A stretch of DNA of 64,000 nt from Chthonomonadia bacterium (GTDB lineage: Bacteria; Armatimonadota; HRBIN16), in NCBI GenBank assembly GCA_013314755.1, contig JABUFA010000018.1:1472-65471 (forward strand). The letters run 5' to 3'. Each line of letters starts with the position of its first letter. Within the stretch, counting starts at the first letter, position 1. The notes below the pieces were generated by a model. The model was not told the origin of the DNA and searched no databases. It saw only the letters and a list, made by a program, of their open reading frames with translations. Below are positions 1 through 64,000 of this stretch, one piece after another. A program made the translations under genes and the position numbers.

Positions 1-571
1 TACGCACGATGCGTCCGTTGGCGTCGCGTTTGGTGAGCTTTCGGGCGTACTCCAGCAGTTCAGATAGCGTTTTGGGAGGTCGCTCAGGGTCTAATCCGGC
101 ATCCCGAAAGGCTTCCTTGTTCCACAACAGCGCGAAGCAGTCCATCAGATAAATCATCGCGTACAGCTTGCCGTTGTATCTGCATTGCGAAAGCGAGCCG
201 GGCGCGTAGTCCGACTCTTTCAGTCCCGACTGCCTGAAGTATTCATCCAGCGGAAGCAGGGCACCGTTTCCCGCCAGCGAACCCAGATAGCCCGGGTCGC
301 GCAGGGTGAATATCTCAGGTGGGTCGTTCGCCACGATAGCGCGGATGATTTTGGTGTCCTCGACAGCCGCTAGGTTGTGTACCTGAATGTGTGGATGGGT
401 GCGGTTGAACTCGTCTACCACCACCTGAAAAGCCTCCGCTTCGTCACCGCCCCACATCGTCCACGCCCGCAGGTGTACAACGCCGGGGTCCTCCTGCCTG
501 CGCTGACATGCAGGTAGCAGTAACAGCAGGGTTCCCAAAAGGACGAGTATGTTTATTCTGTTGATGCGCAT
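1..571 (-). CDS. ABC transporter substrate-binding lipoprotein (solute-binding family 1), 5' part only; gene continues past the window start
   Basis: Minus-strand ATG at 569-571 gives MRINRINILVLLGTLLLLLPACQRRQ, a lipoprotein signal with an L-P-A-C lipobox, followed by an SBP-like sequence. The ORF runs off the window edge. Confidence 0.6.
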   Translation of the reverse strand, partial: MRINRINILVLLGTLLLLLPACQRRQEDPGVVHLRAWTMWGGDEAEAFQVVVDEFNRTHPHIQVHNLAAVEDTKIIRAIVANDPPEIFTLRDPGYLGSLAGNGALLPLDEYFRQSGLKESDYAPGSLSQCRYNGKLYAMIYLMDCFALLWNKEAFRDAGLDPERPPKTLSELLEYARKLTKRDANGRIVR

Positions 572-619
572 AATCACGGCAAACTTTCGATAACCTCTCT
601 CCTGCGTATCCCGTGTCGT

Positions 620-1147
620 CTACCGCCCGCTCTGGCCGCTGGGAACTGGCGTGGTGTCACGCTCCGTTTCTTGCCAGCGCCCGCCTGTGCTCAACACCTG
701 CCCGTTCTTCAGCACGATGATGGGCACAGACTGATTCATCATCTTATGATGGTCGCACTGCAGTAATGGTGCTGTTTCCGGGCTATCCTTTGTCGGCTTG
801 AAGTAGCGATAGCTCACCGGCTTATCGGTCAGGTCGGCAGGGCATTTCAGCTTTCCAGCCTCCGCCAGATAGCGCGGCGCCAGCTCGTTCAAGCCTTTGG
901 GATATTGTCCGCTGTTGCGCTGGCGGTAGCGTTCTATCGCCTGATATACGTCCAGCATGTTTTGCTGGCACTGCGCCATCTGCACTCCTGCCGACATCGC
1001 CTGTTTGAACTCCGGGCGACGGGCAACGTAGATGAACAGTATCGCCAGCCCTGCTATCACAAGAGCCACCGCCCCCAGACAGGACAGCAAGCCAACCGTC
1101 CAGCAGCTCCAGCCACCGCGACGGGCAGGTATCTCGGGTGGTACCAT
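620..1147 (-). CDS. hypothetical membrane-anchored protein (single N-terminal TM)
   Basis: 175-aa ORF with hydrophobic segment WSCWTVGLLSCLGAVALVIAGLAILFIYV and a GGTGAGGG SD-like element upstream. No recognisable domain. Confidence 0.4.
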   Translation of the reverse strand: MVPPEIPARRGGWSCWTVGLLSCLGAVALVIAGLAILFIYVARRPEFKQAMSAGVQMAQCQQNMLDVYQAIERYRQRNSGQYPKGLNELAPRYLAEAGKLKCPADLTDKPVSYRYFKPTKDSPETAPLLQCDHHKMMNQSVPIIVLKNGQVLSTGGRWQETERDTTPVPSGQSGR

Positions 1148-1160
1148 GGCAATCCCTCAC

Positions 1161-2234
1161 CTATCCGATTGGCGTCCAGTTAATGCCGGCGTGAACTTTC
1201 AGCGTGAACTCCGCCAGCAGGCGTACCGTGTTCTCGAGGTCACCCAGATGCAGAATCTCACAGGGAGCGTGCATATAGCGTATCGGCACCGACACCAGAC
1301 CGGTTGCCACTCCAGAGCGCGCCAGCTGGATGACATCGTTGTCCGTTCCGGTGCCTCCGCCGGCAACCTCTATCTGGTAGGGAATCTCTTTCTCCACCGC
1401 CGTGTCCACCAGCATCTCGAAGACCAGCGGATTAACATGTGAGCCGCGGCAGATGACCGCGCCTTTTCCAATCACGTGGTCACCGTGTTTTTTCTTGTCC
1501 ACGCCCGGATGGTCGGTGCTGTGCCCGACGTCTACTGTCACCGCAACCTGTGGGGCTATCTCGTGGGCGATGGTGCGTGCTCCACGCAGTCCGACCTCTT
1601 CCTGCACTGTGGACACCGCGTACACCGCCGCCTTCAGCTCGGAACGTCGCTCGCTCAGCAGGCGCAATGCCTCTGCCACCACAAAACAGCCCATTTTGTT
1701 GTCAAAGCCCCTCGCGGTGACCAGCTCGCCACGCAGGGGCTGAAAGTCGTACACATAGGTCACTGGGTCGCCGAGGCGCACCTGCTCCTCCGCCTCCTTC
1801 TTGCTGGAAGCGCCGATGTCGATCCACAGGTCGCTCAACTCGGGCTTCTTGCGCCGCTCTTCCTCGCTCAGCATGTGTATCGCCTTGCGCCCAATAACGC
1901 CGAGCACCGGTCCGTGCTTCGTGTGGATGTACACCCGCTGCCCTACTGGCACAATGGAATCGTGTCCGCCAACGGGTCTGAAGTAAAGGAACCCTTCGTC
2001 GCTGATGTAGTGCACCACGAAGCCGATTTCATCCACATGCCCCGAAAGCATCACACGGGGATAGCCATCGGGGTTGATGACGGCATAGCTGTTTCCAAGC
2101 ACATCGGTGTGCACTTCGTCAGCAAACTGGGCGGTGTACTCGCGAAAGACCGCCTGCGCCCTGTATTCATACCCGGAAGGGCTGGGAGTATTTACAATGT
2201 TCTTCAGAAACTCGTACGATTGCTCTCTCATCAT
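1161..2234 (-). CDS. M42 family metallopeptidase (glutamyl aminopeptidase / FrvX-CelM-like)
   Basis: 357 aa. Motifs HVDEIGF, the D/E metal-ligand pattern, GGGTGTD and the overall M42/FrvX architecture. Confidence 0.85.
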   Translation of the reverse strand: MMREQSYEFLKNIVNTPSPSGYEYRAQAVFREYTAQFADEVHTDVLGNSYAVINPDGYPRVMLSGHVDEIGFVVHYISDEGFLYFRPVGGHDSIVPVGQRVYIHTKHGPVLGVIGRKAIHMLSEEERRKKPELSDLWIDIGASSKKEAEEQVRLGDPVTYVYDFQPLRGELVTARGFDNKMGCFVVAEALRLLSERRSELKAAVYAVSTVQEEVGLRGARTIAHEIAPQVAVTVDVGHSTDHPGVDKKKHGDHVIGKGAVICRGSHVNPLVFEMLVDTAVEKEIPYQIEVAGGGTGTDNDVIQLARSGVATGLVSVPIRYMHAPCEILHLGDLENTVRLLAEFTLKVHAGINWTPIG

Positions 2235-2461
2235 CCTGCGCTACTTCCCCCTGCAATGGATACCATTTTGTTCCATGCACACCGTCAGTTTTCCTGCAAT
2301 ACTGAGCCTCCGATGCATCGCCCGCTACAGTTCGACACCCTTTCCCTTCCCGTTCCCGCCGATGTGATTGTGTACACGTTGGACGAATGGCAAAAAATAG
2401 ACCCCTCCAGCCGTTTCGGGAAGATGATGCAAAACGAAGTGAAATGGGTTTTTCAGCGCAG

Positions 2462-4156
2462 TCAATGACCCTGACTTCGACGGCTCAATGCCTCGCGTAC
2501 CTTCTGCCAGCGTACGTCCATCTCCTCGTTGTAAATATACGGCTCCCAGCCCAGTGAAAGATAAGTGGCGATTGCCGGCAGTCGCCAGTCGTCGGTGAGC
2601 AGATAGATGCGCTGATAGCCCCGCTGAACCAGCAGTCGCACCACAGCATATACTACCACCTTGCCCAATCCCTTGCCCTGATGAGCGGGGTCTGCTGCCA
2701 CCCAGTCCAGCACACCCGCGTTGGGATGCTGTTCGTTGGGCGAGTGGTTCGCCATCGCCGTCGCGACCAGGTCGCCGGTTGAAACGTGCTCCACCACGAA
2801 GAAACCGCCCGGCAGAACGTTTCGCATGAACCGCTGGACATCCGCCACCGTCCATCCCTCCGCAAAGCCCACTTTCCGCATCAGTGCCAGGTACTTCTCC
2901 TCCTCGCCGGGGCGGATGTTGCGCAGGCGGTAACCCTCCGGCAATGGCGGTTCGGGCACGGAGGTGAAGCGGTGCGGCGGGTAAATCATCTGCAGTTGCG
3001 GCTTGGGCTCTGCCTCCGTTCCCCATATCCTCGAGTCGGGCACGTCAACCCAGCGTCCACCCTGCGCAATGGAAATCTGGCTCATCAAACCCGGCAGGGT
3101 CATATCCAGCGCATAATGCACGTCCACTCGCGGGGAACATTCGCCGCGCACCGCCCGTACGAAATCCATCAGCACGAAGTAGTCGCCGCCGCCGTGACCT
3201 GTTCGACGTGCCTGCTCTTCCTGCTGTTTCCACTCGGCAGGCAAGAACTGCTCTTCCAGCTCGTGCAGGGGTAGCCAGGTGTTCATATCGGGGCACAATT
3301 GACGGAGCCACACGCGGTCGTGCTCTCCATGCGCCCGCGCCGATTCATAACAGCCATCCGTACCCTGCAGCTGGTAGACGTTCATGGCGTGCGGGCGGTC
3401 GGAGAGCATATCCAGACGCAGTTTCACCAGCCCGCCCGAGCGCATTTTGCAGAGGGTGATGGTAGTATCTTCGTTCTCGTAGAGTTCGCCTCGCGCATCC
3501 CGATAGTGATGACCGCTTCCGGCACAGCATACTGCCACCACCCGGTCTCCGGGCATCCATTCCAGCACAGGACCGATACTGTGCGTGGGGTAGGTGTTGC
3601 CGTTGATGCCCGTCTGCCACCGGCGTCGCCACGGGGTCAGCTCGTTGAGCTCCTTAAGCTCGTGGATGTATTCGCCCTCCGCGTAATATGTTGTGCCGAA
3701 CAGCCCCTGCCGAACCAGCTCCTTCACCAGCACAATCGGTTTGGCGTAAATATAATTTTCAGCCATCATATACACCGCTTTGCTTTGCGCAACCGCCTGT
3801 ACCAGTTCTCGGCACTCCTCCACCGAGACGGCGGCGGGCACTTCGCTCAGCACATGAATGTTGCGCTTCAGCGCGGAAACCGACTGGGGCGCGTGCATAG
3901 GCATCGGCGTAGCGACGATAACCGCGTCCACCTCGTCGCTGTCCAGCATCTGCTCGTAGTCGGTAAACAACCGCTTCGCGCCTAACATTTCTGCCACACG
4001 CTGGGCACGGGCAGAATCAACATCACATACCGCTACTATGCTAACACCGGGAATGGCGTCGCAGGCGGTCTTAAAGCTCGCGCCACGCCCTCCCGCGCCG
4101 ACAATGCCCAGCCGCACCGTTTGAGGTGTCATGGCAACCTCCTTTGCAAGATACAT
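2462..4156 (-). CDS. Gfo/Idh/MocA-family NAD(P)-dependent oxidoreductase fused to a C-terminal GNAT N-acetyltransferase domain
   Basis: N-terminal Rossmann motif VRLGIVGAGGRGASF plus a Gfo/Idh/MocA C-domain (about 380 aa). The C-terminal roughly 170 aa carry GNAT motif A (HQGKGLGKVVVYAVV). One uninterrupted 564-aa ORF. Confidence 0.75.
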   Translation of the reverse strand: MYLAKEVAMTPQTVRLGIVGAGGRGASFKTACDAIPGVSIVAVCDVDSARAQRVAEMLGAKRLFTDYEQMLDSDEVDAVIVATPMPMHAPQSVSALKRNIHVLSEVPAAVSVEECRELVQAVAQSKAVYMMAENYIYAKPIVLVKELVRQGLFGTTYYAEGEYIHELKELNELTPWRRRWQTGINGNTYPTHSIGPVLEWMPGDRVVAVCCAGSGHHYRDARGELYENEDTTITLCKMRSGGLVKLRLDMLSDRPHAMNVYQLQGTDGCYESARAHGEHDRVWLRQLCPDMNTWLPLHELEEQFLPAEWKQQEEQARRTGHGGGDYFVLMDFVRAVRGECSPRVDVHYALDMTLPGLMSQISIAQGGRWVDVPDSRIWGTEAEPKPQLQMIYPPHRFTSVPEPPLPEGYRLRNIRPGEEEKYLALMRKVGFAEGWTVADVQRFMRNVLPGGFFVVEHVSTGDLVATAMANHSPNEQHPNAGVLDWVAADPAHQGKGLGKVVVYAVVRLLVQRGYQRIYLLTDDWRLPAIATYLSLGWEPYIYNEEMDVRWQKVREALSRRSQGH

Positions 4157-4245
4157 CCCGACAAGCGATTCCCCACCTACCGACCCACTTCCTGCGCTGG
4201 AAGCGCCTGCAAATGCCCGGGAAACAGGGTATAATACTTAGTGAT

Positions 4246-5271
4246 ATGAAACAAATGCGCATCGGCTTTTTTGAGGTAGACTCCTGGCAGGCGGAGTACC
4301 TGAGCCAGGGTATGCAGAAGCTGGGCATCGCGTCGCAGCTTCAGGCAGACTTCCTGCAGAGACATCTGCAGGTTGAAGGCTGTGAGGCGTGTGCCTACTA
4401 TGAAGCCATTGCCGTCTTCATCGGCACAAAGGTCACCGCGGCTACCCTGGACGCCCTGCCTCAGCTTCGTCTCATCCTTACCATGTCCACAGGTTATGAC
4501 CACATTGACCTGGATGCCTGCCGCCAGCGGGGGATAACCGTTTGTAACGTGCCCCATTACGGTGAGAACACGGTCGCCGAGCATACCTTCGCGCTGATTC
4601 TCTCGCTGTCGCGCAAACTGCACGCTGCCTATTTTCAGGGCTTGCGCGGCGAATACGACCTGCGCGCTCTTCGCGGCTTTGACCTCTACGGCAAGACGCT
4701 GGGAGTGATTGGCGCTGGGAGCATCGGACTGCACGTGATTCGCATCGCGCGAGGCTTCGGGATGCGTGTGCTGGCATACGACACACGTCCCCAGCGACTG
4801 CTTGCCGACGTGCTCGGCTTCACCTACACCGATATGGACACTCTGCTTGCCGAGTCGGATATTGTCACCCTTCACGTGCCCGCAACGCCTGCCACTCACC
4901 ATCTCATCAATCGCGACACCCTGCGCAAGATGAAGCAGGGCGCCTTGCTCATCAACACGGCGCGGGGAGCGGTGGTGGATACGGAAGCACTGCTGTGGGC
5001 GCTGGAAGAGGGGATACTGGCGGGTGCTGGGCTGGACGTCATTGAAGGCGAGGAGCTGATTACGGAAGAGAGCGCACTGCTGAAAAAGCCCCTCGCGGAG
5101 GCGACGCTCAGACAAGTGGTGCAGGCGCATCTCCTGCTGAGGCGCGAGAACGTGGTGTTTACCCCGCACATCGCTTTCAACAGCCAGGAGGCGGTAGAGC
5201 GCATTCTGGACACCACGCTGGAAAACCTGCAAGCGTTCCTGAAAGGCGCGCCTATCAACGTCGTTTCCTGA
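4246..5271 (+). CDS. D-isomer-specific 2-hydroxyacid dehydrogenase (D-lactate/glycerate dehydrogenase-like)
   Basis: NAD-binding GVIGAGSIGLHV and a catalytic R/E/H triad region (TARGAVVDTEAL...FTPHIA). Start moved to MKQMRIGFF at 4246, because the ORF-track start at 4126 adds a non-conserved extension. Confidence 0.8.
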   Translation: MKQMRIGFFEVDSWQAEYLSQGMQKLGIASQLQADFLQRHLQVEGCEACAYYEAIAVFIGTKVTAATLDALPQLRLILTMSTGYDHIDLDACRQRGITVCNVPHYGENTVAEHTFALILSLSRKLHAAYFQGLRGEYDLRALRGFDLYGKTLGVIGAGSIGLHVIRIARGFGMRVLAYDTRPQRLLADVLGFTYTDMDTLLAESDIVTLHVPATPATHHLINRDTLRKMKQGALLINTARGAVVDTEALLWALEEGILAGAGLDVIEGEELITEESALLKKPLAEATLRQVVQAHLLLRRENVVFTPHIAFNSQEAVERILDTTLENLQAFLKGAPINVVS

Positions 5272-5272
5272 C

Positions 5273-7234
5273 CTATGGCCAGGGGAACTCAGGAGCCAGA
5301 AGCCCTGTCGTGCTGGCAAGCACCGCCCACAACGCTGCACAACTGAACTCGCCCAGAATCATCCCCAGGAAGAACGGCATGGCGCGCAGATACAGGTTAT
5401 AGCCCCCATACCGCTGGATGAGCGACTTGGCTATCCAGGTGACCAGCACAGGAAACCATATCACATACATCGTCCACGACGGGCACAGCGCGTAGCCCAG
5501 CGGATGCAGAGGAAAGCCCACAAAGGTGTTGCGCAGGTAGTAGAGCAAACCGGTCACCGCAATGCCTACCGTGAACCACAGCGGCGACGGCGGGGTGAGT
5601 TTATCCGCACCGGTGAGCGCGTTGGAGGCGTCGGTAAACGCCCACGAGACGTTCGCGTTCGGGTAGCCATACAGGTTCACCCCCCCGCGCCCGTAGTGCA
5701 ACCACAGCTCGGTGGCCGCGGCGGCGAGGAAGCCGACCACAATCGCCACACCGAAAATCAGAGGCAATAGTGTCCGACGAAGCCCATGACGGGGAGCCAG
5801 CTGCTGGCTATCCAAGAATAGCGATAACAGCATCCCACGCAGGTCGCGGAAGAAGATGGCATCCAGAAAGGCGAGATGCGTCCAGCTGACGTTGCCCCAC
5901 AGCTGTTTCGCGCTGAAAATGCCCACGATGTCGCTCGGCTTGAAAGAGGTTTCGGTCATCAGAAAGCCTGCTTCCGCCACACTGCGCGCCATCACGGTGC
6001 AGGTCACAAAGATGAAAATGGCCCAAAGCGCTATCGCGAGCCACAGGCTGATGCCTGCCCACAAACACCACAGCAGAATGCCCACAAAGCCCGCAAGCAA
6101 GCCCCAGACCGCCCAACGACTGTTCAGCGCCTCGCCGGTGCTGGGCAGGTGCTCTTTCCCGAACGCGCTCTGCACCACCCGCTTGTAGTAGCCCCAGCCG
6201 CTGCGCACGAACACCGCCGCAATCACCACGTATGCCCCTGCCACCTGATAGCCGATGTAGTGTCGCGTGGGATACGACGGCATATTTTGCAACTCAATGC
6301 CATAAGACGCTGCCACCACATCCGCCAGCCGTGTGAGCGCGAAGAAAAACCACAGGCTGAACAGCAGGTCATTGGGCAGAAAGTACGCGAAGCCCATCGC
6401 CGCGAACGAAACGAAGATGCTGGTGCCGAACATCTGGTTCCACGGAGGCGAGGTGAACAGATTCTGCACATTCCAGAAAAGCAGGGGAATCTGGGGAAAG
6501 GTTGGCACGGCAAGATGGATACCGTTTATCAAAAACGGCACGAACGCCAGCGTAAATCCCATCCACGTCAGCGGCGAACGCAGGAACTGGCGTGCTAAAC
6601 TCTCATCCAGCAGGCGCGTGGGCAGGATGGTGTGGGGGAAGGTCAGCCGTTCGTGGTCTGCCCACTGTCTGCGCAGGATGGCGCCGATGCAAAAGAGACA
6701 CCACGCCAGCAGGAGATAAAGCAGGAACCACGCGGCAAGCGGGCGCATCCACTTCTGCCACGGCAGGCTACCTGAGCGCAAGCCTTCGTAGAACTCCACC
6801 GCCACTGGCTGTTTCAGCTCGCCTTTGGGATCAAACGCCACCAGCGCGGGATTGACGTAGGGGATAAACCGCTGGGCATACTGGTTCACGGCGTCCGCGT
6901 AGTAGTTCAGATAGACAGGAGCAGGCATCAGCTTTTCGGTGAAGCCGCGCGTGCTGACAAACACCGAAGCGAACAGCATCAGGTAAAGGATAAGCAGGTC
7001 GGCGGGAGTCATCCAGCGCAGTTTGCCGAAAGCCCTCAGCAGGCGTACCACACCGTACACCAGAAGAAAGGAACCTACGGCGCCCGGCGCAAACTGCAGG
7101 ACGCCCAGCTGCATCCCCTTGACCACCATGTCCGAGTAGGTTGTCACGTAGGCAACACAAGCGGAAAGCACCGCACCCAGCAGAATGGTGCGAACGTGGA
7201 CACCCTTTGGCTCATGGTCTGGCGGCAGCGCCAT
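5273..7234 (-). CDS. large polytopic integral membrane protein (at least 12 predicted TM helices), function unknown
   Basis: 653-aa ORF dominated by hydrophobic helices. Converges on the preceding gene with a 1-nt gap. Confidence 0.55.
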   Translation of the reverse strand: MALPPDHEPKGVHVRTILLGAVLSACVAYVTTYSDMVVKGMQLGVLQFAPGAVGSFLLVYGVVRLLRAFGKLRWMTPADLLILYLMLFASVFVSTRGFTEKLMPAPVYLNYYADAVNQYAQRFIPYVNPALVAFDPKGELKQPVAVEFYEGLRSGSLPWQKWMRPLAAWFLLYLLLAWCLFCIGAILRRQWADHERLTFPHTILPTRLLDESLARQFLRSPLTWMGFTLAFVPFLINGIHLAVPTFPQIPLLFWNVQNLFTSPPWNQMFGTSIFVSFAAMGFAYFLPNDLLFSLWFFFALTRLADVVAASYGIELQNMPSYPTRHYIGYQVAGAYVVIAAVFVRSGWGYYKRVVQSAFGKEHLPSTGEALNSRWAVWGLLAGFVGILLWCLWAGISLWLAIALWAIFIFVTCTVMARSVAEAGFLMTETSFKPSDIVGIFSAKQLWGNVSWTHLAFLDAIFFRDLRGMLLSLFLDSQQLAPRHGLRRTLLPLIFGVAIVVGFLAAAATELWLHYGRGGVNLYGYPNANVSWAFTDASNALTGADKLTPPSPLWFTVGIAVTGLLYYLRNTFVGFPLHPLGYALCPSWTMYVIWFPVLVTWIAKSLIQRYGGYNLYLRAMPFFLGMILGEFSCAALWAVLASTTGLLAPEFPWP

Positions 7235-7315
7235 ACGGTCTCCTTTGGTCAGACGTTCAGGTTGCTACAATACACTTCCGCACACAGAGCAAAAACTCCT
7301 CGCGGCGTTCCCCGC

Positions 7316-10057
7316 TTACCGAACAGGCAGTTCCACCTTCTCGCGCACGTCCTCACTGCGGAACAGGCTTCGGGAGCCAATCTTCACCTCCTGCACACGC
7401 ACGCCGAATAGCGTCCGCGGTTGCCAGCGGTTACGCTCCCGCGCGTAGCCTATCCCCACGCCGTGCGCTTTGAGGAACACCCGGCTCCCATCAGGCAGGA
7501 GGACCTCATGCGACGCCGGCGCGCCGTGCAAGGATGCAGGAGCACCTGTAAACAGAAGCCATGCCCGATCGCCTGCCTCTACCCATACGGCGCGCACGTG
7601 TGGGGAAGCAGGACTGACCGCAAGAGGAACGGTTTCCACTTCTGGCGGCTTCTGTCCCCGATAGGGCAGTAGGAGAGTAACGAAAGTTTGGGGGAGTTCG
7701 CCCTTTCGCGCGAAGCGTGCTACCGGAACCTTCGCCAGCTTGCCGCCATCCAGCGCGGCGATACTCTCCGTCAGCGTCAGATTGACCCCATTCGGCTCCA
7801 CCGCCCTGATGCTCAGGTTGCCCCCATCACCCGATGTCCACACGGTTTTGCCCGCCTCGTTCACCTGCACCTGCACGGGGGCAAAGCGAAACCAGACCTG
7901 CGCTTCGTGCGAACCGGTGCCAGACAGCTGGTCCACCACCAGCCAGAATCCACCGAACTCCCCCTGCGGTTTCAGAAACCATATCTGCCGGTGATGGCGC
8001 ACGTCGGGAAGCCCTGCGTACCCTTCGTTGTGTCCGGCGAAGAAGTCCCACTGCGAAGCGGTTACCCACAGGTCGGGGATGCCACCTGATAGCGTCCTGC
8101 GTTCGTCCACTGTGACCGTATTGTGAGATCTGGTGTCAGACAGCTCCTGCGCTTCCGGCGTGCCGTAGATGTACACACCGGGGTCTATCAGCAACAGCCT
8201 GCCGAACGGGGCGACGATGACGCTCAACTGGTCCCAATGCCCGTGACTGCCGTGAGGTCCACAGCGGATGCCCATGTAGTGCGAATCCCTGCGCCACGAG
8301 TCCCGCATGTAAAAGAAGCCGCCGTGTGGAAAGCCAAAGGAGGTATGCGCGGGCGGTTTGCCCTCTTTGCCTCCCGTTCCCACGAAACGGAAGTCCTCTC
8401 GTCTAAACACCTCTGCGGCGCGAACGAGCATATCAGGATGCATTGGCGGGTTGCCGTCGCCCCAGATGGGCAAAGTACCATCGGGCAGGGTGGAATACAT
8501 CACGTATTCGTGCATCTTTTCGGTGAGAGCCTTCAACTCGGGCGGCAGGCTGATGCCCAGATCGCGAGACTGCGTGATAAGGTTCAGATAGCGTCCCATC
8601 ACCAGCAGGTGATAGCCGGTGGTCGGCTCCTGCAGGACGCCGTCTGGGCGCACGGTGGATAGGGCGTTTTCTATCAGCCGCTGTGCGCCTCGCTGGATCC
8701 ATCCGCTGGCTATCTTAAACTCAGGATAGATGGTGCCGAACTCCAGCAGAGTATCCGCTATCTGCGTCTCCCAGTTACCGCCCGCTTCCATTCGGTCAAT
8801 CACTTCCGCCATTTCTCCCAGGTTGATGATGAACGCCGCACGAATGTCCAGCGGGAAGAAAGGCGACGATACGAACCTGCCGTAGTAGGCAAAGCCGTGC
8901 CCCATGCGCGCGCCAATTGCCAGCGCAGACCACATAGAGCCTCCTGAGATACCGGCAGGCGGGGCAGGGGGTATCTTGCTTTCGCGCGTCCACACACCTG
9001 CCTGAAGGGGAGATGGACAATGGCGGAACAGGTGGTAAAGCATATCGCTGAAGGCGCGGGCGTACTTTTCATTGCCGGTGTTGCTGTAGGCGGCAGCGAG
9101 GATTTTGCGCAAGCCCGACCGGGTTAATCCCACGCCACCGCGTTCGGGCCAGAGGGTATAGTGGTTCCAGAACGGTCCGAGGTCTACTGTCATACCGTCG
9201 GGCAAAAGCACCTTCGCCTCGCTGGCAAGGTCGGCTTCACGGGTGTCAAAATCGGGGTTGAACCTTGGCTGGCGGGCGTCGGGTGGGATCAGGTCTTCAC
9301 GGCTTTCAAAGTGCGCCACCAGGCGACGCACTGCCTCTTCCCAGTCCCGCCTCTGTACCGCCTCTCGCACGCCCTGCAAAGGCGGATAGTCCAGATTAAA
9401 ATAGCCAAAAGCCCGCTCGTACAGCTGGTCGCGCTCCACGCGGTGGATTTCATGTATCTCAAACCACAGGTCGTAATCCTGCGCCTCTCCGCCGGCGTAT
9501 GCGCTTCCGCCGGCGTAATCCCCCGACGCGGTGCCAACTCCTGCGATGACGCCATCGCCTCCCGCAAAGCCGGGGCGCTGTCCGCTCAATGACCACTCGC
9601 GGGGAATGACTGCTGGGCGCAAAGGCTCCACCTCTACCGTGAGTTCAAAGTAGTAGCTGCGATTAGGTTCCACCTTTGCTTCTAAGGTGAACATCGGCAC
9701 GGCGCCTTCCCACATCCGGCGGCTGTAGGGAATGGCACAGCGAGCATAAGCCACTTTTTTCTGTGGACTGTCCCACAGCGTCATGACCAGCGACTCATCG
9801 GGCTGCCACGTCTCATGCCAGAACGCCTGCCATATCGCGATTCGGAAAACCTCTTGTGCGGAACCGCTGGTCATGAAGGTTTGCCCAACCGGTTTGCCTG
9901 GTTGAACAGTGGCGAAGCGTGCATCGTCGCGTTGTGCTGTGTGCGCCCCCAGCTTGGCGCTGTTCAGAATCTGTTCAAGCAGGGGCAGGTCCGCAAAGGC
10001 GGGGGCACTTGCCAGCAGGCAGAAGAAGAGCAGAAGGCTAACCGTCCACCGCATCAT
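7316..10057 (-). CDS. secreted heparinase II/III-family polysaccharide lyase (alginate-lyase-like N-domain + Hepar_II_III C-domain)
   Basis: Signal peptide MMRWTVSLLLFFCLLASAPAFA. Motif GPHGSHGHWDQLSVIV matches the conserved H-x-H-x-D-Q-LS of heparinase II/III. 913 aa. Confidence 0.75.
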   Translation of the reverse strand: MMRWTVSLLLFFCLLASAPAFADLPLLEQILNSAKLGAHTAQRDDARFATVQPGKPVGQTFMTSGSAQEVFRIAIWQAFWHETWQPDESLVMTLWDSPQKKVAYARCAIPYSRRMWEGAVPMFTLEAKVEPNRSYYFELTVEVEPLRPAVIPREWSLSGQRPGFAGGDGVIAGVGTASGDYAGGSAYAGGEAQDYDLWFEIHEIHRVERDQLYERAFGYFNLDYPPLQGVREAVQRRDWEEAVRRLVAHFESREDLIPPDARQPRFNPDFDTREADLASEAKVLLPDGMTVDLGPFWNHYTLWPERGGVGLTRSGLRKILAAAYSNTGNEKYARAFSDMLYHLFRHCPSPLQAGVWTRESKIPPAPPAGISGGSMWSALAIGARMGHGFAYYGRFVSSPFFPLDIRAAFIINLGEMAEVIDRMEAGGNWETQIADTLLEFGTIYPEFKIASGWIQRGAQRLIENALSTVRPDGVLQEPTTGYHLLVMGRYLNLITQSRDLGISLPPELKALTEKMHEYVMYSTLPDGTLPIWGDGNPPMHPDMLVRAAEVFRREDFRFVGTGGKEGKPPAHTSFGFPHGGFFYMRDSWRRDSHYMGIRCGPHGSHGHWDQLSVIVAPFGRLLLIDPGVYIYGTPEAQELSDTRSHNTVTVDERRTLSGGIPDLWVTASQWDFFAGHNEGYAGLPDVRHHRQIWFLKPQGEFGGFWLVVDQLSGTGSHEAQVWFRFAPVQVQVNEAGKTVWTSGDGGNLSIRAVEPNGVNLTLTESIAALDGGKLAKVPVARFARKGELPQTFVTLLLPYRGQKPPEVETVPLAVSPASPHVRAVWVEAGDRAWLLFTGAPASLHGAPASHEVLLPDGSRVFLKAHGVGIGYARERNRWQPRTLFGVRVQEVKIGSRSLFRSEDVREKVELPVR

Positions 10058-10165
10058 CTCTCATCCTCACAGAATTAGTCCACTCCCCACGAAGGTGTGA
10101 ACTCATTATCCGATATGCGTGTGTCTGTTGTCAATCTGTGGCTGAGCCGTCTGGCTGGATGGTAA

Positions 10166-10208
10166 CAGAAAAACAAGGCTCATCCTCCCTGTTGAGGGAA
10201 GATGAGCC
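10166..10208 (-). terminator. rho-independent terminator downstream of the GH5 gene
   Basis: Inverted repeat GGCTCATCCTCCCT / AGGGAAGATGAGCC (13 of 14 bp) with a 4-nt loop. On the minus transcript it is followed by a UUGUUUUUCUG run. It sits between the GH5 stop (10222) and the heparinase start (10057). Confidence 0.55.
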
Positions 10209-10221
10209 GTTGCGGGACAGA

Positions 10222-12699
10222 CTACCGGCGTTGCGCGGGCACGGAGGCTTCTATCTCATACCAGAAGGTCTTCTCGTTGCCGATGGTGAACCTGCCCCCC
10301 GTCACGGGCAGGGTTTTGCCGGTGCGCCTGCCGTGGTGGTCAAGAATGTGCACCTTCGTGGCTCTGATACCTTTCAGCGTCACCGTCGCCCTCACCGGCT
10401 CCAGCAGAATGGGCGGCTTGCCCTCGTCCAACAGAGAGGTTCGCGAGGGGTTGTACTTCTGCTCGCTGTTTTCGGCACGCGCTACCGCCGTGAGCAGAAT
10501 ACGCCTCGACTGGCTCAGCGGGCGGTCATCCAGACTGGTCAATACCACCTGGCAGAAGGGCGTTTGCGCTTCAATGCGCACGTTCTGGCACTCGGCAGGT
10601 TTGCCCCCGATGAAACCGACCGCCCCCTGCGTGCGCGGCGCATTGACCGTAAATACACCATCCCGCGACCACCTCAGCAACTCATGCTGGCTGGCAAAGT
10701 TGTCAGTGGGTACGGCGGGCACGGGCTTTGCGGGAGCATCTTTCTGGCACGCCACGCGCTGTATCAGCATCAGTCCGCCCGGCACGGTGTCGCCCATCGG
10801 GCGTAACAGCCAATCGTCGGCATCTTTAAAGGAGTAGATATACGTGCTGGGGGTAGGCGGAACGTCGTTGCGCAGGAATATTAGCGCGGCGGGAATCCGT
10901 GCCGCCATCACGTGCGGTTTGTTGCCCACGTTGAAACTGCCCTCCATGCGCGGCGCCCAGTCGCCACCAGAGTAGTCAAACTGCAGTAAGCCGTCCCAGT
11001 CCTGCATGGAGCCGTACGCCGCCATCAGCACGGGCGCCTCGGCAATCCATTCGTTCATCCAGCAGTTGTTCCACTCGGTGACGATGAACGGAAGCCCTTC
11101 CACCTGCTGACGCCCCATCCATGTTATGGTGGAGCCTGCCGGCTGTTTCAACATGGGGCTGTTGTTGAAGCGGTTGGTCGGTGAGTAGCCGCCCTGCGGA
11201 TGGTCCCAGTAGGCGTGGCGGTCAATGTAATCCAGCTGAGCGTTGGAAAGCACGTCGCCAATCCAGTTCTCCCAGTGATTGCTGCCCGCGATGGGCACTT
11301 TCACGCCAATGGAGCGCAGATAGTCGTGAATCTCCTTGAACGTGGAGGTCTGCAGTTCGTACAGAAATCGCCCAACGGTAGTGTTGCGCGCGCGGAGCAG
11401 GTCAGGCACGCTTCCTTCGGGGCGAGGGATACCTTTCCTGTTGCACCAATCGGTAAACAGGTCGTTGATTTCCTGAATGTACGAGGGAGGCAGGGTGCTG
11501 TATCCGCCCACCCAGAACAGCGTGCTCTCGTTGATAATCTCCATCATGGCGATGGTTGGCTCGTCCACGTAGCGCGTTTTGGTGTAGGGGTTGTAATGGG
11601 TCAGCAGGTCATGCGCATACTTCTTCTGCAGCTCAATCAGCCGACGGTTATAGTGCGCGGCGATTTTCGCGCCGTTTTCCAGCGTTTCCCAGTCGCGCAC
11701 GCCATCATCACGCAGGAACTTACGGTGCACCAGCAGGTCCATGTAGATGTAGATGCCGTGCTTTTTGCACTGGTAGATGAAGTAATCCAGCCTGTCCAGC
11801 ATCTCGGGCGAAAGGTTGAGCGTGCTGGTGGGGTGGTTGCCGAAGATGTTCGGCTGTGCCCAGCTGGCGTCCATATGGTGCAGGCGTACCATGTTACAGC
11901 CGAACTTAGCCAGGCGTGCCGCGGTGCGCTCCGCAGTGGTCTTATCCATGAACACGTTGCCGGCCACGATGTTCACGCCCCAGAAGCGCACGGGAGTGCC
12001 GTCCTTAAAAACAAACCTGCCGTCTTTCACCGTTAAGAAACCGTGTTTGCCCGCGGGGCGATGCAGATAGCGCGACAGGTCAACCACCGCCGGCTTCGTG
12101 TAATTGTCCGGCGAGCTGTCCAAGGGATACCAGTCGCGGGTATCGGTTTGGGACATAGTAATCGGTTCAAGGGGATTGCCCTGCATATCGTACGCCTCCA
12201 ATCGTAAGTCGTCGTACCATGCGGTGCCGGTGGCATTGTGCAAGCCCGCAATCAGCGACACGCGCACCGCACCTCTCGGCACTTCATAGTCCCGGGAGTA
12301 AAATGTCCAGTCGGTGGTACCATCAATGTCGAAACCGGGCGGATAGCCGCCTACCAGCTCTCCGTTCGCGTCGTAAAAGAGAACCTGCAGGCGTGACTTT
12401 TCCCAGGGATTGGCGCCCATCTTCACGTTCTGCGTGCGCATCCAGCCAGAGAGGCGCACACGCACTGTACCTTTGGGCAGGATGGCATCCTGCCCTGCTA
12501 CCACCCACGATGACGAGTTCACGGTAATGCGCAGGCAAGCCTGTCCCTCCTTCGCGTTCTCGCGCACAACCTGCGCCTCACCGGGCAATGACCAGCCGAG
12601 CCGGTCTCGTTCGAAATTGCCGTTCAGGAGCATGTTTGGCGCAGAAGCAAGAGGTAAAGCCATGCATAGAAGGCTCACAATCGCCCAGAACCTCATCAT
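10222..12699 (-). CDS. secreted carbohydrate-binding module (CBM4/9-like) + glycoside hydrolase family 5 protein
   Basis: Start set at the ATGATG at 12699, preceded by a GGAGG SD, giving signal peptide MMRFWAIVSLLCMALPLASA. CBM signature LLNGNFE...WYDDLRLE. GH5-like acid/base EIINES and nucleophile FIVTEWNN. Confidence 0.75.
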   Translation of the reverse strand: MMRFWAIVSLLCMALPLASAPNMLLNGNFERDRLGWSLPGEAQVVRENAKEGQACLRITVNSSSWVVAGQDAILPKGTVRVRLSGWMRTQNVKMGANPWEKSRLQVLFYDANGELVGGYPPGFDIDGTTDWTFYSRDYEVPRGAVRVSLIAGLHNATGTAWYDDLRLEAYDMQGNPLEPITMSQTDTRDWYPLDSSPDNYTKPAVVDLSRYLHRPAGKHGFLTVKDGRFVFKDGTPVRFWGVNIVAGNVFMDKTTAERTAARLAKFGCNMVRLHHMDASWAQPNIFGNHPTSTLNLSPEMLDRLDYFIYQCKKHGIYIYMDLLVHRKFLRDDGVRDWETLENGAKIAAHYNRRLIELQKKYAHDLLTHYNPYTKTRYVDEPTIAMMEIINESTLFWVGGYSTLPPSYIQEINDLFTDWCNRKGIPRPEGSVPDLLRARNTTVGRFLYELQTSTFKEIHDYLRSIGVKVPIAGSNHWENWIGDVLSNAQLDYIDRHAYWDHPQGGYSPTNRFNNSPMLKQPAGSTITWMGRQQVEGLPFIVTEWNNCWMNEWIAEAPVLMAAYGSMQDWDGLLQFDYSGGDWAPRMEGSFNVGNKPHVMAARIPAALIFLRNDVPPTPSTYIYSFKDADDWLLRPMGDTVPGGLMLIQRVACQKDAPAKPVPAVPTDNFASQHELLRWSRDGVFTVNAPRTQGAVGFIGGKPAECQNVRIEAQTPFCQVVLTSLDDRPLSQSRRILLTAVARAENSEQKYNPSRTSLLDEGKPPILLEPVRATVTLKGIRATKVHILDHHGRRTGKTLPVTGGRFTIGNEKTFWYEIEASVPAQRR

Positions 12700-12781
12700 T
12701 TCGCCTCCTCTTAAACGTTTCAGCGAAAGATTTCGGTATCGGTAGGAAGATTCCTGCCGGCTGATGGTTTTGGACCAGCTT

Positions 12782-13200
12782 TGGAGTGCTGAAGCTTGCT
12801 TCAGCAACCCCCAACCTGCGCCAGCAGCTTTTATTGTGCGTAGCCTGCGACTTTCAGTCGCAAGGTTGCCTTAAAAGCACCCCTGCAACTGGAAGTTGCG
12901 GGCTACCCATGACGAAGCCTCCTTCGGAGGCTGACCTTTTTGGAGTGCTGAAGCTTGCTTCAGCAACCCCCAACCTGCGCCAGCAGGTTTTGTTGTGCGT
13001 AGCCTGCGACTTTCAGTCGCAAGGGCAGAAAAGGGTGGTAGGGGGAGGCATCTGCTGAAGCATGGCTTCAGCACTCCATATCTGTTTCAGCAGGTTTCGT
13101 TCTGTGTAGCCTGCGATTTCAAATCGCAAGGGCAGAAAAGGGTGGTGGGGGGAGGCATCTGCTGAAGCATGGCTTCAGCACTCCATATCTGCTTCAGCAG
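12782..13200. repeat. intergenic array of direct and inverted repeats (two copies of an approximately 85-bp unit A and two of an approximately 75-bp unit B, each containing a GCTGAAGC-nnn-GCTTCAGC hairpin)
   Basis: Unit A, TGGAGTGCTGAAGCTTGCTTCAGCAACCCCCAACCTGCGCCAGCAG...GTAGCCTGCGACTTTCAGTCGCAAGG, occurs at about 12782-12866 and 12942-13024. Unit B, GCAAGGGCAGAAAAGGGTGGT.GGGGGAGGCATCTGCTGAAGCATGGCTTCAGCACTCCATATCTG.TTCAGCAG, occurs at about 13018-13093 and 13126-13200. The hairpin arm in B is the reverse complement of the arm in A. Confidence 0.75.
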
Positions 13201-13209
13201 AGATTCTCG

Positions 13210-13239
13210 TTGACCTGAGATCTCGTTTTCGCGTAGAAT
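13210..13239 (+). promoter_or_regulatory. sigma70-like promoter (TTGACC-18-TAGAAT) giving a leaderless or near-leaderless mRNA for the 13249 gene
   Basis: TTGACC at 13210-13215, 18-nt spacer, TAGAAT at 13234-13239. The ATG lies only 10 nt after the -10 and there is no SD. Confidence 0.5.
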
Positions 13240-13248
13240 AGAAGTACC

Positions 13249-13845
13249 ATGTCAACCACCAGCGTGCCCAGGCAGGAATCATGGCGTGCGCTGTGGGAGT
13301 ATCGGCAGATGCTTGCCCGGTGCACCGATGAGGAGCTGCAGGACGTCTACTTTCATATCGACGTATTGCAGTACCCGGAGAGGTATCGCGCCATTCTGGA
13401 CGAGCTGGCACGCCGGGGTCTGCGTCCCGTTTCGGGCGTAGAGCCTCAGATTGTTCCAGTCAACATTCCCGAACAGGTTCGGGCTTTACCTGTTTTGAGG
13501 AAGCATCCCGTGCTCGCGAGCGCTGTGGCATCGCTGTTGCTCACGGTGTACACCGCCTGCGTAACATTCGTCTTCTGTCTGCCGATTTATCTGCTGGCAG
13601 TGCCTCTGAAGGCGTTGAACCAGCAAAGCGCATTTTTCTATCTGCTTTTCTTTCCGTTCGCTCCGCTCTCCGCCGCGGGCTTTGGCAGAAGAGCAGGGGG
13701 CACACGCTGGTACACCGCGGCAGTGCTGATAGGAGTGGCGCTGGGCGTCCTGCTGTTTGCAGGTACAGGCACGCTCCACACAGTGGTGCAGGCGCTGTTC
13801 CGTTCGGGCGGTGCGGGAGGGTTCTCCTTGCCTGCGGCGTATTGA
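13249..13845 (+). CDS. hypothetical membrane protein
   Basis: 198 aa. Soluble N-terminal roughly 75 aa, then 3-4 hydrophobic helices. No known domain. Confidence 0.5.
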   Translation: MSTTSVPRQESWRALWEYRQMLARCTDEELQDVYFHIDVLQYPERYRAILDELARRGLRPVSGVEPQIVPVNIPEQVRALPVLRKHPVLASAVASLLLTVYTACVTFVFCLPIYLLAVPLKALNQQSAFFYLLFFPFAPLSAAGFGRRAGGTRWYTAAVLIGVALGVLLFAGTGTLHTVVQALFRSGGAGGFSLPAAY

Positions 13846-13850
13846 CCGGC

Positions 13851-13879
13851 TTGATTTTTAACCTGCACTCCCGTATAAT
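13851..13879 (+). promoter_or_regulatory. sigma70-like promoter (TTGATT-17-TATAAT) for the Ig-repeat gene
   Basis: TTGATT at 13851-13856, 17-nt spacer, TATAAT at 13874-13879. A 78-nt leader ends in an AAGAGG SD 9 nt before the ATG at 13958. Confidence 0.55.
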
Positions 13880-13957
13880 TGCGATAGGGAGGGCGCGAGA
13901 CAACGGGCTGGTGTTTTCCTGTCTTTTCGCTTATTCCTGAAAGACAAGAGGTAGCCA

Positions 13958-15493
13958 TTGATGCCTGCCAGCACTACTATAGAACTCAAGTTATCGCAAG
14001 ACGAGATTAAAATAGAGCCCGGGGGCACAGCCCAGCTGCAGGTGGAGCTTGTCAATACCTCCGACCAGCCCGATACCATCGGCTTGGAGGTCGAGGGGCT
14101 CGATTATGAATGGGTTGCCATACCGGTGCCCACTGTCACCCTGAACGCCCGTGCCAGGGGCAGTGAAAAGATTCTGCTGAAAGTGCCCCGGCGCAGTGAA
14201 AGCACTGCGGGAGCCTATCCCTTTGTGGTGCGTGCGCGTTCGCTGGAGACAGGGGCAACCGCTGTGGCGCCTGCTACGCTGGTGATAGAACCGTTCGCTG
14301 CGCTTTCCGTCGAGCTGTATCCCCGGCGCAGTGTGTGCACCTACTGGCGCCCGACCACAGAGTTCGAGGTCACTGTGCACAACCTGGGGAATACGCCGCT
14401 GGATGTGCGCCTGTATGCAAACGATCCCGATGACGTGGGGGTATACACGTTTGACCGCGAGGTGCTCACCCTGCAGGCAGGCGCGTCGGAAAAGGTCGTG
14501 TTGAGTGCGGAGCCGTCGCGCCGGACGATGGTTGGGCGCGGCCAAATTGCCTCTTTCACGGTCACCGCACGCTGTGTGGAGAACGCGTACATCGTCGGGC
14601 ATACGCAGGGGCAGCTGGATACGCGACCGCTGATTTCTCCTGTTACCCTCAGTACGCTCGCCCTCCTGCTTGTCCTGCTGAGTGTCTGGGCGTTCACCCG
14701 CCCGAAACCGGTGGAGGTGCTGGAGTTTGCGGTGGAGCCTTCCACTATTCAGCAGGGCGGCACGGCGGTCATTCGCTGGCACGTCGCTAACGCCTCCGAA
14801 ATCAGCATTACTCCCGACATCGGGCTGGTGAAGGAGAGTGTCGGCAGTCGACAGGTGGTCCCCTCACAAACGGTCACTTACCATCTGGTAGCGCGAGGCA
14901 GAGGGGGCGTTGTGGAGAAAGATGTCGTGCTGACCGTTTTGCCCGCTCCCGAGCCGCCTCCGCCGGCGATACTGTCGTTCAAGGCAGAACCTGCCCAGGT
15001 GACGAAAGGCGATCCGGTTACCCTCAGCTGGCAGGTGCAGAACGCCACCAAGCTCCTGCTCAGCCCCATCGGGGAGCTGGACCCTCTGCTCACCTCGGTG
15101 CGGGATACGCCTGCCACCACGACCACCTATACGCTGGTTGCCATCAACACCGCGGGGCGAAAGGTGGAAAAGAAGCTGACGGTAAAGGTACACGACCCGA
15201 ACGCGCTGGAGGTGCTGGAGTTCAAAGCGGAGCCTTCGGTCATCACTGCAGGAGGTAGTGTGACCCTGCGCTGGCGTGTACAGGCGGCTTCACGGGTGGT
15301 AATAGACAACGGCGTCGGGGAGGTCAGCCCCCAGGGCGAAACCACCGTCTCACCGATGCAGGATACCACCTATACCCTCACTGCCACCAACGATGCCGGG
15401 CAGGTAGTAACCAAAAGCGTTCGAGTGACGGTGACCAGCACGCCACCAGTGAGTACACCGCCGCCGGTGAATCCGGCTCAGCCCGGCAATTAG
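13958..15493 (+). CDS. membrane-anchored protein with two N-terminal beta-sandwich (CARDB/NEW3-like) domains, one TM helix and three tandem extracellular Ig-like repeats
   Basis: TM segment LSTLALLLVLLSVWAF at about aa 230-246. Three repeats of about 76-90 aa (DNA about 14714-15433) share EVLEF.AEPS.I..GG...L.W.V.NA......IG.V...T.TY.L.A.N..G. Pro/Thr-rich C-terminal tail. Confidence 0.65.
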   Translation: MMPASTTIELKLSQDEIKIEPGGTAQLQVELVNTSDQPDTIGLEVEGLDYEWVAIPVPTVTLNARARGSEKILLKVPRRSESTAGAYPFVVRARSLETGATAVAPATLVIEPFAALSVELYPRRSVCTYWRPTTEFEVTVHNLGNTPLDVRLYANDPDDVGVYTFDREVLTLQAGASEKVVLSAEPSRRTMVGRGQIASFTVTARCVENAYIVGHTQGQLDTRPLISPVTLSTLALLLVLLSVWAFTRPKPVEVLEFAVEPSTIQQGGTAVIRWHVANASEISITPDIGLVKESVGSRQVVPSQTVTYHLVARGRGGVVEKDVVLTVLPAPEPPPPAILSFKAEPAQVTKGDPVTLSWQVQNATKLLLSPIGELDPLLTSVRDTPATTTTYTLVAINTAGRKVEKKLTVKVHDPNALEVLEFKAEPSVITAGGSVTLRWRVQAASRVVIDNGVGEVSPQGETTVSPMQDTTYTLTATNDAGQVVTKSVRVTVTSTPPVSTPPPVNPAQPGN

Positions 15494-16692
15494 CGAGGGG
15501 ACGCGCCGACAGACTTCACGAGGCGAACGGGACCACTGCTGGCAAGCTGATACCAGCCGTCTTTTGGCAGGCGCCACGCCTCCTGCGTCCCATTCCACCT
15601 GCTGGTTTCCATGCGCAGGATGGTCTTTTGGTCGGCTGTCTGTACCTGCCACCGCCCGGCAGACAGCCACACACGCATATCGCCGCCGACAGGGGAGAGG
15701 TGCACCTCGTCGGCTTCCCGTATTGCCTCGGTGAACGCTTTCCAGAGCGCAGAGGGCTGAGGTTCGGTCAGCCGGGCAAAGGTCGCCCGCAGGGTGTTGC
15801 TTCCATAAACGGCGTCAATGTACAGCGCCAGTCCGATCAGCGCGCCCATGCCGACGGCATCTCTTTGGTGGAAATCCTCTTGAGGAAAACCGTTGCTTGC
15901 CCAGCGGTTGCGCAAGGGCAAACAGCGTTGCTGGACAAACTGGCGAATGTCCTGCAGGCTGGCGCCGCAGAGGTCGTCGCTGGAGATCTGCGCACCGGTC
16001 GCTTCCAGCCATGTCATGAAGAGCCGCTCGCCCATATAGCCGTTTGCCCAAGGCTCCGGAGCGGTGTAGCCCGTGATGCCCGGAAACAGCGCGTGCGAGA
16101 ACTCGTGTGCAACCTCGCGAAGCCACTCTATAGGATGCTGGATGCTCTGAATCGAGTAGATGTACAGGTTATTTCGCCACTGTTCACCACCCGGGTTGCC
16201 CTGCCGACAGAGCCAGACATTCAGCACTCGCTCTCCCTGAAGGTTCACCTGCAGGCGCAGCCTGTGCCACGCGATTTGCTGAAGCCGGAGAAGCAGACGA
16301 CATACCTGTTGCGCTCTCGGCAGGTCGTCCACCTGCTGAGCATACACCCGAAACCGCAGCTCCGGCTGAGACAGGTACTCGTTGCGGAAATAGCCATAAC
16401 AGGCGACAGTGAACTGCCAGCCGTGTTTGGGATCGGTCCGTGAGAGGGATTGCCCACTCAGGCGAGGCGTGAGGATAACCGCCTCGGTGCGAAGACCTGC
16501 ATCAGGGAGTACCTGTGTTTCAAAAGATGGAACATTCGCCGGGATGGTAACGGAAGCAGGGGGAGAGGGATGCTCCGTATCGGGAGCGGCTCTGCCCCCT
16601 GCAATACACAACCACCCGATAATCAGGGCGAGAGCCACTCCTCGGTAGCGGCAAAAGCGTTGTGGTTGTGGATCGACTCTATCGATTCGCAT
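15490..16692 (-). CDS. secreted hypothetical protein with an HExxH zinc-metallopeptidase-like motif
   Basis: EVAHEFSHALFPG carries HEFSH. The N-terminus is signal-peptide-like. The stop overlaps the convergent gene's stop by 4 nt (TTAG). The start is uncertain because the annotated ATG overlaps folE2 by 70 nt. Confidence 0.5.
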   Translation of the reverse strand: MRIDRVDPQPQRFCRYRGVALALIIGWLCIAGGRAAPDTEHPSPPASVTIPANVPSFETQVLPDAGLRTEAVILTPRLSGQSLSRTDPKHGWQFTVACYGYFRNEYLSQPELRFRVYAQQVDDLPRAQQVCRLLLRLQQIAWHRLRLQVNLQGERVLNVWLCRQGNPGGEQWRNNLYIYSIQSIQHPIEWLREVAHEFSHALFPGITGYTAPEPWANGYMGERLFMTWLEATGAQISSDDLCGASLQDIRQFVQQRCLPLRNRWASNGFPQEDFHQRDAVGMGALIGLALYIDAVYGSNTLRATFARLTEPQPSALWKAFTEAIREADEVHLSPVGGDMRVWLSAGRWQVQTADQKTILRMETSRWNGTQEAWRLPKDGWYQLASSGPVRLVKSVGASPR

Positions 16693-17444
16693 TCTACCTT
16701 AAACCGTCGGATGCCCGGTAACTGCCTGAGCGCCAGCACCGAGTCCCGAAGCATATCTTCTACAAACTTGGCGTTATCGTAAGCGGATTCGGTAACGAAC
16801 TTCTCGTCCGGTCGCTTCAGTACAGGATACAACGGACTGCTTGCCTGTTCCTCCAGCAGGTTGCAGAGCGACCCCATGTCGATGTCGTGCGTGGCGGGAA
16901 GCAGTTCCAGTTCCGCCCGGATGTACGCTCGCTGGTTGTGCGCACCGTACAGCGCGATTTGTTTACTGCACGGACAAAGGGATTTCACCGGCATATCGAC
17001 GCGCACAAGGCGAGTGCATGTCCCGTTGTCGAGAATAATCTGCCACTCCGCATCGGCGTCCAGCCAGCCTGATGCTCCGGTAATAGGGGCGTACTTGCGC
17101 AGGAAATATTTGAACCGTACGGTCACCTCCGCACGGTCGGCGTCCAGCATGTCTCTGGCACGGTCCAGCATCCGCTGCAGTGCTTGTAGAGTGAGGGGAA
17201 CCTGGGCGGTTTCATCCAGAATCTGCATCAACCGACTCATGTGCGTGCCTTTCCGATTGTGCTGGAGGGATACCGCGAAATCCACCGAGGCGACGGTATG
17301 GAAGACGCCGCCGCTTCCGTCCGCAATCTGAACAGGAATCTGGACACCTCGCACCCCTACTCGGGGGATTGGGACCTGGCGTCGGTCCTCCTGATTCGCC
17401 ACATCCGGGAGCGAAGCCACAAACCTGGTCTCTATCATCCTCAT
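16623..17444 (-). CDS. folE2: GTP cyclohydrolase FolE2 (GTP cyclohydrolase I type 2 / MptA family)
   Basis: 273 aa with the conserved CPCSK metal-binding motif and overall FolE2 similarity (HNHNAFAA near the C-terminus). Confidence 0.8.
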   Translation of the reverse strand: MRMIETRFVASLPDVANQEDRRQVPIPRVGVRGVQIPVQIADGSGGVFHTVASVDFAVSLQHNRKGTHMSRLMQILDETAQVPLTLQALQRMLDRARDMLDADRAEVTVRFKYFLRKYAPITGASGWLDADAEWQIILDNGTCTRLVRVDMPVKSLCPCSKQIALYGAHNQRAYIRAELELLPATHDIDMGSLCNLLEEQASSPLYPVLKRPDEKFVTESAYDNAKFVEDMLRDSVLALRQLPGIRRFKVECESIESIHNHNAFAATEEWLSP

Positions 17445-17503
17445 CTCCGAACGGATAGATTTGTGTGTCTAGAGTACCCGCTGGAACAGGCTCAGGTCAA
17501 CCG

Positions 17504-18613
17504 CTATGGGCGTTTTTTCAGCACTGACTTCCAGAACTGGGCATATTGTCCTGCTACCTGCGCCATACTGAACCGCTGTTCGGCGCGTTCGCGTGCTCGA
17601 CGCGACAGGTCGCTCCACCTGTCGGGGTCCTGTTTGAGAAGAAGCACCTGCTGTGCCAAGCCCGCGGCATCTCCCTCCGCGAAAACGAAGCCGGCATCGC
17701 CAATCACCCGCGGTATCTCGCCGCTGTCGGAGCCGATAACGGGCACGCCACATGCCATTGCTTCCACCAGCACCCGCCCGAACTGCTCTTTCCAGCGCGG
17801 AGTTGTGCGCGAGGGAAGCACCAGCACGTGTAGCTGGCGCAGAAAGTCGGCAACGCGTGTGGAGGGAACTGCGCCCAGCCAGCGGACACGGCTCGCAACG
17901 CCCTGAGATTCCGCAAGTGCCCTCCAACGCGTCTCATCGCCTTCGCCAGCAATCCACAACTCGCAGTCATCCGGGCAGTAGCGCAGGCTCTCCAGCAGGG
18001 TATCAATCCCTTTCGCCGGCACCAGCCTGCCCAGGTATCCGATCCGGAACGGTGGGGAAACAGGAGGACTACCTGGAGAGAACGTTTCCGTGTCCACGCC
18101 GTACTGCGGGATAATTGCCATCGGCAGGTTGAACCCTTTGCGCCTGAGCACCTGCAGAGCATCCGCGTTGCCCGCAATGACTCCGCTCAGTTGCCCGGAG
18201 AGGGCAATCTCGAACCACCGGAACGGAGGCGGATAGCGACGGTAGATGTTCTGCCAGCAGAACGCAACGGTATCCGCATCCACACGCCGAGACATCACCA
18301 CCGCATGGTAGGTAGCGAAGTTATACACCTCCTCGTCGACATGCACGAGGTCGGGGCGAAACTGCCGAAGCAGGCGGGGCAGTTGGGGGGCATAGTACAG
18401 GTGGTACTGTCCATTCCAGCGCAGAGGGGTAACCTCCAGACGGTAACCGTGAGGCTCAACGAGTTCCAGGGGTATTTTGCCCACGCGAGGCTCATTCCAG
18501 AAAGGCGGCACCACAACCAGCAGTTCCGTGATGGCGGGGTGTGCCGAAAGGTGCTCGTACTGTTTGTGGTAGACCGCCCTAATAGCTGCTTTGGAGAACA
18601 AAAGCACCCGCAT
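17504..18613 (-). CDS. glycosyltransferase family 4 protein
   Basis: GT4 E-x7-E region EAMACGVPVIGSDSGEIPRVI and a GT-B fold pattern. Start taken as MRVLLFS, which is M13 of the track ORF (plus or minus 1 nt). Confidence 0.75.
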   Translation of the reverse strand: MRVLLFSKAAIRAVYHKQYEHLSAHPAITELLVVVPPFWNEPRVGKIPLELVEPHGYRLEVTPLRWNGQYHLYYAPQLPRLLRQFRPDLVHVDEEVYNFATYHAVVMSRRVDADTVAFCWQNIYRRYPPPFRWFEIALSGQLSGVIAGNADALQVLRRKGFNLPMAIIPQYGVDTETFSPGSPPVSPPFRIGYLGRLVPAKGIDTLLESLRYCPDDCELWIAGEGDETRWRALAESQGVASRVRWLGAVPSTRVADFLRQLHVLVLPSRTTPRWKEQFGRVLVEAMACGVPVIGSDSGEIPRVIGDAGFVFAEGDAAGLAQQVLLLKQDPDRWSDLSRRARERAEQRFSMAQVAGQYAQFWKSVLKKRP

Positions 18614-18678
18614 CGCTATCAGGCACAGATGTTTGAATAACAGGGGCAACCTGTTTCAGGTTGCCCCCAAACCGTCTG

Positions 18679-19434
18679 CTACCGCGGCGCAGGTGGGCCG
18701 CTGGGCGATGCTGGCATCTGCTGTTCCTTGGCGCCTGCTGGCGGCTTGAACACGAATACCGAGTCGGGCAGATTCGGGTTAATCTGCTGTGACGCGAAGC
18801 TGATGGTAATCGTCTGGGTCAGATTCTGGGTTCCCTGGCTTTGTACACTGCTCAGAGTCAGCTGGCGCAGCAGATAACTTGCTTTGTCGATGAAGGCGGT
18901 CGCCGTCATCTTGAAAGAGATTTTGCCGTCCTGTGATTGCCCAGAGCGGGAAGATTGCAGGACAAACATCGGTTTGCCGCCAACCGTCTGGTCGGCGAGC
19001 TTCTTGGCGCCGGTAGCGAACATTGTCTGCAACTGCGCGCCGATTTGCGATGGGTCGCCAGCACCGGCAGCACCCACACCACCCTGCTGAGCCAGCGAGG
19101 CAGGGGCAGGCGCCTTCATGTACTGCTTTTCCTTTGGCAGGTAGATGTACATGGTCTTTCCGTCGCTGTACACCTGCATACTCTCCCTGCCCTGAACGAT
19201 GGTGACCATTTTGTTCGGGGCTTTATATTTGGTAGTGAGGGTGGTGGACTGCTTCTGCTGCTGTCCGCCCATCTGGCGCGTTTCGGTGATGGACACCTGC
19301 GCCTGGTAGCTCTTCGCGCTCCGGTAGGCAGCTGTCACCTTGCTCAGAATGCTCTGGACATCCTGGGCGTAGCCGGGTGCACTCGCCAGCAGTACAGCTC
19401 CTGCCAGCACGCCAGCGAAAAATCGGGTTCTCAT
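18679..19434 (-). CDS. secreted LolA-like / outer-membrane lipoprotein-sorting-like protein (DUF4412-like)
   Basis: Signal peptide MRTRFFAGVLAGAVLLASAPGYA and a LolA-fold-like beta-rich sequence. Weak family assignment. Confidence 0.5.
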   Translation of the reverse strand: MRTRFFAGVLAGAVLLASAPGYAQDVQSILSKVTAAYRSAKSYQAQVSITETRQMGGQQQKQSTTLTTKYKAPNKMVTIVQGRESMQVYSDGKTMYIYLPKEKQYMKAPAPASLAQQGGVGAAGAGDPSQIGAQLQTMFATGAKKLADQTVGGKPMFVLQSSRSGQSQDGKISFKMTATAFIDKASYLLRQLTLSSVQSQGTQNLTQTITISFASQQINPNLPDSVFVFKPPAGAKEQQMPASPSGPPAPR

Positions 19435-19507
19435 GCGAACGTTACTCCTTCCGGTTGATGCTATAAGAGTATACGCATTTTCGACTCAGGATGTCAAATC
19501 CGCCCCA

Positions 19508-21676
19508 TCAGCGCGGCACCACCGGGCGTCGTCCACCGCCTCCGGGACGCTGGGCGGGCGGGTCTATCGGGATCAACACCTGTATGCCATCAGAGACACC
19601 CACCGCGCTAACCAGCCCCGCACCGTTCACCGCGCGAACAGCCACATAGTACACCCTGCCATGCGCCAGACTGAGGTTGAACGTGGCTTCGGTGCGTATC
19701 CCCACGCTCGTCCAGCCCATCACGTCCGTGCCGCCGGGCGTGGTGCCCACCGCCACCTCGTATCGGAAGATGCCGGTTTCCAGGTCGCGGCTCCACCAGC
19801 GGGCGTGCAGGGTGGTCAAACTGCTCTGCGCAGCACCATCATCCCAAACCTGCGGTGTTTCGGGCGGGGTGATGTCGGGTTGCATGTTCACCGGACCGAG
19901 CCAGAAGTCCACGCCCGGGGTATCCGCACCTGCCACCACTTCCACCCACTCGTACTCCTTGCTGTATCCGTAGGCGGTCGCCTTCACCCGGTAGTAACCG
20001 GGCGGCAGGTTGGGAATGCGCCACAAGCCGAAATCCTGTGCCGTGGTAACCTTGCGGGTGGTTCCGAACATCGCGCGCGCCTCGATCTGTGCGCCCTGCA
20101 CGGGCGTACCGTTAAAGTAGACCTGCCCCGCCAGACAGCCCACCGTGGCATTGCGCGCGTTCAGCTCCAGCAGGGTTTTCCGCACGTTGATGCGCCCGAA
20201 GCCATAACGGGGATCCCAGCCACCATCGCCTCTTCCCTGAGCGTTGTCTGCGCCGCGCTGGATGGCACGCCATATCCGCAGATTGCCTCCGGGCGTGTTG
20301 ACCGTGATGCCTTTATACTCCGCGTACAGCGCCGCTAGCCCAGCGACGTGGGGACACGCCATGGAAGTGCCAATCTGGTAGCCATACATATAGAACTCTT
20401 CACCAAAGGCATCGGGCAGAGGCACAGGATAGCTGGGCGCGGTGGAGTAGATGACAAAGGCTTCCGGCCACAGAATACCATCGTCATCCTCTACCCACAG
20501 CAGACTGCCGCCCGGTGCGCTGATGCCGATATAGTCGCCTGTGCCTGCATACAGGTCGGAAGGGAAGTCGTCCAGGATGCCTGTCGGGGAAACCGCCAGC
20601 ACCTTGCTGTTGGCGGCGGGGTAGATATTACCAATGTTTCCGCCTCCCTGGCTCGACTCGTTCGCCGCTGCGATGAGGATGCATCCCTTGTAGTAGGCGT
20701 AGTTGACGGCATCGGCGAGAATCTGCGGGTAGCTCGTAGTTCCCAGGCTCATGTTGATAACAGGAATGCCGTTATCCGCACAGTAAATGATGGCTTCCAC
20801 CAGGTCAGTGTCTTCTCCTGTGCCTGTGGCATCCACGATTTTTACCGGCACAATCTGCGCGTTGTACGCCACACCGAAAACGCCTTCACCGTTGTTTGCC
20901 GCGGCGGCGGCAATCCCTGAAACGTGCGTGCCGTGTCCCAGCTCGTCGGTGAAGTCGGAATCGTACACGCCTCCAAAGATGCTACAGCCCAGCGTCCAGT
21001 CTATCTGCCCACCGTAACGCGAATCGGTGGTAGTGCCACTGGCGTTTTTGAAGTCGGGGTGATACGGGTCGATGCCGCTGTCAATCACGGCGATGCGGAT
21101 GGCGTTACTCGGCTTGGTCGCGGCAGTGTAATAGCGATTTGGATAGATTTGCCAGCCTTCATACGCTTCAATGATCAGCATATCCCAGAGATAGGGATAG
21201 AGATTCGGTATGCCCGAAATCTTACCATCGTCGTATTCGTGAAACTTCGGGTCGTTCGGCTCGGGAAGCAGGGGACGCACGAGATAAACCGGCTCTGCAT
21301 AGAGCACCTCTGGTCGCTTCTTCAGCAGGTCTACCGCGCGTAACACGGGGACATCCTTCGGCAAACGTATGACCGCCCAGCCGATTCGTTCAATGGTGCG
21401 TTCTATCTTTGCCCCCGCTAATGCGGGAATACTGTCTATGACCGGCTGGAGTGCAGATACCAGCGCCGATGAAGCGCTCGTCGCGGAGAGCGTGTTCTGG
21501 CGTGAAGCCACTACCTGGGGACGCAGTTTCACTACCACCTTTCCTTCACGATACTCCGCCTGCTTCACTGCCAGTGCGGCAGTCGGCGCGAAGGGAAGCC
21601 GCAGGGGGGCACTCCCTGCACTCAGGTCAAACAGAAGCATCAGAGCTAAAACGAACACTGCGAGCCGAGCACGCAT
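19508..21676 (-). CDS. secreted S8 family serine peptidase (subtilase) with C-terminal beta-sandwich domains
   Basis: Catalytic triad motifs AVIDSGID (Asp), HGTHVSGIAA (His) and GTSMACPHVAG (Ser). Signal peptide present. 722 aa. Confidence 0.85.
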   Translation of the reverse strand: MRARLAVFVLALMLLFDLSAGSAPLRLPFAPTAALAVKQAEYREGKVVVKLRPQVVASRQNTLSATSASSALVSALQPVIDSIPALAGAKIERTIERIGWAVIRLPKDVPVLRAVDLLKKRPEVLYAEPVYLVRPLLPEPNDPKFHEYDDGKISGIPNLYPYLWDMLIIEAYEGWQIYPNRYYTAATKPSNAIRIAVIDSGIDPYHPDFKNASGTTTDSRYGGQIDWTLGCSIFGGVYDSDFTDELGHGTHVSGIAAAAANNGEGVFGVAYNAQIVPVKIVDATGTGEDTDLVEAIIYCADNGIPVINMSLGTTSYPQILADAVNYAYYKGCILIAAANESSQGGGNIGNIYPAANSKVLAVSPTGILDDFPSDLYAGTGDYIGISAPGGSLLWVEDDDGILWPEAFVIYSTAPSYPVPLPDAFGEEFYMYGYQIGTSMACPHVAGLAALYAEYKGITVNTPGGNLRIWRAIQRGADNAQGRGDGGWDPRYGFGRINVRKTLLELNARNATVGCLAGQVYFNGTPVQGAQIEARAMFGTTRKVTTAQDFGLWRIPNLPPGYYRVKATAYGYSKEYEWVEVVAGADTPGVDFWLGPVNMQPDITPPETPQVWDDGAAQSSLTTLHARWWSRDLETGIFRYEVAVGTTPGGTDVMGWTSVGIRTEATFNLSLAHGRVYYVAVRAVNGAGLVSAVGVSDGIQVLIPIDPPAQRPGGGGRRPVVPR

Positions 21677-21775
21677 TTGCGGGCACCTCCCGTAAAATCT
21701 TCAGGTGTATCATAAAACGGATGGAAAATGGTTGTCAATATCGCCGCGCAAAACCTGTAGATTACCAGAGGTTTG

Positions 21776-22909
21776 CTATTGCAGCTGCTGGGCAATCTGC
21801 TGGATAACGGGGTAGGGGGCATTGGTCTTGAAGGCGGCGGTCTCGAAATGGGTGCGCGACGCCTCGTAGCCTGCCTGTCGCAGTCGCTGTATGAGCGCAT
21901 CCACCGGCGGGAGATGGCTCAGATGGGTGCGCTTGCCCAGCTCTGCAGCGCAGTAATAGCCGGCAGGGGAGCTTGCCTCATCCACCATCAGCCGCAGCTG
22001 GCGAAGCACCGCCTGGTATCCCGCCTTTCGCGCCTCAACGCTCATCAGGTGCAGAAACTCGGCGTCGTACAGGGAGCCCGTCCACAGCGGTCCCGCCCAC
22101 TGAACCTCTTCGCTTCCGCAAACGCGGCATCTGCCCACCGTCACGTGCAGGGGCAGAGTGGTCTGGCTATAACAGCCCATACATTTGACCATCCAGCCTA
22201 TCTGGTTCACAGGGAACTCGGCGGAGCCATAGTGCAGACGCACCGCTATGCGCATCGCATAGCCCTCGTCCAGCACGAACAGGGGCTGCCAGTACAGCCC
22301 ACGCTCTCCTGCGCTCTGCTGTAACGCCCCCAGCAACACCCGTGCGCCAATCTCATCGCCACACTCCCACGGGCGCGTCACCGCGCCGTAGTGCCGAACC
22401 GCCGGGTCACGCAGCTTGCCGCACAATGCCGCCATGTCCGTAGCCGTCAGGTACAGCACACCGCCCCAGCGCGGCGCCAGCGACGCCGCGTGCCAGTACA
22501 CAGACGGACTGCCGAAGGCATCCAGATCCACCCAGTCGAAGTGTTCATCCCGTAGACGGATGGCGTAGCACAGGCGGTGCACCTGCTCACAGGTAACCTC
22601 TATCTGTACATCCGGGGAGATAGCGTTCAGCGCGATGTTGCGGCGTATCGCTTCCACCGCCGCAGGGTTGCCATCGTTCAGCACGATGCGTTCCACCGGC
22701 GCTTCCAGTGCGTAGCGGATACCGCGCGTGCCCACTCCAGCCATCAGGTCGATAACCTGCAGGCGACGCTCCTGCAGGTCCGCCTCCGCTCGCAGGGCAA
22801 TCACGCCGAAGTCGCGCGCTAGGCGAGCACGCGGATTGAAGAAAAGCTCCTGCGGCACCACGAAGCGAGCCAGCCCTTCCTGCAGTTCAGTGTAGTTCTC
22901 CTCGTTCAT
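21776..22909 (-). CDS. trm1: tRNA (guanine26-N2)-dimethyltransferase Trm1-like
   Basis: SAM-binding DLMAGVGTRGIRYA and overall TRM1 family similarity. 4-nt overlap (ATGA) with upstream hemW. Confidence 0.7.
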   Translation of the reverse strand: MNEENYTELQEGLARFVVPQELFFNPRARLARDFGVIALRAEADLQERRLQVIDLMAGVGTRGIRYALEAPVERIVLNDGNPAAVEAIRRNIALNAISPDVQIEVTCEQVHRLCYAIRLRDEHFDWVDLDAFGSPSVYWHAASLAPRWGGVLYLTATDMAALCGKLRDPAVRHYGAVTRPWECGDEIGARVLLGALQQSAGERGLYWQPLFVLDEGYAMRIAVRLHYGSAEFPVNQIGWMVKCMGCYSQTTLPLHVTVGRCRVCGSEEVQWAGPLWTGSLYDAEFLHLMSVEARKAGYQAVLRQLRLMVDEASSPAGYYCAAELGKRTHLSHLPPVDALIQRLRQAGYEASRTHFETAAFKTNAPYPVIQQIAQQLQ

Positions 22910-24060
22910 GCCAGAAACTCCGCGCAGATGGAATTAGCCACCGGCAAACCCTTCGCGGTGATGCGCCAGCGGTCCGGGGTGACCTCCAGCAGGCGCAGAC
23001 GTTGCAACTTGCCGATTTGACGGGCATAGCGCTCCGCCAGCCTGACGCCATAGCGTGCTTCTACCGCAGGTACATCCACCCCGTCACGCAAACGAAGCAT
23101 CAGCATGATTGTTTCGCCCAACGAGGCGTTGGCATCCAGACACTCCTGCTCTTCCACCAGTGAAGAGCCGTTCCGAACCGCCTGCACGAAGCGACGCGGA
23201 TTACTGATTGCCTTCCAGCGCACTCCACGCCGATACGAAACCGCTCCCGGACCAAAGCCGAGATACTCCTCGTTGCGCCAGTACACCATGTTATGCCGAC
23301 AGCGATAGCCCGGTCTGGCAAAGTTGGAAATCTCGTAGTGCTCGTAGCCAGCTCGGGTAAGCGCACGGATGGCGTAGCGATACATCCGCAGGTCGGTCTC
23401 TTCATCGGGCAGGTTCAGCAAGCCCTCCTGGTGCATTCGGAAAAACGGCGTGCCCGGCTCAACGGTCAGCGCGTAACAGGAGATATGTTCAGGCTGAAGG
23501 CTGACCGCCGTGCGCAGGGTTTTCTGCCACTGCTGGATGTTCTGGTCGGGCAGGGCGAACATGAGATCGATGTTGATATTTTCAAAGCCCACCTGCCGCG
23601 CTGTCTCGTAAGCCCGCAGCGCCTCGTTTGCCGTGTGGATGCGCCCCAGCGCTTTCAGCAGACGGTCATCAAACGCCTGCACGCCCATACTGAGCCGGTT
23701 AAAGCCAGCCTGCCTCAGCAGAGAATAGCGTGCCCTGTCTGCAGTGCCCGGGTTAACCTCCACGCTGACCTCTGCATCGGGCAGCACCCGGAAGCGTGAG
23801 CGAATGGCGTCCAGAATGCGCACAATCAGCTCTGGGTCGGGAAACGAGGGCGTTCCTCCACCGAAGAAGATGGTGGGAACCACAATATCGCCTGGCTCGT
23901 CGACGTTTTCGACCGAAAGCCGTATCGCCTCCAGCGTGTCGCGAACGATGCCCCCGCGCCAGGCATAGGTGTTGAAATCGCAGTAGGCGCACCGCCTGGC
24001 GCAGAAGGGTATGTGCACGTATATGGAAACACGTTCGAGGCTCATGATGGTTTTCCACAC
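22906..24060 (-). CDS. hemW: radical SAM family heme chaperone HemW (HemN-like, oxygen-independent coproporphyrinogen oxidase-like)
   Basis: Radical SAM C-x3-C-x2-C in HIPFCARRCAYCDF and a HemN C-terminal domain. The alternative start MSLERV six codons downstream is possible. Confidence 0.8.
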   Translation of the reverse strand: MWKTIMSLERVSIYVHIPFCARRCAYCDFNTYAWRGGIVRDTLEAIRLSVENVDEPGDIVVPTIFFGGGTPSFPDPELIVRILDAIRSRFRVLPDAEVSVEVNPGTADRARYSLLRQAGFNRLSMGVQAFDDRLLKALGRIHTANEALRAYETARQVGFENINIDLMFALPDQNIQQWQKTLRTAVSLQPEHISCYALTVEPGTPFFRMHQEGLLNLPDEETDLRMYRYAIRALTRAGYEHYEISNFARPGYRCRHNMVYWRNEEYLGFGPGAVSYRRGVRWKAISNPRRFVQAVRNGSSLVEEQECLDANASLGETIMLMLRLRDGVDVPAVEARYGVRLAERYARQIGKLQRLRLLEVTPDRWRITAKGLPVANSICAEFLA

Positions 24061-24236
24061 GGGATTATATCACAAACAGGGGGAAGGCGTTACCGCCCAG
24101 AACGCCATCGTGCTTCAAAAAGGCGTTTGAGCATATTCTCCAGAGGGAAAAGCTCTGGGTAGCCAGCGACATGTGGGCAAGATAACAGGTCTAAACTCAC
24201 TGGCTTCGTGCATTCTCACACGTCGTAACTCAACAA

Positions 24237-24626
24237 TTACGCGCTCGTTTTGCCGCTCTGGCAGCGTGGACAGATGCCGAACCACTCGACGCGGTGGGTG
24301 CTAACACGGTAGCCTGTGAGTTGCTGAATGCGTTCCGTTGCGGTGTCATCTATGATGTCAGGAACATCGGCGATATGCCCGCACTGTTCGCAGATGATAT
24401 GCTGGTGCGCGCCGGGGCGACCGTCGAATCGGCTTTTGCGCGAACCTGCCTCCAGCTGGACTACCAGCCCCTCTTCCTGCAGGCGCCCCAGCAGGCGATA
24501 GACGGTTCCCAGACTGATGTTGGGAATAATCTGACGTGCCTGCTCGTATACCCAGTCCGCGGTAGGGTGGGTGTCAGTGTTTCGCACAATGTCCAGAACA
24601 ACCTGTCGCTGTTTGGTATTACGCAT
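24237..24626 (-). CDS. fur: Fur family transcriptional regulator
   Basis: Fur DNA-binding helix region RQRQVVLDIVRNTDTHPTADWVY and C-terminal metal sites HxH...CxxC. Start set at MRNTKQ (24626) because a promoter and AGGAG SD lie immediately upstream. The longer track ORF (start 24752) would swallow them. Confidence 0.75.
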   Translation of the reverse strand: MRNTKQRQVVLDIVRNTDTHPTADWVYEQARQIIPNISLGTVYRLLGRLQEEGLVVQLEAGSRKSRFDGRPGAHQHIICEQCGHIADVPDIIDDTATERIQQLTGYRVSTHRVEWFGICPRCQSGKTSA

Positions 24627-24647
24627 CGGGTTGCCACAGGCTCCTTT

Positions 24648-24668
24648 AATGAGAATGATATTCGTTCC
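24648..24668 (-). promoter_or_regulatory. candidate Fur box in the fur leader (autoregulation)
   Basis: AATGAGAATGATATTCGTTCC is about 12 of 19 to the GATAATGATAATCATTATC consensus. It lies between the -10 and the SD of fur. Confidence 0.35.
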
Positions 24669-24681
24669 TATTTTCACGTTC

Positions 24682-24710
24682 AGTATACCAAGCCTGCCGT
24701 GTTTTGTCAA
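24682..24710 (-). promoter_or_regulatory. sigma70-like promoter of fur (TTGACA-17-TATACT)
   Basis: Minus strand: TTGACA (plus 24705-24710), 17-nt spacer, TATACT (plus 24682-24687). Confidence 0.55.
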
Positions 24711-24999
24711 GGACTGGAGGTAGGACATCACAGCAGAAGGGTATCCTGGCAACCAAACTCACAGACAAGCATTTTAGCCTCTGCAAATGTGGATTGCTGA
24801 AGGTCCAAAATCGTTGGGTTGTTCTATCTCTGTCCTGACTGAGGTCCTGCTGGCGCACAATTTCGGCGCGATAGGGTGTATTATACCCCCCACATCTTCA
24901 GTTATGCCGGACGTTTGTCTCGGGGCGGTAACATTGCATGGGCACACTGGCGTAATTCTCACACAGAGAATCTTTTGTCTGGAGGTAGACCCTGTAAAG

Positions 25000-25491
25000 A
25001 TGAGCGTGAGCGAGGGAAGCGAGGTTCCTATGCCTTTGCACGAGGTGAAAAGGCGCCGCAAACCGGTGCGGAATGTCAATGTGCAGCATCATCAGCAGCT
25101 AACCCCCATGGAGCGCATTGCCCTGTGGATTACACAGCACGTAGGGACGATGGGCTTCTTTTTGCTGATAGCCATCTGGAGCATGTTCTGGCTGTTGTGG
25201 AACCTGATGGCGTCCCGTCCACTTCGATTCGACCCGCCTCCTGCGTTTGTGTTGTGGCTATTCCTGTCTAACCTGATCCAGATTCTGCTGATGCCTCTTT
25301 TGCTGGTGGGGCAGAATGTGCTGAGTCGACATGCTGAGCTCCGCGCGGATAACGACTACGAGGTCAACCTGAAGACCGAGCAGGAGGTAGAGGTTATCTT
25401 ACAGCACCTGGAGTACCAGGACCGTTTGCTTGAGAAACTAGTTGCTCTGGTACAGGCACAGGACGGTCGGCGTACAGATGCTGGCACTTAA
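25000..25491 (+). CDS. DUF1003 family membrane protein
   Basis: Start at the ATG at 25000 with GGAGG 14 nt upstream. C-terminal region FVLWLFLSNLIQILLMPLLLVGQNVLSRHAELRADNDYEVNLKTEQEV is typical of DUF1003. Confidence 0.65.
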   Translation: MSVSEGSEVPMPLHEVKRRRKPVRNVNVQHHQQLTPMERIALWITQHVGTMGFFLLIAIWSMFWLLWNLMASRPLRFDPPPAFVLWLFLSNLIQILLMPLLLVGQNVLSRHAELRADNDYEVNLKTEQEVEVILQHLEYQDRLLEKLVALVQAQDGRRTDAGT

Positions 25492-25506
25492 GCATGCACT
25501 TGCTTT

Positions 25507-28500
25507 TCAGGGCTGTGTCAGATGCACGCTACCTTTGCGTTCCAGCTTGCTCCAGCCGGTGCGCTTTCCCTGCAGGGCGGTTGTTACCGACTTTAGCATC
25601 ACCGCATACATCAGCTGTCTGTACACGAATCGCTGCCAGAAGAGCCACCAGAGCAACCGCCACCGCTCGCGGTCAAGACGGAAAGCGACACAGCCTATCA
25701 ACAGCTCCACCACAAAGAACAGGGAATACAGGAAGCCGATTTGAGCCAGAGCGGCGGTTGCCTGGGGCAGGGGTTGCCAGTCCTGGCGCAGGATACCACG
25801 GCTGAGCCATGCCTGCCCGACGTTGGCAACCGTCCAGGCAATTTGCGCATCCACCAGCGGCGACAGCATCTGAAACACCACCTGAAACAGCCACAGGGAG
25901 GGCAGAACCAGCCGTCCAAACCATCCATATCTTCCGATAGCCTCCCGATGCTTCCACAGACACTGCAGGGTGCCGTACGCCCAGCGGAACCGCTGGCGAA
26001 ATAAACTCTTCAGGGTTTCTGGAGCTTCTGTCAGGGCAATGGCGCGATTCGCGGTCACAATCCGCCAGCCTGAGCGGCGCAAACGCCAGGTGAGATCCAT
26101 ATCTTCTGCCATGGTGTCATTCCGGTAGCCACCAGCCTGCACCACCGCCTCTCGACGCCATGCGCCTGCTGCTCCGGGTACCACTGTTACTCCGTTAAGT
26201 AACGCATAGGCACGCCTGTCTAGGTTCTGATTGATGATGTACTCTATAGCCTGCAGGCGGGTGAGTATGTTTACCCGATTACCCACCTTGACATTACCTG
26301 CTACCGCGCCAACGCGAGGGTCGGCAAACGGCTGAACCAGCTCGCCGATGGTGTCAGGCAAAAACAATGTGTCCGCATCCAGGGCAATGAGTATCTCGCC
26401 AGCGGCGTACCGAATCGCGTGGTTGAGAGCCTCCGCCTTACCCTGATTGTCCTGGCGAATGACCTTTACATTTGACAGGTGTCCAAAAAGCCGCTCCACC
26501 TCTTCCGCGGTGCCATCCTGCGAACCATCATCGACCACGATAACCTCCAGAGGTGGATAATGGCTGTTCAGTACCGCCTGTATTGTGCGCCCAATCACTT
26601 TACGCTCGTTATAAGCCGCGATAATCACGCTGACCGCAGGCTGATAGGATGCCGAAGGCAGGTACTTGCACTCACGAGTGGATGCGATAATAGCCAGGGG
26701 AAGCACGCTAATCGCCCGCAAGAGGGTTAAGACAATGGCGGTCAGAAAAGCGATGCCCAGCAGTATGCTGAACACATAGTTTGCTTCAAACACTACCCGG
26801 TCTACCCCAACAAGCATGAGGTCTCGCCCCGATACTGGTGGCATCACGGCATCGCGTGTGGTGCCAATCAGCTGGGATGCGGTGACAAAACGGTAACCAC
26901 GTTGCTGGAGATAGGGGATGAAAATAGAGAGGGCAGCAACGGTGCGAGAACGGTCACCGCCTCCATCATGCAAAAGAATGACGTTACCGGCGCCTCGCAG
27001 TACCTGCTGAATCACATCCTGAGCAATCTCCCGGGCGGTGCGCTGGTGGATAATACCACCAGGTTGCATCGTGCGCAGGTTCCAGTCCTGCGGGTCGATA
27101 AACTCTCCGATGGTCAGGTAGCCCATCTGCGACGCCAGCAGGATGGGACGCACCTCTTCCGCGCTGGTCGGCTCGGCATCGGCATTATAGGGTGGGCGAA
27201 AGAGCAGGGTCGTTCGTCCCAGAATGCTCTGGAGCACCCGTTGAGTGGCGTTCAGTTCCAGCCGGGCGCGGCGAGTGGACACCGCTGCCATATTCGGATG
27301 GGTAAATGTATGACTGCCGATTTCGTGTCCTTCGTCCCAGATTCGGCGCAATAAGCCGGGGTGGTGTTCCGCGTTCTCGCCAATGATGAAGAAGGTCGCT
27401 CGCACACCAAAACGTTTCAAAACGTCCAGAATCTGCTCGGTGTAGGGAGGATAGGGACCATCATCAAGGGTGATGGCAAGCCATTTTGCATGGTAACCAC
27501 GTCTCTGTATGGTAAAGGCTGAGGGGAAACGGATGTACTCTTCATCGGCGCACAAACCGGTATGGGGGTCCACCTCAATCCAGCGGTTGCCCGTCTGCGG
27601 CAGGGTATTCACAGAGAGCACTTCGCCCTGTCCGATAAACTCTACGTCGTATGGATAACTGATTTCGCGCAGAGCTTGCATATCAGGGCGAGCACCGATC
27701 CGATCGCGGCGCAGAAAGTTCCAGATAGAGGGGTCTTCAGACCCCAGCACCCAGAGCGCAGCCCCCCGCAGCCTCATTTGCGAACCGATAAGCCACTGAT
27801 TCGCAACTGCCACCGCATCCAGCAGCCATACCTCATGAAAGCGACCCTCTTCGTCTGTATAGGTGAAAGTGGGGTTTAACGCTTGTGGGTCGAAGTCCAC
27901 CACACGCTGGGGAGGCTCGTCAGGATGGTTGTCGCGGGCGCGCAGGATGGCTTCGTGAAAAGTGAGTGTCTCAGCCGTGGCAGAGTTTTCCCGCCAGTCG
28001 TAGGCGTAGTTACCAAGTCCCATGACCAGCTTCTCAGCAGGGATATACTGAACCGCCTGAAGCAGAACCCGACGGGACCATAGCAGCGAGGCCACGGGCC
28101 CCGGTGTTCCCGAGGCATAATGTTCGTCGTATACCATCAGTACCACCCAATCACATGCCCGGGAGATTTCGCGCCATATTCCGGGATTCACGCCCGCTTC
28201 GATGTCGGCGCTCAGCTGCAGTCCTGCTTGATGAAGAACGTGCCCCAGGCGTTGAAGCCATCCTGCGAAGAGGGCATAATCCTGGGAATAAAGGTTCTCA
28301 AAGTCTACATTGACGCCCTGAAACTGCTGCTCCAATAACCAGTCGCGCAGCTGCACCGCCAGTGCCTGTTGAGCCGATGGATTGTGCAGCAGATGATGCA
28401 CGCGAGCAGGGTCAAACTGCCCATGCTGAGCGTTGTTGAGCACAGGCATCACGTGCAAACTGTGCTGGCGCGCAATCTCGAGCACATCGTGGTTGTGAGG

Positions 28501-28968
28501 TACGCTTGCGGGATCCCAGTCGTACCAGTCGATGCCATTGCCCTGAGCGTTCAAATGAAGCCACTCCGGCAGAAGATGCGTGAGTTTATCAGCATTGGCA
28601 CGCAAAGAGTGCAGTCCCGTCTCCTGCCACGTTGTGTAAAAGGCAGCGACCACCGGCGAGGTGATGGGTGAGGCGATTATGTGTTGGCGCCGCTGCCGCT
28701 CGTCCTTCAGTATCTCTTCGAACAGTTTCGTACGCTCCTTAATCAGGAGGTGCCGCCTCAGGCGAGTCTGACGATTGACAAAATGGAACACAGAGCCTCG
28801 CAGAGCGCGACGTAGATGCGGATGAACACCGGGTAGATGCGGTATGATGGGAACCGTCAGAAGGCTGAGCACAAAAAGCGTGCTGAGTATCGCGGACAGC
28901 AAGGCGAACATCATACCGAGGCGTGTCAGCCATCGTCTGCGTCTGCCAGTGCGGTCGTAGAATACCAT
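25507..28968 (-). CDS. tri-domain exopolysaccharide synthase: N-terminal TM + GH18-like domain + CE4 polysaccharide deacetylase (NodB) + TM + processive GT2 glycosyltransferase with C-terminal TM bundle
   Basis: Start MVFYDRTGRRRRW (ATG about 28968). GH18-like GVNVDFENL. CE4 motifs TLDDGP and HTFTHP. GT2 motifs VIVVDDGSQDGT, DADT and QRFRWAYG (QxxRW, processive). Hydrophobic helices between domains and at the C-terminus. Confidence 0.75.
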   Translation of the reverse strand: MVFYDRTGRRRRWLTRLGMMFALLSAILSTLFVLSLLTVPIIPHLPGVHPHLRRALRGSVFHFVNRQTRLRRHLLIKERTKLFEEILKDERQRRQHIIASPITSPVVAAFYTTWQETGLHSLRANADKLTHLLPEWLHLNAQGNGIDWYDWDPASVPHNHDVLEIARQHSLHVMPVLNNAQHGQFDPARVHHLLHNPSAQQALAVQLRDWLLEQQFQGVNVDFENLYSQDYALFAGWLQRLGHVLHQAGLQLSADIEAGVNPGIWREISRACDWVVLMVYDEHYASGTPGPVASLLWSRRVLLQAVQYIPAEKLVMGLGNYAYDWRENSATAETLTFHEAILRARDNHPDEPPQRVVDFDPQALNPTFTYTDEEGRFHEVWLLDAVAVANQWLIGSQMRLRGAALWVLGSEDPSIWNFLRRDRIGARPDMQALREISYPYDVEFIGQGEVLSVNTLPQTGNRWIEVDPHTGLCADEEYIRFPSAFTIQRRGYHAKWLAITLDDGPYPPYTEQILDVLKRFGVRATFFIIGENAEHHPGLLRRIWDEGHEIGSHTFTHPNMAAVSTRRARLELNATQRVLQSILGRTTLLFRPPYNADAEPTSAEEVRPILLASQMGYLTIGEFIDPQDWNLRTMQPGGIIHQRTAREIAQDVIQQVLRGAGNVILLHDGGGDRSRTVAALSIFIPYLQQRGYRFVTASQLIGTTRDAVMPPVSGRDLMLVGVDRVVFEANYVFSILLGIAFLTAIVLTLLRAISVLPLAIIASTRECKYLPSASYQPAVSVIIAAYNERKVIGRTIQAVLNSHYPPLEVIVVDDGSQDGTAEEVERLFGHLSNVKVIRQDNQGKAEALNHAIRYAAGEILIALDADTLFLPDTIGELVQPFADPRVGAVAGNVKVGNRVNILTRLQAIEYIINQNLDRRAYALLNGVTVVPGAAGAWRREAVVQAGGYRNDTMAEDMDLTWRLRRSGWRIVTANRAIALTEAPETLKSLFRQRFRWAYGTLQCLWKHREAIGRYGWFGRLVLPSLWLFQVVFQMLSPLVDAQIAWTVANVGQAWLSRGILRQDWQPLPQATAALAQIGFLYSLFFVVELLIGCVAFRLDRERWRLLWWLFWQRFVYRQLMYAVMLKSVTTALQGKRTGWSKLERKGSVHLTQP

Positions 28969-29099
28969 CTCTCTATCCAAAGGAGCACACCCCACAAATC
29001 TAAGGCACTGCCTTTTTATACGCAAGGCACTACCGCACTTATTCCCACCTCTGGTGCATAGAAGAGGAATCCCCACATCGGCGTTCTAACTTTTGTAGC

Positions 29100-32000
29100 A
29101 TGAGACGGATACTGAGGATTGTGCTGTACATTGCGCTTGGTGTGCTGGGGGCGCAAAATGGTGTCTGGGCACAGCTTCCTGTGCCACCTCTGAAACCCAT
29201 CATTGGAGCGCGAATGCCCGCACTCAGTCCCGACGGCAAGCGAATCGCCTTCGTGTACCGCGGGGACGTATGGATTGCTCCCTCAGCGGGCGGACAGGCA
29301 ACCCCTCTGACGCGCCATGTGGAGATGGATGCCTTTCCGCTCTTCTCACCCGATGGGCGATGGATTGCTTTCTCCAGCCTGCGCAACGGAAACTGGGACA
29401 TCTTCGTTGTGCCAGCAGAAGGAGGGGAGGTGAGGCAGTTAACCTATCACGCGAACAGTGAGATTGCGTATGGCTGGAGCCCCGACGGCAAATACCTGCT
29501 TTTCTCATCGGTGCGAGACACCACAAACAACACGCTCTTTGCGCTGGACGTTCGCACCCTGCGCTTCAAAAAGCTGACTGAAGACTACGCCTCCATCAAC
29601 TATCCGTCCTACTCACCCGACGGCAAGATGGTGGTGTACGGGCGATATGGATTCCACTGGACACGTCCGCGATATGTGGGGTCGGCTGCAGCGCAAATCT
29701 GGGTGCTGGACATCAGCACGGGCAAGCGTCGCGCCGTGACGAGTGACAACCGTCAGCACCTGTGGACGAAGTTCCTGCCCGACGGCAAGAGCCTGCTGAC
29801 CGTTACCATCGGGGAGGAGACGCCTTCCAGCAGTAAGCTGGGCACAGCCATTCCCAAAATCGTGGACAGCCCCAGCCGAACGCCCAACCTGTGGGTATTT
29901 GATCTGGAAGGGCGAGGCAAACAGCTGACCTTCTTCACCGGTGGCTCGGTACGCTTCCCGACGGTTGCCCTGCGCACGGGCGACATCGCGTTTGAGTACG
30001 AACATGACCTGTGGCTGCTCCCTGCAGGCTCACGCAATCCGCAGAAAATCGTGCTTTACGCTTCCGAAGACGAAAAGCAGAATACCCGCAGGCGCGAAGT
30101 GCTGACCAGCGGCGTCACCGAAGCGGAACCCTCGCCCGACGGCAAGACCTTCGCCTTCGGATTGCGTGGAGACATCTGGACGGTGCTCATCGAAAAGCCC
30201 AAGGGTGTGGCTGGACGCAGTGCGGAAATCGCCCGGCGGCTCACCGACTGGGCAGGGGAAGATTCGGACTTCGTGTGGTCGGCAGACGGCAAAAAGCTCT
30301 ACTTTACCTCCGACCGCGAGTTCAACACTCGCCTTTACGAGCTGGATATCGAATCCCTGCAGGTGAAGTCGTTGTGGAACCGCACGGAGGACGTTACACG
30401 CCCGAGATTGTCGCCCGACGGGAAGCAGATTGGCTTCTGGGTGTCTGGCAGTGAAGGCGGGTTGTACGTGCTGATACTGGAGACCGGGGAGGTCAAGCGC
30501 ATGGTGAAAGTGCCCGGCACGCACTGGTATGGGCTGGGCGGAGGGGACTTTGCATGGTCGCCCGATATGCGCTGGCTCGCGTTCACCTACCGTGGCGAGG
30601 ATCTGGCGTGGAACATCTGGATTATGCCTGCGGCGGGTGGCGACCCCATCAACGTCACGCGCCTCAATGCCTATCACAGCCAGCCTGCCTGGTCGCCCGA
30701 CGGCAAGTACCTCTTTTTCCAGAGCGACCGGGATGGCAATGGGCTGTACGTGCTCTCGTTAACCGAAGAGCCTGCACGCACAGTGGACACCGACCTGAAG
30801 TACGAGAAGCCGAAGGACAAAGTGCTGGTGGAGATTGACTTCCAGAACATCCGGCGTCGCATCCGCAAGGTGGTCAATCAAAACCCCGATGCTGACCTGA
30901 CTGTGACCAGTGAGGGGTTGATACTGTTCGTCTCAGGAGGCGACATCTGGTCGGTCTCTTACGATGGCAAGGAAACCAAACGCCTGACAACCGGCGGCGG
31001 AATCTCCAGCCTGCGGGTTTCAGCAGATGGCAAGAAGCTGTTCTTCATTCGCAGCGGCGAGCTGTGGACGATGAAGCTGGAGGGCAGTAACCCGCAGGAG
31101 AAGGTGACCTTTACCGCCGATTGGGATCGCGACGTGCGTGCGGAACGCAGAGCCGCGTTTACTCAGTTCTGGCGAAGCTATCACCGCGGCTTCTACGACT
31201 CCAACTTCCACGGCAGAGATTGGGAAGCCATCCGCAAACGCTATGAACCCCTGCTGGACGCGGTGGAGACCCGCGAGGAGTTTGCCACTCTGCTGAGCAT
31301 GATGGTTGGCGAACTGGAGGCTTCGCACTCTGAGGTATCGCCCGCTCCCGGCGGCAATCCCAGCCCGGTTACCCCGCACCTCGGCTTCACGTTTGATTAC
31401 AGCTATGAGGGACCGGGCATTAAGGTGGGCAAAGTGCCGGAAGGTGCACCCGGCTCCTATCCACAAACGCGCATCCGCGAGGGCGAGTACGTGCTGGCGA
31501 TTAACGGACAGGACGTGACCCTCGACGAAAACCTGTGGAGATTGATTAACGACAAACAGGATCGGGAGTTCGAGTTCCTTGTGAACTCCAAGCCGAGCAA
31601 GGACGGCGCGCGAGTGGTAAAATACCGTGTGCTGAGTTACGGGGAGTGGAGCGACCTCAACTACCGCAACCGCATCGAACGCCTGCGCAAGTACACCGAC
31701 GAAAAGAGCGGTGGAAAGATCGGCTACGTTCACATCTCGGGCATGGGCTTCAGCAACCAGGTGCAGTTCGAACGCGAGGTGTATGAACAGGTGGTCGGCA
31801 AGCAGGCGATGATTATTGATGTACGCTTCAACGGAGGCGGCAACATCTCCGACACGCTGGTGGACTGGCTGGAGCGCAAGCCGCATGGCTACTACCGCCC
31901 GCGTGATGGAGCGGTTGAACCTGCCCCCAGCCGCGCCTGGGACAAGCCGATTATCGTGCTGATGAACGAGCACAGCTTCTCTAATGCCGAGATGTTCCCT

Positions 32001-32255
32001 TACGCCATGCGCGCCAAGGGACTGGCGAAGCTGGTGGGTATGCCCACGCCCGGCTATGTCATCTGGACATGGGGACTGCAGCTGGTGGACGGCACAGGCG
32101 CACGGATGCCCCAGAGCGGCGTGTACCGGCTGGATGGCACACCGATGGAAAACATGGGTGAAAAGCCAGACGTGCAGGTGTGGATGAGCCCCGAAGACTG
32201 GCTCGCCGAACGTGACCCCCAGCTGGACAAAGCGATCGAGATGCTGATGCGGTAA
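29100..32255 (+). CDS. tricorn protease homolog (tandem PD40 beta-propellers + PDZ + S41-like C-terminal peptidase domain), secreted
   Basis: Signal peptide MRRILRIVLYIALGVLGAQNGVWA. Many SPDGK/WSPDG PD40 repeats. C-terminal S41-like FNGGGNISD and VLMNEHSFSNAEMF. 1051 aa, close to tricorn size. Confidence 0.75.
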   Translation: MRRILRIVLYIALGVLGAQNGVWAQLPVPPLKPIIGARMPALSPDGKRIAFVYRGDVWIAPSAGGQATPLTRHVEMDAFPLFSPDGRWIAFSSLRNGNWDIFVVPAEGGEVRQLTYHANSEIAYGWSPDGKYLLFSSVRDTTNNTLFALDVRTLRFKKLTEDYASINYPSYSPDGKMVVYGRYGFHWTRPRYVGSAAAQIWVLDISTGKRRAVTSDNRQHLWTKFLPDGKSLLTVTIGEETPSSSKLGTAIPKIVDSPSRTPNLWVFDLEGRGKQLTFFTGGSVRFPTVALRTGDIAFEYEHDLWLLPAGSRNPQKIVLYASEDEKQNTRRREVLTSGVTEAEPSPDGKTFAFGLRGDIWTVLIEKPKGVAGRSAEIARRLTDWAGEDSDFVWSADGKKLYFTSDREFNTRLYELDIESLQVKSLWNRTEDVTRPRLSPDGKQIGFWVSGSEGGLYVLILETGEVKRMVKVPGTHWYGLGGGDFAWSPDMRWLAFTYRGEDLAWNIWIMPAAGGDPINVTRLNAYHSQPAWSPDGKYLFFQSDRDGNGLYVLSLTEEPARTVDTDLKYEKPKDKVLVEIDFQNIRRRIRKVVNQNPDADLTVTSEGLILFVSGGDIWSVSYDGKETKRLTTGGGISSLRVSADGKKLFFIRSGELWTMKLEGSNPQEKVTFTADWDRDVRAERRAAFTQFWRSYHRGFYDSNFHGRDWEAIRKRYEPLLDAVETREEFATLLSMMVGELEASHSEVSPAPGGNPSPVTPHLGFTFDYSYEGPGIKVGKVPEGAPGSYPQTRIREGEYVLAINGQDVTLDENLWRLINDKQDREFEFLVNSKPSKDGARVVKYRVLSYGEWSDLNYRNRIERLRKYTDEKSGGKIGYVHISGMGFSNQVQFEREVYEQVVGKQAMIIDVRFNGGGNISDTLVDWLERKPHGYYRPRDGAVEPAPSRAWDKPIIVLMNEHSFSNAEMFPYAMRAKGLAKLVGMPTPGYVIWTWGLQLVDGTGARMPQSGVYRLDGTPMENMGEKPDVQVWMSPEDWLAERDPQLDKAIEMLMR

Positions 32256-32262
32256 GAGAGAA

Positions 32263-32288
32263 GGGCAGGAGGGAGCCTCCTCCTGCCC
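32263..32288. terminator. possible bidirectional hairpin terminator between the convergent tricorn and epsI genes
   Basis: GGGCAGGAGGG-AGCC-TCCTCCTGCCC (10 of 11 bp stem) immediately after the tricorn stop. It abuts the epsI stop. Confidence 0.4.
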
Positions 32289-32974
32289 TATATTACTTCT
32301 GGTAGTGTCTGCTTGAGCGCGCTGAACAGCTCGGAGGCAAACTGCTGGATGGTGGCTACATCCTTCTGCACATCCCCAGATGCGGGCACGATGAACCGGA
32401 AGAAAAAGGTCTGCTGTCTCTGCATGCCTATCAGGCGTGCCGTGAAGGTGGAGACGCGCGCCAGTCCCATAGAGCCCGTGGTGCCAAAAGGCGTACGATA
32501 CCAGTAGATGACGGTCGCCCGTCTGCCGTTGTTGTTCACCTGGAACAGTCTGGCATGGAATTCCTGGGGCACGCCGGGCACGCTGAACTTTATCTCGCGG
32601 TCGTTCTCCAGCTTCCACCCCTGACTCGGGAAGCAAGCATGCGGATTATGGAAGGTCTCCGCGTGAGTGCCCGCCAGCAGAACAAAGTCTATCTGGTCAC
32701 CCTTTTCGTTGAAGTAATGGCGTGACACGATAGCATCGGGGCGCAATGCCTCGAACGCCTTCGCTCCCATATCGTACCGCTGACCAATCCAACCACCCAG
32801 CTGGAATGGAATGAGCGAGTCGTCAATGTCACGAAGCACCTTGCCACGCAGGGGAGACAGCGTCAGCGTGAGTATCGCCGCCAGCGCCATAAACGCTAGC
32901 AGGATCAGCATGTTGCGATACAGAAGAGGGCGAACCGATTGCTCTGTTGAGGTTACCGTTGCCATCCCAACCAC
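32288..32974 (-). CDS. epsI: exosortase-associated EpsI family protein
   Basis: N-terminal TM plus a periplasmic domain of about 190 aa. Overlaps the upstream exosortase by 22 nt. Family-level sequence pattern only. Confidence 0.65.
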   Translation of the reverse strand: MVGMATVTSTEQSVRPLLYRNMLILLAFMALAAILTLTLSPLRGKVLRDIDDSLIPFQLGGWIGQRYDMGAKAFEALRPDAIVSRHYFNEKGDQIDFVLLAGTHAETFHNPHACFPSQGWKLENDREIKFSVPGVPQEFHARLFQVNNNGRRATVIYWYRTPFGTTGSMGLARVSTFTARLIGMQRQQTFFFRFIVPASGDVQKDVATIQQFASELFSALKQTLPEVI

Positions 32975-33825
32975 CTTCCCAGCTGAAAGAGCACAGCGAA
33001 CGCTACCACCAGCACCAGATAGCCACTCCAGTCGTGGAAGGAGTATCCCGCCTCCTCGCCAAACTTTGTGCCCACGATGCCTATCAGAGCGATACGTAAA
33101 CCGTTAATCACCAGCGCCAGAGGCAGTGCCAACACTATCAGCGCTATCTGCCTCCACAGCTCCACGCGAATATAATACGCAAAGAAGAACGCGAATGTCG
33201 CCATAGATACCAGCATTTTGAAGCCACTGCAGGGTACACCCACATCTAAGTCAAATCCGCCAGGGATATAGATGACGTTCCCCACCCGGTGCGTTTCATA
33301 TCCTATCGTCTTAAGCAGGACATTTGCGATAATCGTGGACCATTCCTGAGCGGGCTGTGAAATCTCATCAAAAATAGTGGCTGGCAACGGCATCATGAAC
33401 CCTAAGAAGAGTACAGGGAACCACACGATGCGCACAAACCGCCATCCCAGCAAAGAGGCAATCATACCGTACATCAGGACGAGGAAAGACAGGGACGAGA
33501 TGGTGGAGGACTGAGTCAGATGCCCCAGCACGCGCATGGCGAGCGCAAGCGCAACCGGCACCAGTCCCCCCGTGCTGGGGGAGATTGCTGTTTGACGGAG
33601 CTCCTCGCGGCGCATCCAGACCATATATAGCGCGAGGAAGGGCACCAGGATGCCGTGCGAATAATATCCATCCGAACGGAACCAGTGATATTGCCAGTAG
33701 TAGAACACGGGATAATAGGCGACCACCAGTGCCACCAGCACGCCGGCTGCTACCCATGCCAGCGGGTTCTGCACCAGCCGCCCCACAGGAACCCCTGTGA
33801 GCCGCCCCACACGCACTTCACTCAT
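32953..33825 (-). CDS. exosortase (exosortase/archaeosortase family, EpsH-like)
   Basis: Eight-TM profile with conserved GVPCSGF (active-site Cys) and Arg residues. 290 aa, typical exosortase size. Confidence 0.75.
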   Translation of the reverse strand: MSEVRVGRLTGVPVGRLVQNPLAWVAAGVLVALVVAYYPVFYYWQYHWFRSDGYYSHGILVPFLALYMVWMRREELRQTAISPSTGGLVPVALALAMRVLGHLTQSSTISSLSFLVLMYGMIASLLGWRFVRIVWFPVLFLGFMMPLPATIFDEISQPAQEWSTIIANVLLKTIGYETHRVGNVIYIPGGFDLDVGVPCSGFKMLVSMATFAFFFAYYIRVELWRQIALIVLALPLALVINGLRIALIGIVGTKFGEEAGYSFHDWSGYLVLVVAFAVLFQLGRWLGWQR

Positions 33826-34292
33826 TGTACTTTCACCGTCCCCTTTCGCCCGAACGTCCAGTGTTTATTGGCAAAGAAGTTCCAGAATACCACGATACCC
33901 GTTGCCAGCAATTTCGCGCCGTTGAAGACCCATTTGGGGTGCGGGTCGTGAGGGTCAAACAACAGCAGGGCGCTGACAATACTGTAGTTTAACAGCGCGC
34001 CGACAATATTGACCGCGACGAAACGCAGGAACTCCTCATGCACCGCACCGCGCTGACGGTCGCGAAACGTCCAGCGACTGTTCCAGAAGTAACCGTTGAA
34101 CACCGCCACACAAAACCCCATCACACTGGCAAGCGCCGCAGGGCGCACGTGTAACAGGTAGTACGCGATATTTGCCACTGCGAAGTCTATCAGCGTACTG
34201 CTGGTGCCAACGATACAGAACTTGATAAATTGTCGAACCCCTTTTCTGCGCAGCTGAGCTGTTACCCAGCCGGTTAGCGAGTTGCCGTTCAT
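33822..34292 (-). CDS. GtrA family membrane protein (polysaccharide synthesis / lipid-linked sugar translocation accessory)
   Basis: 156 aa, four TM helices. Motif FIKFCIVGTSSTLIDFAVANIAYY is typical of GtrA. Confidence 0.75.
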   Translation of the reverse strand: MNGNSLTGWVTAQLRRKGVRQFIKFCIVGTSSTLIDFAVANIAYYLLHVRPAALASVMGFCVAVFNGYFWNSRWTFRDRQRGAVHEEFLRFVAVNIVGALLNYSIVSALLLFDPHDPHPKWVFNGAKLLATGIVVFWNFFANKHWTFGRKGTVKVQ

Positions 34293-34301
34293 GCATATCT
34301 C

Positions 34302-35249
34302 CTACCGCAGAATTGCCCAGATAGCCACCGCTATCCACAACAGTATTGTGGCTTGAATCCCTCGGTCCTCCATCAATACCTGTTCAGGAGCACCACCCAG
34401 GTCTTTCCTGTGCACCAGATACAGATACCGAAAGATGCCGTACATCACGATAGGTATAGTATACTTCAATCCCTCGTGCTGTGCGGCGGTTGCGCTCTGT
34501 ATGGTGTACAGCGCGTAGGTGATAATGGTTGCCGAGCTGACTATCGCAATAAACTGGTCTAACAGACCAACGCTGTATTCACCCAGAGTGACGCGATGGT
34601 TGAATGCCTCTTCTCCCAGGGTAGCCAGCTCATGCCTGCGCTTGCAAAAGCCCAGGAAAAGCGCCAACAGGGTGGTGCAAGCCAGCAACCAGCCCGATAT
34701 ACTCACGTCAATAGCCACCGCTCCTGCCAGCGCGCGAAGCACGAACCCTGCAGCAATCAGGAACACGTCCAGGATCACTATCTGCTTCCCGCCAAGTGAA
34801 TACCCCAGCGACAGAAGCACATACAACACCGCCAGCCAGCCAAACGCCGGGCGTATCCAGAACGCCAGCAACAATCCCACCGCCATCGCGCCGCTCATGA
34901 ACCACCCTGCAACCGTGACGGGAAGTCTCCCGGAAGCGATGGGGCGTTGTCGCTTCTGGGGATGCAGGCGGTCGCGCTCCACGTCCTGCAGGTCGTTATA
35001 GATATATACCGCGCCTGAAATGAGGCAGAAGCTCACAAACGCCAGGATATTCAGCCATACCCTGGGGACGTCTCCCAGCTTCTCGGCAAAGAGCAGTCCG
35101 GCAAAGAGCAGAAAGTTCTTGCTCCACTGGCGCGGGCGCATCGCCACCACGCTCCACTTGAGCCATTCCAAGGGGTGCGTCCGTGCCACAGAAACCTGGT
35201 TTTCCTCAAAACTTTCCATCCACATACCCGCTTGAACCGCTGTTCTCAA
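34302..35249 (-). CDS. UbiA-family prenyltransferase, decaprenyl-phosphate phosphoribosyltransferase (DPPR synthase)-like
   Basis: YIYNDLQDVERDRLHPQKRQRPIASG gives the NDxxDxxxD motif and a DPPR-synthase-like loop. Polytopic membrane protein. Overlaps the neighbouring genes by 4 nt. Confidence 0.7.
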   Translation of the reverse strand: MRTAVQAGMWMESFEENQVSVARTHPLEWLKWSVVAMRPRQWSKNFLLFAGLLFAEKLGDVPRVWLNILAFVSFCLISGAVYIYNDLQDVERDRLHPQKRQRPIASGRLPVTVAGWFMSGAMAVGLLLAFWIRPAFGWLAVLYVLLSLGYSLGGKQIVILDVFLIAAGFVLRALAGAVAIDVSISGWLLACTTLLALFLGFCKRRHELATLGEEAFNHRVTLGEYSVGLLDQFIAIVSSATIITYALYTIQSATAAQHEGLKYTIPIVMYGIFRYLYLVHRKDLGGAPEQVLMEDRGIQATILLWIAVAIWAILR

Positions 35250-35959
35250 CAGGCTCCTTTACCGGTAATCACCGCGGGCACGGTAAACAAAAGGATTTTC
35301 AGGTCGGTCCAGAAACTCATCGTATCAAGGTAAATGTGGTCAAGCTCCACCCATTCGCGGAATCCGATGTCGCTCCGTCCGCTGATTTGCCACAGGCAGG
35401 TCAATCCTGGCAGCACGCTCAGCCGGCGCATCTCCCACTCGCCGTAGCTTGCTACCTCAGAAGGCAGTGGCGGACGCGGACCGACCAGACTCATTTCCCC
35501 GTGAAGCACGTGGATGAGCTGAGGCAGTTCGTCCAGACTGTACCGGCGCAGAAACCGTCCCACGCGGGTGACGCGCGGGTCATTGCGCATTTTGAAGACC
35601 GGACCGCCTCTCACCTCGTTTTTGGTGATGAGTTCACGTTTCATCTGCTCGGCGTTCTTCACCATCGAGCGAAACTTGAAAAACCAAAACGGCTTGCCAC
35701 CTCTGCCGATGCGTACCTGCCTGAAAAGCACCGGACCCGGCGAGTCCAGTTTAATCGCGATAGCAATCAACAGCATCAGCGGTGCGAGCAGTATCAGCGC
35801 AACGCTCGCTACCGTAACATCCAGAACGCGCTTGGCGATGCGATAGCCTCTGGGCAATTCAATCACGGGCACACTTATCTGCAACTCCGCCGCACCTGCC
35901 TCTCCCACAGCGGGAGGCACGATGCCCGGAAGCGGTGTTTGTGCATGTGCCATGGTCAC
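35246..35959 (-). CDS. polyprenyl glycosylphosphotransferase (bacterial sugar transferase, WbaP/EpsB-like priming enzyme)
   Basis: Bac_transf signature KFRSM...DELPQL...GEMSLVGPRP...PGLTCLWQISGRSD. Confidence 0.8.
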   Translation of the reverse strand: MTMAHAQTPLPGIVPPAVGEAGAAELQISVPVIELPRGYRIAKRVLDVTVASVALILLAPLMLLIAIAIKLDSPGPVLFRQVRIGRGGKPFWFFKFRSMVKNAEQMKRELITKNEVRGGPVFKMRNDPRVTRVGRFLRRYSLDELPQLIHVLHGEMSLVGPRPPLPSEVASYGEWEMRRLSVLPGLTCLWQISGRSDIGFREWVELDHIYLDTMSFWTDLKILLFTVPAVITGKGAC

Positions 35960-36058
35960 TCAAGCTCCCTTCGTCCAAAAATGACCGCAGTTTCGTAATC
36001 AATAGGCGAATCCCTCCGTCTCTATTACGCGAACCAAAGCGAACCGAGTTCACCCTTC

Positions 36059-38245
36059 CTATCCTCTGGGTAGCGCGCGCGATGCCGACTGACGCAACGC
36101 CAGCTCGCGATATGCCCGACGATAATAGTAGACGCCCCGGCTGTCCTCCGGGCGCACTTTGTTCAGCACCGCGCCGATCAGGTTTGCTCCCACCTGCTCA
36201 AGACGAGCGTGGAACTCGGCTTCTGCTCCCCGCGAGGGCTGTCCCGCCGCGTGTACGATTATCACGTTCTTCACGTGTGCCGCAATCAGGGTGCTGTCCG
36301 CAAAGATAGCTCCTGCTGGCGAGTCGAAAATCACAAAGTCTGCCAGCCGGGTCGTTCGTTCAATGAACTGTTCCATCATCGGGGAGCGCAGGAGCCGTAC
36401 AGGGTTGTTTGACGATGAGCCTGCCGGTATCAGCACCAGTCCCTCGATCATGGTGGGTACAGCAACGTCCTCAATGGACTTCTCACCAGCAAGCACGTCC
36501 GCCAGCCCTAACGAGTTATCCACCCCGAACCGGCTGTGGAGTGTGGGCTGGCGCATGTCGCCGTCCACCAGCAGTACCCGTGCTCCGTCACGTGCCAGCG
36601 TGATGGCGAGATTCGCTGCCGTGGTGCTTCGTCCCACGTTCGGCTCAGCACTGGCGATAACTACTGCCGACCCCTGCATCTGGCGGCTGGCATACCACAG
36701 GTTGGTGGACAGTATCTGGTAGGACGCACCGATGGGCGTGAAACCGTCCTGCTTATCGAGCGCGTTCGGCTTCATCAGCGGGATGACGGCAAACACCGGC
36801 AGCTTGAGCAAACGCTCGGCTTCCTCCGGCGTGCGCACCGAAGTATCCAGCTGCCCTAACAACAGCACCACACTGCTTGCCAGAATAAGCGACAACAGCA
36901 GCGCCAGCGCGGTCTTCAGTCCTGTCTGCTTGGGCACAGCGAACACCTGTGGCGGGTCAAGCAGGACCAGGGTTGCCGCCTGAGCGCCGCGCTCTCGCGC
37001 CCGTGCCTCTTCCAGCTTTTGTAGGTACAGGTTATAGGTTTGCTCAGCGGTGCGGGCTGCCAGCTCAAGGCGGGCGACCCCGGCTTCCTTGCGCGGCATA
37101 TCCGCCAGCTCCGCCAGCGCGCGACGCAGGGGTTCCGCGTAAGCCTGTGCGCGTTTCGCAGCGGCTTCCTCCGCGACGCGCGCAGCGATGTACGCCTGCA
37201 GGGCGGAGTCGCGGATGGGGTTGCGTGCGCGCGTTTGCGAGTTCAGAATCTGTTCGCTCTCGGTGCGCATTCGCGCCTCAATCTCGGCAATCTGCGCCTT
37301 AAGCGATACCACGTCCGGGTGACGCTCCGCTTTGGTCTGAAGCTCCTTTTGCAGTTCTGCCTGCGCCCGAGCTAGGTCAATGCGCAACTGCTGCAGCACA
37401 GGGTTGGTTGCCATGATGCGCTGCATCTCTTCGTATTCGTTGCGGGCATACTGGCTCTTTAGCTCCTGCTCGGCGGCGATTCGTCGCGCCCGCGCCTCTT
37501 CCATCTCCACCATTGCCTGATCGTAGTTCGCCCGATATTGCGCCGCGCGTTGCACCAGTACCTGTGTCTGGAAAGCCAGATCACCACTGATGCGGTTCGC
37601 CAGCTTATAGTCAGCGAGCGCCTTGCGCTTGGCTTCGAGGTCGGCTCTGGCGCGGGGCAGGAGGTCGTTTTCGATGCGCTCACGTTCGGTGCGCAGCGAT
37701 CCCTGCGTCAGCTCGTTGTACCGCTCGGTCGCCTTCGCCGTCAGCACGCTGAGCGCGACCAGAGCGTTCTGGGGGTCGGTGTCGCGCAGGCGCACGCGAA
37801 GGTACTCCGTGTTAGGAATGGGCTCCGCCCGTACCTTGCCGCTGAATGCCACGATTTGCTCGGGACCAGTCTCCCCTTCAAGCACGCCGGGGCGAACTAC
37901 CTGCAGCTCGCTGACAGTTCTGCCCAACACCGTGTTACTGACCACCATCTGCAAGAGATTCTGCTGGCGCAGCACAGGGTCGTTCACCAGAACGCGCGAG
38001 GGGAAAATCTCGGTCGTGGTCTCGCCGACCGGACGCTGCTCGCGCAGAACGGCAACGGCTTCATACTGCTGGGGGGCTGAGCGCGACCACATCAACACCG
38101 CGCCTGTACACAGCACCACCACCAGCGCGATGATACGCCATCGCCGCTTCAAAATCATATAATGACGCCAGAACTCCACGGATGATTCGCCTCCTTTAGT
38201 ACCTGTAGAATGCCTTGTTAAACAGGATATTCCTTGTGATACCAA
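36059..38245 (-). CDS. polysaccharide co-polymerase / BY-kinase (Wzz domain + tyrosine autokinase, Wzc/GumC-like)
   Basis: N-terminal VEFWRHYMILKRRWRII plus a TM. Long coiled-coil periplasmic region and a second TM. P-loop ASAEPNVGRSTTAANLA. C-terminal Tyr cluster GVYYYRRAY. Confidence 0.8.
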   Translation of the reverse strand: MVSQGISCLTRHSTGTKGGESSVEFWRHYMILKRRWRIIALVVVLCTGAVLMWSRSAPQQYEAVAVLREQRPVGETTTEIFPSRVLVNDPVLRQQNLLQMVVSNTVLGRTVSELQVVRPGVLEGETGPEQIVAFSGKVRAEPIPNTEYLRVRLRDTDPQNALVALSVLTAKATERYNELTQGSLRTERERIENDLLPRARADLEAKRKALADYKLANRISGDLAFQTQVLVQRAAQYRANYDQAMVEMEEARARRIAAEQELKSQYARNEYEEMQRIMATNPVLQQLRIDLARAQAELQKELQTKAERHPDVVSLKAQIAEIEARMRTESEQILNSQTRARNPIRDSALQAYIAARVAEEAAAKRAQAYAEPLRRALAELADMPRKEAGVARLELAARTAEQTYNLYLQKLEEARARERGAQAATLVLLDPPQVFAVPKQTGLKTALALLLSLILASSVVLLLGQLDTSVRTPEEAERLLKLPVFAVIPLMKPNALDKQDGFTPIGASYQILSTNLWYASRQMQGSAVVIASAEPNVGRSTTAANLAITLARDGARVLLVDGDMRQPTLHSRFGVDNSLGLADVLAGEKSIEDVAVPTMIEGLVLIPAGSSSNNPVRLLRSPMMEQFIERTTRLADFVIFDSPAGAIFADSTLIAAHVKNVIIVHAAGQPSRGAEAEFHARLEQVGANLIGAVLNKVRPEDSRGVYYYRRAYRELALRQSASRALPRG

Positions 38246-39152
38246 TCGTTGCCACGACGCTGTATATCTGGTTCCAGTCGGGTTTCTTCACCTCGGGAAC
38301 GTACACGGTGTCGCCCGGCTGGAGGGCAATATCCTGCGAAGTGTCTCCCTTGTCGATGAGCTTGAGCAGGTTCACCACGATGCGCTGCGGTTTGTCGGGC
38401 GCGTCGGGATTGGGGCGAATGATGTACACCTTGCTCAGCGTACCCTTCTCATGCTGCCCTCCCGCCCGGTTGATGGCTTCCATGACCGTGGTGCTGTTCT
38501 TCCAGGGATACAGTCCAGGGCGCATGACCTTGCCCAGCACATAGATGCGGTTGACCACGTCTTCGGGAATGAAGATAACATCATCAGGCTGCAGGCGATA
38601 GTTCTGGCTCAGGTCGCCCTTGAAGAACAGCTTCTCCAGGTCTAAGGGGATGGTTTCTTCGGTGCCATCGGGGCGTTTTCGACGAAGCAGAGCATCCTTC
38701 AAACGGGCGCGGTCAGGGTCAAAGCTGCCCGCCATGGAGATAGCGTGCATCACGGTCTCGCCCTCTTTGAACTCGTAGGACCCCGGGCGCTGCACCATCC
38801 CAAGCACTGCCACACGCGGGCGGTTAATCACGCGGATACTCACGCTGACATGCGGGTCACGCAGATATTGCGCTTCAATGAGCGCAGTGCGGATTTTCTC
38901 TGCCAGCTCGCCTGTGGTCAATCCGCGCACGGTGATACTGCCCACCACGGGCAGGTTTATCGTGCCATCCTGTGCCACCACGGTTTCCCGGCTGAGGTTC
39001 GGGTCCTCTACTACCGTGATTTGCAGCACGTCATCACGTTGTATTCGATAGTCATCGGCAACTGCTGTCCATGCGCTGAGGCTCAGCAACAGCAGTGCTA
39101 TCCAGCAGATTCTCATCACTTGTCGCCTCCTTCTATCATTGCGCTTTGTCAC
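38196..39152 (-). CDS. polysaccharide export protein (Wza-like, Poly_export + SLBB domains)
   Basis: Signal peptide; DYRIQRDDVLQITV polysaccharide-export motif; repeated SLBB-like segments. Overlaps the BY-kinase start by 50 nt. Confidence 0.75.
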   Translation of the reverse strand: MTKRNDRRRRQVMRICWIALLLLSLSAWTAVADDYRIQRDDVLQITVVEDPNLSRETVVAQDGTINLPVVGSITVRGLTTGELAEKIRTALIEAQYLRDPHVSVSIRVINRPRVAVLGMVQRPGSYEFKEGETVMHAISMAGSFDPDRARLKDALLRRKRPDGTEETIPLDLEKLFFKGDLSQNYRLQPDDVIFIPEDVVNRIYVLGKVMRPGLYPWKNSTTVMEAINRAGGQHEKGTLSKVYIIRPNPDAPDKPQRIVVNLLKLIDKGDTSQDIALQPGDTVYVPEVKKPDWNQIYSVVATIGITRNILFNKAFYRY

Positions 39153-39200
39153 TCACACGCCTCCTTTTCATATAAACGCAAGATTCGTTCCACAACCGCC

Positions 39201-41078
39201 CTACAGGCTGGTAATGGGCACCAAAACGCCACTACTTGCCAGAGCAAACGGCTCCGTGAGGTACTGGTCAAACGCACTGGTCGCCTCCACCTTCACCAGC
39301 ACCCGTGCATACGTACTGGAGACCACCACCTGCTGAACGTTGTCTATCGTGGAGTCCGAGACGCCGATGACGGCGTTGGTGCTCTCGTCAATCAGGGTGA
39401 GCTTCAGGCTCGCCAGGGCGCGCAGGTAGGTGTATCCCGAAGAGGCAGAAAAGCCCGCATGCCGATGCCACACGAGGGTGACTTTCCCTCCTGCAGGAAG
39501 CCGAGTGCGGAAATACGCCACACTGCCCGGTGCTCCCACAGCCCTTACCGAGCCGGTAGCATATTGCCGGTTGATAATGTGCTGCATCGCCGAGCGCAGG
39601 TCCACATATCCCCAGCCCCAGTTTCTATCCCAGCCGGCATCGCCTCGGTCCTCTGCGCTGTTTATCAGCACTGCCTTGAGCAGCAAGGGGTCATGGATGC
39701 CCACATCATGCAGCAAGGCAAGCGCACCGGCAACGTGAGGCGCAGCAACGCTGGTTCCGCTGGCAGAGCCGAAACTGCTGCCCGACCCTGTTGTGGTGGA
39801 GATATTGTTCCCGGGCACGGTAATGTCTGGCTTCTTGCGTCCGGCAACCGTCGGTCCCTTACTGCTGAAACTGGCTATCGTGTCATCACTTCGCGATACC
39901 GTACCTTTATCATCCGAACCGGCGACGGCGATGCCGTTGTAACAGGGTGCAGGGGTAAACAGCGTTTTCTGTGTGCCCCCTCCGTTGCCTGCTGCGATAG
40001 AGAGCGGTATCTGGTAAGTGTAGATGAAGGCATCAAACGCCCGCGTCAGGGGGTCGTCATCTACACTCGTGGAAGCGCCAAAGCTGAAGTTAATACCCGC
40101 AATGCCCACGCCCTGGGGAAGGGGAGCCTCGCGTGCCGCCCAGTCCAGCGCAACGAGGGCATCGGCGGCGTTCATGGAGCCTCCGCCCGTTGTGGTGCGG
40201 TAGCCTGCCTTCAGGATAACGCCATATCCCGCAAACGGAGCCACTCCCTTCTTGCTGGCAGTGTTGGCTAACGCGCAGCCAGAGACCATGGTTCCATGTC
40301 CCTGCAGGTCGCGGGCAGTCATGTAATTGTCGCCATATACTGAATTGCCGCTGGAGTCGGTATCCAGTCTGCCGTAATCGTGAAATGCCTGAATGCCGCT
40401 GCCTAATCCAGACACGGTGCGGTTAGGAATAATCCACGTGTGCCCGCTTAGTGCAGTGTGAACATAGTTCACGCCAGTATCCATGATTGCTACCGCCCAG
40501 GTGGGCGCTGTGTAGCCCTCGTCCCAGACCGCCGGAGCCAGTATGGTTGGAGTGGAAACATCCAGCTGCGCCTGAAGCAGGGAAGGCTGCCACACCTCCG
40601 CCACCTCCGGAATTGTCTGCAGGTCGCGCACACGCCACGCAGGAACCCTCACCGCAAAGGCGTTGATAAAAGGAATGTGCGCCAGAACAGTGCCGCCAAG
40701 CCTCGCCAGACGCATGGTGAGCACCCACCGCGAGCGTGTCAGACGCTCCAGCGAATCCATATACACCACCTGGCGATAGGTGTTCAATGCCTCGGCACTT
40801 TGCGTCTGTGCAGCGAGGTGCGCGCCGACAAGCATGTCGGGGGGCACCGCAGGGTTTCCCGCAAGCGCACGCCATGCCAGGTCTATCTCTTCCAGCTGGC
40901 GCCGCAGAGACGGCTGCCACCGCTCGGCAGAATCCGCCATCGGCTGTTCCTTCATCGTCACCCAGACGACCTGGTACGGCGAAGGCACAGGCACAGGTGC
41001 TCTTACCGGTTTCTGCGCAAACGCGCTCGCGGCTAACAGCCAGATTGCCAGCGAGAACGTTGCTATCTTGCGGTACAT
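39201..41078 (-). CDS. secreted S8 family serine peptidase (subtilase) with N-terminal propeptide-like region
   Basis: AIMDTGVNY (Asp), GHGTMVSGCA (His) and GTSVAAPHVAG (Ser). Start set at MYRKIATFSLAIWLLAASAFA (AGGAG SD upstream) rather than the track ATG 24 nt further upstream. Confidence 0.8.
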   Translation of the reverse strand: MYRKIATFSLAIWLLAASAFAQKPVRAPVPVPSPYQVVWVTMKEQPMADSAERWQPSLRRQLEEIDLAWRALAGNPAVPPDMLVGAHLAAQTQSAEALNTYRQVVYMDSLERLTRSRWVLTMRLARLGGTVLAHIPFINAFAVRVPAWRVRDLQTIPEVAEVWQPSLLQAQLDVSTPTILAPAVWDEGYTAPTWAVAIMDTGVNYVHTALSGHTWIIPNRTVSGLGSGIQAFHDYGRLDTDSSGNSVYGDNYMTARDLQGHGTMVSGCALANTASKKGVAPFAGYGVILKAGYRTTTGGGSMNAADALVALDWAAREAPLPQGVGIAGINFSFGASTSVDDDPLTRAFDAFIYTYQIPLSIAAGNGGGTQKTLFTPAPCYNGIAVAGSDDKGTVSRSDDTIASFSSKGPTVAGRKKPDITVPGNNISTTTGSGSSFGSASGTSVAAPHVAGALALLHDVGIHDPLLLKAVLINSAEDRGDAGWDRNWGWGYVDLRSAMQHIINRQYATGSVRAVGAPGSVAYFRTRLPAGGKVTLVWHRHAGFSASSGYTYLRALASLKLTLIDESTNAVIGVSDSTIDNVQQVVVSSTYARVLVKVEATSAFDQYLTEPFALASSGVLVPITSL

Positions 41079-41187
41079 ACGCCCATCTCCTTTCCCGCCC
41101 AATCACGCAGGCACTTCATTTTCTCATGTTCGCACTATTTTGGCAAGAGGTACGGGCTGGTAAAGTTAGCGGTTTTTCTACCTGCCC

Positions 41188-41223
41188 GGAAAACAAGAGG
41201 CAATCCCTTACCGGAATTGCCTC
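41188..41223 (-). terminator. rho-independent terminator after the transketolase subunit genes
   Basis: On the minus transcript: GAGGCAAT-11-nt loop-ATTGCCTC, followed by UUGUUUUCC. Located 20-55 nt after the stop at 41243. Confidence 0.55.
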
Positions 41224-41242
41224 ACTGTATGTGCCAAAATGT

Positions 41243-42208
41243 TTACACAGCTGCCTTCTGGCGCATGTTGACCAGCTCCCTTGCTTCCCGGGCGATGTCG
41301 TCGGCGGTTAAGCCATACTTGCGCATCAGCGCGTCTGGTGCGCCCGATTCGGCGTAGTCGTACAATCCGACGAAACGCATCGGCACGGGATGCAGACGCG
41401 CAACCGCCATGGCTACCTGCGACGCCAGCCCGGTGTAAAGCAAATGCTCCTCGGCAACCACGATGGCGCCGGTCTCTCGCGCCGCCTTCTCAATGGTGGC
41501 TTCATCCAGAGGGCGTACGGTGTGCATGTCCAGCACGCGAGCCGAGATGCCTTCCTGTTCCAGAGCCTCAGCGGCGTCCAGCGCCGCGGCAACCATCAGC
41601 CCATTCGCAATCAGGGTGACGTCTCGTCCCTCACGCACGGTGATTGCCCTGCCAATTTGGAAGTCGGGACATCCGTTCTCGTACACGATGGGCGCCTTGG
41701 GACGCCCAACACGAATATATACCGGTCCCACATGCTCGGCGGCAGCGCGCACCGCAGCGCGCGTCTCCGCGGCGTCGGCGGGAACCATCACCACAAAGCC
41801 GGGCAGAGATAACGCCAGCCCGATGTCCTCGTGCCCCATCTGCGACACGCCGTCCTCACCGATGGAGATGCCTCCATGCGTGCCCACAATCTTCACGTTG
41901 TTGCCGCTGTAAGCGACCGCCAGCCGCATCTGATCAAACGCCTTGCACATCACAAAGCAGGCGAAGCTGGACGCGAAGGCGATTTTGCCTGCGGACGCCA
42001 GACCAGCTGCGATGCCCACCATGTTCGCCTCGGCGATGCCCACGTTGAAGAACCGGTCAGGAAACTCCTGCGCGAAGTACTTGGTCATGGTGGACTTGGA
42101 AAGGTCGCCATCCAGCACCACGATATTCGGGTTCTCACGCCCCAATTCTGCCAGTGCTTTTCCATATGCTTCACGGGTGGCTTCACCCAGTGGTCTTGCC
42201 ATTGCCAC
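41243..42208 (-). CDS. transketolase C-terminal subunit (split transketolase, pyrimidine-binding + C-terminal domains)
   Basis: Transketolase pyrimidine-domain pattern FNVGIAEANMVGIAAGLA...GGISIGEDGVSQMGHEDI. Confidence 0.85.
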   Translation of the reverse strand: MAMARPLGEATREAYGKALAELGRENPNIVVLDGDLSKSTMTKYFAQEFPDRFFNVGIAEANMVGIAAGLASAGKIAFASSFACFVMCKAFDQMRLAVAYSGNNVKIVGTHGGISIGEDGVSQMGHEDIGLALSLPGFVVMVPADAAETRAAVRAAAEHVGPVYIRVGRPKAPIVYENGCPDFQIGRAITVREGRDVTLIANGLMVAAALDAAEALEQEGISARVLDMHTVRPLDEATIEKAARETGAIVVAEEHLLYTGLASQVAMAVARLHPVPMRFVGLYDYAESGAPDALMRKYGLTADDIAREARELVNMRQKAAV

Positions 42209-42231
42209 TTCCTCCTGTCACACGCTTGTAG

Positions 42232-43083
42232 TCAGTCGGCAAGCTCCGCCAGAGCCTGCTCCAGCTCTGCCTGCGTGGGCGCTTTGCCGTGGAACTCGTT
42301 GTTGTTCTCCATGAAGGAGACGCCTTTGCCCTTCACGGTGTGCGCGATGATAATGGACGGCTGTTCGCGCGGCTCCTTCGCCCAGTGCAGAGCGTCCAGA
42401 ATCTCCTGCATGTTGTGTCCGTCAATCTCACGCACCGCCCAGCCGAACGCCTCCCACTTGGCGACGATGGGTTCGATGCTCATAATCTCGCCAATCGCAC
42501 CGTCCAGCTGATAGCGATTATAGTCCAGAATGGCGGTCAGGTTGCCCACACGGAAGTGCGATGCCGCCATCGCCGCTTCCCATACCTGTCCCTCTTCCGA
42601 CTCGCCATCGCCTATCATTACGTAAACCCGATACTGCCTGCCGTCCAGACGAGCGGCTAACGCCATGCCCAACCCGATGCTCAGCCCCTGTCCGAGGCTG
42701 CCGGTAGAAGCCTCCACAGCGGGCAGGTCTTTCACCGAGGGGTGTCCCTGCATGGGGGTATCAATCTTACGCAACTGCCACAGCCACTCTTCCGGAATGA
42801 AACCTGCCTCCGCCAGCACGGCATACAGCGCAGGCACGGCATGTCCCTTGCTGAGGATAAAGCGATCGCGCTCCTCCCAGCGCGGGTTTTTGGGGTCATA
42901 GCGCATGATGCCGCCGAGGAAGAGTGCGGTGAGGATGTCTATTGCGGAAAGGGAGCCGCCCGGGTGCCCACTGCCGGCAATTGCCAGCATCTTCACGATG
43001 TGCCGACGCAGTTTACGCGCCGTCCTCTCGAGCTGTTCCACAGAAACGTCCGTTGTGACCAACGCACCGACCTCCTGAGTCAA
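42232..43083 (-). CDS. transketolase N-terminal subunit (TPP-binding)
   Basis: GSGHPGGSLS and GDGESEEG TPP-binding motifs. The annotated TTG start is uncertain. Confidence 0.85.
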   Translation of the reverse strand: MTQEVGALVTTDVSVEQLERTARKLRRHIVKMLAIAGSGHPGGSLSAIDILTALFLGGIMRYDPKNPRWEERDRFILSKGHAVPALYAVLAEAGFIPEEWLWQLRKIDTPMQGHPSVKDLPAVEASTGSLGQGLSIGLGMALAARLDGRQYRVYVMIGDGESEEGQVWEAAMAASHFRVGNLTAILDYNRYQLDGAIGEIMSIEPIVAKWEAFGWAVREIDGHNMQEILDALHWAKEPREQPSIIIAHTVKGKGVSFMENNNEFHGKAPTQAELEQALAELAD

Positions 43084-43304
43084 AGGTTCATTCGTTATTC
43101 TATCCCGATAGCGCAGGGGTTGTCAAACGAACAGGGGAGGGGCGAGCAAACCTTTACCTCTCTCTGGCTACCAGTCCAGCCAGTTCAGGGTAAATCCTTC
43201 CGGAACCAGCCAGGATAACTGTTTGCAATCTCTGTCGGAGACCAGGTAAATCCACATCTGCACATCCCACGGGTTGAGAACTGCCACAGGGCTGCCCTCG
43301 TCGC

Positions 43305-44546
43305 CTACCAGCTGCCCCACCTGATCCTCGTGAGGGGAAGCATTCCTGCCACTTCAGACCGAACCTTTGTCGCTATAGCCAAAGCCCTCTTCTCTATTCG
43401 GCTGCGCCATATCGCTCCCTGCAGCCAGTGTATCAGTGTGTAGCCTAATTCGTAAACTTCAGCAACCTGCCTTTTGTCCGGTGAGAGCAGAAATAGTTTG
43501 GGCGTATAGGCATTACTGACGATAATCGGCGGGTCCGTACCGCGGATGTGAATAATCCACAGGGCATCTCCCATCAATGGGTTCGCCTGTTTTAACACCA
43601 GTGGCTTCTCCAGTACCGCCACGCGGTCAGCAGAAATCCATCCCCGTACACTCCAAATCTCCTGACGGAGTTCTGGAAGCGCAGACACCACCAGTGCACT
43701 TTTGCCCTCAGCGTGCCCCTTTACCAGAAAGCCCACAAGCGCCCCATTACGGGTGACAATGCATGGCACAAGCACCTGCTGGTGAGTGTCTACCACATCC
43801 AGAGCGATATGTTCGCCATCAGGAGACCAGTGAGGGTTCAATTCCAGAAAGTGCGACGGTAAGCGCGTGAGGAGGCGTACATGGCGCAGTTCACCGTCTG
43901 GTAGCACCTCTGCCACCGCAATTCTGCTTTCCAGACGCCCGACCTCTGGCACAGCGCGGTATACTTCAAAGGCGACCCGCTTTCCATCCGGCGAGAAGCT
44001 CAGCGCGCCGATGTGATGACCTCTGAAATGTTCTTCAGTGGTGATGAATGGGCGGGCGACCAATCTTTTGTCGTTTACCCGAACGGACCATATGCCTCTT
44101 GAAAAGCCCGGTCTTAGACCCATCACTTGCAAAGTGGGAGGAAAGGCGTAAAGACTGTTACTGTATGCAACGGACAGAAACAACGTCGTACCATCTGGGC
44201 TCCAGCCAAGCAGTTCGCCCTCGTCAAAATCAATTCCTTCAATGGGTCTTCGCTTCCCCGCCCTGTCCGAGATGAAGAAGTTCCTATCCTGTGCGAACGC
44301 AAAGAGGGTATGCTGGGGGTTCCAGAGAGGCGTCTTCGCGTCCTCAATGAGCAGGCGCAGTTTGTCGGTTTCGGGATTGTAAGCCCAGATGCCTTCGCGC
44401 AGGGTTTTGCCCGTTTGACCGCTGGCTTCCAGAAGAATCTCCCTGCCGCTCAGCGGTGGGCGAAATTGTTGCGGAAGACACTCCTCCCATCCCATCGTCA
44501 GAACGCTCAGGCAAACGGAACACCAGACCAGCACATTTTTGAACAT
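43305..44546 (-). CDS. secreted hypothetical protein with WD40-like (PD40) beta-propeller repeats
   Basis: WSPDGT, FSPDGKRVAF and WSPDGEHIA repeats. Signal-like MFKNVLVWCSVCLSVL start. Confidence 0.5.
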   Translation of the reverse strand: MFKNVLVWCSVCLSVLTMGWEECLPQQFRPPLSGREILLEASGQTGKTLREGIWAYNPETDKLRLLIEDAKTPLWNPQHTLFAFAQDRNFFISDRAGKRRPIEGIDFDEGELLGWSPDGTTLFLSVAYSNSLYAFPPTLQVMGLRPGFSRGIWSVRVNDKRLVARPFITTEEHFRGHHIGALSFSPDGKRVAFEVYRAVPEVGRLESRIAVAEVLPDGELRHVRLLTRLPSHFLELNPHWSPDGEHIALDVVDTHQQVLVPCIVTRNGALVGFLVKGHAEGKSALVVSALPELRQEIWSVRGWISADRVAVLEKPLVLKQANPLMGDALWIIHIRGTDPPIIVSNAYTPKLFLLSPDKRQVAEVYELGYTLIHWLQGAIWRSRIEKRALAIATKVRSEVAGMLPLTRIRWGSW

Positions 44547-44671
44547 CTTTACCACCACCTCATAAGAAGGACACAAAAACGGTTGCGAACGGTGCTAATA
44601 GGCTCGTGGACCCGGCTTCGGCAGGCGCCAGTAAGCAGTAAACCTGTTATCCCTTGCGATTTCGTCCGTTT

Positions 44672-45712
44672 CTAACCTGATGGGAACAGACTGTAGGTGT
44701 TCTCCTGGCTCCCTGGCAAAACGCCCCAATACATTGCCCTCTTTGTCCAAAGCAACACACACCTGCCGTATGGATGTGGCTTACTATCATTGTAAGCAAG
44801 CCAAATTAAGAACAGGTTGTCGGCTGAATGCCGGGCTGCGCCCTCCACACGCCCTGGTAAAACACGTATTCGTCGCAGGCAGCCTGCGCCATCAAACACA
44901 AAGATTAGTCCGCACCTGTCACGTCCCTGAAGATGTCCTACCGCCACCAGAACGCGAGCTCCGTCGCGTGTTACCGCACACCAGAACGCCATCATCCGGG
45001 TTTGCTTCTCATGTTCACGGCGCCATTCCTCTACTATCGGCTCTCCTGTAACAGATTGGATACGCGCCAGCGTTTCCCATACAGGCAGAGCAGATGTCCA
45101 TCGTTCCCCGCTGGTAGCGTCGAAACTGACCACCCTGTAAGCTTTCGAACCTCCCGAAAGAACGATGGCTTGATACCGATCGTTGATATTGCCACAAAAC
45201 TGGCTCCAGCTCTCGTGAATGAGACCCCACCCAGCTGGAGGCTTCCACTGCCATACTACTTCTTCCCACTCATCCAGACCAAGCGCAGGAGTGTTGGGAG
45301 ACCGCCAGCGTAAATGCTTGCGAACTGCCTTGAGGCTAACAACTGACGGACCCGCGCCACCAGTGCCTATTATTTTGCTGAGGTTAACAGGTTCGGAAAG
45401 CACCCCCTTAATATGTGGGTACGGAAAGACCAAAGCATACATGGAGCTAGGATCTTTGTCAGGATTATCCCATACCGACGAGTGCAGTTCGCGATGAGTC
45501 AAAGAGGATGGAAGCCCCATCGACTTGTAAAGCCCGTATCCCTCTTCGCTGGATCCTGTCCACGTGGGGTACAGGGGAGGAACCATCTTGGTCCACTCCC
45601 AGTTTGACTCTACATCAAACTTCACCGTGGAGATGCTCTCCTGGGCGTGTGCACATGCTGACAGTACCAGTATCATCACGCTGAGGCTGCATATTGTGGT
45701 TCGGTTTCTCAT
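44672..45712 (-). CDS. secreted hypothetical protein
   Basis: Signal peptide MRNRTTICSLSVMILVLSACAHA. 346 aa, no recognised domain. Confidence 0.45.
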   Translation of the reverse strand: MRNRTTICSLSVMILVLSACAHAQESISTVKFDVESNWEWTKMVPPLYPTWTGSSEEGYGLYKSMGLPSSLTHRELHSSVWDNPDKDPSSMYALVFPYPHIKGVLSEPVNLSKIIGTGGAGPSVVSLKAVRKHLRWRSPNTPALGLDEWEEVVWQWKPPAGWGLIHESWSQFCGNINDRYQAIVLSGGSKAYRVVSFDATSGERWTSALPVWETLARIQSVTGEPIVEEWRREHEKQTRMMAFWCAVTRDGARVLVAVGHLQGRDRCGLIFVFDGAGCLRRIRVLPGRVEGAARHSADNLFLIWLAYNDSKPHPYGRCVLLWTKRAMYWGVLPGSQENTYSLFPSG

Positions 45713-46119
45713 TGTCGCGATACCTCCGCCAGAGCATTATCGTTGTCCAAAATCCAGACCAAGGTGTTGGTTTGGATTAACCTGTCCCCATGTACGTATC
45801 ACACCATACGTCCTCGTCCACCAGATAGCCCTTCTCTATGGGAGAGCAATAATTGGACGTACTCCTGCGTCGCCGGGTAACACAGCCCCGATGCACGGTT
45901 CTAATCGTCCTCCCAGTAAGCACCGCTACCGGCTTCTGTAACCGCCCACCGTCCGTGAGTTAGGTTGGAACAGGTGGTGGAACAATCGGATAGAAGCTTA
46001 AGAGCAGCTCGTATCTGCGAGATTTGAACCGCTGAAACACGGCTTCAGCAATAACCTGCTTGGGTGCGACTTCTACACACTGCCTCCGTGGTTGCCTGAC
46101 TGCCCCCAGCTCCTCGAAG

Positions 46120-46150
46120 TTGACAACATGCCCCTCTTCCCCGTATAATG
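46120..46150 (+). promoter_or_regulatory. near-consensus sigma70 promoter (TTGACA-18-TATAAT)
   Basis: GAAGTTGACAACATGCCCCTCTTCCCCGTATAATGCAC. Located about 40 nt upstream of the HAD gene ATG. Confidence 0.55.
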
Positions 46151-46188
46151 CACAAGGAAGGCATTTTTGCAGAATACACTACTGGTAG

Positions 46189-46923
46189 ATGGGGAGTGCA
46201 TTGACAGCGACACAGCCACCTTATCGTTGCGTGCTGTTCGATATAGACGGTACTCTGGTCGACACCGTGGAGTTAATCGTCCGCGCTTTAGACCATACTT
46301 TCCGCAAACATCTGGGGGTATAGATTTCGCGAGACGAGTTGCGTCGGACTATCGGGCTTCCGTTGCACCGGCAGGTACGCCTGTTCGATCAACTGGTAGA
46401 CTTTGTGCCTGACCACCACGCGATGGAGGCGGATGAAATCGCCTACTACGAGTCGCATAAACATCTGGAACGTGTGATACCCGAAGCGGTGGACGCCTTG
46501 AAAGAGGCAAAGCGAGCCGGGCTTTCCATCGCGCTGGTTACCTCCAAGAACAGGCTGGAGCTCGAGACGTTCCTGCCTCGCCTGGGCCTAAACGGCTGGA
46601 TAGATGTGGTCATCAGCTCGTCCGATGTAGCTCGTCCCAAACCCGCGCCCGATTCGGTGCTGGCGGCGCTGGAAAAGCTGGACAGGTTGCCGCACGAGGC
46701 GCTGTTCGTGGGCGATACGGTGTACGACATTCACTGTGCGCGAGGCGCAGGAGTGAAGGTCATCGCTGTCGGCTGGGGCGCACACCCGGTGGAGATGCTT
46801 CGCGCCGAGTCGCCCGACTGGCTATTTGAAGAGCCTGCGCAACTTCGGGAGTTCTTCCGTTCGCTCGCCCGACGCGAAGGCGACGAGGTGGCTGGTGTCG
46901 GCATCCCCGCGGCGCATGGATAG
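46189..46923 (+). pseudogene. HAD-superfamily phosphatase (phosphoglycolate phosphatase-like) interrupted by an in-frame TAG at 46321-46323
   Basis: N-terminal MGSALTATQPPYRCVLFDIDGTLVDTVELIVRALDHTFRKHLGV, then a stop, continues in the same frame as ISRDELRRTIGLPL... through HAD motifs SKN (Ser/Thr), K and GDTVYD to 46923. Confidence 0.55.
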
Positions 46924-46956
46924 TCGCGGAATCGAAGAAGGAGGCTGTCGAACAAG

Positions 46957-49812
46957 ATGCCACCACGTCGACGACGCTCCACGCCGGAAGGCGTGGAAAC
47001 GCCTGAGTCATTGTCCGAAACGGTAGAACCTCGGGAAGAGGCGCAGGAAGAACCTGTCGTTGAACCAGAACAGCAGGAGGCTCCGCCTGCGCCGGCGAAA
47101 CGTTCACGCCGCAGGTCCTCGCGCAAGAAAGCAACCGAAGCCGATGTAGCGCAGGCTACAACAGTAGAGCCTGCCATTGAAGAGACACCATCGCCCGAGC
47201 CTCAGCTGGTTGAGGCGGAGCCGCCCCCTGCGGAGCCTGAAAACCCTACTGAACTACCGGCAACCACCACTCGCCGCCGGCGAAGCACCGCGCGCCGACG
47301 AAAGAAGTCGCCTGAAGCGCCTGTTGAGACCGCTGAACCAGCCGCCGGCGAGATTGCACCTGCTGTCTTAGAAGAGGCTCCTGTCGTTGTGGAAGCGGTG
47401 GAGACTGTACCGGAGGCGGCGGAAGCGGAAGGTTCATCGGTGACCGCAACAGCCGAACCCGAAACCGTTGTTGAGGAGCAAGAGCCCTCGACAGAGACTG
47501 CCACAATTGAGACGATAGAGGTCGCGCCTCCTGCTCGTCGACGCCGGCGCACACGCCGCACAGCCCCCGCCGAAACAGAAGAAGTGGCGGTTGAGGAGGA
47601 AACGCCGGAACAGCGCAGGCGCAGGCGAGAGGGCGTACGACTGGGCATCCGGCAGGGACACCCGGAGATTATCATTAACGGCGAGCCGGTGGCGCCGCTC
47701 TTCTTCTTCGGCAATATCGACTCCGCCGCTTCGGAAAGAAGAGTGTGCGAGCAGATTCGCCAGGCGGCTTCCGCGGGCGTGCATCTGCATTCCCTCCTGC
47801 TGGAACTGCCCGTCTCCGTGCCGATGGTTACCTATAGCGTCAATGAGGCTCTGCGCCTCCTGCATCTGGTGCGTCAGCACGACCCGCAGGGCTACGTGAT
47901 GTTTCGCGTGGTGTTCACTCCGCCTCCCGACTGGCAGAAGCTGTACCCCGAAGCGATGACCACCTATGCAGACGGCTCTACCGGTGAACCCTCGTTTGCT
48001 TCCGACCGCTACTGGCAGGAAGCAGAAGCCGCCCTGACTCTGCTAGTGAGGCAGCTGGAGGTGACCGAGGAGGCGAACTACATTCTGGGCTACCACCTGG
48101 ACTGCCGCGAATGGTTCTATGAGTACCAGAGAGGATACGATTACAGCCCCGCCGCGCAGGAGGCTTTTCGGCAGTGGCTTCGCGGGCGTTACAAGAACGA
48201 TGTGGTTGCCCTGCGCGCGGCATGGCATGACGGCTCTGTGACCTTCACCAGCGCGAGTGTGCCCACCTATCGCGGCGATACCACGCCCGTCACCGTGCTG
48301 TACGAGTACCGCAAAGGGCAGAGGTACGTGGACTACCTGCGGTTTGCCTCCGAGATTATTGCCAGGCGTCTCATTACCCTGTCGCGCACCGTTAAAAAGA
48401 ACTGTGAGAACAGGCGTCTGGTGGCGGTGTCGTATGGATACGTTCTGGACTTTCCTGTGCCGCACAGTGGACACCTTGCGCTGGCGGAGGTGCTGTCGGC
48501 GCAGAGTATTGACCTGATATGCGCACCTGTGTCGTATCGCGACCGGCGCCCCACCCAGCCAGGCAGTGTGCCTGTGCCTGTGGGGTCGGTCAGACTGCAC
48601 GGCAAGCTGTTCGTGCTGGAAGATGACACCAAGCCGCACACGGCACAAACCGGTACACCAGACGACTACAACCCCCGCTGTGCCGATGCCGAATCCACCC
48701 GTCAGGTGCGTTTGCGTAACGCCATGACCGCGCTGGTGCATCACTCAGGCATCGCGTGGATGGACCTCTGGGGCGAAGGCTGGGTCGACGACAGAGAAAC
48801 GTGGCAGGATGCGCAGAAGCTGGCAGGGCTATACGCGGCGCACATCCGCCAGAGACTGCCCGAAAATCCCGACGTCGCCGTCATTGTGGACGAGCATAGC
48901 CTCACGCGCATTCAGTCGCCTCGTTCGCTTCTGGAACCTCTGGTCATCCAACAGCAGGAGATACTGGCGCGGGCGGGCATCCATTACGGCGTCTATCTGC
49001 AAAGCGACCTCGTTCGTAAGGCGTTTCCCGAAGCGAAGCTTTACCTCTTTCTCACCCCGATGCAGATAGATTCGGACGTGCGCGAGGCGATTCGTGAACG
49101 GCTCCAGCGCGACGGCAAAACGCTGGTGTGGCTGTATGCGGTCGCCCTGTACGACGAAAAGGGCTACACTCCCGATGGTCCGCGCGATGTGGCGGGCATC
49201 GCCATCAAAGCACAGCCGTGGAACAGCGAAACCGGCTCGACCATCAGCAACGACAGGCATCCCATCTCCGAACGCTTGCGCAACAAGCAGATAGGCGTGC
49301 GCGAACGTATCAACCCCTCGTTCTACGTTCTGGACGAAAAGGCGGTGGTTCTGGGCGAATATATCCAGACGGGACTGCCCTCCATCGCGGTGAAGGATAT
49401 GGGTACATGGCGTTCGGTGTTCATCGGAGAGCGTCAGCTGAGCGTGGAACTGCTTCGCGGACTGTGCCGCTATGCGGGAGTGCATGTGTGGTCGCAAAGC
49501 AGTGACGTGGTGCGCGTAGCGCCGCCGTTGCTCGCCGTGCACTCGGTGGGTGATGGGGTGGTATATTTGCAGTTTCCGCAGAGGAAGATGGTGTACGACC
49601 TCACGGAGGAACGTCTGCTCTCGGAAGATGCGAACAGCATACGCCTGAACATGCGCACGGGGCAGAACGGTCTGTACGCGGTGGGCACTGCCGAACAGTT
49701 GACCGCCCTGCATCTGCCCGTACCCGAGCGCACGGCAGAATCCCTACCCGATACCCCAGCTGGTACGAAGAAACGCCGTCGCCGGGGCGGTAAGAAGCAC
49801 CGAAAACGGTAG
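46957..49812 (+). CDS. large cytoplasmic protein: acidic E/P/A/T-rich disordered N-terminus (about 230 aa) punctuated by poly-Arg patches + GH42-like (beta-galactosidase-like TIM barrel) body + Lys/Arg-rich C-terminal tail
   Basis: GAAGGAGG SD. The N-terminal low-complexity region has RRRRSTARRRKK, RRRRRTRRT and RRRRRE. The body has a GH42-like stretch AQEAFRQWLRGRYKNDVVALRAAWHDGSVTF (compare AFRxWLkxkYgtieaLNeaWg) and HLDCREWFYEY. Ends in KKRRRRGGKKHRKR. Confidence 0.6.
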   Translation: MPPRRRRSTPEGVETPESLSETVEPREEAQEEPVVEPEQQEAPPAPAKRSRRRSSRKKATEADVAQATTVEPAIEETPSPEPQLVEAEPPPAEPENPTELPATTTRRRRSTARRRKKSPEAPVETAEPAAGEIAPAVLEEAPVVVEAVETVPEAAEAEGSSVTATAEPETVVEEQEPSTETATIETIEVAPPARRRRRTRRTAPAETEEVAVEEETPEQRRRRREGVRLGIRQGHPEIIINGEPVAPLFFFGNIDSAASERRVCEQIRQAASAGVHLHSLLLELPVSVPMVTYSVNEALRLLHLVRQHDPQGYVMFRVVFTPPPDWQKLYPEAMTTYADGSTGEPSFASDRYWQEAEAALTLLVRQLEVTEEANYILGYHLDCREWFYEYQRGYDYSPAAQEAFRQWLRGRYKNDVVALRAAWHDGSVTFTSASVPTYRGDTTPVTVLYEYRKGQRYVDYLRFASEIIARRLITLSRTVKKNCENRRLVAVSYGYVLDFPVPHSGHLALAEVLSAQSIDLICAPVSYRDRRPTQPGSVPVPVGSVRLHGKLFVLEDDTKPHTAQTGTPDDYNPRCADAESTRQVRLRNAMTALVHHSGIAWMDLWGEGWVDDRETWQDAQKLAGLYAAHIRQRLPENPDVAVIVDEHSLTRIQSPRSLLEPLVIQQQEILARAGIHYGVYLQSDLVRKAFPEAKLYLFLTPMQIDSDVREAIRERLQRDGKTLVWLYAVALYDEKGYTPDGPRDVAGIAIKAQPWNSETGSTISNDRHPISERLRNKQIGVRERINPSFYVLDEKAVVLGEYIQTGLPSIAVKDMGTWRSVFIGERQLSVELLRGLCRYAGVHVWSQSSDVVRVAPPLLAVHSVGDGVVYLQFPQRKMVYDLTEERLLSEDANSIRLNMRTGQNGLYAVGTAEQLTALHLPVPERTAESLPDTPAGTKKRRRRGGKKHRKR

Positions 49813-49824
49813 GAATAGACGAAC

Positions 49825-49845
49825 GGCGGGGGAGGTTCCCCCGCC
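49825..49845 (+). terminator. GC-rich hairpin after the 46957 gene (weak terminator candidate)
   Basis: GGCGGGGGA-GGT-TCCCCCGCC perfect 9-bp stem 12 nt after the stop. No strong U tract. Confidence 0.3.
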
Positions 49846-50062
49846 ACCGCTTAATGCAACTTCATGGGCAATCTTCAGTGCCCCGCTGAACAAGATCTGG
49901 GATTGGGAACTCCCTTATTCTCTCAGAGCATCGCTCCTGTGAGACCCTAACTGCCCAGATCAGCGGCGTGTCAAACGGCGAACCGTCCACCCAGGACAGT
50001 CGCCGGGATAGGCGACGGTGGCCCCGATGCAACCAGTAGTTAGCATACAGAATCGCTGATCG

Positions 50063-50851
50063 TTACGGACGTTCGCCCGCCACCCAGAGAAAGACGTTTT
50101 CGTAACGAACACTTCCATCTGCACGCATGTGGGCTCGGTCGGCATTTGCGTAGACAGCACGCACGGCGTCTTCCCCGCTGTGCGCGATGGCTTCCTGGTT
50201 AATGCCGGCGCTGGCATTGCCTCGCCAGGATGCCTCAGTGCTGGGGAAGACAAAGGGACAGGCAACCTCGCCTTCCTCGACAACGCGCAAACCCGCGCCC
50301 TTTAGGAATGCCGCCAATGCTCCAGGCTTGGACAAGGTACCCGGAGGTGGTGCGCCAGGCGGCGGGGGCGGCATCAACGGCGCGAGCGCCGGCATCACGG
50401 CAGTTAGAAACTCGCACCGTTCCGGCGGTCCCCAGACGGTCACGACGACCCGCCCGCCGGGCCGCACGACGCGTATGAGTTCCCGCGCGGCAGCAGTCAT
50501 GTCTTCGGCATAGAAGATGCTGTTCACCGCCGTGACCGCGTCGAAGCTGGCGTCGGCGAAGGGTAGGTCCTCCAGATCGCCTTCTCGCACGTCGGCTTCA
50601 GGCACACGTTGCCGGGCGATTGCCACCATCCCTGGCGAGGCGTCGAGGGCGGCTACCTGCGCACCGCGGAGGCTCGCCAGCAGCGCGAGGAGCCCTGCGC
50701 CACACCCGACATCAAGCAAGCGTGTGCCGGAGGTCACACGGGCGGCATCAAGTGCCGCACCGAAAAGCGGTAAGCCTACCTGCTCCACGTAGGTGGCCCA
50801 GTCCTGAGCACGAGCCCCCCAGAGCTGACCCTGCATGTTTGCACTGCCCAT
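50063..50851 (-). CDS. class I SAM-dependent methyltransferase
   Basis: Motif I LLDVGCGAGLLA, motif II/post-I DASFDAVTAVNS. 262 aa. Confidence 0.8.
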   Translation of the reverse strand: MGSANMQGQLWGARAQDWATYVEQVGLPLFGAALDAARVTSGTRLLDVGCGAGLLALLASLRGAQVAALDASPGMVAIARQRVPEADVREGDLEDLPFADASFDAVTAVNSIFYAEDMTAAARELIRVVRPGGRVVVTVWGPPERCEFLTAVMPALAPLMPPPPPGAPPPGTLSKPGALAAFLKGAGLRVVEEGEVACPFVFPSTEASWRGNASAGINQEAIAHSGEDAVRAVYANADRAHMRADGSVRYENVFLWVAGERP

Positions 50852-51193
50852 CGGTATTCCTCCTGTATTCCGAGTGTTTAGTATAGCAAATTATATTCGT
50901 TTTCCCAGCGAATAGCAAGAGGAACGTGTGGGGGGAGGTCGGGAAAGGGGTGGAAAGGTCGTTTTCCACGTTGGAAAGTTACCTTCCCCGACCGTAATTT
51001 TAGTTCAGCGTTGCTTTGAACCCCGCAGGAACACGGACGCAATCCACCAGAGACCGCAGGTCGGCTATGGCTCTGCAGGAAGCGTCCCGTGCTCAATATC
51101 CTTTTTGTTAGCGCCCAGATTTAAGGGCATTTCAGCTGGTCGGGTTTCATGATTGATCCGAAGCCCAGCGTCCCCTGCAGCAACTGCCTTCGT

Positions 51194-51928
51194 TTATGGG
51201 GTTGGGTCAGGATAGCGACCGTTCCACCAGCGGTTATCCACGTTCAGCTCGTCCGTCCGCATCCATTTGGCATGTCCGTCTACGAACGCCACATTGGCGC
51301 CACCACTGTGACGTTCAGCAGGCGGTACGCGTATGCCAGGCGTGCCACCAGTGGAGTAACGATTCGGACCAGGACCATACTTGCACGGAGGCAATTGTGG
51401 AGGGTCAATGGCGTAGCCGTGATTGCCCAGACAGATCAGGTTGATGTAGTCGGGGTCGGTGGGTTCATCGTTATCGCATGGTCGTGTGCCTGAACCCTGG
51501 CTGTCTGCAATTGCCAGAGTATTCGCGGGCATCTGAATCGCGCTCTCGGTGACGGGCACGTTCCAGCAGTTACTGCGCGTATTGCCGAGGTACTGGTAGT
51601 TGTAGCCGTACGCCATATTTCGTCCGTAGCGCAGCTGGGGCACGGTTGGACACAGGAAGAGCTCGCGGCTTTTGACGTAGGGCTCAATCTGGTTCCACCA
51701 GCGGCTTTCCTGACCGCCTTCGCTCTTGGAGTACAGGGGAAAGGCTTCGTAATCCTGCCCATACATGGCGACAGCAATCGCCATCTGACGCACGTTGGAA
51801 AGACAGGCTGCCTGCCGGGCTTTTTCCCGCGCCTGAGCAAAGACGGGGAAGAGTATCGCTGCCAGTATCGCGATTATCGCGATGACTACGAGCAGCTCTA
51901 TCAGGGTGAATGCGTGTCGTACGCGCAT
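51194..51928 (-). CDS. prepilin-type N-terminal cleavage/methylation domain protein with DUF1559 (H-X9-DG) C-terminal domain
   Basis: Start [35 protein letters not shown] at 51928 with an AGGAGG SD. C-terminal [16 protein letters not shown]. The track ORF extends 57 codons upstream into an AT-rich promoter region. Confidence 0.8.
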
Positions 51929-51962
51929 CGCTTTCCTCCTTTTCAGGTTCGTTTGCAATGAT

Positions 51963-51991
51963 ATTATATCCAATACAAAATATTTTTTCAA
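51963..51991 (-). promoter_or_regulatory. sigma70-like promoter (TTGAAA-17-TATAAT) inside an AT-rich island upstream of the DUF1559 pilin-like gene
   Basis: Minus strand CTTGAAAAAATATTTTGTATTGGATATAAT. The -35 is at plus 51986-51991 and the -10 at 51963-51968. About 100 bp of roughly 80% A+T (51960-52060) lie upstream, which is UP-element-like. Confidence 0.55.
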
Positions 51992-52162
51992 GACTAAAAA
52001 TAAAAAATTTTGGTAATATTTAAAATTAATAATGAATCTTATTATCGCTAAATAACGTGATGGGGAGCGGAGGGGACGATAGAGCTCGTAATAGGTCAAT
52101 GTTGCCAGTGAGGGAAGGGAATACCGCCGCGCTGCTGGCGCGGCGGCAGATTACATTCCCGG

Positions 52163-53371
52163 CTAACCGAGGCGTATTACCCACTCATTCTTGCCGCGCT
52201 TGAGGGAGAAGGTCTGCGTGCGCTTGCCGGTGGTCGCGGAGGCTACCACGCGATAGTCGCCCATGAAGCCTCGCAGTCTTGCCTCCCCGCGCGCGTTGGT
52301 GCGAACTACCTCTTTTGTCCACCATTTGCCCTTGATCAGGCGCATCAGGCGATGATAGACGGGTTTCGGGCTGAGGTCCTCGCGTACCAGCCCTGCCGGT
52401 GCGCCCTGCCATGCCCCATCCATAAAATCCCACCAGGTGATCGCTTCCACGGCTGGGTGTGAGAAGAGGATAGTGTAGAACTTCTCCACGTAATCTGCCT
52501 GTCGCGCCTCGCCGTCCGGGGTAGTGGGCCAGGGACGTGGACGCATGTACCCGTGCTCACCCGACAGCACCGTGGTTTCGGTGAAGTGCAGCGGTTTGCC
52601 GAAACGGGCGTAGGTTTCGCACACCTGCCAGGCTCGCTCCAGCGGCCACTCGCCCCCGTGCATGTGCGACTGAATGCCGATAGCATCCATCGGCGCTTTA
52701 CGGCGAATCAGCTCCTCGACCAGTCGTTCGAAGGCAGGACTGATGTTAAAGTCATTGTACAGCAGGATGGCTTTAGGATTCGCTTCTCGCGCCCAGGACA
52801 GACACTCTGCCACCACCGCGGCTGCGCCGTCGCGTTTCACCCAGTTGCCAACGCCGTTGTCAAAGCGTTCGGATACGGTGGCTTCGTTCACCACGTCCCA
52901 GCGGTCTATCAGCCCGGCAAATTGTGAGACAATCTCTCGTACCCGCTCCCGCAGGAGGGGTATAGCCTCATCCGGCGAGTTGGGCGCCCAGCGAGGATAG
53001 ACCTCATGCCACACGAGGGGATGTCCCTTCGTCACGATGCCGCGTTCCTTGCACCAGCGGGCGATACGTTCCTGCAGGTCACGTCCCTTTCGTCCACGCT
53101 CCGGCTCGTAGCCGCCCCAGTAGAACCCCAGCGTGGCATAGTTCAACAACGCCGAGAACTGCTTACTGTACTTCTCGTGCTGCTCACCCTGGTAGCTGAA
53201 AAGCGGAAAGATGTTGCAGCCGAAAAGGAAAGCATGGCGGGTCTGCTCGACCTCTACCTGTGCTCCGGCAAGGGGTTTGCCTTGCCTGTCCACGACCTTT
53301 ACGGTAACGTCCGCTTTACGGTGCTTTTCGATGCGACCGTCAGCGGTAGCCAGCAACTCCTGTGCGTTCAT
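52163..53371 (-). CDS. glycoside hydrolase family 10 endo-1,4-beta-xylanase (no signal peptide)
   Basis: GH10 acid/base motif WDVVNEA and nucleophile region HFTETTV. Start set at MNAQELL (53371) with AGGAGG 8 nt upstream. Confidence 0.8.
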   Translation of the reverse strand: MNAQELLATADGRIEKHRKADVTVKVVDRQGKPLAGAQVEVEQTRHAFLFGCNIFPLFSYQGEQHEKYSKQFSALLNYATLGFYWGGYEPERGRKGRDLQERIARWCKERGIVTKGHPLVWHEVYPRWAPNSPDEAIPLLRERVREIVSQFAGLIDRWDVVNEATVSERFDNGVGNWVKRDGAAAVVAECLSWAREANPKAILLYNDFNISPAFERLVEELIRRKAPMDAIGIQSHMHGGEWPLERAWQVCETYARFGKPLHFTETTVLSGEHGYMRPRPWPTTPDGEARQADYVEKFYTILFSHPAVEAITWWDFMDGAWQGAPAGLVREDLSPKPVYHRLMRLIKGKWWTKEVVRTNARGEARLRGFMGDYRVVASATTGKRTQTFSLKRGKNEWVIRLG

Positions 53372-53480
53372 TGGACGACCTCCTGATGCGGACATGCTCG
53401 CTTTTACTTTAATTCTTTCCGTTTCCCGTGTGTTCCTGTGAACTCAGCCACAGATTCGTTATCCAGAGCGATAGAAAGGA

Positions 53481-53509
53481 TTGACAGCCTGCGCCAGAAG
53501 CAGTATAAA
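53481..53509 (+). promoter_or_regulatory. sigma70-like promoter (TTGACA-17-TATAAA) of the four-gene envelope operon
   Basis: TTGACA at 53481-53486, 17-nt spacer, TATAAA at 53504-53509. The track ATG at 53509 overlaps the -10, so the GTG at 53539 with a GGGAGGTG SD is the likelier start. Confidence 0.55.
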
Positions 53510-53538
53510 TGGAGTGTATCCCGGGAAGGGAGGTGAAG

Positions 53539-54525
53539 GTGTTGGTTCGCAAACAACTTATTTTGTTTATCATACTCCTCGCCGTCCCCAACGCCGTCGC
53601 GTTCGGCAACCAGCAACCCATGCCTGTGCTGGCGGTCTCAGACTTCTCCGGAGACAGTCCCGCGCTGTGCCAGGCGGTGACCGAGACTGTCCTGACCGAC
53701 CTTGCCAAGTCGCGCAAGCTGACGCTGGTAGAACGAGCACAGCTGCGCCAGGCAATGAACGAACTGCGTCTGCAGAGGTCGGGACTGACCGAAGCTGGCG
53801 ACATGGCTCACGCGGGCAGGCTGGTCGGCGCCACGCATGTGGTGGTGGGAAGTGTCCTCGTTAACGAGGGGAGAGTGATCCTGAACGCTCGCGTGCTCGA
53901 TGTGCACACCGGCACCCTGTACGCGGGCGCGGCGGAGAACACCGAGGGCTGGAGCGACGAACTGTTCGCACTTGCACACGACCTGGCGAACCGCCTGCAT
54001 CATCGGCTGACAGGGGAAACTCTGCCCGGCTTTACGGAGCCAGCCCCCGCCTCATCCGATGCAAAGGTTGTTCCGACGGTGGCTGCTCCAGTGCCCACGC
54101 CTGACTGGGAAAACCTGCCGGAGAGCCCCGCCATTGCTCACGCACTGGGCAGGGGCTGGATGCGTCTGTTTGCCGATGGTTCGTTCCGCCCGCATGAGCT
54201 GGTCAGCGAACGTTACTTCTATGAGACCCTGCGCCGCCTTGCCCGTCGCTACGAGCTGGACGACTCGCGCTGTTTCCCCAAAGGCGACGGTTCCGCGACG
54301 CTTACTCGAATCTCCGCAGTGCGCGCAGTGGCTTCGCTGATTTCAGGGGAACCCTCCTATTTTCTGGAGGTGCCGGCGTGGGCGGTACCGTGGTTGGGGG
54401 ACAGCCCACACAAGCCTCTTAACCGCAGGCAGTTTGCCGCGCTATTACAGCTGGCGGAAGAACAGCTCCAGCGCAGGATAACATCCGCAGGTTCAGCACC
54501 GTCTGTAACTGCGGTGGAGCGTTAA
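53539..54525 (+). CDS. secreted protein with CsgG/LpoB/FlgO-like N-terminal domain + SLH-like domains
   Basis: Signal peptide (M)LVRKQLILFIILLAVPNAVAFG. N-domain pattern AVSDF...LTDLAKS.KL.LVERAQL..A..EL.LQ.SGL.....A...G.L.GA..VV.GS........NARV.DV.TG. SLH-like GWMRLFADGSFRPHELVSERYFYETLRRLA. Confidence 0.55.
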   Translation: MLVRKQLILFIILLAVPNAVAFGNQQPMPVLAVSDFSGDSPALCQAVTETVLTDLAKSRKLTLVERAQLRQAMNELRLQRSGLTEAGDMAHAGRLVGATHVVVGSVLVNEGRVILNARVLDVHTGTLYAGAAENTEGWSDELFALAHDLANRLHHRLTGETLPGFTEPAPASSDAKVVPTVAAPVPTPDWENLPESPAIAHALGRGWMRLFADGSFRPHELVSERYFYETLRRLARRYELDDSRCFPKGDGSATLTRISAVRAVASLISGEPSYFLEVPAWAVPWLGDSPHKPLNRRQFAALLQLAEEQLQRRITSAGSAPSVTAVER

Positions 54526-54549
54526 GGCATAGAGAAAGGGAGATGCCCG

Positions 54550-55848
54550 ATGTTGAGAAAGTTCTTGCTTACCGTCTTGCTCGGCGCACAGATGGCATGT
54601 GCGTCGGCACAGATGATCGCCGTCAGCGATTTCGCTGGTAAACCACCGGAAATTGGGCAGGAGATTGCCGAAACGCTGATTACCGACCTCGCTAAGTCCG
54701 AAAGGCTTAACCTGGTGGAACGGGCGCAGCTTTGGCAGGCGTTACGCGAACTGCGCCTGCAAACGACCGGATTAACCGAGCCAGCGCAGGCAAAGCGAGT
54801 CGGCAAACTGATTGGCGCCGAGGCACTCGTTGTCGGCAGCTTCTACTTGCGCGACGGGCAGATAGTCATCAATGCGCGTGTCGTGGATGTGCGCACCGGT
54901 CAGGTGATGAAGGGAAAGGCTGAGAACGTACAGGGGAAACTGACCGAACTGTACTCTCTGCTCGGTACTCTGGCGAACCGGCTTCACCTGCGACTGACGG
55001 GAGTCCAGCTGGCTTCAGCAGAACCGAGTAACCCGCCTGCCGAGTCCGAACCGATAGAGATTCTTGACGCCGACGGTGATGAGGACATCATCTATGTGGT
55101 TCAGCAGGGGTGGATGCGCTGCACGCCAGAAGGCTATTTCTACCCCGACAAGCCTGTCACGGCGGGTGACTTTTACCGGGTGCTGCTTCGGTTCGCCTCA
55201 GCTCGGAAATGGGAGGGGAAGATGGAGTTTGACAACTCCCGCCCGGGCGACCTGATGAACACCCTGCGTCCGGTTGTGACCCTGACGCGGCTGGCATTGC
55301 CTCCCGAGCGGTTCAGCGAACAGCCTCCCGTTGAGGGTGCACTTGCGCTTATACCAGGGTGGGCACGTCCGTATGTCTATGAAGCCCTGCAACAGGGCTA
55401 CATTCGCGACATCTCTGAAGCCTCGCCCCATCAGGTGTTGACGCGCAGACAGCTCGCCAAACTGTTGACACGAATGGTACCGCTTCCTCCTACCTTCAAA
55501 CTGCCAGCCGACAAGTGGACAGGTCTGGTTGTGGACACCACGGGGCTGGGAATGCGTTCCAGTATGTGCCCACGCATCGTGGATGAGAAGAACCGGTTGG
55601 TTTACCTGGAACCGAAATACGCACCACCCTGGGATTATGCTCAGCAATACGGTATCGCTGATTTCGTCAAGAGGGAAGACCAGACGAAGCGTGCAGGCGA
55701 CAAACCCGTATACGTCAAGGCGTTACGGGTCAAAGGCCCAGCCAAAGACGAGGTGGTAATCAGCGTGGAGGACGCCGAGCGCGTTCTGGATGCAGCGAAA
55801 GAAAGCAGATTCTTGAGGCTATGGCGAGTGGTCTTTCTGGTGGACTGA
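54550..55848 (+). CDS. secreted paralog: CsgG/LpoB-like N-domain + SLH-like domain + C-terminal domain shared with the 56967 gene
   Basis: Signal peptide MLRKFLLTVLLGAQMACASAQ. Same N-domain pattern as the 53539 protein (IAVSDF...LVERAQL...NARVVDVRTG). The C-terminus LVVDTTGLGMRSSMCPRIVDEKNRLVYLE...RVVFLVD parallels SVIIDTRGLGVRPAMSPKIRRQDGSEVWG...RVIFVID in the 56967 gene. Confidence 0.55.
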   Translation: MLRKFLLTVLLGAQMACASAQMIAVSDFAGKPPEIGQEIAETLITDLAKSERLNLVERAQLWQALRELRLQTTGLTEPAQAKRVGKLIGAEALVVGSFYLRDGQIVINARVVDVRTGQVMKGKAENVQGKLTELYSLLGTLANRLHLRLTGVQLASAEPSNPPAESEPIEILDADGDEDIIYVVQQGWMRCTPEGYFYPDKPVTAGDFYRVLLRFASARKWEGKMEFDNSRPGDLMNTLRPVVTLTRLALPPERFSEQPPVEGALALIPGWARPYVYEALQQGYIRDISEASPHQVLTRRQLAKLLTRMVPLPPTFKLPADKWTGLVVDTTGLGMRSSMCPRIVDEKNRLVYLEPKYAPPWDYAQQYGIADFVKREDQTKRAGDKPVYVKALRVKGPAKDEVVISVEDAERVLDAAKESRFLRLWRVVFLVD

Positions 55849-55849
55849 A

Positions 55850-56935
55850 ATGCGCATCCTCGCAGGGATATTGGCTTTGATACTGGGGACAGCTGTGCTG
55901 GCAGCGGCGCAGTCGGATATTGTGGTTGAGGCGTCGGGTATGTCCGCCATCCGCGCCGACCGCGCCGCTGCCATTGAGGAGGCGGTGCAGGACGCCAAAC
56001 GCAACGCAGTGGAGCAGGCGCTGGGCGTGCTGGTCAACGCCGAGGCGCTGGCGCAGAACTATGAGGTGGTGTGGGAGACCATTCGCACGCGCAGTACGGG
56101 CTATGTCCGGCGATGGGAGAGGCTCGGCGAGCCGGAATGGGATACGCGCAATGGACTGGTAAAGGTTCGTATCCGCGCGGTGGTGAGCGCGGCGGATGCT
56201 GTGAAAGACCTGTGGGAGATACCAGAAGTCTACGTCGCGCTGGAACGTCCGCGTGTCGGGGTGAAACTGCTCTCTGCGGACACTCGGCAGCCCGAGCCGC
56301 ACAGTACTTCCACGTTGATACATGCCCTGCGGGTGCGAGGGTTCGACGTGGCGGACAGCCACAGCGGTTCAGCGGAGGTGTTAATCACCGGCACCGTGCG
56401 TACCGAGGCGGGCATCAGGCTGGGTGACACGGACGCACCATACGGATTGGGCAATGTGGTGGCATCATACAAGGCGTACGCAGAGGTGCGCGTGGTGTGG
56501 GCGGATACCGGAGCGGTCATCGTGCCGTTGTTCCGCTGGGAGTGCGCCGGTTTCAGCTTCAACTCTAACGAGGAGGCACGGCAGGAGGCTCTGCGCAACC
56601 TGGGGCGCGAGCTGGTTGAAGAGAAGCAGGGTGCACTGAGCCAGAAGGTGCTGAGCGCGTGGATCACACAGTTGCAAAACGGATTGCGCGTGCAGCTGGT
56701 GGTGCGCGGAGTGGATTACCGAACGCTCTCTCAACTTTCGGACAGACTGCGTGACCTTCGTGGCGTCGTCAGCATCGAGCGCGAGCGCATGGAGGCAGGG
56801 GAGGGGATTATTGAAGCGGTTGTGCGACTGACGCCCGCTACTTTTCGCCGTCAGCTGATGCGGATGCAGATAGGCACAAAACGGCTATCCATCCTGCGCT
56901 ACTCGCCGAGCCTGGTGCGTCTGGCACTGCGCTAA
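55850..56935 (+). CDS. secreted LPP20/FlgP-like lipoprotein-family protein with two further beta-rich domains
   Basis: Signal peptide. N-terminal AAIEEAVQDAKRNAVEQALGVLV is an LPP20/FlgP-type motif. 1-nt spacing from the upstream gene suggests translational coupling. Confidence 0.5.
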   Translation: MRILAGILALILGTAVLAAAQSDIVVEASGMSAIRADRAAAIEEAVQDAKRNAVEQALGVLVNAEALAQNYEVVWETIRTRSTGYVRRWERLGEPEWDTRNGLVKVRIRAVVSAADAVKDLWEIPEVYVALERPRVGVKLLSADTRQPEPHSTSTLIHALRVRGFDVADSHSGSAEVLITGTVRTEAGIRLGDTDAPYGLGNVVASYKAYAEVRVVWADTGAVIVPLFRWECAGFSFNSNEEARQEALRNLGRELVEEKQGALSQKVLSAWITQLQNGLRVQLVVRGVDYRTLSQLSDRLRDLRGVVSIERERMEAGEGIIEAVVRLTPATFRRQLMRMQIGTKRLSILRYSPSLVRLALR

Positions 56936-56966
56936 GAATACAACAACCCGGAAGGAGATTTGCACA

Positions 56967-57869
56967 ATGAGATACTGGACAATCGTGCTGTGCGCTCTTG
57001 TCTGCGGGGCTGCCTTTGCGCAGACAGCTCCCAAAACGAGCCAGATGGTCGGTCTGGTGGAGAAAGTCGGAGACAAGGGCAAGATCGACTGGCAGTACGG
57101 GGTTATCTACGGTAAGGGGGTGGGTGCTATCCCCACCAACGAACCCAACAAGGCGAAGGCATACCTGAAGGCGCGCCGTTACGCCGTGATGACCGCGCTG
57201 GAGAACCTGTTGATGGTCACCGATAAAGTGCGCGTGGACGCGACCGCCTATGCAGAGGACTTCGAGGCGAAGAGTGAGCGCATTCGCACAGAGGTGCGCG
57301 GCTTCGTGAAGGGCGCTGAGGTGATAAACGAACGAACCATCACTCTTAACGGTGCGCCCGCGGTCGAGGTGACCATGGCGGTACGGATGTACGGCGATGA
57401 AGGGTTAAGCCGAATCCTGATACCCGAGGTGGCGGCGCAGTCTTCTACACCAAGCACCCTGCCTGTGGTTACGAAACCCGTTGCCAAATCCGCTCCTGCG
57501 CCTGCCCCACCACAGGAGACGAGTAACGCCTATACCAGCGTGATTATCGACACACGTGGGTTAGGCGTTCGCCCTGCGATGAGTCCCAAAATCCGCCGGC
57601 AGGACGGCAGTGAGGTATGGGGCACGGTCGGTGCCAGTTACGACTTCGTGATCGAACAGGGCATCGTGGTGTACGCCAAGACCCTCGAGGAGGCGAAGGC
57701 GCACAGGCGTGCAGGAAGCAATCCGCTGATACTGCGGGCGATTGGGTACGCGAAAACGCCCGGACGCTGTGACCCGGTGCTCTCCGATAACGATGTGCGC
57801 CTGCTGTTGACGGCAAACGACAACTCAGGCTTCCTGAACGAGTATCGGGTGATATTCGTGATAGATTAG
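56967..57869 (+). CDS. secreted LPP20-like protein with the shared C-terminal domain
   Basis: Signal peptide MRYWTIVLCALVCGAAFA with a GGAAGGAG SD. N-terminal KAKAYLKARRYAVMTALENLLMV. C-terminal domain ending RVIFVID, homologous to the C-terminus of the 54550 gene. Confidence 0.5.
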   Translation: MRYWTIVLCALVCGAAFAQTAPKTSQMVGLVEKVGDKGKIDWQYGVIYGKGVGAIPTNEPNKAKAYLKARRYAVMTALENLLMVTDKVRVDATAYAEDFEAKSERIRTEVRGFVKGAEVINERTITLNGAPAVEVTMAVRMYGDEGLSRILIPEVAAQSSTPSTLPVVTKPVAKSAPAPAPPQETSNAYTSVIIDTRGLGVRPAMSPKIRRQDGSEVWGTVGASYDFVIEQGIVVYAKTLEEAKAHRRAGSNPLILRAIGYAKTPGRCDPVLSDNDVRLLLTANDNSGFLNEYRVIFVID

Positions 57870-58138
57870 TATCGGTTCACAATCCCACAGCCCCCTCCCG
57901 GTGGGAGGTATCCTGTCTGGCGAGAGGGCTGTGGGCACTCCTGGTGATGGGATAAAGAACGGGTGCTCTATTCTGGTGTTTGCCCTTTCAGGCGCCTCAG
58001 CTCTTCCTCCAGACCCTGGGAGTCTGCGTGACAGCCATTTACCTCACCTCATCCCTATTATACCCGAAGGCAAGAGGAAGCTCCTTCGCTGATAGCCAAA
58101 GAAATCAAGGTGTAAACATTCTGCAGGAGGAGCATAGG

Positions 58139-59209
58139 ATGGCAGAATTCCGAGTGGGTTTTATCGGCACAGGGCGCAAACCCGAGCGTGCTGGTCCGAT
58201 GGGTTATGCAATGGCATATGCGCACGCCGATGCTTATAAGCTTCTGTCTGATTGCAAGCTGGTGGCGTGCGCCGATATCGTCGAGGAGAACGCGCGTGCC
58301 TTCGCGCAAGCTTACGGTATCTCTGCTGTGTACACCAGCCATCGAGAGATGCTGGAAAAGGAGCAGCTGGACATTGTGAGCATCTGCACCTGGCCCATGA
58401 CACACGCGGAGCTGGTGATAGATTGCGCGGTGGCGGGTGTCAAGGCGATCCACTGCGAGAAGCCGATGGACTACACCTGGGGCGCGGCACGTCTGATGGC
58501 GCAGGAGTGCGAGCGGCGCGGCGTCAGGCTGACATTCAATCACCAGCGACGGTTTGGCAAGCCGTTCCGCATGGCGAAGCAGATTCTGGATGAAGGGGTG
58601 ATCGGAGAACTGCTTCGCGTGGAGTTCGGCGCAGGCAACCTCTACGACTACGGCTCCCATAACTTTGACATGTGCAACTACTTCAATAACGAGACCCTCG
58701 CCGAGTGGGTGATTGCACAGATTGACTATCGCACCGAGAATCTGGTTTTCGGCACGCACAACGAGAACCAGGCATATGCCCTGTGGAAGTACCGCAACGG
58801 CGTGTGGGGTGTGGCTTCCACAGGAGCGGGCGCCAGATTGATAGGGGCACACCACCGCATCATCGGCAGTGATGGGCTGATAGAGATTGGCAGTATGGAG
58901 CCGGGTGCGCCCGTTCTGCGCTACCGTCGGTTTGGGAAAGGCGAATGGGAAGTGGTGGACTGCGGCAACGAGGGCTTGCACGGACCGGGCTACATTGAGC
59001 GGGCAATTGCCGACATCGTGACCGCCCTGCGAGAAGGAGGCGAGTCGGAACTGTGCGCCCGCAACGCGCTCAACGCCACCGAAATCATCTTCGCCTGCTA
59101 CGAGTCGGTGCGACGGCGAGGACGGGTGGAACTGCCGCTGACCATTACCGACAACCCTCTGGTTGACCTGGTGGAACGGGGAGAGATCAAACCCGCTCCG
59201 AAGGGATAA
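58139..59209 (+). CDS. Gfo/Idh/MocA family oxidoreductase
   Basis: Start at the ATG at 58139 with a GGAGGAG SD. Rossmann motif FRVGFIGTGRKPERAG...ACADIVEENA and a Gfo/Idh/MocA C-domain. Confidence 0.8.
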   Translation: MAEFRVGFIGTGRKPERAGPMGYAMAYAHADAYKLLSDCKLVACADIVEENARAFAQAYGISAVYTSHREMLEKEQLDIVSICTWPMTHAELVIDCAVAGVKAIHCEKPMDYTWGAARLMAQECERRGVRLTFNHQRRFGKPFRMAKQILDEGVIGELLRVEFGAGNLYDYGSHNFDMCNYFNNETLAEWVIAQIDYRTENLVFGTHNENQAYALWKYRNGVWGVASTGAGARLIGAHHRIIGSDGLIEIGSMEPGAPVLRYRRFGKGEWEVVDCGNEGLHGPGYIERAIADIVTALREGGESELCARNALNATEIIFACYESVRRRGRVELPLTITDNPLVDLVERGEIKPAPKG

Positions 59210-59265
59210 AGACCGCAGGTGGAGGGCAAATGTCTCCGGGCATCAACTTGCGGGGGAGGGAAGAA

Positions 59266-62200
59266 ATGCGAACACTGGTGACAGCGCTGACCGCTATTCT
59301 CCTGCTCAGTCTGTCCTGCAGTGCGCAGGCTCTCTGGCACACAGACCTGTGGGGTGGATCCGCCGGCTACTGGCGATTACGTGTACCGGTGCTGGTGCAA
59401 AATCGCTCATCGTCCGATGTCAAAGGCTATGTCCTGAATCTGCGCATCGGTGACGGGGAAGGGGAACTGCCTCTGGCGGGTCAACCACAGGAGAAACTGC
59501 GCATCTGCAACTCGCAGGGCACAGAGTTCCTGTATGAGGTCATTTCATCGGGACGAGCGTCTGCTGTCCTGCGCAAAGGCGACGAGATTCGGTTTGCCGT
59601 GGATGTGCCTGCGAACGGGCGAGAGACCTACTATGTGTACACAGGCAACCCCGTCGCTCTGCCCGGAGACAGCCTCCCACTCCGCGCTTCTCTGCGCAAC
59701 GGCGGATTCGAAGAGGGACAACGGTCGCCTGCTCACTGGAGCGCCGGGCTAACTTCGCCTCAGCATCTGGCACAGTACCGACGTCAGGAGGGCAGAAACG
59801 GAAGCGCGTGCGTTTACCATCGGGTGGTGCAGGGGGCACCGCCGGCATGGGTGCAGTGGTCGCAGGCAAACATTCTGGTAACGCCCGGAAGGCGCTATAT
59901 CCTGCGTGGATGGGTGCGCGCACGCAACACAAAGGGACAGGTGGGCTACTATGTGCACGTAAACGGCGTTCGTCCCCAGATGGTAAACATCGTTCAGAGC
60001 GCGGGAGAGGGAACTTACGACTGGAGACAGGTGGAGATTCGCTTCGAGGTTCCGCCAGGCGGGCAGACCGCGACCGTGGGCACGGTGCTCTATGGTGAAG
60101 GCGAGGCGTGGTACGACGATGTGAGTTTGGAAGCGGAAGGAGATGGCGCTTCTGCTCCCGTTCGCTGGCAGGTGCTTCCCCTGGAAGAGAGGCGCTTGAA
60201 ACCCATTCTCGCCCGGCACGATGTGTGGGACAAGACGTGGCTGGTGCGTGCGTCGGTGCTGGTGCGAAACTTCGAGCCGGATGCGGTTCAGCGGGCGGTC
60301 ACCATCTCCCTCCCCCGCGCGGTGCATATGGTCAGGCGCCTGGCGGGAATCGTGCAAACACCCTTGCGTGTGCAGGTGGTTGACCCCCAGAGCGGTCGTA
60401 CGCTGCCTGCTACATGGATCGGGGACACCCTGTGCTTCGAGGCACGTCTGCAACCGCTCAGTGAGCATCGCTTCGACGTGTATCTCTCCCGTGAACAGGC
60501 GGGCAAAGAATCGCTGGATAATTACCAGAAGCTGCTGCACAGCCCGGCGAATATGGCGCGGGAAGGCGATTTCGAATCGCGCGAGCGCGTTTTTGAACTG
60601 TGGTCACCGGGCGGCGAGGCAACGGGTGCTCAGGGTTTTACCGCAGAGGTGGTGTCGCCCGGCAGGTTCGGCAAGAACGCACTTCGCCTGCACGTGCCGC
60701 CGGAGCGACAACCCGACTGGCTGGGCTGGCGTTTACTCAACGTGCCGGTCCGACCAAACACGCGCTACCTGTACACCGCCTGGGTGAAGACGCAGGGCAT
60801 CACCGGCGGCACGGTGGACATTCACGGGCATTTCAAGGCAGCGGACAACAGCCTTGCTAAAGGTGCACAGTTCTTCTCCAGCGGAAGAAGGTTGTCGGGA
60901 GATAGCGACTGGACGCTTTGCAGTGCCGAGGTGGTCACGCCAGCGGACGCGCACCACGTGGAACTGCACCTGACAATGAACACGCACGGCACGCTGTGGC
61001 ACGACGGCGTCATCTTCATGCCGGTGGAGCAGGGCGTTGTGTTGCGTGTGGAGGCGAACCCCGCGCTGTTGCCTCGTGACGCGCTGTCGGTGTGGCAGGT
61101 CAACCCGCTGGTGAAAGTATTCCCTGACGACCCGCCCCGCCCGACGAGCAAGCAGGTGGCTATCGCGTGCGCCCGCAACGAGTGGGAGCCTCTGCAAATC
61201 GCCCTGTGGAGCAGTAAGCCTCTGCAGAAGGTCAGCATTCGCATTTCACCGCTGAGACACGCCTCTGGAGCCACTCTGCCGCCACCGCGTCTGTACCGTG
61301 TGCTGACAGTTCCTGTGGATATTCCAACCAACTACTACGTGAGCCGCCTTCCGCAATACTGCCGACACGTGCCGCGCGGCGCCCCGTCCTGCGACGGCTG
61401 GGCAGGGGAGTGGCCCGACCCGCTGATGCAGGGAGATACGTTTGACCTACCAGCCCGGCGCACGCAGGTTGTGTGGATAGATTGCTATGTGCCCCAGGGT
61501 GCACCTGCGGGAGAATATCGTGGTACGCTTGCGGTGCTGGCTGGGCAGAAGCAGCTGGTGCAGATACCCCTGCGCGTGACCGTGTGGAACTTCATCCTGC
61601 CGAAGAGGAGCCACCTGCGTATTGTATACGACCTGCGCTCGGGACCCGGCTGGGATGTGACGGACGGTGAGCGGACGGAGACGCTCAGGCAGTGGTATCG
61701 GCTGATGGCGGAACACCGGGTGAACCCTGATGTGGTGCTTCCCATGCCCGAGTTCCGGGTGGAGGGAGGGCAGATAGTCATGGACGCCTCCCGCTTCGAG
61801 CCGATGGCACGATACGCTTTTGACGAGCTTGGGTTCAACCACTGCTACACACCGTGGGTCTTCTACGCGCTGGGGTGGGCGTATCCGCTTGCACCGAAGT
61901 TCGGTTTTGCGCCGCGCACCCTGGAGTACGAGAAGACTCTGCGCGAGGCGTACGCCCAGCTGGTGGACTATTTCACCCGCAACGGCTGGCGCGACAGGCT
62001 GATATATTACCTTTCCGACGAGCCGCACCTGAACAACCCGCAGGTCGTCGCCGACCTGCGATACTTCATCAGCATTATCAAACCCGTCGCGCCGGACGTG
62101 CCTATCTTTTCCAGTACGTGGTACCACTCGCCGGAGCTGGATGGATACCTGACCATGTGGGGCATCGGGCAGTTCGGTGGGTTCCCCGTGCAGAAGATGC

Positions 62201-62748
62201 GCGAGCGACGAGCAGCGGGCGACCGTTTGCTGTTCACGACCGACGGGCAGCAGGCTTTGGACACACCTTACCTCGCCACCGAACGGCTCCTGCCCCTGTA
62301 CTGCTTTGTCTACGACGTGGAGGGCTACGAGTTCTGGGGCTTCTCGTGGTGGACGCATAACCCCTGGCAGAAGGGCTGGCATCAGTACATTCTGCAGAGC
62401 GACCAGGGGCAGGATTTCTACTGGATACGCTACCCCAACGGCGACGGGTATCTGGCGTACCCTTCGCCGGCAGGGGGAACCGGTCCCGCCCCAAGCATCC
62501 GCCTGAAGGCAGTGCGTGAAGGCGCAGAGGACTACGAGTATTACCTGCTGTGGCAGGAGGCGGTGGAGCGTGCACGCCAGCGGGGACAGGACGTCTCTTC
62601 AGCCGAGGCACTGCGCCGGCAGATGGAATCGCTGGTGCCGATACCCAACGCCGGCGGACTGCGCTCGACGCAGATACTGCCTGACCCGGATGCGGTCTAC
62701 CGTCTGCGACAGGAGATAGCCCGACAGATTTTGCGGTGGCAGGAGTAA
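59266..62748 (+). CDS. secreted multi-domain carbohydrate-active protein with two CBM4/9-like modules and a DUF4091-like C-terminal domain
   Basis: Start MRTLVTALTAILLLSLSCSAQA with a GGGAGGG SD. CBM-like NGGFEEG...WYDDVSLE and REGDFES...WHDGVIF. C-terminal VTVWNFILPK region as in DUF4091 proteins. Confidence 0.6.
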   Translation: MRTLVTALTAILLLSLSCSAQALWHTDLWGGSAGYWRLRVPVLVQNRSSSDVKGYVLNLRIGDGEGELPLAGQPQEKLRICNSQGTEFLYEVISSGRASAVLRKGDEIRFAVDVPANGRETYYVYTGNPVALPGDSLPLRASLRNGGFEEGQRSPAHWSAGLTSPQHLAQYRRQEGRNGSACVYHRVVQGAPPAWVQWSQANILVTPGRRYILRGWVRARNTKGQVGYYVHVNGVRPQMVNIVQSAGEGTYDWRQVEIRFEVPPGGQTATVGTVLYGEGEAWYDDVSLEAEGDGASAPVRWQVLPLEERRLKPILARHDVWDKTWLVRASVLVRNFEPDAVQRAVTISLPRAVHMVRRLAGIVQTPLRVQVVDPQSGRTLPATWIGDTLCFEARLQPLSEHRFDVYLSREQAGKESLDNYQKLLHSPANMAREGDFESRERVFELWSPGGEATGAQGFTAEVVSPGRFGKNALRLHVPPERQPDWLGWRLLNVPVRPNTRYLYTAWVKTQGITGGTVDIHGHFKAADNSLAKGAQFFSSGRRLSGDSDWTLCSAEVVTPADAHHVELHLTMNTHGTLWHDGVIFMPVEQGVVLRVEANPALLPRDALSVWQVNPLVKVFPDDPPRPTSKQVAIACARNEWEPLQIALWSSKPLQKVSIRISPLRHASGATLPPPRLYRVLTVPVDIPTNYYVSRLPQYCRHVPRGAPSCDGWAGEWPDPLMQGDTFDLPARRTQVVWIDCYVPQGAPAGEYRGTLAVLAGQKQLVQIPLRVTVWNFILPKRSHLRIVYDLRSGPGWDVTDGERTETLRQWYRLMAEHRVNPDVVLPMPEFRVEGGQIVMDASRFEPMARYAFDELGFNHCYTPWVFYALGWAYPLAPKFGFAPRTLEYEKTLREAYAQLVDYFTRNGWRDRLIYYLSDEPHLNNPQVVADLRYFISIIKPVAPDVPIFSSTWYHSPELDGYLTMWGIGQFGGFPVQKMRERRAAGDRLLFTTDGQQALDTPYLATERLLPLYCFVYDVEGYEFWGFSWWTHNPWQKGWHQYILQSDQGQDFYWIRYPNGDGYLAYPSPAGGTGPAPSIRLKAVREGAEDYEYYLLWQEAVERARQRGQDVSSAEALRRQMESLVPIPNAGGLRSTQILPDPDAVYRLRQEIARQILRWQE

Positions 62749-62763
62749 CGGAAAGGAGGGACA

Positions 62764-64000
62764 GATGCAGGCGATTCAGGCACGTCTCGTCCTCTTCGCC
62801 GACAAGTCGCTCGGCAGGGTGAACCGCTGGATATTCGGCAACAACATGCTGGGCTATCAGAAGGGAGGCTGGCCCCACGCCGAGCCGGTGTACCACGACC
62901 GCGGGGCTGGCATCTGGGACCCCGAGCGAAGACGCCCTGTGCCTGAGATGGTCGCGCTGGCTCGCAACATCGGGCTGAGTGTGGCACGCTATCCCGGCGG
63001 ATGCGGAGTGCACCTTTTTGACTGGAAACGGACGGTGGGACCGCTGGAGGACCGCCCTGAACAGCAGTTCGGTTTGCCCGAGTTCCTGCGCTGTTGCGAG
63101 GCGATGGGGGCGATACCGCTCATCACCATTGCCGATTACTTCGGCACGGCGCAGGACGCCGCCGATATGGTGGAGTATCTGAACGCTCCAGCCGATGCCC
63201 GTCATTCCTGGGCGCAGGTCAGACGGCGCGACGGCAGAAGCCAGCCATGGAATGTCGTCTACTTTGAGTACGGCAACGAAACCGAGCATGGGGACCACCG
63301 CTCGCGCCGGATGAGCCCGCAGGAGTACGCGCGGAACTACTTGGAGTACCGCCGGGCGATGAAGGCAGTGGATAGCCGCATCAAGCTGGGAGCGGTGGTG
63401 GCGACGGGCTTTCCCAGACTGGACGAGTGGGCGCGTCCGGTGCTGAAAATTATCGGTAAAGAGGTGGACTTTGTCATCCATCACAGCTACCTTCCCACCT
63501 ACTATCGCGACGACGGCGTACCTCCTGCCGGGGAGTTGTTCGCACTCGCGCTTGCGTGCCCCGACCAGATACAGAGCTACTACGACGACCTGCGTCGTCT
63601 GCTTCGTGAAACCACCGGACGCGACAACGTGCCCATCGCCGTCACCGAGTTCAACGGGCATTTTGTGCAGGAGAAGCCGGTCCCTTACCGTCATACGCTG
63701 GGAAACGCCCTGCTGAACGCCGAGATGCTGAGGGTGTTCTTGAACCCGAAAAACCGTATCCTGATGGCGAACTTCTGGCAGTTCTGCAACGAATACTGGG
63801 GGGCGGTGAAGGGCTACGTGCACCTGGGCGAACCGCTGGTGAAGCGACCGCAGTATTATCCCTTCGAACTCTACCACCACCACTTTGGAGACGATCTGGT
63901 GGAAGCAAAGGTGGAATGTGCGCGGTTTGAAGTAGAGGGCGGTTATGGCGTCGCTCCAGCACGCGGGAAGGGGCATTCGGGAGGCGTAACAGGCGCACCG
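62764..64000 (+). CDS. glycoside hydrolase family 51 alpha-L-arabinofuranosidase, 3'-truncated by the window end
   Basis: GGAGGG SD and ATG at 62764. GH51 acid/base YFEYGNETE and nucleophile IAVTEFN. The ORF continues beyond 64000. Confidence 0.75.

Follow-up and report, generated by a model that had tools for sequence, protein, structure and literature searches.

A single-chain GH18-CE4-GT2 membrane enzyme from an Armatimonadota bacterium and its probable relationship to the Streptomyces MatAB biofilm-polysaccharide system

In the window, a stretch of 64,000 nucleotides from a Chthonomonadia bacterium (contig JABUFA010000018.1), a glycoside hydrolase, a deacetylase and a processive glycosyltransferase appear to be joined in one polypeptide, and a tricorn-type peptidase is encoded divergently beside it. 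The locus raises the question of what such a synthase would make, to which known system it is related, and whether its neighbour has any part in its function. The longest open reading frame in the frame of the synthase extends over 25507..29076 on the reverse strand, and the ATG at 28968, taken as the start, yields 1153 aa with the N-terminus MVFYDR, in agreement with the N-terminal consensus of the family and with an NCBI MAG protein of the same length and 100% identity ('glycosyltransferase [Chthonomonadetes bacterium]'). The features of the locus are collected in Table 1.

Table 1. Features of the synthase gene and its surroundings (positions in the window).
Feature	Position	Strand	Basis
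DUF1003 membrane-protein gene, convergent with synthase	24787..25491	+	Pfam PF06210
Whole synthase gene, 1153-aa three-domain membrane enzyme (GH18-CE4-GT2)	25507..28968	-	ORF list, translation, Pfam
Three C-terminal helices (1016-1059, 1066-1099, 1103-1137)	25558..25923	-	AF2 model, hydropathy
Processive GT2 catalytic domain, residues 779-1006 (DDG, DAD, ED), predicted cytoplasmic	25951..26634	-	Pfam GT2 models
QRFRW motif of GT2	25981-25995	-	motif
TM2 and extension, AF2 helix 722-768	26665..26805	-	hydropathy peak 2.7 at 724-765, AF2
CE4 (NodB-fold) de-N-acetylase domain, residues 496-717	26818..27483	-	Pfam PF01522, motifs
Small all-beta linker domain, residues 442-491	27496..27645	-	five AF2 strands
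GH18 TIM-barrel, residues 106-417, SleL/YdhD (cortex-lytic) subgroup	27718..28653	-	Pfam PF00704, PDB, Foldseek
GH18 catalytic D222-x-E224	28297-28305	-	motif
Long basic helix, residues 66-95, TM1-GH18 connector	28684..28773	-	AF2 helix, pLDDT ~80
TM1, residues ~19-45 (AF2 helix 9-38)	28834..28914	-	hydropathy peak 2.38, AF2 helix
N-terminal signature, residues 2-12, VFYDRTGRRRR	28933..28965	-	conserved motif, predicted cytoplasmic
Divergent intergenic region, 131 bp	28969..29099		sequence
Exported tricorn-type S41 peptidase, 1051 aa, not part of synthase system	29100..32255	+	Pfam, PDB match
Tricorn-type peptidase signal peptide, residues 1-24	29100-29171	+	conserved among homologues

The composition of the synthase, its domain order and its intact catalytic residues are established. 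As the original prediction had it, a single intact reading frame carries Pfam GH18, CE4 and GT2 domains in that order, the full succession being TM1, GH18, a small beta domain, CE4, TM2, GT2 (with QRFRW) and three C-terminal helices. The AlphaFold2 model (mean pLDDT 84.4) shows all three enzymatic domains folded and set between predicted helices (9-38, 722-768, 1016-1059, 1066-1099 and 1103-1137), and these helices, together with hydropathy segments at about 19-45, 724-765, 1017-1039 and 1069-1100, agree with the topology that had been proposed. The catalytic motifs of the three domains are complete and invariant across 120 homologues, and hundreds of genomes encode this architecture in a single ORF. 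Neither of the two outcomes that would have undone the prediction, a GH18 or CE4 domain devoid of catalytic residues or a set of genes split by frameshifts, was encountered.

The GH18 domain is recognized both by profile and by its (beta/alpha)8 fold, with PF00704 aligning to residues 107-409 over profile positions 2-315 of 317 (E 1.4e-15; 58.2 bits against a cut-off of 29.6). Its motifs N220-x-D222-x-E224 (D222-F-E224) and M278-V-Y280-D281 are invariant in the 120 homologues, W325 is likewise strongly conserved, and in a second sample of 73 diverse representatives D222 and E224 are both retained in 68, with the DxE/MxYD catalytic residues present in 68-70. The closest matches are the Bacillus cortex-lytic enzymes, together with the structure 5jh8, both in PDB sequence searches (YdhD 3cz8, 1.5e-27; YaaH/SleL 4s3k and 4s3j; 5jh8) and in Foldseek (SleL, E 2e-23; 5jh8, TM-score 0.86; YdhD). 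The Bacillus enzymes have the G-x-(N/T/H)-x-D-F-E and MxYD motifs in common with the synthase, but they are soluble, LysM-bearing proteins acting on spore cortex peptidoglycan, whereas the GH18 domain described here is tethered to the membrane within a synthase and occurs in non-sporulating phyla. Hydrolysis of a GlcNAc-containing glycan by this domain is predicted. The beta linker that follows accompanies the GH18 module among family members and had no Pfam match in the profile search.

The CE4 domain matches PF01522 at residues 493-596 (5.6e-33; 114 bits against a cut-off of 23.1) and presents all five motifs of the family (T500-L-D-D503, H553-T-F-T-H557, R591-P-P-Y594, D625-P-Q-D628-W and L666-H667), including the Asp-His-His metal triad, each of them invariant among its relatives. 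The closest solved structures are GlcNAc deacetylases of chitin or peptidoglycan (7y51; Bc1960, 5o6y/4l1g; PgdA, 2c1g). In the GT2 domain (Pfam match at residues 777-1047, 1.4e-40), the D813D814, D864AD866, E955D956 and Q992RFRW996 motifs of processive enzymes are invariant in the 120 homologues and are flanked by a predicted transmembrane channel, and Foldseek matches the GT2 and membrane part to hyaluronan (HAS) and cellulose (BcsA) synthases. The channel is presumed to be formed by TM1, TM2 and the C-terminal helices, TM2 being the segment that would bring the chain back into the cytoplasm, and the basic helix after TM1 may serve as a stalk or juxtamembrane element. At TM1 the positive-inside rule gives no clear orientation, with six Lys/Arg residues before the segment and seven after it (residues 46-75).

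The three-domain fusion is neither a one-off nor rare. Whether its domain order recurs elsewhere was one of the checks that the original prediction had called for, and full-length relatives with the same single-ORF architecture were found in at least 586 species genomes from the Armatimonadota, Acidobacteriota, Gemmatimonadota, Eisenbacteria and other phyla, monoderm and diderm alike, with Bacillus mycoides, Sphingomonas, Deinococcus and Prevotella nigrescens among the cultured carriers. Database annotation goes no further than 'glycosyltransferase' for all of these proteins. In a comparison of 81 loci drawn from several phyla, the synthase has no conserved partner gene at its side, in keeping with the proposal that synthase, deacetylase and hydrolase would operate without partner proteins. 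The convergent DUF1003 gene, which lies 15 bp from the stop codon of the synthase, is a lineage-restricted neighbour, present at 8 of the 81 loci and, within the Armatimonadota, in relatives down to 67% identity.

The enzyme had been likened to PgaC/IcaA and PgaB/IcaB fused into one protein. With the PgaABCD and IcaADBC systems it does share the functional logic of a synthase, a CE4 deacetylase and a product hydrolase, as well as the D, DxD, ED and QxxRW motifs of a processive GT2 and the same membrane layout. The comparison with PgaC holds in part: from GT2 to the end of the C-terminal helices the chain is co-linear with residues 69-436 of the 441 of E. coli PgaC, including its C-terminal transmembrane region (29% identity over 385 aa, 159 bits; 34% over 269 aa in the core), and PgaC_IcaA ranks first among NCBIfam models (217 bits, against 105 for NodC and 81 for CelA), but the PgaC_IcaA equivalog TIGR03937, aligned over profile positions 39-397 of 407, scores 217.3 bits, below its cut-off of 422.3. 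A fusion of PgaC with PgaB/IcaB by descent does not stand. BLASTP of the CE4 domain against E. coli PgaB returned chance-level segments only (best E 0.03), no PgaB or IcaB structure figures among its 36 PDB sequence matches, and the hydrolase is a GH18 of SleL/YdhD type, not a GH153 domain; the deacetylase part is not of the PgaB/IcaB kind. Furthermore, all functions reside on one chain, and no PgaD/IcaD gene, PgaA porin or IcaC is encoded near the synthase.

A closer parallel is provided by Streptomyces, where MatB (SCO2962) is a bifunctional CE4-GT2 PNAG synthase/deacetylase and MatA (SCO2963) a small membrane protein. From the CE4 domain to its C-terminus, the synthase shares 43% identity with UKZ03153 of S. 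viridifaciens over 659 aa (E 9e-150). This protein, annotated as 'bifunctional polysaccharide deacetylase/glycosyltransferase family 2 protein', is a plasmid-borne MatB-type paralogue and not SCO2962 itself; the GT2 domains of the synthase and the Streptomyces MatB-type protein are 47% identical over 375 aa. The full-length similarity to this paralogue is matched by a common single-chain order, with an extracytoplasmic CE4 domain closer to PgdA/NodB than to PgaB, a transmembrane segment, a cytoplasmic PgaC-like GT2 and C-terminal transmembrane helices. The nearest characterised relative of the synthase is Streptomyces MatB (PMC5972031). The two differ in that some 390 residues, comprising the GH18 domain and the beta linker, are inserted between TM1 and CE4 in the synthase, in that a MatA-like element is seemingly fused into its chain, and in that an IcaC-like acyltransferase (the SCO2961 analogue) is not adjacent to it.

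The case for a MatA-like element rests on the N-terminal signature. Its family consensus, [AM][VI]F[FY]DP[ST][RG][RK]R[WR]xW, in which F3, D5 and R10 are each at least 90% conserved, was searched as a regular expression that matches 96 of 120 family N-termini, nothing elsewhere in 130k residues and one position when the window is translated in six frames. The same motif followed by a transmembrane segment (VFxDPSGRR or, more loosely, VFxDxSGRR) is found in a separate ORF upstream of two Streptomyces MatB-type genes, which is the position of MatA, and each locus carries one copy of the element, placed at the N-terminus both in three-domain proteins and in a two-domain protein of Kocuria. Alignment with hhalign relates the motif to these upstream ORFs at E 1.6e-4 (probability 51%, 26 columns). 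MatA is described as a conserved membrane protein, with translational coupling of its gene to matB (PMC4391728), and the PNAG signal is missing from matA mutants (PMC5972031). From a motif of about 26 residues and synteny, in a comparison made with MatA-position ORFs and not with SCO2963 itself, we infer that the N-terminal motif and TM1 correspond to MatA, and the synthase would therefore resemble a MatA core, a GH18 module and MatB in succession.

The reading we favour, at a probability of about 0.6, is that the synthase works on its own as an exopolysaccharide machine of the synthase-dependent type to which MatAB, PgaC and IcaA belong, and that its most likely product is a poly-GlcNAc from which part of the N-acetyl groups have been removed, probably resembling PNAG. 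One doubt concerns the linkage. Two of the three domains, CE4 and GH18, have their nearest relatives among enzymes of beta-1,4 GlcNAc glycans, chitin and peptidoglycan, and we know of no GH18 enzyme that cleaves beta-1,6-linked PNAG. The product could thus be a beta-1,4 chitin- or chitosan-like polymer or oligomer, and the enzyme a fused analogue of NodC, NodB and a chitinase, that is, a chitosan synthase with built-in chain-length control. The similarity of the CE4 domain to NodB (32% identity, 97 bits) and its lack of similarity to PgaB, the known substrates of the GH18 subgroup, the matches of the synthase to Pfam chitin-synthase models and its failure to reach the PgaC_IcaA cut-off all point in this direction, as does the succession of CE4 and GT2, both acting on GlcNAc chains, which mirrors the nodB-nodC gene order. 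NodB and NodC, however, are separate proteins, NodB is cytoplasmic, the NodC product is a short beta-1,4 oligomer, and the likeness of the GT2 domain to NodC (32% identity, 102 bits) is confined to the catalytic core, whereas from GT2 to the C-terminus the synthase resembles PgaC more closely, and the PNAG-making MatB type most of all. MatB, moreover, produces PNAG in S. lividans, as judged by staining with mAb F598 and sensitivity to dispersin B, despite a PgdA/NodB-like CE4 domain of its own, and calcofluor staining is independent of matAB (PMC5972031). A beta-1,4 product is in our judgement unlikely, if the most serious of the alternatives, and PNAG is plausible.

The hydrolase and the deacetylase could also be directed elsewhere. 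That the nearest solved relatives of GH18 are the spore-cortex lysins SleL, YaaH and YdhD, and those of CE4 the peptidoglycan GlcNAc deacetylases Bc1960 and PgdA, would fit a SleL-like N-acetylglucosaminidase or a PgdA-like deacetylase (or both) acting on the cell's own peptidoglycan instead of the nascent polymer, in which case the enzyme might make a local opening in the wall or attach the polymer to it by transglycosylation. We regard this as improbable, given that one covalent chain holds the three domains in a fixed order, conserved in both monoderm and diderm phyla, that Pfam detects no LysM or other peptidoglycan-binding module in the synthase and that, to our knowledge, every characterised synthase-dependent system (Pga, Bcs, Pel, Alg, Psl) has a hydrolase or lyase for its own product. 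Somewhat more doubtful still is a GH18 domain without catalytic activity that binds the chain as it emerges and guides it like a lectin, in the manner of chitinase-like proteins. The loss of DxE in Sulfitobacter and in 5 of the 73 representatives indicates that the module can persist without catalysis in a few lineages, and the second Asp of the classical DxxDxDxE motif is replaced by N220; but this position is also Asn in 5jh8, Thr in YdhD and His in YaaH, active SleL and its relatives likewise dispensing with the Asp, and across the family D222, E224, Y280, D281 and W325 vary little or not at all.

The divergent neighbour is, from its sequence, a true tricorn-type S41 peptidase. It contains PD40 repeats (185 bits), Tricorn_C1 (63) and Peptidase_S41 (94) domains and a weak PDZ_Tricorn match (17.9 against a cut-off of 25), its C-terminal half aligns with Thermoplasma tricorn (1k32/1n6d) at E 1e-50, and S742, H743, S961 and E1017 do not vary among 36 homologues, reproducing the beta-propeller, C1, PDZ and S41 architecture and the Ser-His-Ser-Glu residues of the T. 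acidophilum enzyme (MEROPS S41B). It differs from that enzyme in a predicted cleavable signal peptide, MRRILRIVLYIALGVLGAQNGVWA/QL (the stroke marking the cleavage point), which had been anticipated, is conserved among homologues and indicates an extracytoplasmic role, not cytosolic protein turnover. Such export is ordinary in bacteria, where tricorn homologues form at least 4147 clusters and 31 of the 36 sampled carry a signal peptide ending in A/QL. The two starts do lie some 130 bp apart as described, with a spacer of 131 bp, and relatives of 76-87% identity retain the arrangement, so that a functional pair co-regulated from this region, with the peptidase processing the synthase or matrix proteins, might be envisaged. 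Those relatives, however, account for all 5 of the 81 loci with the pairing and are syntenic over the whole neighbourhood; the pairing is absent in relatives of 70% and of 67% identity, as it is in every other phylum, and tricorn homologues of 65-70% identity, including one from the Chthonomonadales, sit in unrelated neighbourhoods. No sigma-70-like promoter match was reported within the spacer and Rfam gave no match at E<=1 in 24000-33000, leaving no shared regulatory element in these scans. The adjacency carries no functional signal, and the comparative data largely refute a functional pair, which we consider very improbable; the peptidase is an unrelated periplasmic or secreted protease that lies next to the synthase by chance in this lineage.

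What we infer for the synthase as a stand-alone MatAB-like machine covers its membrane topology, substrate and linkage, the succession of steps and the GH18 cleavage target, and the mechanism proposed is as follows. The cytoplasmic GT2 domain would processively polymerise UDP-GlcNAc, and the chain would be threaded through a channel made of TM1, TM2 and the three C-terminal helices. At the outer face, the tethered CE4 domain would take off some of the N-acetyl groups, and the tethered GH18 domain would cut or trim the chain where residues remain acetylated, since substrate-assisted catalysis requires the N-acetyl group, thereby filling the role of the dedicated hydrolase of other synthase-dependent systems. 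The N-terminal motif and TM1 would stand in for the separate MatA that polymer production requires in Streptomyces. The three-domain family represents, as far as sequence comparison indicates, a large and widespread relative of the Streptomyces MatAB biofilm-polysaccharide system.

The three-domain protein is encoded by a long minus-strand ORF in which translation from the first in-frame ATG gives 1153 aa, beginning MVFYDRTGRRRRW. This start is the right one, since the product is 100% identical to a 1153-aa protein of an NCBI metagenome-assembled genome ('glycosyltransferase [Chthonomonadetes bacterium]') and since the family consensus starts there too. Pfam matches, hydropathy and an AlphaFold2 model built with 89 homologues as input (mean pLDDT 84.4) bear out the anatomy of the original prediction, in which GH18 and CE4 domains precede a GT2 synthase between membrane segments, and they add three features absent from it: a conserved N-terminal motif, a basic helix and a beta linker. 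The analysis shows a single chain that combines a processive GT2 of the PgaC/MatB type and its TM helices with two carbohydrate-active domains, both catalytically intact and located between TM1 and TM2.

Coordinates of features in the three-domain protein (residues), in the window and in homologue loci (nucleotides)
Feature	Position	Strand	Basis or remark
TM1 helix	9-38		AlphaFold2
Long basic helix	66-95		AlphaFold2
GH18	107-409		Pfam, above curated threshold
TIM barrel	106-417		AlphaFold2
Five-stranded beta domain (linker)	442-491		AlphaFold2
CE4	493-596		Pfam, above curated threshold
CE4 domain	496-717		AlphaFold2
TM2, 47-residue helix	722-768		AlphaFold2
GT2	777-1047		Pfam, above curated threshold
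GT-A domain	779-1006		AlphaFold2
Three long helices	C-terminus		AlphaFold2
Strongly hydrophobic segments	~19-45, 724-765, 1017-1039, 1069-1100		Hydropathy
GH18 motifs	G218-x-N220-x-D222-x-E224; M278-x-Y280-D281; Y321-x-Y323-D324-W325		Alignment
CE4 motifs	T500-x-D502-D503; H553/H557; R591-P-P-Y594; D625-x-x-D628-W629; L666-H667		Alignment
GT2 motifs	D813-D814; D864-x-D866; E955-D956; Q992-R-F-R-W996		Alignment
400-aa ORF	15490-16692	-	Window
folE2 GTP cyclohydrolase	16623-17444		Window
GT4 glycosyltransferase	17504-18649		Window
Fervidolysin-type S8 peptidase	19508-21676		Window
DUF1003 membrane protein	24787-25491	+	Window
Synthase long ORF	25507-29076	-	Window; first in-frame ATG at 28968
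Tricorn gene (ORF B)	29100-32255	+	Window; 1051 aa
Exosortase-type locus	32288-41102	-	Window; includes GtrA, UbiA prenyltransferase and priming sugar transferase Bac_transf
EpsI	32288-32974	-	Window
Exosortase	32953-33825	-	Window
Tyrosine autokinase/Wzz	36059-38245	-	Window
Poly_export	38196-39152	-	Window
S8 peptidase	39201-41102	-	Window
Streptomyces ORF upstream of MatB-type gene	L091:4891-5658	+	Homologue locus
Streptomyces ORF upstream of MatB-type gene	L094, near nt 2285	+	Homologue locus
Kocuria rosea 'chitinase' gene	L093:4945-5931	-	Homologue locus
Sulfitobacter three-domain gene	L095:1639-4905	+	Homologue locus
Deinococcus sensor diguanylate cyclase	L098:6172-7707	+	Homologue locus

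In an alignment of 120 homologues (54–100% identity), the diagnostic residues of GH18, CE4 and GT2 are all present and invariant or nearly so; neither the missing catalytic residues nor the frameshift-split ORF that the original prediction had named as grounds for abandoning it were found. In a far more diverse sample of 73 three-domain representatives (50%-identity clusters), 68 retain both D222 and E224 of GH18, and the other 5 lack D222 or E224; 70 keep Y280, 70 keep D281 and W325 is present throughout. In the synthase, N220 stands where the classical DxxDxDxE motif has its second Asp; this substitution is a subgroup trait and not decay, since the equivalent residue is also not Asp in 5jh8 (N), YdhD (T) and YaaH (H). 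The Sulfitobacter three-domain protein keeps the GH18 domain and has lost its catalytic residues (CLDAS replaces xxDFE, and NGYQ replaces MxYD); a DUF3131 gene overlaps the end of its gene.

The fusion order recurs widely. A word-indexed search with the synthase yielded 541 clusters (E<=1e-10), the best 120 of which all measure 1079–1218 aa and share an identical GH18, CE4 and GT2 Pfam set. When each GTDB species was represented by one genome, relatives proved to be encoded in at least 586 genomes. Nearly all of the best 80 of these loci match over residues ~2–1150, and they span the Armatimonadota (Chthonomonas, Fimbriimonadaceae and the complete genome of Abditibacteriota IAD-21), Thermoanaerobaculia and other Acidobacteriota, Eisenbacteria, Gemmatimonadota, Elusimicrobiota, Ignavibacteriales, Bacteroidota and Chthoniobacter. 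With the N-terminal module (residues 1–491) as query, exhaustive HMMER searching gave 388 representatives at E<=1e-30, and all three domains are present in 74 of the best 150. The shorter matches of this module were considered as split forms of the family and left out as evidence of split genes, being mostly short-contig singletons labelled 'partial' or sequences with full-length cluster mates. Among cultured bacteria, tblastn against plasmids and chromids identified proteins with the full architecture in Bacillus mycoides p237 (1116 aa, 39% identity end to end), Sphingomonas parapaucimobilis (1100 aa), Sulfitobacter (1088 aa), Deinococcus sp. (1149 aa) and Prevotella nigrescens (1135 aa), all five annotated as 'glycosyltransferase'. 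Accessions of such orthologues are WP_215576262 for B. mycoides, WP_347091145 for Sphingomonas and WP_239051893 for Deinococcus. A literature search found no specific description of the three-domain form. The uncharacterized 927-aa GT2/deacetylase BA3480 of B. anthracis (PMC6115787) may be a chromosomal relative of the family in the B. cereus group. The family is large, already sequenced and uncharacterized, and the window protein is a GH18-bearing, putatively MatA-fused version of a known synthase type.

This known type is that of MatB, the best characterized relative, with which the synthase has the CE4-TM-GT2-TM region in common; identity to a 'bifunctional polysaccharide deacetylase/glycosyltransferase family 2 protein' of Streptomyces viridifaciens reaches 43% over 659 aa. 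The all-in-one reading of the original prediction is reasonable, but its choice of PgaB/IcaB as anchor is not, since neither the CE4 domain nor the ectodomain as a whole has detectable similarity to E. coli PgaB and MatAB is nearer. In S. lividans, the MatAB product has been identified as PNAG through staining with mAb F598 and sensitivity to dispersin B and periodate, and the CE4 domain of MatB was described as resembling PgdA/NodB (PMC5972031). A 'chitinase' gene of Kocuria rosea, convergent to a two-domain CE4-GT2 gene, was considered as a split GH18 and rejected, as it lacks similarity to the GH18 domain of the synthase.

The N-terminus of the family bears a cytoplasmic signature that is strongly conserved, [AM][VI]F[FY]DP[ST][RG][RK]R[WR]xW, followed directly by TM1. 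The regular expression matches 96 of 120 family N-termini, has no other match in the 130,000 residues of these proteins and, when the entire window is translated in six frames, hits once, at the start of the synthase gene. Each of six loci of cultured bacteria likewise has it exactly once. The three-domain proteins of Bacillus and Sphingomonas carry it N-terminally, as does the two-domain Kocuria protein; in Sulfitobacter it lies a short way before the annotated gene start, and two Streptomyces records have it in a separate ORF directly upstream of the MatB-type gene. In these Streptomyces ORFs, a disordered head is followed by the motif (PVFVD(A/S)SGRRQR), a single TM helix and a tail rich in Pro, Ala and Thr; no Pfam domain was found in that of L091, whose motif and TM match the family alignment in hhalign (E 1.6e-4, probability 51%). 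MatA (SCO2963) is a conserved putative membrane protein with no known domain, translationally coupled to matB (PMC4391728), and PNAG is absent in matA mutants (PMC5972031). From these sequence correspondences we infer that the window protein may be described as a MatA core joined to GH18, a beta linker and MatB, a link that provides a testable idea for MatA, a protein of unclear function ever since 2015.

In the model favored here, which draws on established knowledge of synthase-dependent systems (BcsA, HAS, PgaCD, MatAB), the GT2 domain would have to be cytoplasmic to use UDP-GlcNAc. Since TM2 crosses the membrane once, GH18 and CE4 would then lie outside, in effect inserted into the outer loop that connects the two N-terminal TM helices in a PgaC-like synthase. 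The CE4 domain would partly de-N-acetylate the emerging chain, and the GH18 domain would cut it at still-acetylated residues, as the GH18 mechanism requires the N-acetyl group, in a role paralleling that of the product-cutting PgaB-GH153, BcsZ, PelA, AlgL and PslG of other systems. We assign a probability of 0.6 to this picture of a self-contained synthase that deacetylates and cuts its own emerging chain.

The alternatives concern the nature of the polymer and the targets of the ectodomains. The best NCBIfam model for the GT2 part is PgaC_IcaA, at 217 bits against an equivalog cut-off of 422, followed by NodC (105) and CelA (81); E. coli PgaC residues 69 to 436 align with it, including the C-terminal TM helices, whereas the NodC alignment is confined to the catalytic core. 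In fold it matches HAS and BcsA, processive synthases embedded in the membrane (Foldseek); the PDB gave neither a PgaC nor an IcaA structure by which to judge the linkage type. We regard a beta-1,6 linkage as having even to somewhat favorable odds. A beta-1,4 chitosan-like product, which we hold to be rather unlikely, would sit well with a CE4 domain nearest to chitin and peptidoglycan GlcNAc deacetylases (7y51, Bc1960, PgdA; 32% identity to NodB) and with no PgaB or IcaB structure among its PDB matches, and less well with the PgaC-wide alignment of the GT2 part; calcofluor staining is independent of the MatAB polymer in S. lividans (PMC5972031). It is an unlikely extension of this alternative that the family constitutes a bacterial chitin/chitosan-type (beta-1,4) synthase with its own deacetylase and chitinase-type cutter, in which the VFxDPSGRR motif, as fused MatA counterpart, is an obligatory activating or regulatory element that functionally replaces PgaD/IcaD and possibly senses nucleotides. 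The same CE4 relatives, together with a GH18 domain closest by sequence and fold to spore-cortex lysins (YdhD, 3cz8, 1.5e-27; YaaH/SleL, 4s3k and 4s3j; also Chromobacterium protein 5jh8), could point to ectodomains acting on peptidoglycan, which we consider distinctly unlikely. A lectin-like GH18 domain would accommodate the few representatives missing D222 or E224, and is very doubtful given the retention of both in most.

Clustering of neighbor genes across 81 synthase loci revealed no universal neighbor, which fits a self-sufficient enzyme. The DUF1003 gene of the window, convergent and 15 bp from the synthase stop codon, remains adjacent in Armatimonadota relatives down to 67% identity despite changes in other neighbors (L002, L006), and lies beside the synthase in 8 of 81 loci, being absent in other phyla. 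An ABC-2 transporter pair occurs in ~25 of the 81, all from one lineage, the Thermoanaerobaculia (including L003/L004/L007), where the synthase is divergent from ATPase and permease genes and a ~314-aa protein without a Pfam match, with Fe/Mn superoxide dismutase and FGE-sulfatase genes downstream. In Deinococcus sp. KNUC1210, a sensor diguanylate cyclase gene directly follows the three-domain gene, a single case that hints at c-di-GMP control. Within the window, an exosortase-type exopolysaccharide locus lies 33 bp from the tricorn stop codon; the only model its exosortase exceeds the cut-off of is the generic 8TM_EpsH, XrtW, XrtD and XrtA scoring highest yet below theirs, and the locus is a second EPS pathway, independent of the synthase. 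Elsewhere, a 400-aa ORF without a Pfam match neighbors folE2, GT4 glycosyltransferase, DUF2092 and S8 peptidase genes.

The divergent ORF B matches PD40 repeats, Tricorn_C1 and Peptidase_S41 in Pfam, aligns through its C-terminal half with Thermoplasma tricorn (E 1e-50) and belongs to a family with invariant catalytic Ser/His/Ser/Glu; judged by its sequence, it is a genuine tricorn-type S41 peptidase. As the original prediction proposed, it has a predicted signal peptide; of 36 homologues sampled, 31 have one too, and the A↓QL junction is conserved. As the family comprises at least 4147 clusters across phyla, an exported bacterial tricorn homologue is ordinary. In the homologue alignment (A3; window 29100–29180 (+)), the junction is followed by PxxxPxxGARMPALSPDG, which suggests a conserved mature N-terminus, and cross-phylum conservation is unusually high, with 65–72% identity across Verrucomicrobiota, Binatia, Acidobacteriota and Armatimonadota. 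The original prediction had also noted the divergent pairing, and the two genes are indeed divergent across a 131-bp spacer. The arrangement is limited to 5 of 81 loci, all in relatives that are at least 76% identical and have the whole region in synteny (exosortase locus, tricorn, synthase, DUF1003, Fur, etc.). Relatives of 70% and 67% identity lack it, as do Acidobacteriota, and tricorn homologues elsewhere, including one Chthonomonadales MAG, have unrelated neighbors. A search for Rfam elements (e.g., c-di-GMP riboswitch) in window 24000–33000 gave no match at E<=1, and a promoter/terminator scan did not rise above shuffled expectation and reported no site in the shared spacer. A functional link between synthase and tricorn gene is highly improbable, and the pairing is treated as incidental.

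Exopolysaccharide systems of the synthase-dependent type (Pga, Ica, Bcs, Pel, Alg) are usually built from several proteins. The three-domain family would unite polymerization, translocation and de-N-acetylation with a product hydrolase in a single chain, and could hence serve as a minimal system in which to study how modification and cleavage are coupled with secretion. Its carriers include soil phyla with few cultured members, as well as tractable or clinically relevant organisms such as Bacillus mycoides, Sphingomonas, Deinococcus and Prevotella nigrescens. Because the family is everywhere annotated merely as 'glycosyltransferase', the production of poly-GlcNAc-type matrix is probably under-counted in genome surveys.

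Follow-up and report, generated by a model that had tools for sequence, protein, structure and literature searches.

In Vibrio cholerae, a 26-mer ring of FlgT is surrounded by concentric 58-mer rings made of FlgO and FlgP (bioRxiv 10.64898/2025.12.02.691832), and an insert located between the helix and strand 2 of FlgP has been tied to ring formation (PMC12222027). The D2 domain of Tp0624 from Treponema pallidum was found only together with D1 in the 2016 Tp0624 paper. SLH-based tethering is the native system in Armatimonadetes. The locus described here is a four-gene operon (G1 to G4 in the order of transcription) from a Chthonomonadia bacterium of the phylum Armatimonadota; it lies in a 64,000-nt stretch of contig JABUFA010000018.1 (assembly GCA_013314755.1), the whole of which is referred to as the window. 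The operon is conserved and previously unannotated: its products carry only hypothetical or generic names (TolB-like, FlgO family, CsgG/HfaB family), and no Pfam domain is present in two of the four.

Organization and Conservation of the Operon

ORF inspection of the window places the four co-directional genes at positions 53539-57869 of the plus strand with gaps of 24 nt, 1 nt (TGA-a-ATG) and 31 nt (Table 1), in agreement with the earlier note on this DNA, and G3 is translationally coupled to G2. The near-consensus promoter that the same note placed ahead of G1 was read directly from the sequence and is of the housekeeping sigma-70-like rather than the sigma-28-like type; a motif scanner passed over it solely through its requirement for T at position 6. 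Both the -35 and -10 boxes and the leader that follows (GTAtCCCGGGA..GGGAGGTG) are kept in 9/9 orthologous four-gene loci, unlike the surrounding DNA, which diverges. The start of G1 is most likely the GTG at 53539, 5 nt past the Shine-Dalgarno sequence, because the corresponding position is where the orthologues start, with MVRK...; an ATG at 53509 is disfavoured. At the other end of the operon, the hairpin region (57865-57985) folds at -52.7 kcal/mol (z -3.0), and the next gene downstream (Gfo/Idh/MocA) probably starts near 58140.

Table 1. Features of the operon in the window, with predicted domains of the products.
Feature	Position	Strand	Description	Basis
Promoter	53481..53509	+	Sigma-70-type: TTGACA (53481-86), 17-nt spacer, TATAAA (53504-09)	Direct sequence reading
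Leader	53510..53538	+	Conserved 5′ leader with Shine-Dalgarno GGGAGG (53528-33)	Sequence reading, comparison of orthologous loci
G1	53539..54525	+	Signal peptide; CsgG/LpoB/FlgO-clan domain (~53605-54021); putative SLH-like motifs (~54103-54207, ~54355-54470); without D2	Pfam, comparison with G2
G2	54550..55848	+	Signal peptide; CsgG/LpoB/FlgO-clan domain (54601-55005); putative SLH-like motif 1 (~55072-55194) and motif 2 (~55321-55473); Tp0624-D2-like C-terminal domain (55507-55845)	Pfam, family profile against PDB
G3	55850..56935	+	Signal peptide; SHS2 (FlgP/LPP20-like) domain with insert (55916-56188); LptE/CsgG/TolB_N-like middle domain (56255-56617); ferredoxin-like C-terminal domain (56684-56929)	
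G4	56967..57869	+	Signal peptide; FlgP-like SHS2 domain with insert (57057-57386); Pro/Ala-rich linker; Tp0624-D2-like C-terminal domain (57522-57866)	
Hairpin	57884..57935	+	GC-rich, 15 nt beyond the G4 stop codon, without U-tract; operon 3′ boundary	RNA fold

The genes are kept together as a cassette across Armatimonadota, and the conserved unit is G2-G3-G4 rather than all four genes. Cassette loci comprise eight with four genes and ∼13 with three, the latter including the culturable Chthonomonas calidirosea, and the same four-gene operon is present in HRBIN16-class MAGs (KatS3mg022_3646-3649). The scan of genome contigs, a pattern-limited one, returned only Armatimonadota; it missed C. calidirosea itself and is therefore silent on absence of the cassette from the non-motile Fimbriimonas, Armatimonas and Capsulimonas. 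G1, which shares 38% identity with G2 and has orthologues confined to eight close loci (L005-L012), is by sequence comparison a duplicate of G2 specific to this clade and without the C-terminal domain. The tight co-conservation of the remaining three genes, together with their translational coupling, suggests a stoichiometric complex. Flanking genes differ in every lineage examined, so that the polysaccharide-enzyme neighbourhood, previously regarded as meaningful context, is incidental. The glycoside hydrolases nearby are kept only within the closest clade, and a functional tie to them was rejected for this reason.

G4-like paralogues also occur within single MAGs. Solo G4-like copies adjoin an ABC-2 exporter module of ABC_tran and ABC2_membrane_2 genes in 9-11 loci, not flagellar genes; a 196-aa protein of this ABC-linked context gave no sequence match in the PDB.

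Domain Composition of the Encoded Proteins

On inspection, each of the four N-termini has an n-region with K/R, a hydrophobic core and a site of the AxA type, and N-terminal helices in the AF2 predictions lend support to the signal peptides claimed earlier for each product. Lipobox-like motifs are found in only 1/30 members of the G1/G2 family, 4/56 of the G4 family and 0/21 of the G3 family. The operon products are predicted to be Sec-exported, non-lipidated periplasmic proteins.

G3 and G4 had been proposed to begin with LPP20/FlgP-type motifs. LPP20 (PF02169) gives no Pfam match to either protein at E ≤ 1 and matches 4/56 members of the G4 family (best E 9.3e-4), but the relationship emerges from profile comparisons. 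The best PDB match of the G4-family profile is Campylobacter jejuni FlgP (9hmf_C, E 4.9e-10), which aligns without gaps through the hairpin insert, and Vibrio FlgP structures (9yfg, 9yec, and 9yds) are matched at E 1.5e-3 to 6e-3. The match of the G3 profile to solved FlgP is weaker (E 0.026); the N-domain of G3 is homologous to that of G4 (hhalign probability 95%, E 3.4e-8). The SHS2 fold of FlgP/LPP20, in which a helix lies across a sheet of three strands, was found, as was an insert of FlgP-matching length, which is aligned without gaps between G4 and FlgP and likewise between G3 and G4. The insert (G4 89-111, G3 60-82) is exactly the stretch in which confidence of the AF2 monomers drops below 50, as expected of a hairpin that becomes ordered only in an oligomer. 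LipL46, the sole single-sequence Pfam/NCBIfam match for G3/G4, is weak (E 8.8e-4) and far under cut-off, and was rejected.

The fold of G3 matches those of the ring-forming proteins LptE, CsgG, PelC, TraT, and FlgT, and the model points to a FlgT-like N-M layout in which the SHS2 domain is followed by a LptE/CsgG/PelC/TolB_N-like domain. FlgT itself combines an SHS2-like N, a TolB_N-like M and a beta-roll C domain. Neither FlgT_N nor FlgT_M nor FlgT_C (Pfam models) matches G3 of the window, and FlgT_N is matched by 1/21 members of its family (E 4.2e-4). Profile and structure evidence strengthen the analogy to the FlgO/FlgP/FlgT ring builders that had been drawn earlier.

The N-domains of G1 and G2 belong to the CsgG/LpoB/FlgO clan, as the earlier note had stated. 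G1 is matched by the Pfam models CsgG (E 9e-9) and LpoB (4.8e-7), and G2 by CsgG (2.6e-12), TolB_N (2.3e-6), and FlgO (4.9e-4), with SLH sub-threshold in both (0.17 and 0.12, respectively). CsgG (PF03783) scores 47.0 bits for G2 and 35.4 bits for G1 against a gathering score of 20.8, with only model positions 33-99 of 210 covered, while FlgO (PF17680), at 20.4 and 18.8 bits, respectively, falls under its gathering score of 22.6; the LpoB match is weaker than that to CsgG and far under the NCBIfam equivalog cut-offs. At E ≤ 1e-3, CsgG is detected in 30/30 family members, LpoB in 27/30, and FlgO in 23/30 (best 1.5e-7), and close homologues are named 'FlgO family outer membrane protein' by NCBI. 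Searched against the PDB, the family profile matches CsgG (3.7e-6), LpoB (3e-3), and Tp0624 (0.0099), and does not match solved Vibrio FlgO at E ≤ 10.

SLH modules, attributed earlier to G1 and G2, are retained here as SLH-like motifs, of which the family alignment contains only two per protein. SLH (PF00395) reaches E ≤ 0.1 in 19/30 family members and E ≤ 1e-3 in 9/30 (best 2.1e-5), but in the window proteins it scores 12.3 (G1) and 12.8 bits (G2), under the gathering score of 20.8, and hhalign comparison of the family with the canonical 3xSLH protein P0262 matched the D2 end only and no SLH. A polymer-binding SLH module is built from three repeats (or by trimerisation) and binds pyruvylated wall polymer. 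The motifs are best described as putative, divergent wall-binding-like modules.

The C-terminal domains of G2 and G4 share 30% identity across 117 aa (E 3e-14), with family-level cross-matches of 1e-14 to 1e-21. That they share a domain was correctly recognized from the sequence; its supposed novelty was not upheld, since it shows both sequence and fold homology to D2 of Tp0624 (5JIR residues ∼198-317). D2 has no Pfam model. Its family is very large (∼2,570 clusters at 50% identity), and this size points to a general role in the envelope. It is not restricted to D1-D2 pairs, being found also alone, fused to SLH+FecR, and with other partners, and it co-occurs in other proteins with canonical 3xSLH, LPP20, and FlgO domains. 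In G4, which ends with D2 and gives no Pfam match to OmpA, the invariant polar and aromatic residues P207, G214, E216, W218, G219, Y236, and D269 are compatible with a ligand site.

Possible Functions of the Operon

The operon products probably form a wall-tethered scaffold in the periplasm, ring- or disk-shaped and akin to the outer rings of flagellar motors. The fuller statement, that this scaffold surrounds the flagellar basal body as an analogue of the H-ring or basal disk, is more tentative, with a probability of roughly 0.4. In such an assembly, G4 would polymerise laterally via the FlgP-type hairpin, G2 (and G1) would supply a partner ring, comparable to that of FlgO beside FlgP in Vibrio, and G3 would act as an adaptor. 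The SLH-like motifs of G1/G2 could fix the assembly to a peptidoglycan-linked polymer, in the way that OmpM of this diderm phylum is held through SLH, standing in for the N-terminal lipid anchors of proteobacterial FlgO/FlgP, and the D2 domains of G2 and G4 may be a common docking or ligand-binding module. A generalization to Armatimonadota as diderm Terrabacteria in which FlgO-, FlgT-, and FlgP-like subunits make up an outer disk of the flagellum, held to the wall through SLH-like modules rather than lipid-anchored to the outer membrane and with D2 as the shared docking domain, is speculative and somewhat doubtful.

Flagellar genes were found neither in the window, the earlier note having seen none nearby, nor among the annotated neighbours at five other loci. 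The conclusion that the locus is non-flagellar is not thereby established, as it rests only on these absent neighbours and the hosts are described as flagellated: in secondary sources, C. calidirosea is given as motile and Chthonomonadetes MAG Ch118 as encoding flagella (PMC7509429), and HRBIN16-class MAGs are likewise reported to encode flagella (PMC9671151). Apart from the cassette, operons in the C. calidirosea genome are dispersed, the genome being notably non-operonic (PMC4959169); because this motile organism is organized in such a way, the absence of flagellar neighbours is weak evidence. An association with flagella is no less probable than its absence. The points that speak against a flagellar scaffold are the sigma-70 promoter, the G4-like paralogues, the large D2 family, the lack of lipid anchors, the sub-threshold LPP20, FlgT, and SLH matches, and the lack of flagellar neighbours.

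Nearly as likely as a flagellar scaffold is the reading of the earlier note, in which the same wall-tethered ring or lattice is independent of flagella. It would then serve as a periplasmic spacer, an organiser of outer membrane and wall, or a collar around some other trans-envelope machine, for example a type IV pilus/T2SS secretin or a polysaccharide/ABC exporter, much as PelC rings PelB. The LPP20 and CsgG-like clans are mostly non-flagellar. This favours a flagellum-independent role, as do the absence of flagellar genes near any inspected locus, the conserved sigma-70-type promoter, the paralogues beside ABC modules, the wide distribution of D2 with its SLH+FecR and other fusions, the precedent of TsaP (LysM and FlgT-C-like domains) ringing PilQ, and the proposal of Tp0624 as an organiser of envelope and peptidoglycan. 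Against it, among characterised proteins the best matches to the three families (FlgP, FlgO, and FlgT) are all flagellar, the trio of FlgO-, FlgT-, and FlgP-like proteins specifically mirrors the Vibrio H-ring, host lineages are flagellated according to the secondary sources cited above, and no secretin or exporter gene was found conserved beside the cassette.

It is rather unlikely that no ring is formed and that the products are individual periplasmic factors associated with peptidoglycan or the outer membrane, for example LpoB-like peptidoglycan-synthase modulators or Tp0624/RmpM-like wall-positioning tethers with D2 as a ligand-binding domain. The LpoB and TolB_N matches and SLH-like motifs of G1/G2, the many invariant residues in D2 of G4 and the models proposed for Tp0624 would fit such factors, whereas the FlgP-type insert in two subunits, the tight co-conservation and coupling of three genes, and the secondary rank of the LpoB match argue otherwise. 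A curli-like outer-membrane secretion channel of the CsgG type with accessory factors is suggested by CsgG being the top Pfam match, above its gathering score, yet is close to refuted by the partial coverage of that model, the short domain, the lack of a lipobox and the absence of curli partners, no CsgA/B/E/F-like genes being present in the window. The domain comprises ∼135 aa, the size of LpoB/FlgO, whereas full-length CsgG has two transmembrane hairpins that make up its nonameric barrel. In the PDB profile alignment, the 89 profile positions 40-128 span 116 residues of CsgG (58-173), which fits loss of a CsgG insert; the missing part would be a transmembrane hairpin.

FlgP/FlgO/FlgT-type ring builders, the Tp0624 D2 fold and SLH-type wall anchoring in a Terrabacteria diderm are newly connected by this operon. 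A wall-fastened flagellar outer disk in Armatimonadota, if true, would place H-ring/basal-disk ancestry outside Proteobacteria and Campylobacterota and provide a first function for the D1-D2 unit of Tp0624 from the syphilis spirochaete. If the scaffold is flagellar, it would widen the evolutionary range of accessory motor disks and show an alternative anchoring solution; if not, it represents a candidate for a new type of scaffold in the periplasm, from a phylum that has received little study.

Comparison with Known Systems

For comparison with the Vibrio H-ring (FlgO, FlgP, and FlgT), FlgO-like genes are here co-operonic with a FlgP-like gene. The operon products differ from the H-ring proteins in being without lipoboxes and in their added SLH-like motifs and D2 domains, and the C-terminal domain of G3 is ferredoxin-like, not the FlgT-C beta-roll of Vibrio FlgT. 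Furthermore, the FlgO, FlgT, and LPP20 Pfam scores in the window are under gathering thresholds, no link to flagellar genes is seen, and the host phylum belongs to Terrabacteria rather than Proteobacteria. FlgP of the C. jejuni basal disk is the closest match for the N-domain of G4, and FlgQ looks like a repeat of FlgP, which has a parallel in G3 as the operon's second FlgP-like protein. C. jejuni FlgP is, however, a 171-aa lipoprotein without D2, no FlgQ-like tandem repeat is present here, and a disk is here only predicted. In the Helicobacter pylori Lpp20 cluster (HP1454, HP1456, and HP1457) the proteins are lipoproteins or secreted and are without the ring insert (PMC12222027); the cluster also lacks CsgG-clan, SLH, and D2 parts, and no sequence-level match to it was found.

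Tp0624 (PDB 5JIR) shares the D2 fold but adds an OmpA-like D3, and its signal peptide is uncleaved or atypical, whereas here D2 also follows a FlgO-like and SLH-like region (G2) and forms the end of G4. The N-domains of G1/G2 and the middle domain of G3 share the CsgG/LpoB/TolB_N/LptE/PelC fold class, several members of which ring under the outer membrane. In length the G1/G2 domain falls well short of CsgG, consistent with absence of the CsgG membrane hairpins, and the lipid anchors and partner proteins of those systems are missing. TsaP/PilQ and OmpM/SlpA follow the same principle as that proposed here. They are built from other domains (TsaP from LysM and FlgT-C, OmpM with a beta-barrel), and the likeness, one of mechanism and not of homology, would lie in a peptidoglycan-binding module that holds a periplasmic ring or connector.

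Organization of the operon

The four co-directional secreted-protein genes of the operon (G1, G2, G3 and G4, in order) encode FlgO-like (duplicated), FlgT-like N-M and FlgP-like proteins, annotated as hypothetical, which most likely (probability about 0.7) make up a periplasmic ring or disk tethered to the wall. As the earlier note had read them, the genes are separated by 24, 1 and 31 nt and lie behind a single near-consensus promoter; by inspection, each product begins with a typical Sec signal peptide. The promoter looks like a real one of the housekeeping type; both hexamers and a leader ending GGGAGGTG are kept in 9/9 sequences (the window and eight orthologous four-gene loci), and the DNA flanking these elements shows no conservation in the same alignment. 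An automated promoter scan passed it over only because that scan demands T at position 6. Since the orthologues begin MVRK..., the start of G1 is placed at GTG 53539, 5 nt past a Shine-Dalgarno site, rather than at ATG 53509. Good Shine-Dalgarno sites precede G2 and G4; translation of G3 is coupled to that of G2 (TGA-a-ATG). The strong hairpin that follows G4 has no U-tract and may represent a variant of a Rho-independent-like terminator or serve to stabilize the mRNA; the next gene begins ∼270 nt downstream of G4. Lipoboxes were essentially absent in a survey of members of the G1/G2, G3 and G4 families.

Coordinates of features in the window and in homologous loci
Feature	Location	Strand	Remarks
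-35 box TTGACA	53481-86	+	upstream of G1
-10 box TATAAA	53504-09	+	17-nt spacer from TTGACA
G1	53509/53539-54525	+	ORF
G2	54550-55848	+	ORF
G3	55850-56935	+	ORF
G4	56967-57869	+	ORF
GC-rich hairpin	57884-57935	+	directly 3′ of G4 stop codon; z = -3.0
Large ORF	5273-7234	-	
Large ORF	10222-12807	-	
Large ORF	15490-16692	-	
Large ORF	44672-45712	-	
Large ORF	62234-63976	-	
GH18/CE4/GT2 protein	25507-29076	-	1,189 aa
Tricorn-like protease	29100-32255	+	1,051 aa
Exopolysaccharide/exosortase cluster	32288-39152	-	
CsgG-like protein	L003 4831-5778		315 aa
Tandem G4-like genes	L038 1258-4856		three paralogues, one Armatimonadota MAG
Solo G4-like gene and ABC module	L004 1657-4886		
Solo G4-like gene and ABC module	L023 4916-7410		
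Solo G4-like gene and ABC module	L027, L028, L029, L033, L048, L049, L053		

Domains of the four proteins

A CsgG/LpoB/FlgO-type N-domain in the first two products is confirmed by the Pfam CsgG model (E 9e-9 for G1 and 2.6e-12 for G2), with LpoB, TolB_N and FlgO also matching; across the G1/G2 family, matches at E≤1e-3 were obtained to CsgG in 30/30 members, LpoB in 27/30, TolB_N in 24/30 and FlgO in 23/30. For the proposed SLH-like modules, alignment revealed two SLH-reading motifs in the middle region (GWMR..PDG.F.PD.PVT..F.RVL and P.WARPYV..A...GY....SPH..LTRRQLA.LL) and Pfam SLH reaches E≤1e-3 in 9/30 relatives, although the window proteins themselves are sub-threshold (E 0.17 for G1, 0.12 for G2). 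In one lineage the first gene of the cassette (the conserved core G2-G3-G4) encodes instead a CsgG-like protein whose alpha/beta domain has additional insertions and which lacks both the SLH-like motifs and the shared C-terminal domain; this protein may be closer to true CsgG.

The LPP20/FlgP-type start ascribed to the last two products eluded a Pfam scan of G4, which gave no match, but was recovered by profile comparison. The N-domain of a G4 profile (56 sequences) matches chain 9hmf_C, identified as Campylobacter jejuni FlgP (PMC12222027), at E 4.9e-10, with weaker matches to Vibrio FlgP chains. The N-domains of G3 and G4 are homologous to each other by hhalign (probability 95%, E 3.4e-8). 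The homology takes in the helix-to-strand 2 segment; in FlgP this segment is the beta-hairpin from which the continuous sheet of every disk ring is built, and its presence tracks ring formation across the family (PMC12222027). In the AF2 model of G3 (pLDDT 79), an SHS2 N-domain is followed by an alpha/beta middle domain and then by a C-terminal domain of ferredoxin-like fold; monomer confidence falls below 50 exactly at the helix-to-strand 2 segment in both G3 and G4.

The C-terminal domain common to G2 and G4 is real (30% identity, E 3e-14) but not, as had been thought, unrecognized: the C-domain of the G4 profile matches domain D2 of Treponema pallidum Tp0624 (5jir_B; E 1.3e-11), and the shared domain is thus assigned the Tp0624-D2 fold. 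Residues E216, W218, Y236 and D269 of G4 are invariant. Its depositors described D2 as an uncharacterized fold without structural analogue, seen only with D1 (PMC5104382). A two-sequence profile searched against 1.84 billion representatives recovered 2,571 D2 clusters at E≤1e-3, nearly always with D2 at the C-terminus of proteins of 98-791 aa; among other combinations, D2 is joined to FecR with three canonical SLH domains, to LPP20 and to FlgO, and stand-alone forms occur in the fetched loci. The metagenomic protein P0262 (529 aa) carries three canonical SLH domains (E 3.6e-43), FecR and D2, an architecture that provides independent evidence for D2 working at the cell wall.

Distribution and gene neighborhood

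The operon products match hypothetical proteins of a Chthonomonadetes MAG at 100% identity, and named homologues are all from Armatimonadota, except for a few MAG records labeled Firmicutes/Bacillota or just "bacterium." In the neighborhood survey that the earlier note had proposed, using family HMMs over 54 fetched loci, G2-G3-G4 recurred as a unit: four genes in 8 loci of a close HRBIN16-like clade, and three genes in about 13, Chthonomonas calidirosea among them. G3 and G4 only were found in about 5 loci (order inverted in Fimbriimonadales), and a G4-like gene alone or beside a stand-alone D2-domain protein in about 16. G1 is a duplicate of G2 that is specific to one clade and lacks the C-terminal domain. 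In C. calidirosea the genes have stayed clustered, which is striking in a genome known for dispersing even its his, trp and pur operons (PMC4959169).

Genes flanking the cassette differ completely from lineage to lineage. The cassette thus stands as a unit of its own, and the GH10, GH123 and GH42-like glycoside hydrolases that surround it in the window are incidental. The exopolysaccharide/exosortase cluster (exosortase EpsH, DUF3485 (EpsI-like), a UbiA-family protein, an initiating sugar transferase, a P-loop chain-length-regulator-like protein and a Wza-like Poly_export/SLBB protein) is likewise not conserved beside the cassette in other loci.

Elsewhere in the window, an unusual hydrolase-deacetylase-synthase fusion joins GH18, polysaccharide deacetylase (CE4) and GT2/chitin-synthase-like domains, and the tricorn-like protease gene (PD40 repeats, Tricorn_C1, Peptidase_S41) is divergent from it. 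One of five large minus-strand ORFs encodes a DUF6785/DUF6784 protein; for the other four (861, 400, 346 and 580 aa) Pfam gave no match.

Solo G4-like genes (FlgP-like plus D2), usually with a stand-alone D2-domain protein, adjoin in varying orientation a module of an ABC ATPase, an ABC2_membrane_2 permease, a 72-aa His-rich membrane peptide and a ∼196-aa protein, often with a cyclophilin (9-11 loci, different lineages).

Flagellar and non-flagellar roles

The earlier note suggested a non-flagellar system, and no flagellar genes were found within the 64-kb window or among the annotated neighbors of other loci. This absence is weak evidence. C. jejuni flgPQ, likewise, are not known to lie in a flagellar cluster. 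C. calidirosea is a motile species, and flagella are encoded by a related Chthonomonadetes MAG (PMC7509429); the four-gene operon is found in HRBIN16-class Katase MAGs (KatS3mg022_3646-3649), which are reported to encode flagella (PMC9671151). A flagellar disk is, tentatively, the favored reading. Against a flagellar role speak the sigma-70 type promoter, the G4 paralogues inside single MAGs, the recurrence of solo G4-like genes in a second setting, next to an ABC-2 exporter module, and the very wide spread of D2. A scaffold independent of the flagellum is nearly as likely.

Wall-associated factors that do not oligomerize are less likely, and a CsgG-type channel is highly improbable. The G1/G2 N-domain was rejected as a CsgG pore, being a small LpoB/FlgO-sized version of the fold whose match takes up only ∼1/3 of the CsgG model; in the alignment to solved CsgG, 89 profile positions span 116 residues.

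Comparison with the Vibrio H-ring

All domains but D2 belong to described families, and the structure of D2 has been solved, so the kind of system is known; no account of an Armatimonadota trio of non-lipidated FlgO-, FlgT- and FlgP-like proteins that carries SLH-like motifs and D2 was found in the literature searched. The Vibrio H-ring is built by FlgO, FlgT and FlgP, with 58 FlgP and 58 FlgO in concentric rings around 26 FlgT (bioRxiv 10.64898/2025.12.02.691832), and the operon encodes a like trio. Unlike their Vibrio counterparts, the window proteins are without lipid anchors, for which SLH-like modules in the periplasm would stand in; such a substitution is plausible because Armatimonadetes, as diderm Terrabacteria, tether the outer membrane through SLH-bearing OmpM. 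The window proteins also differ from those of Vibrio in having SLH-like motifs on the FlgO-like subunits, and D2 on both the FlgO-like and FlgP-like subunits.
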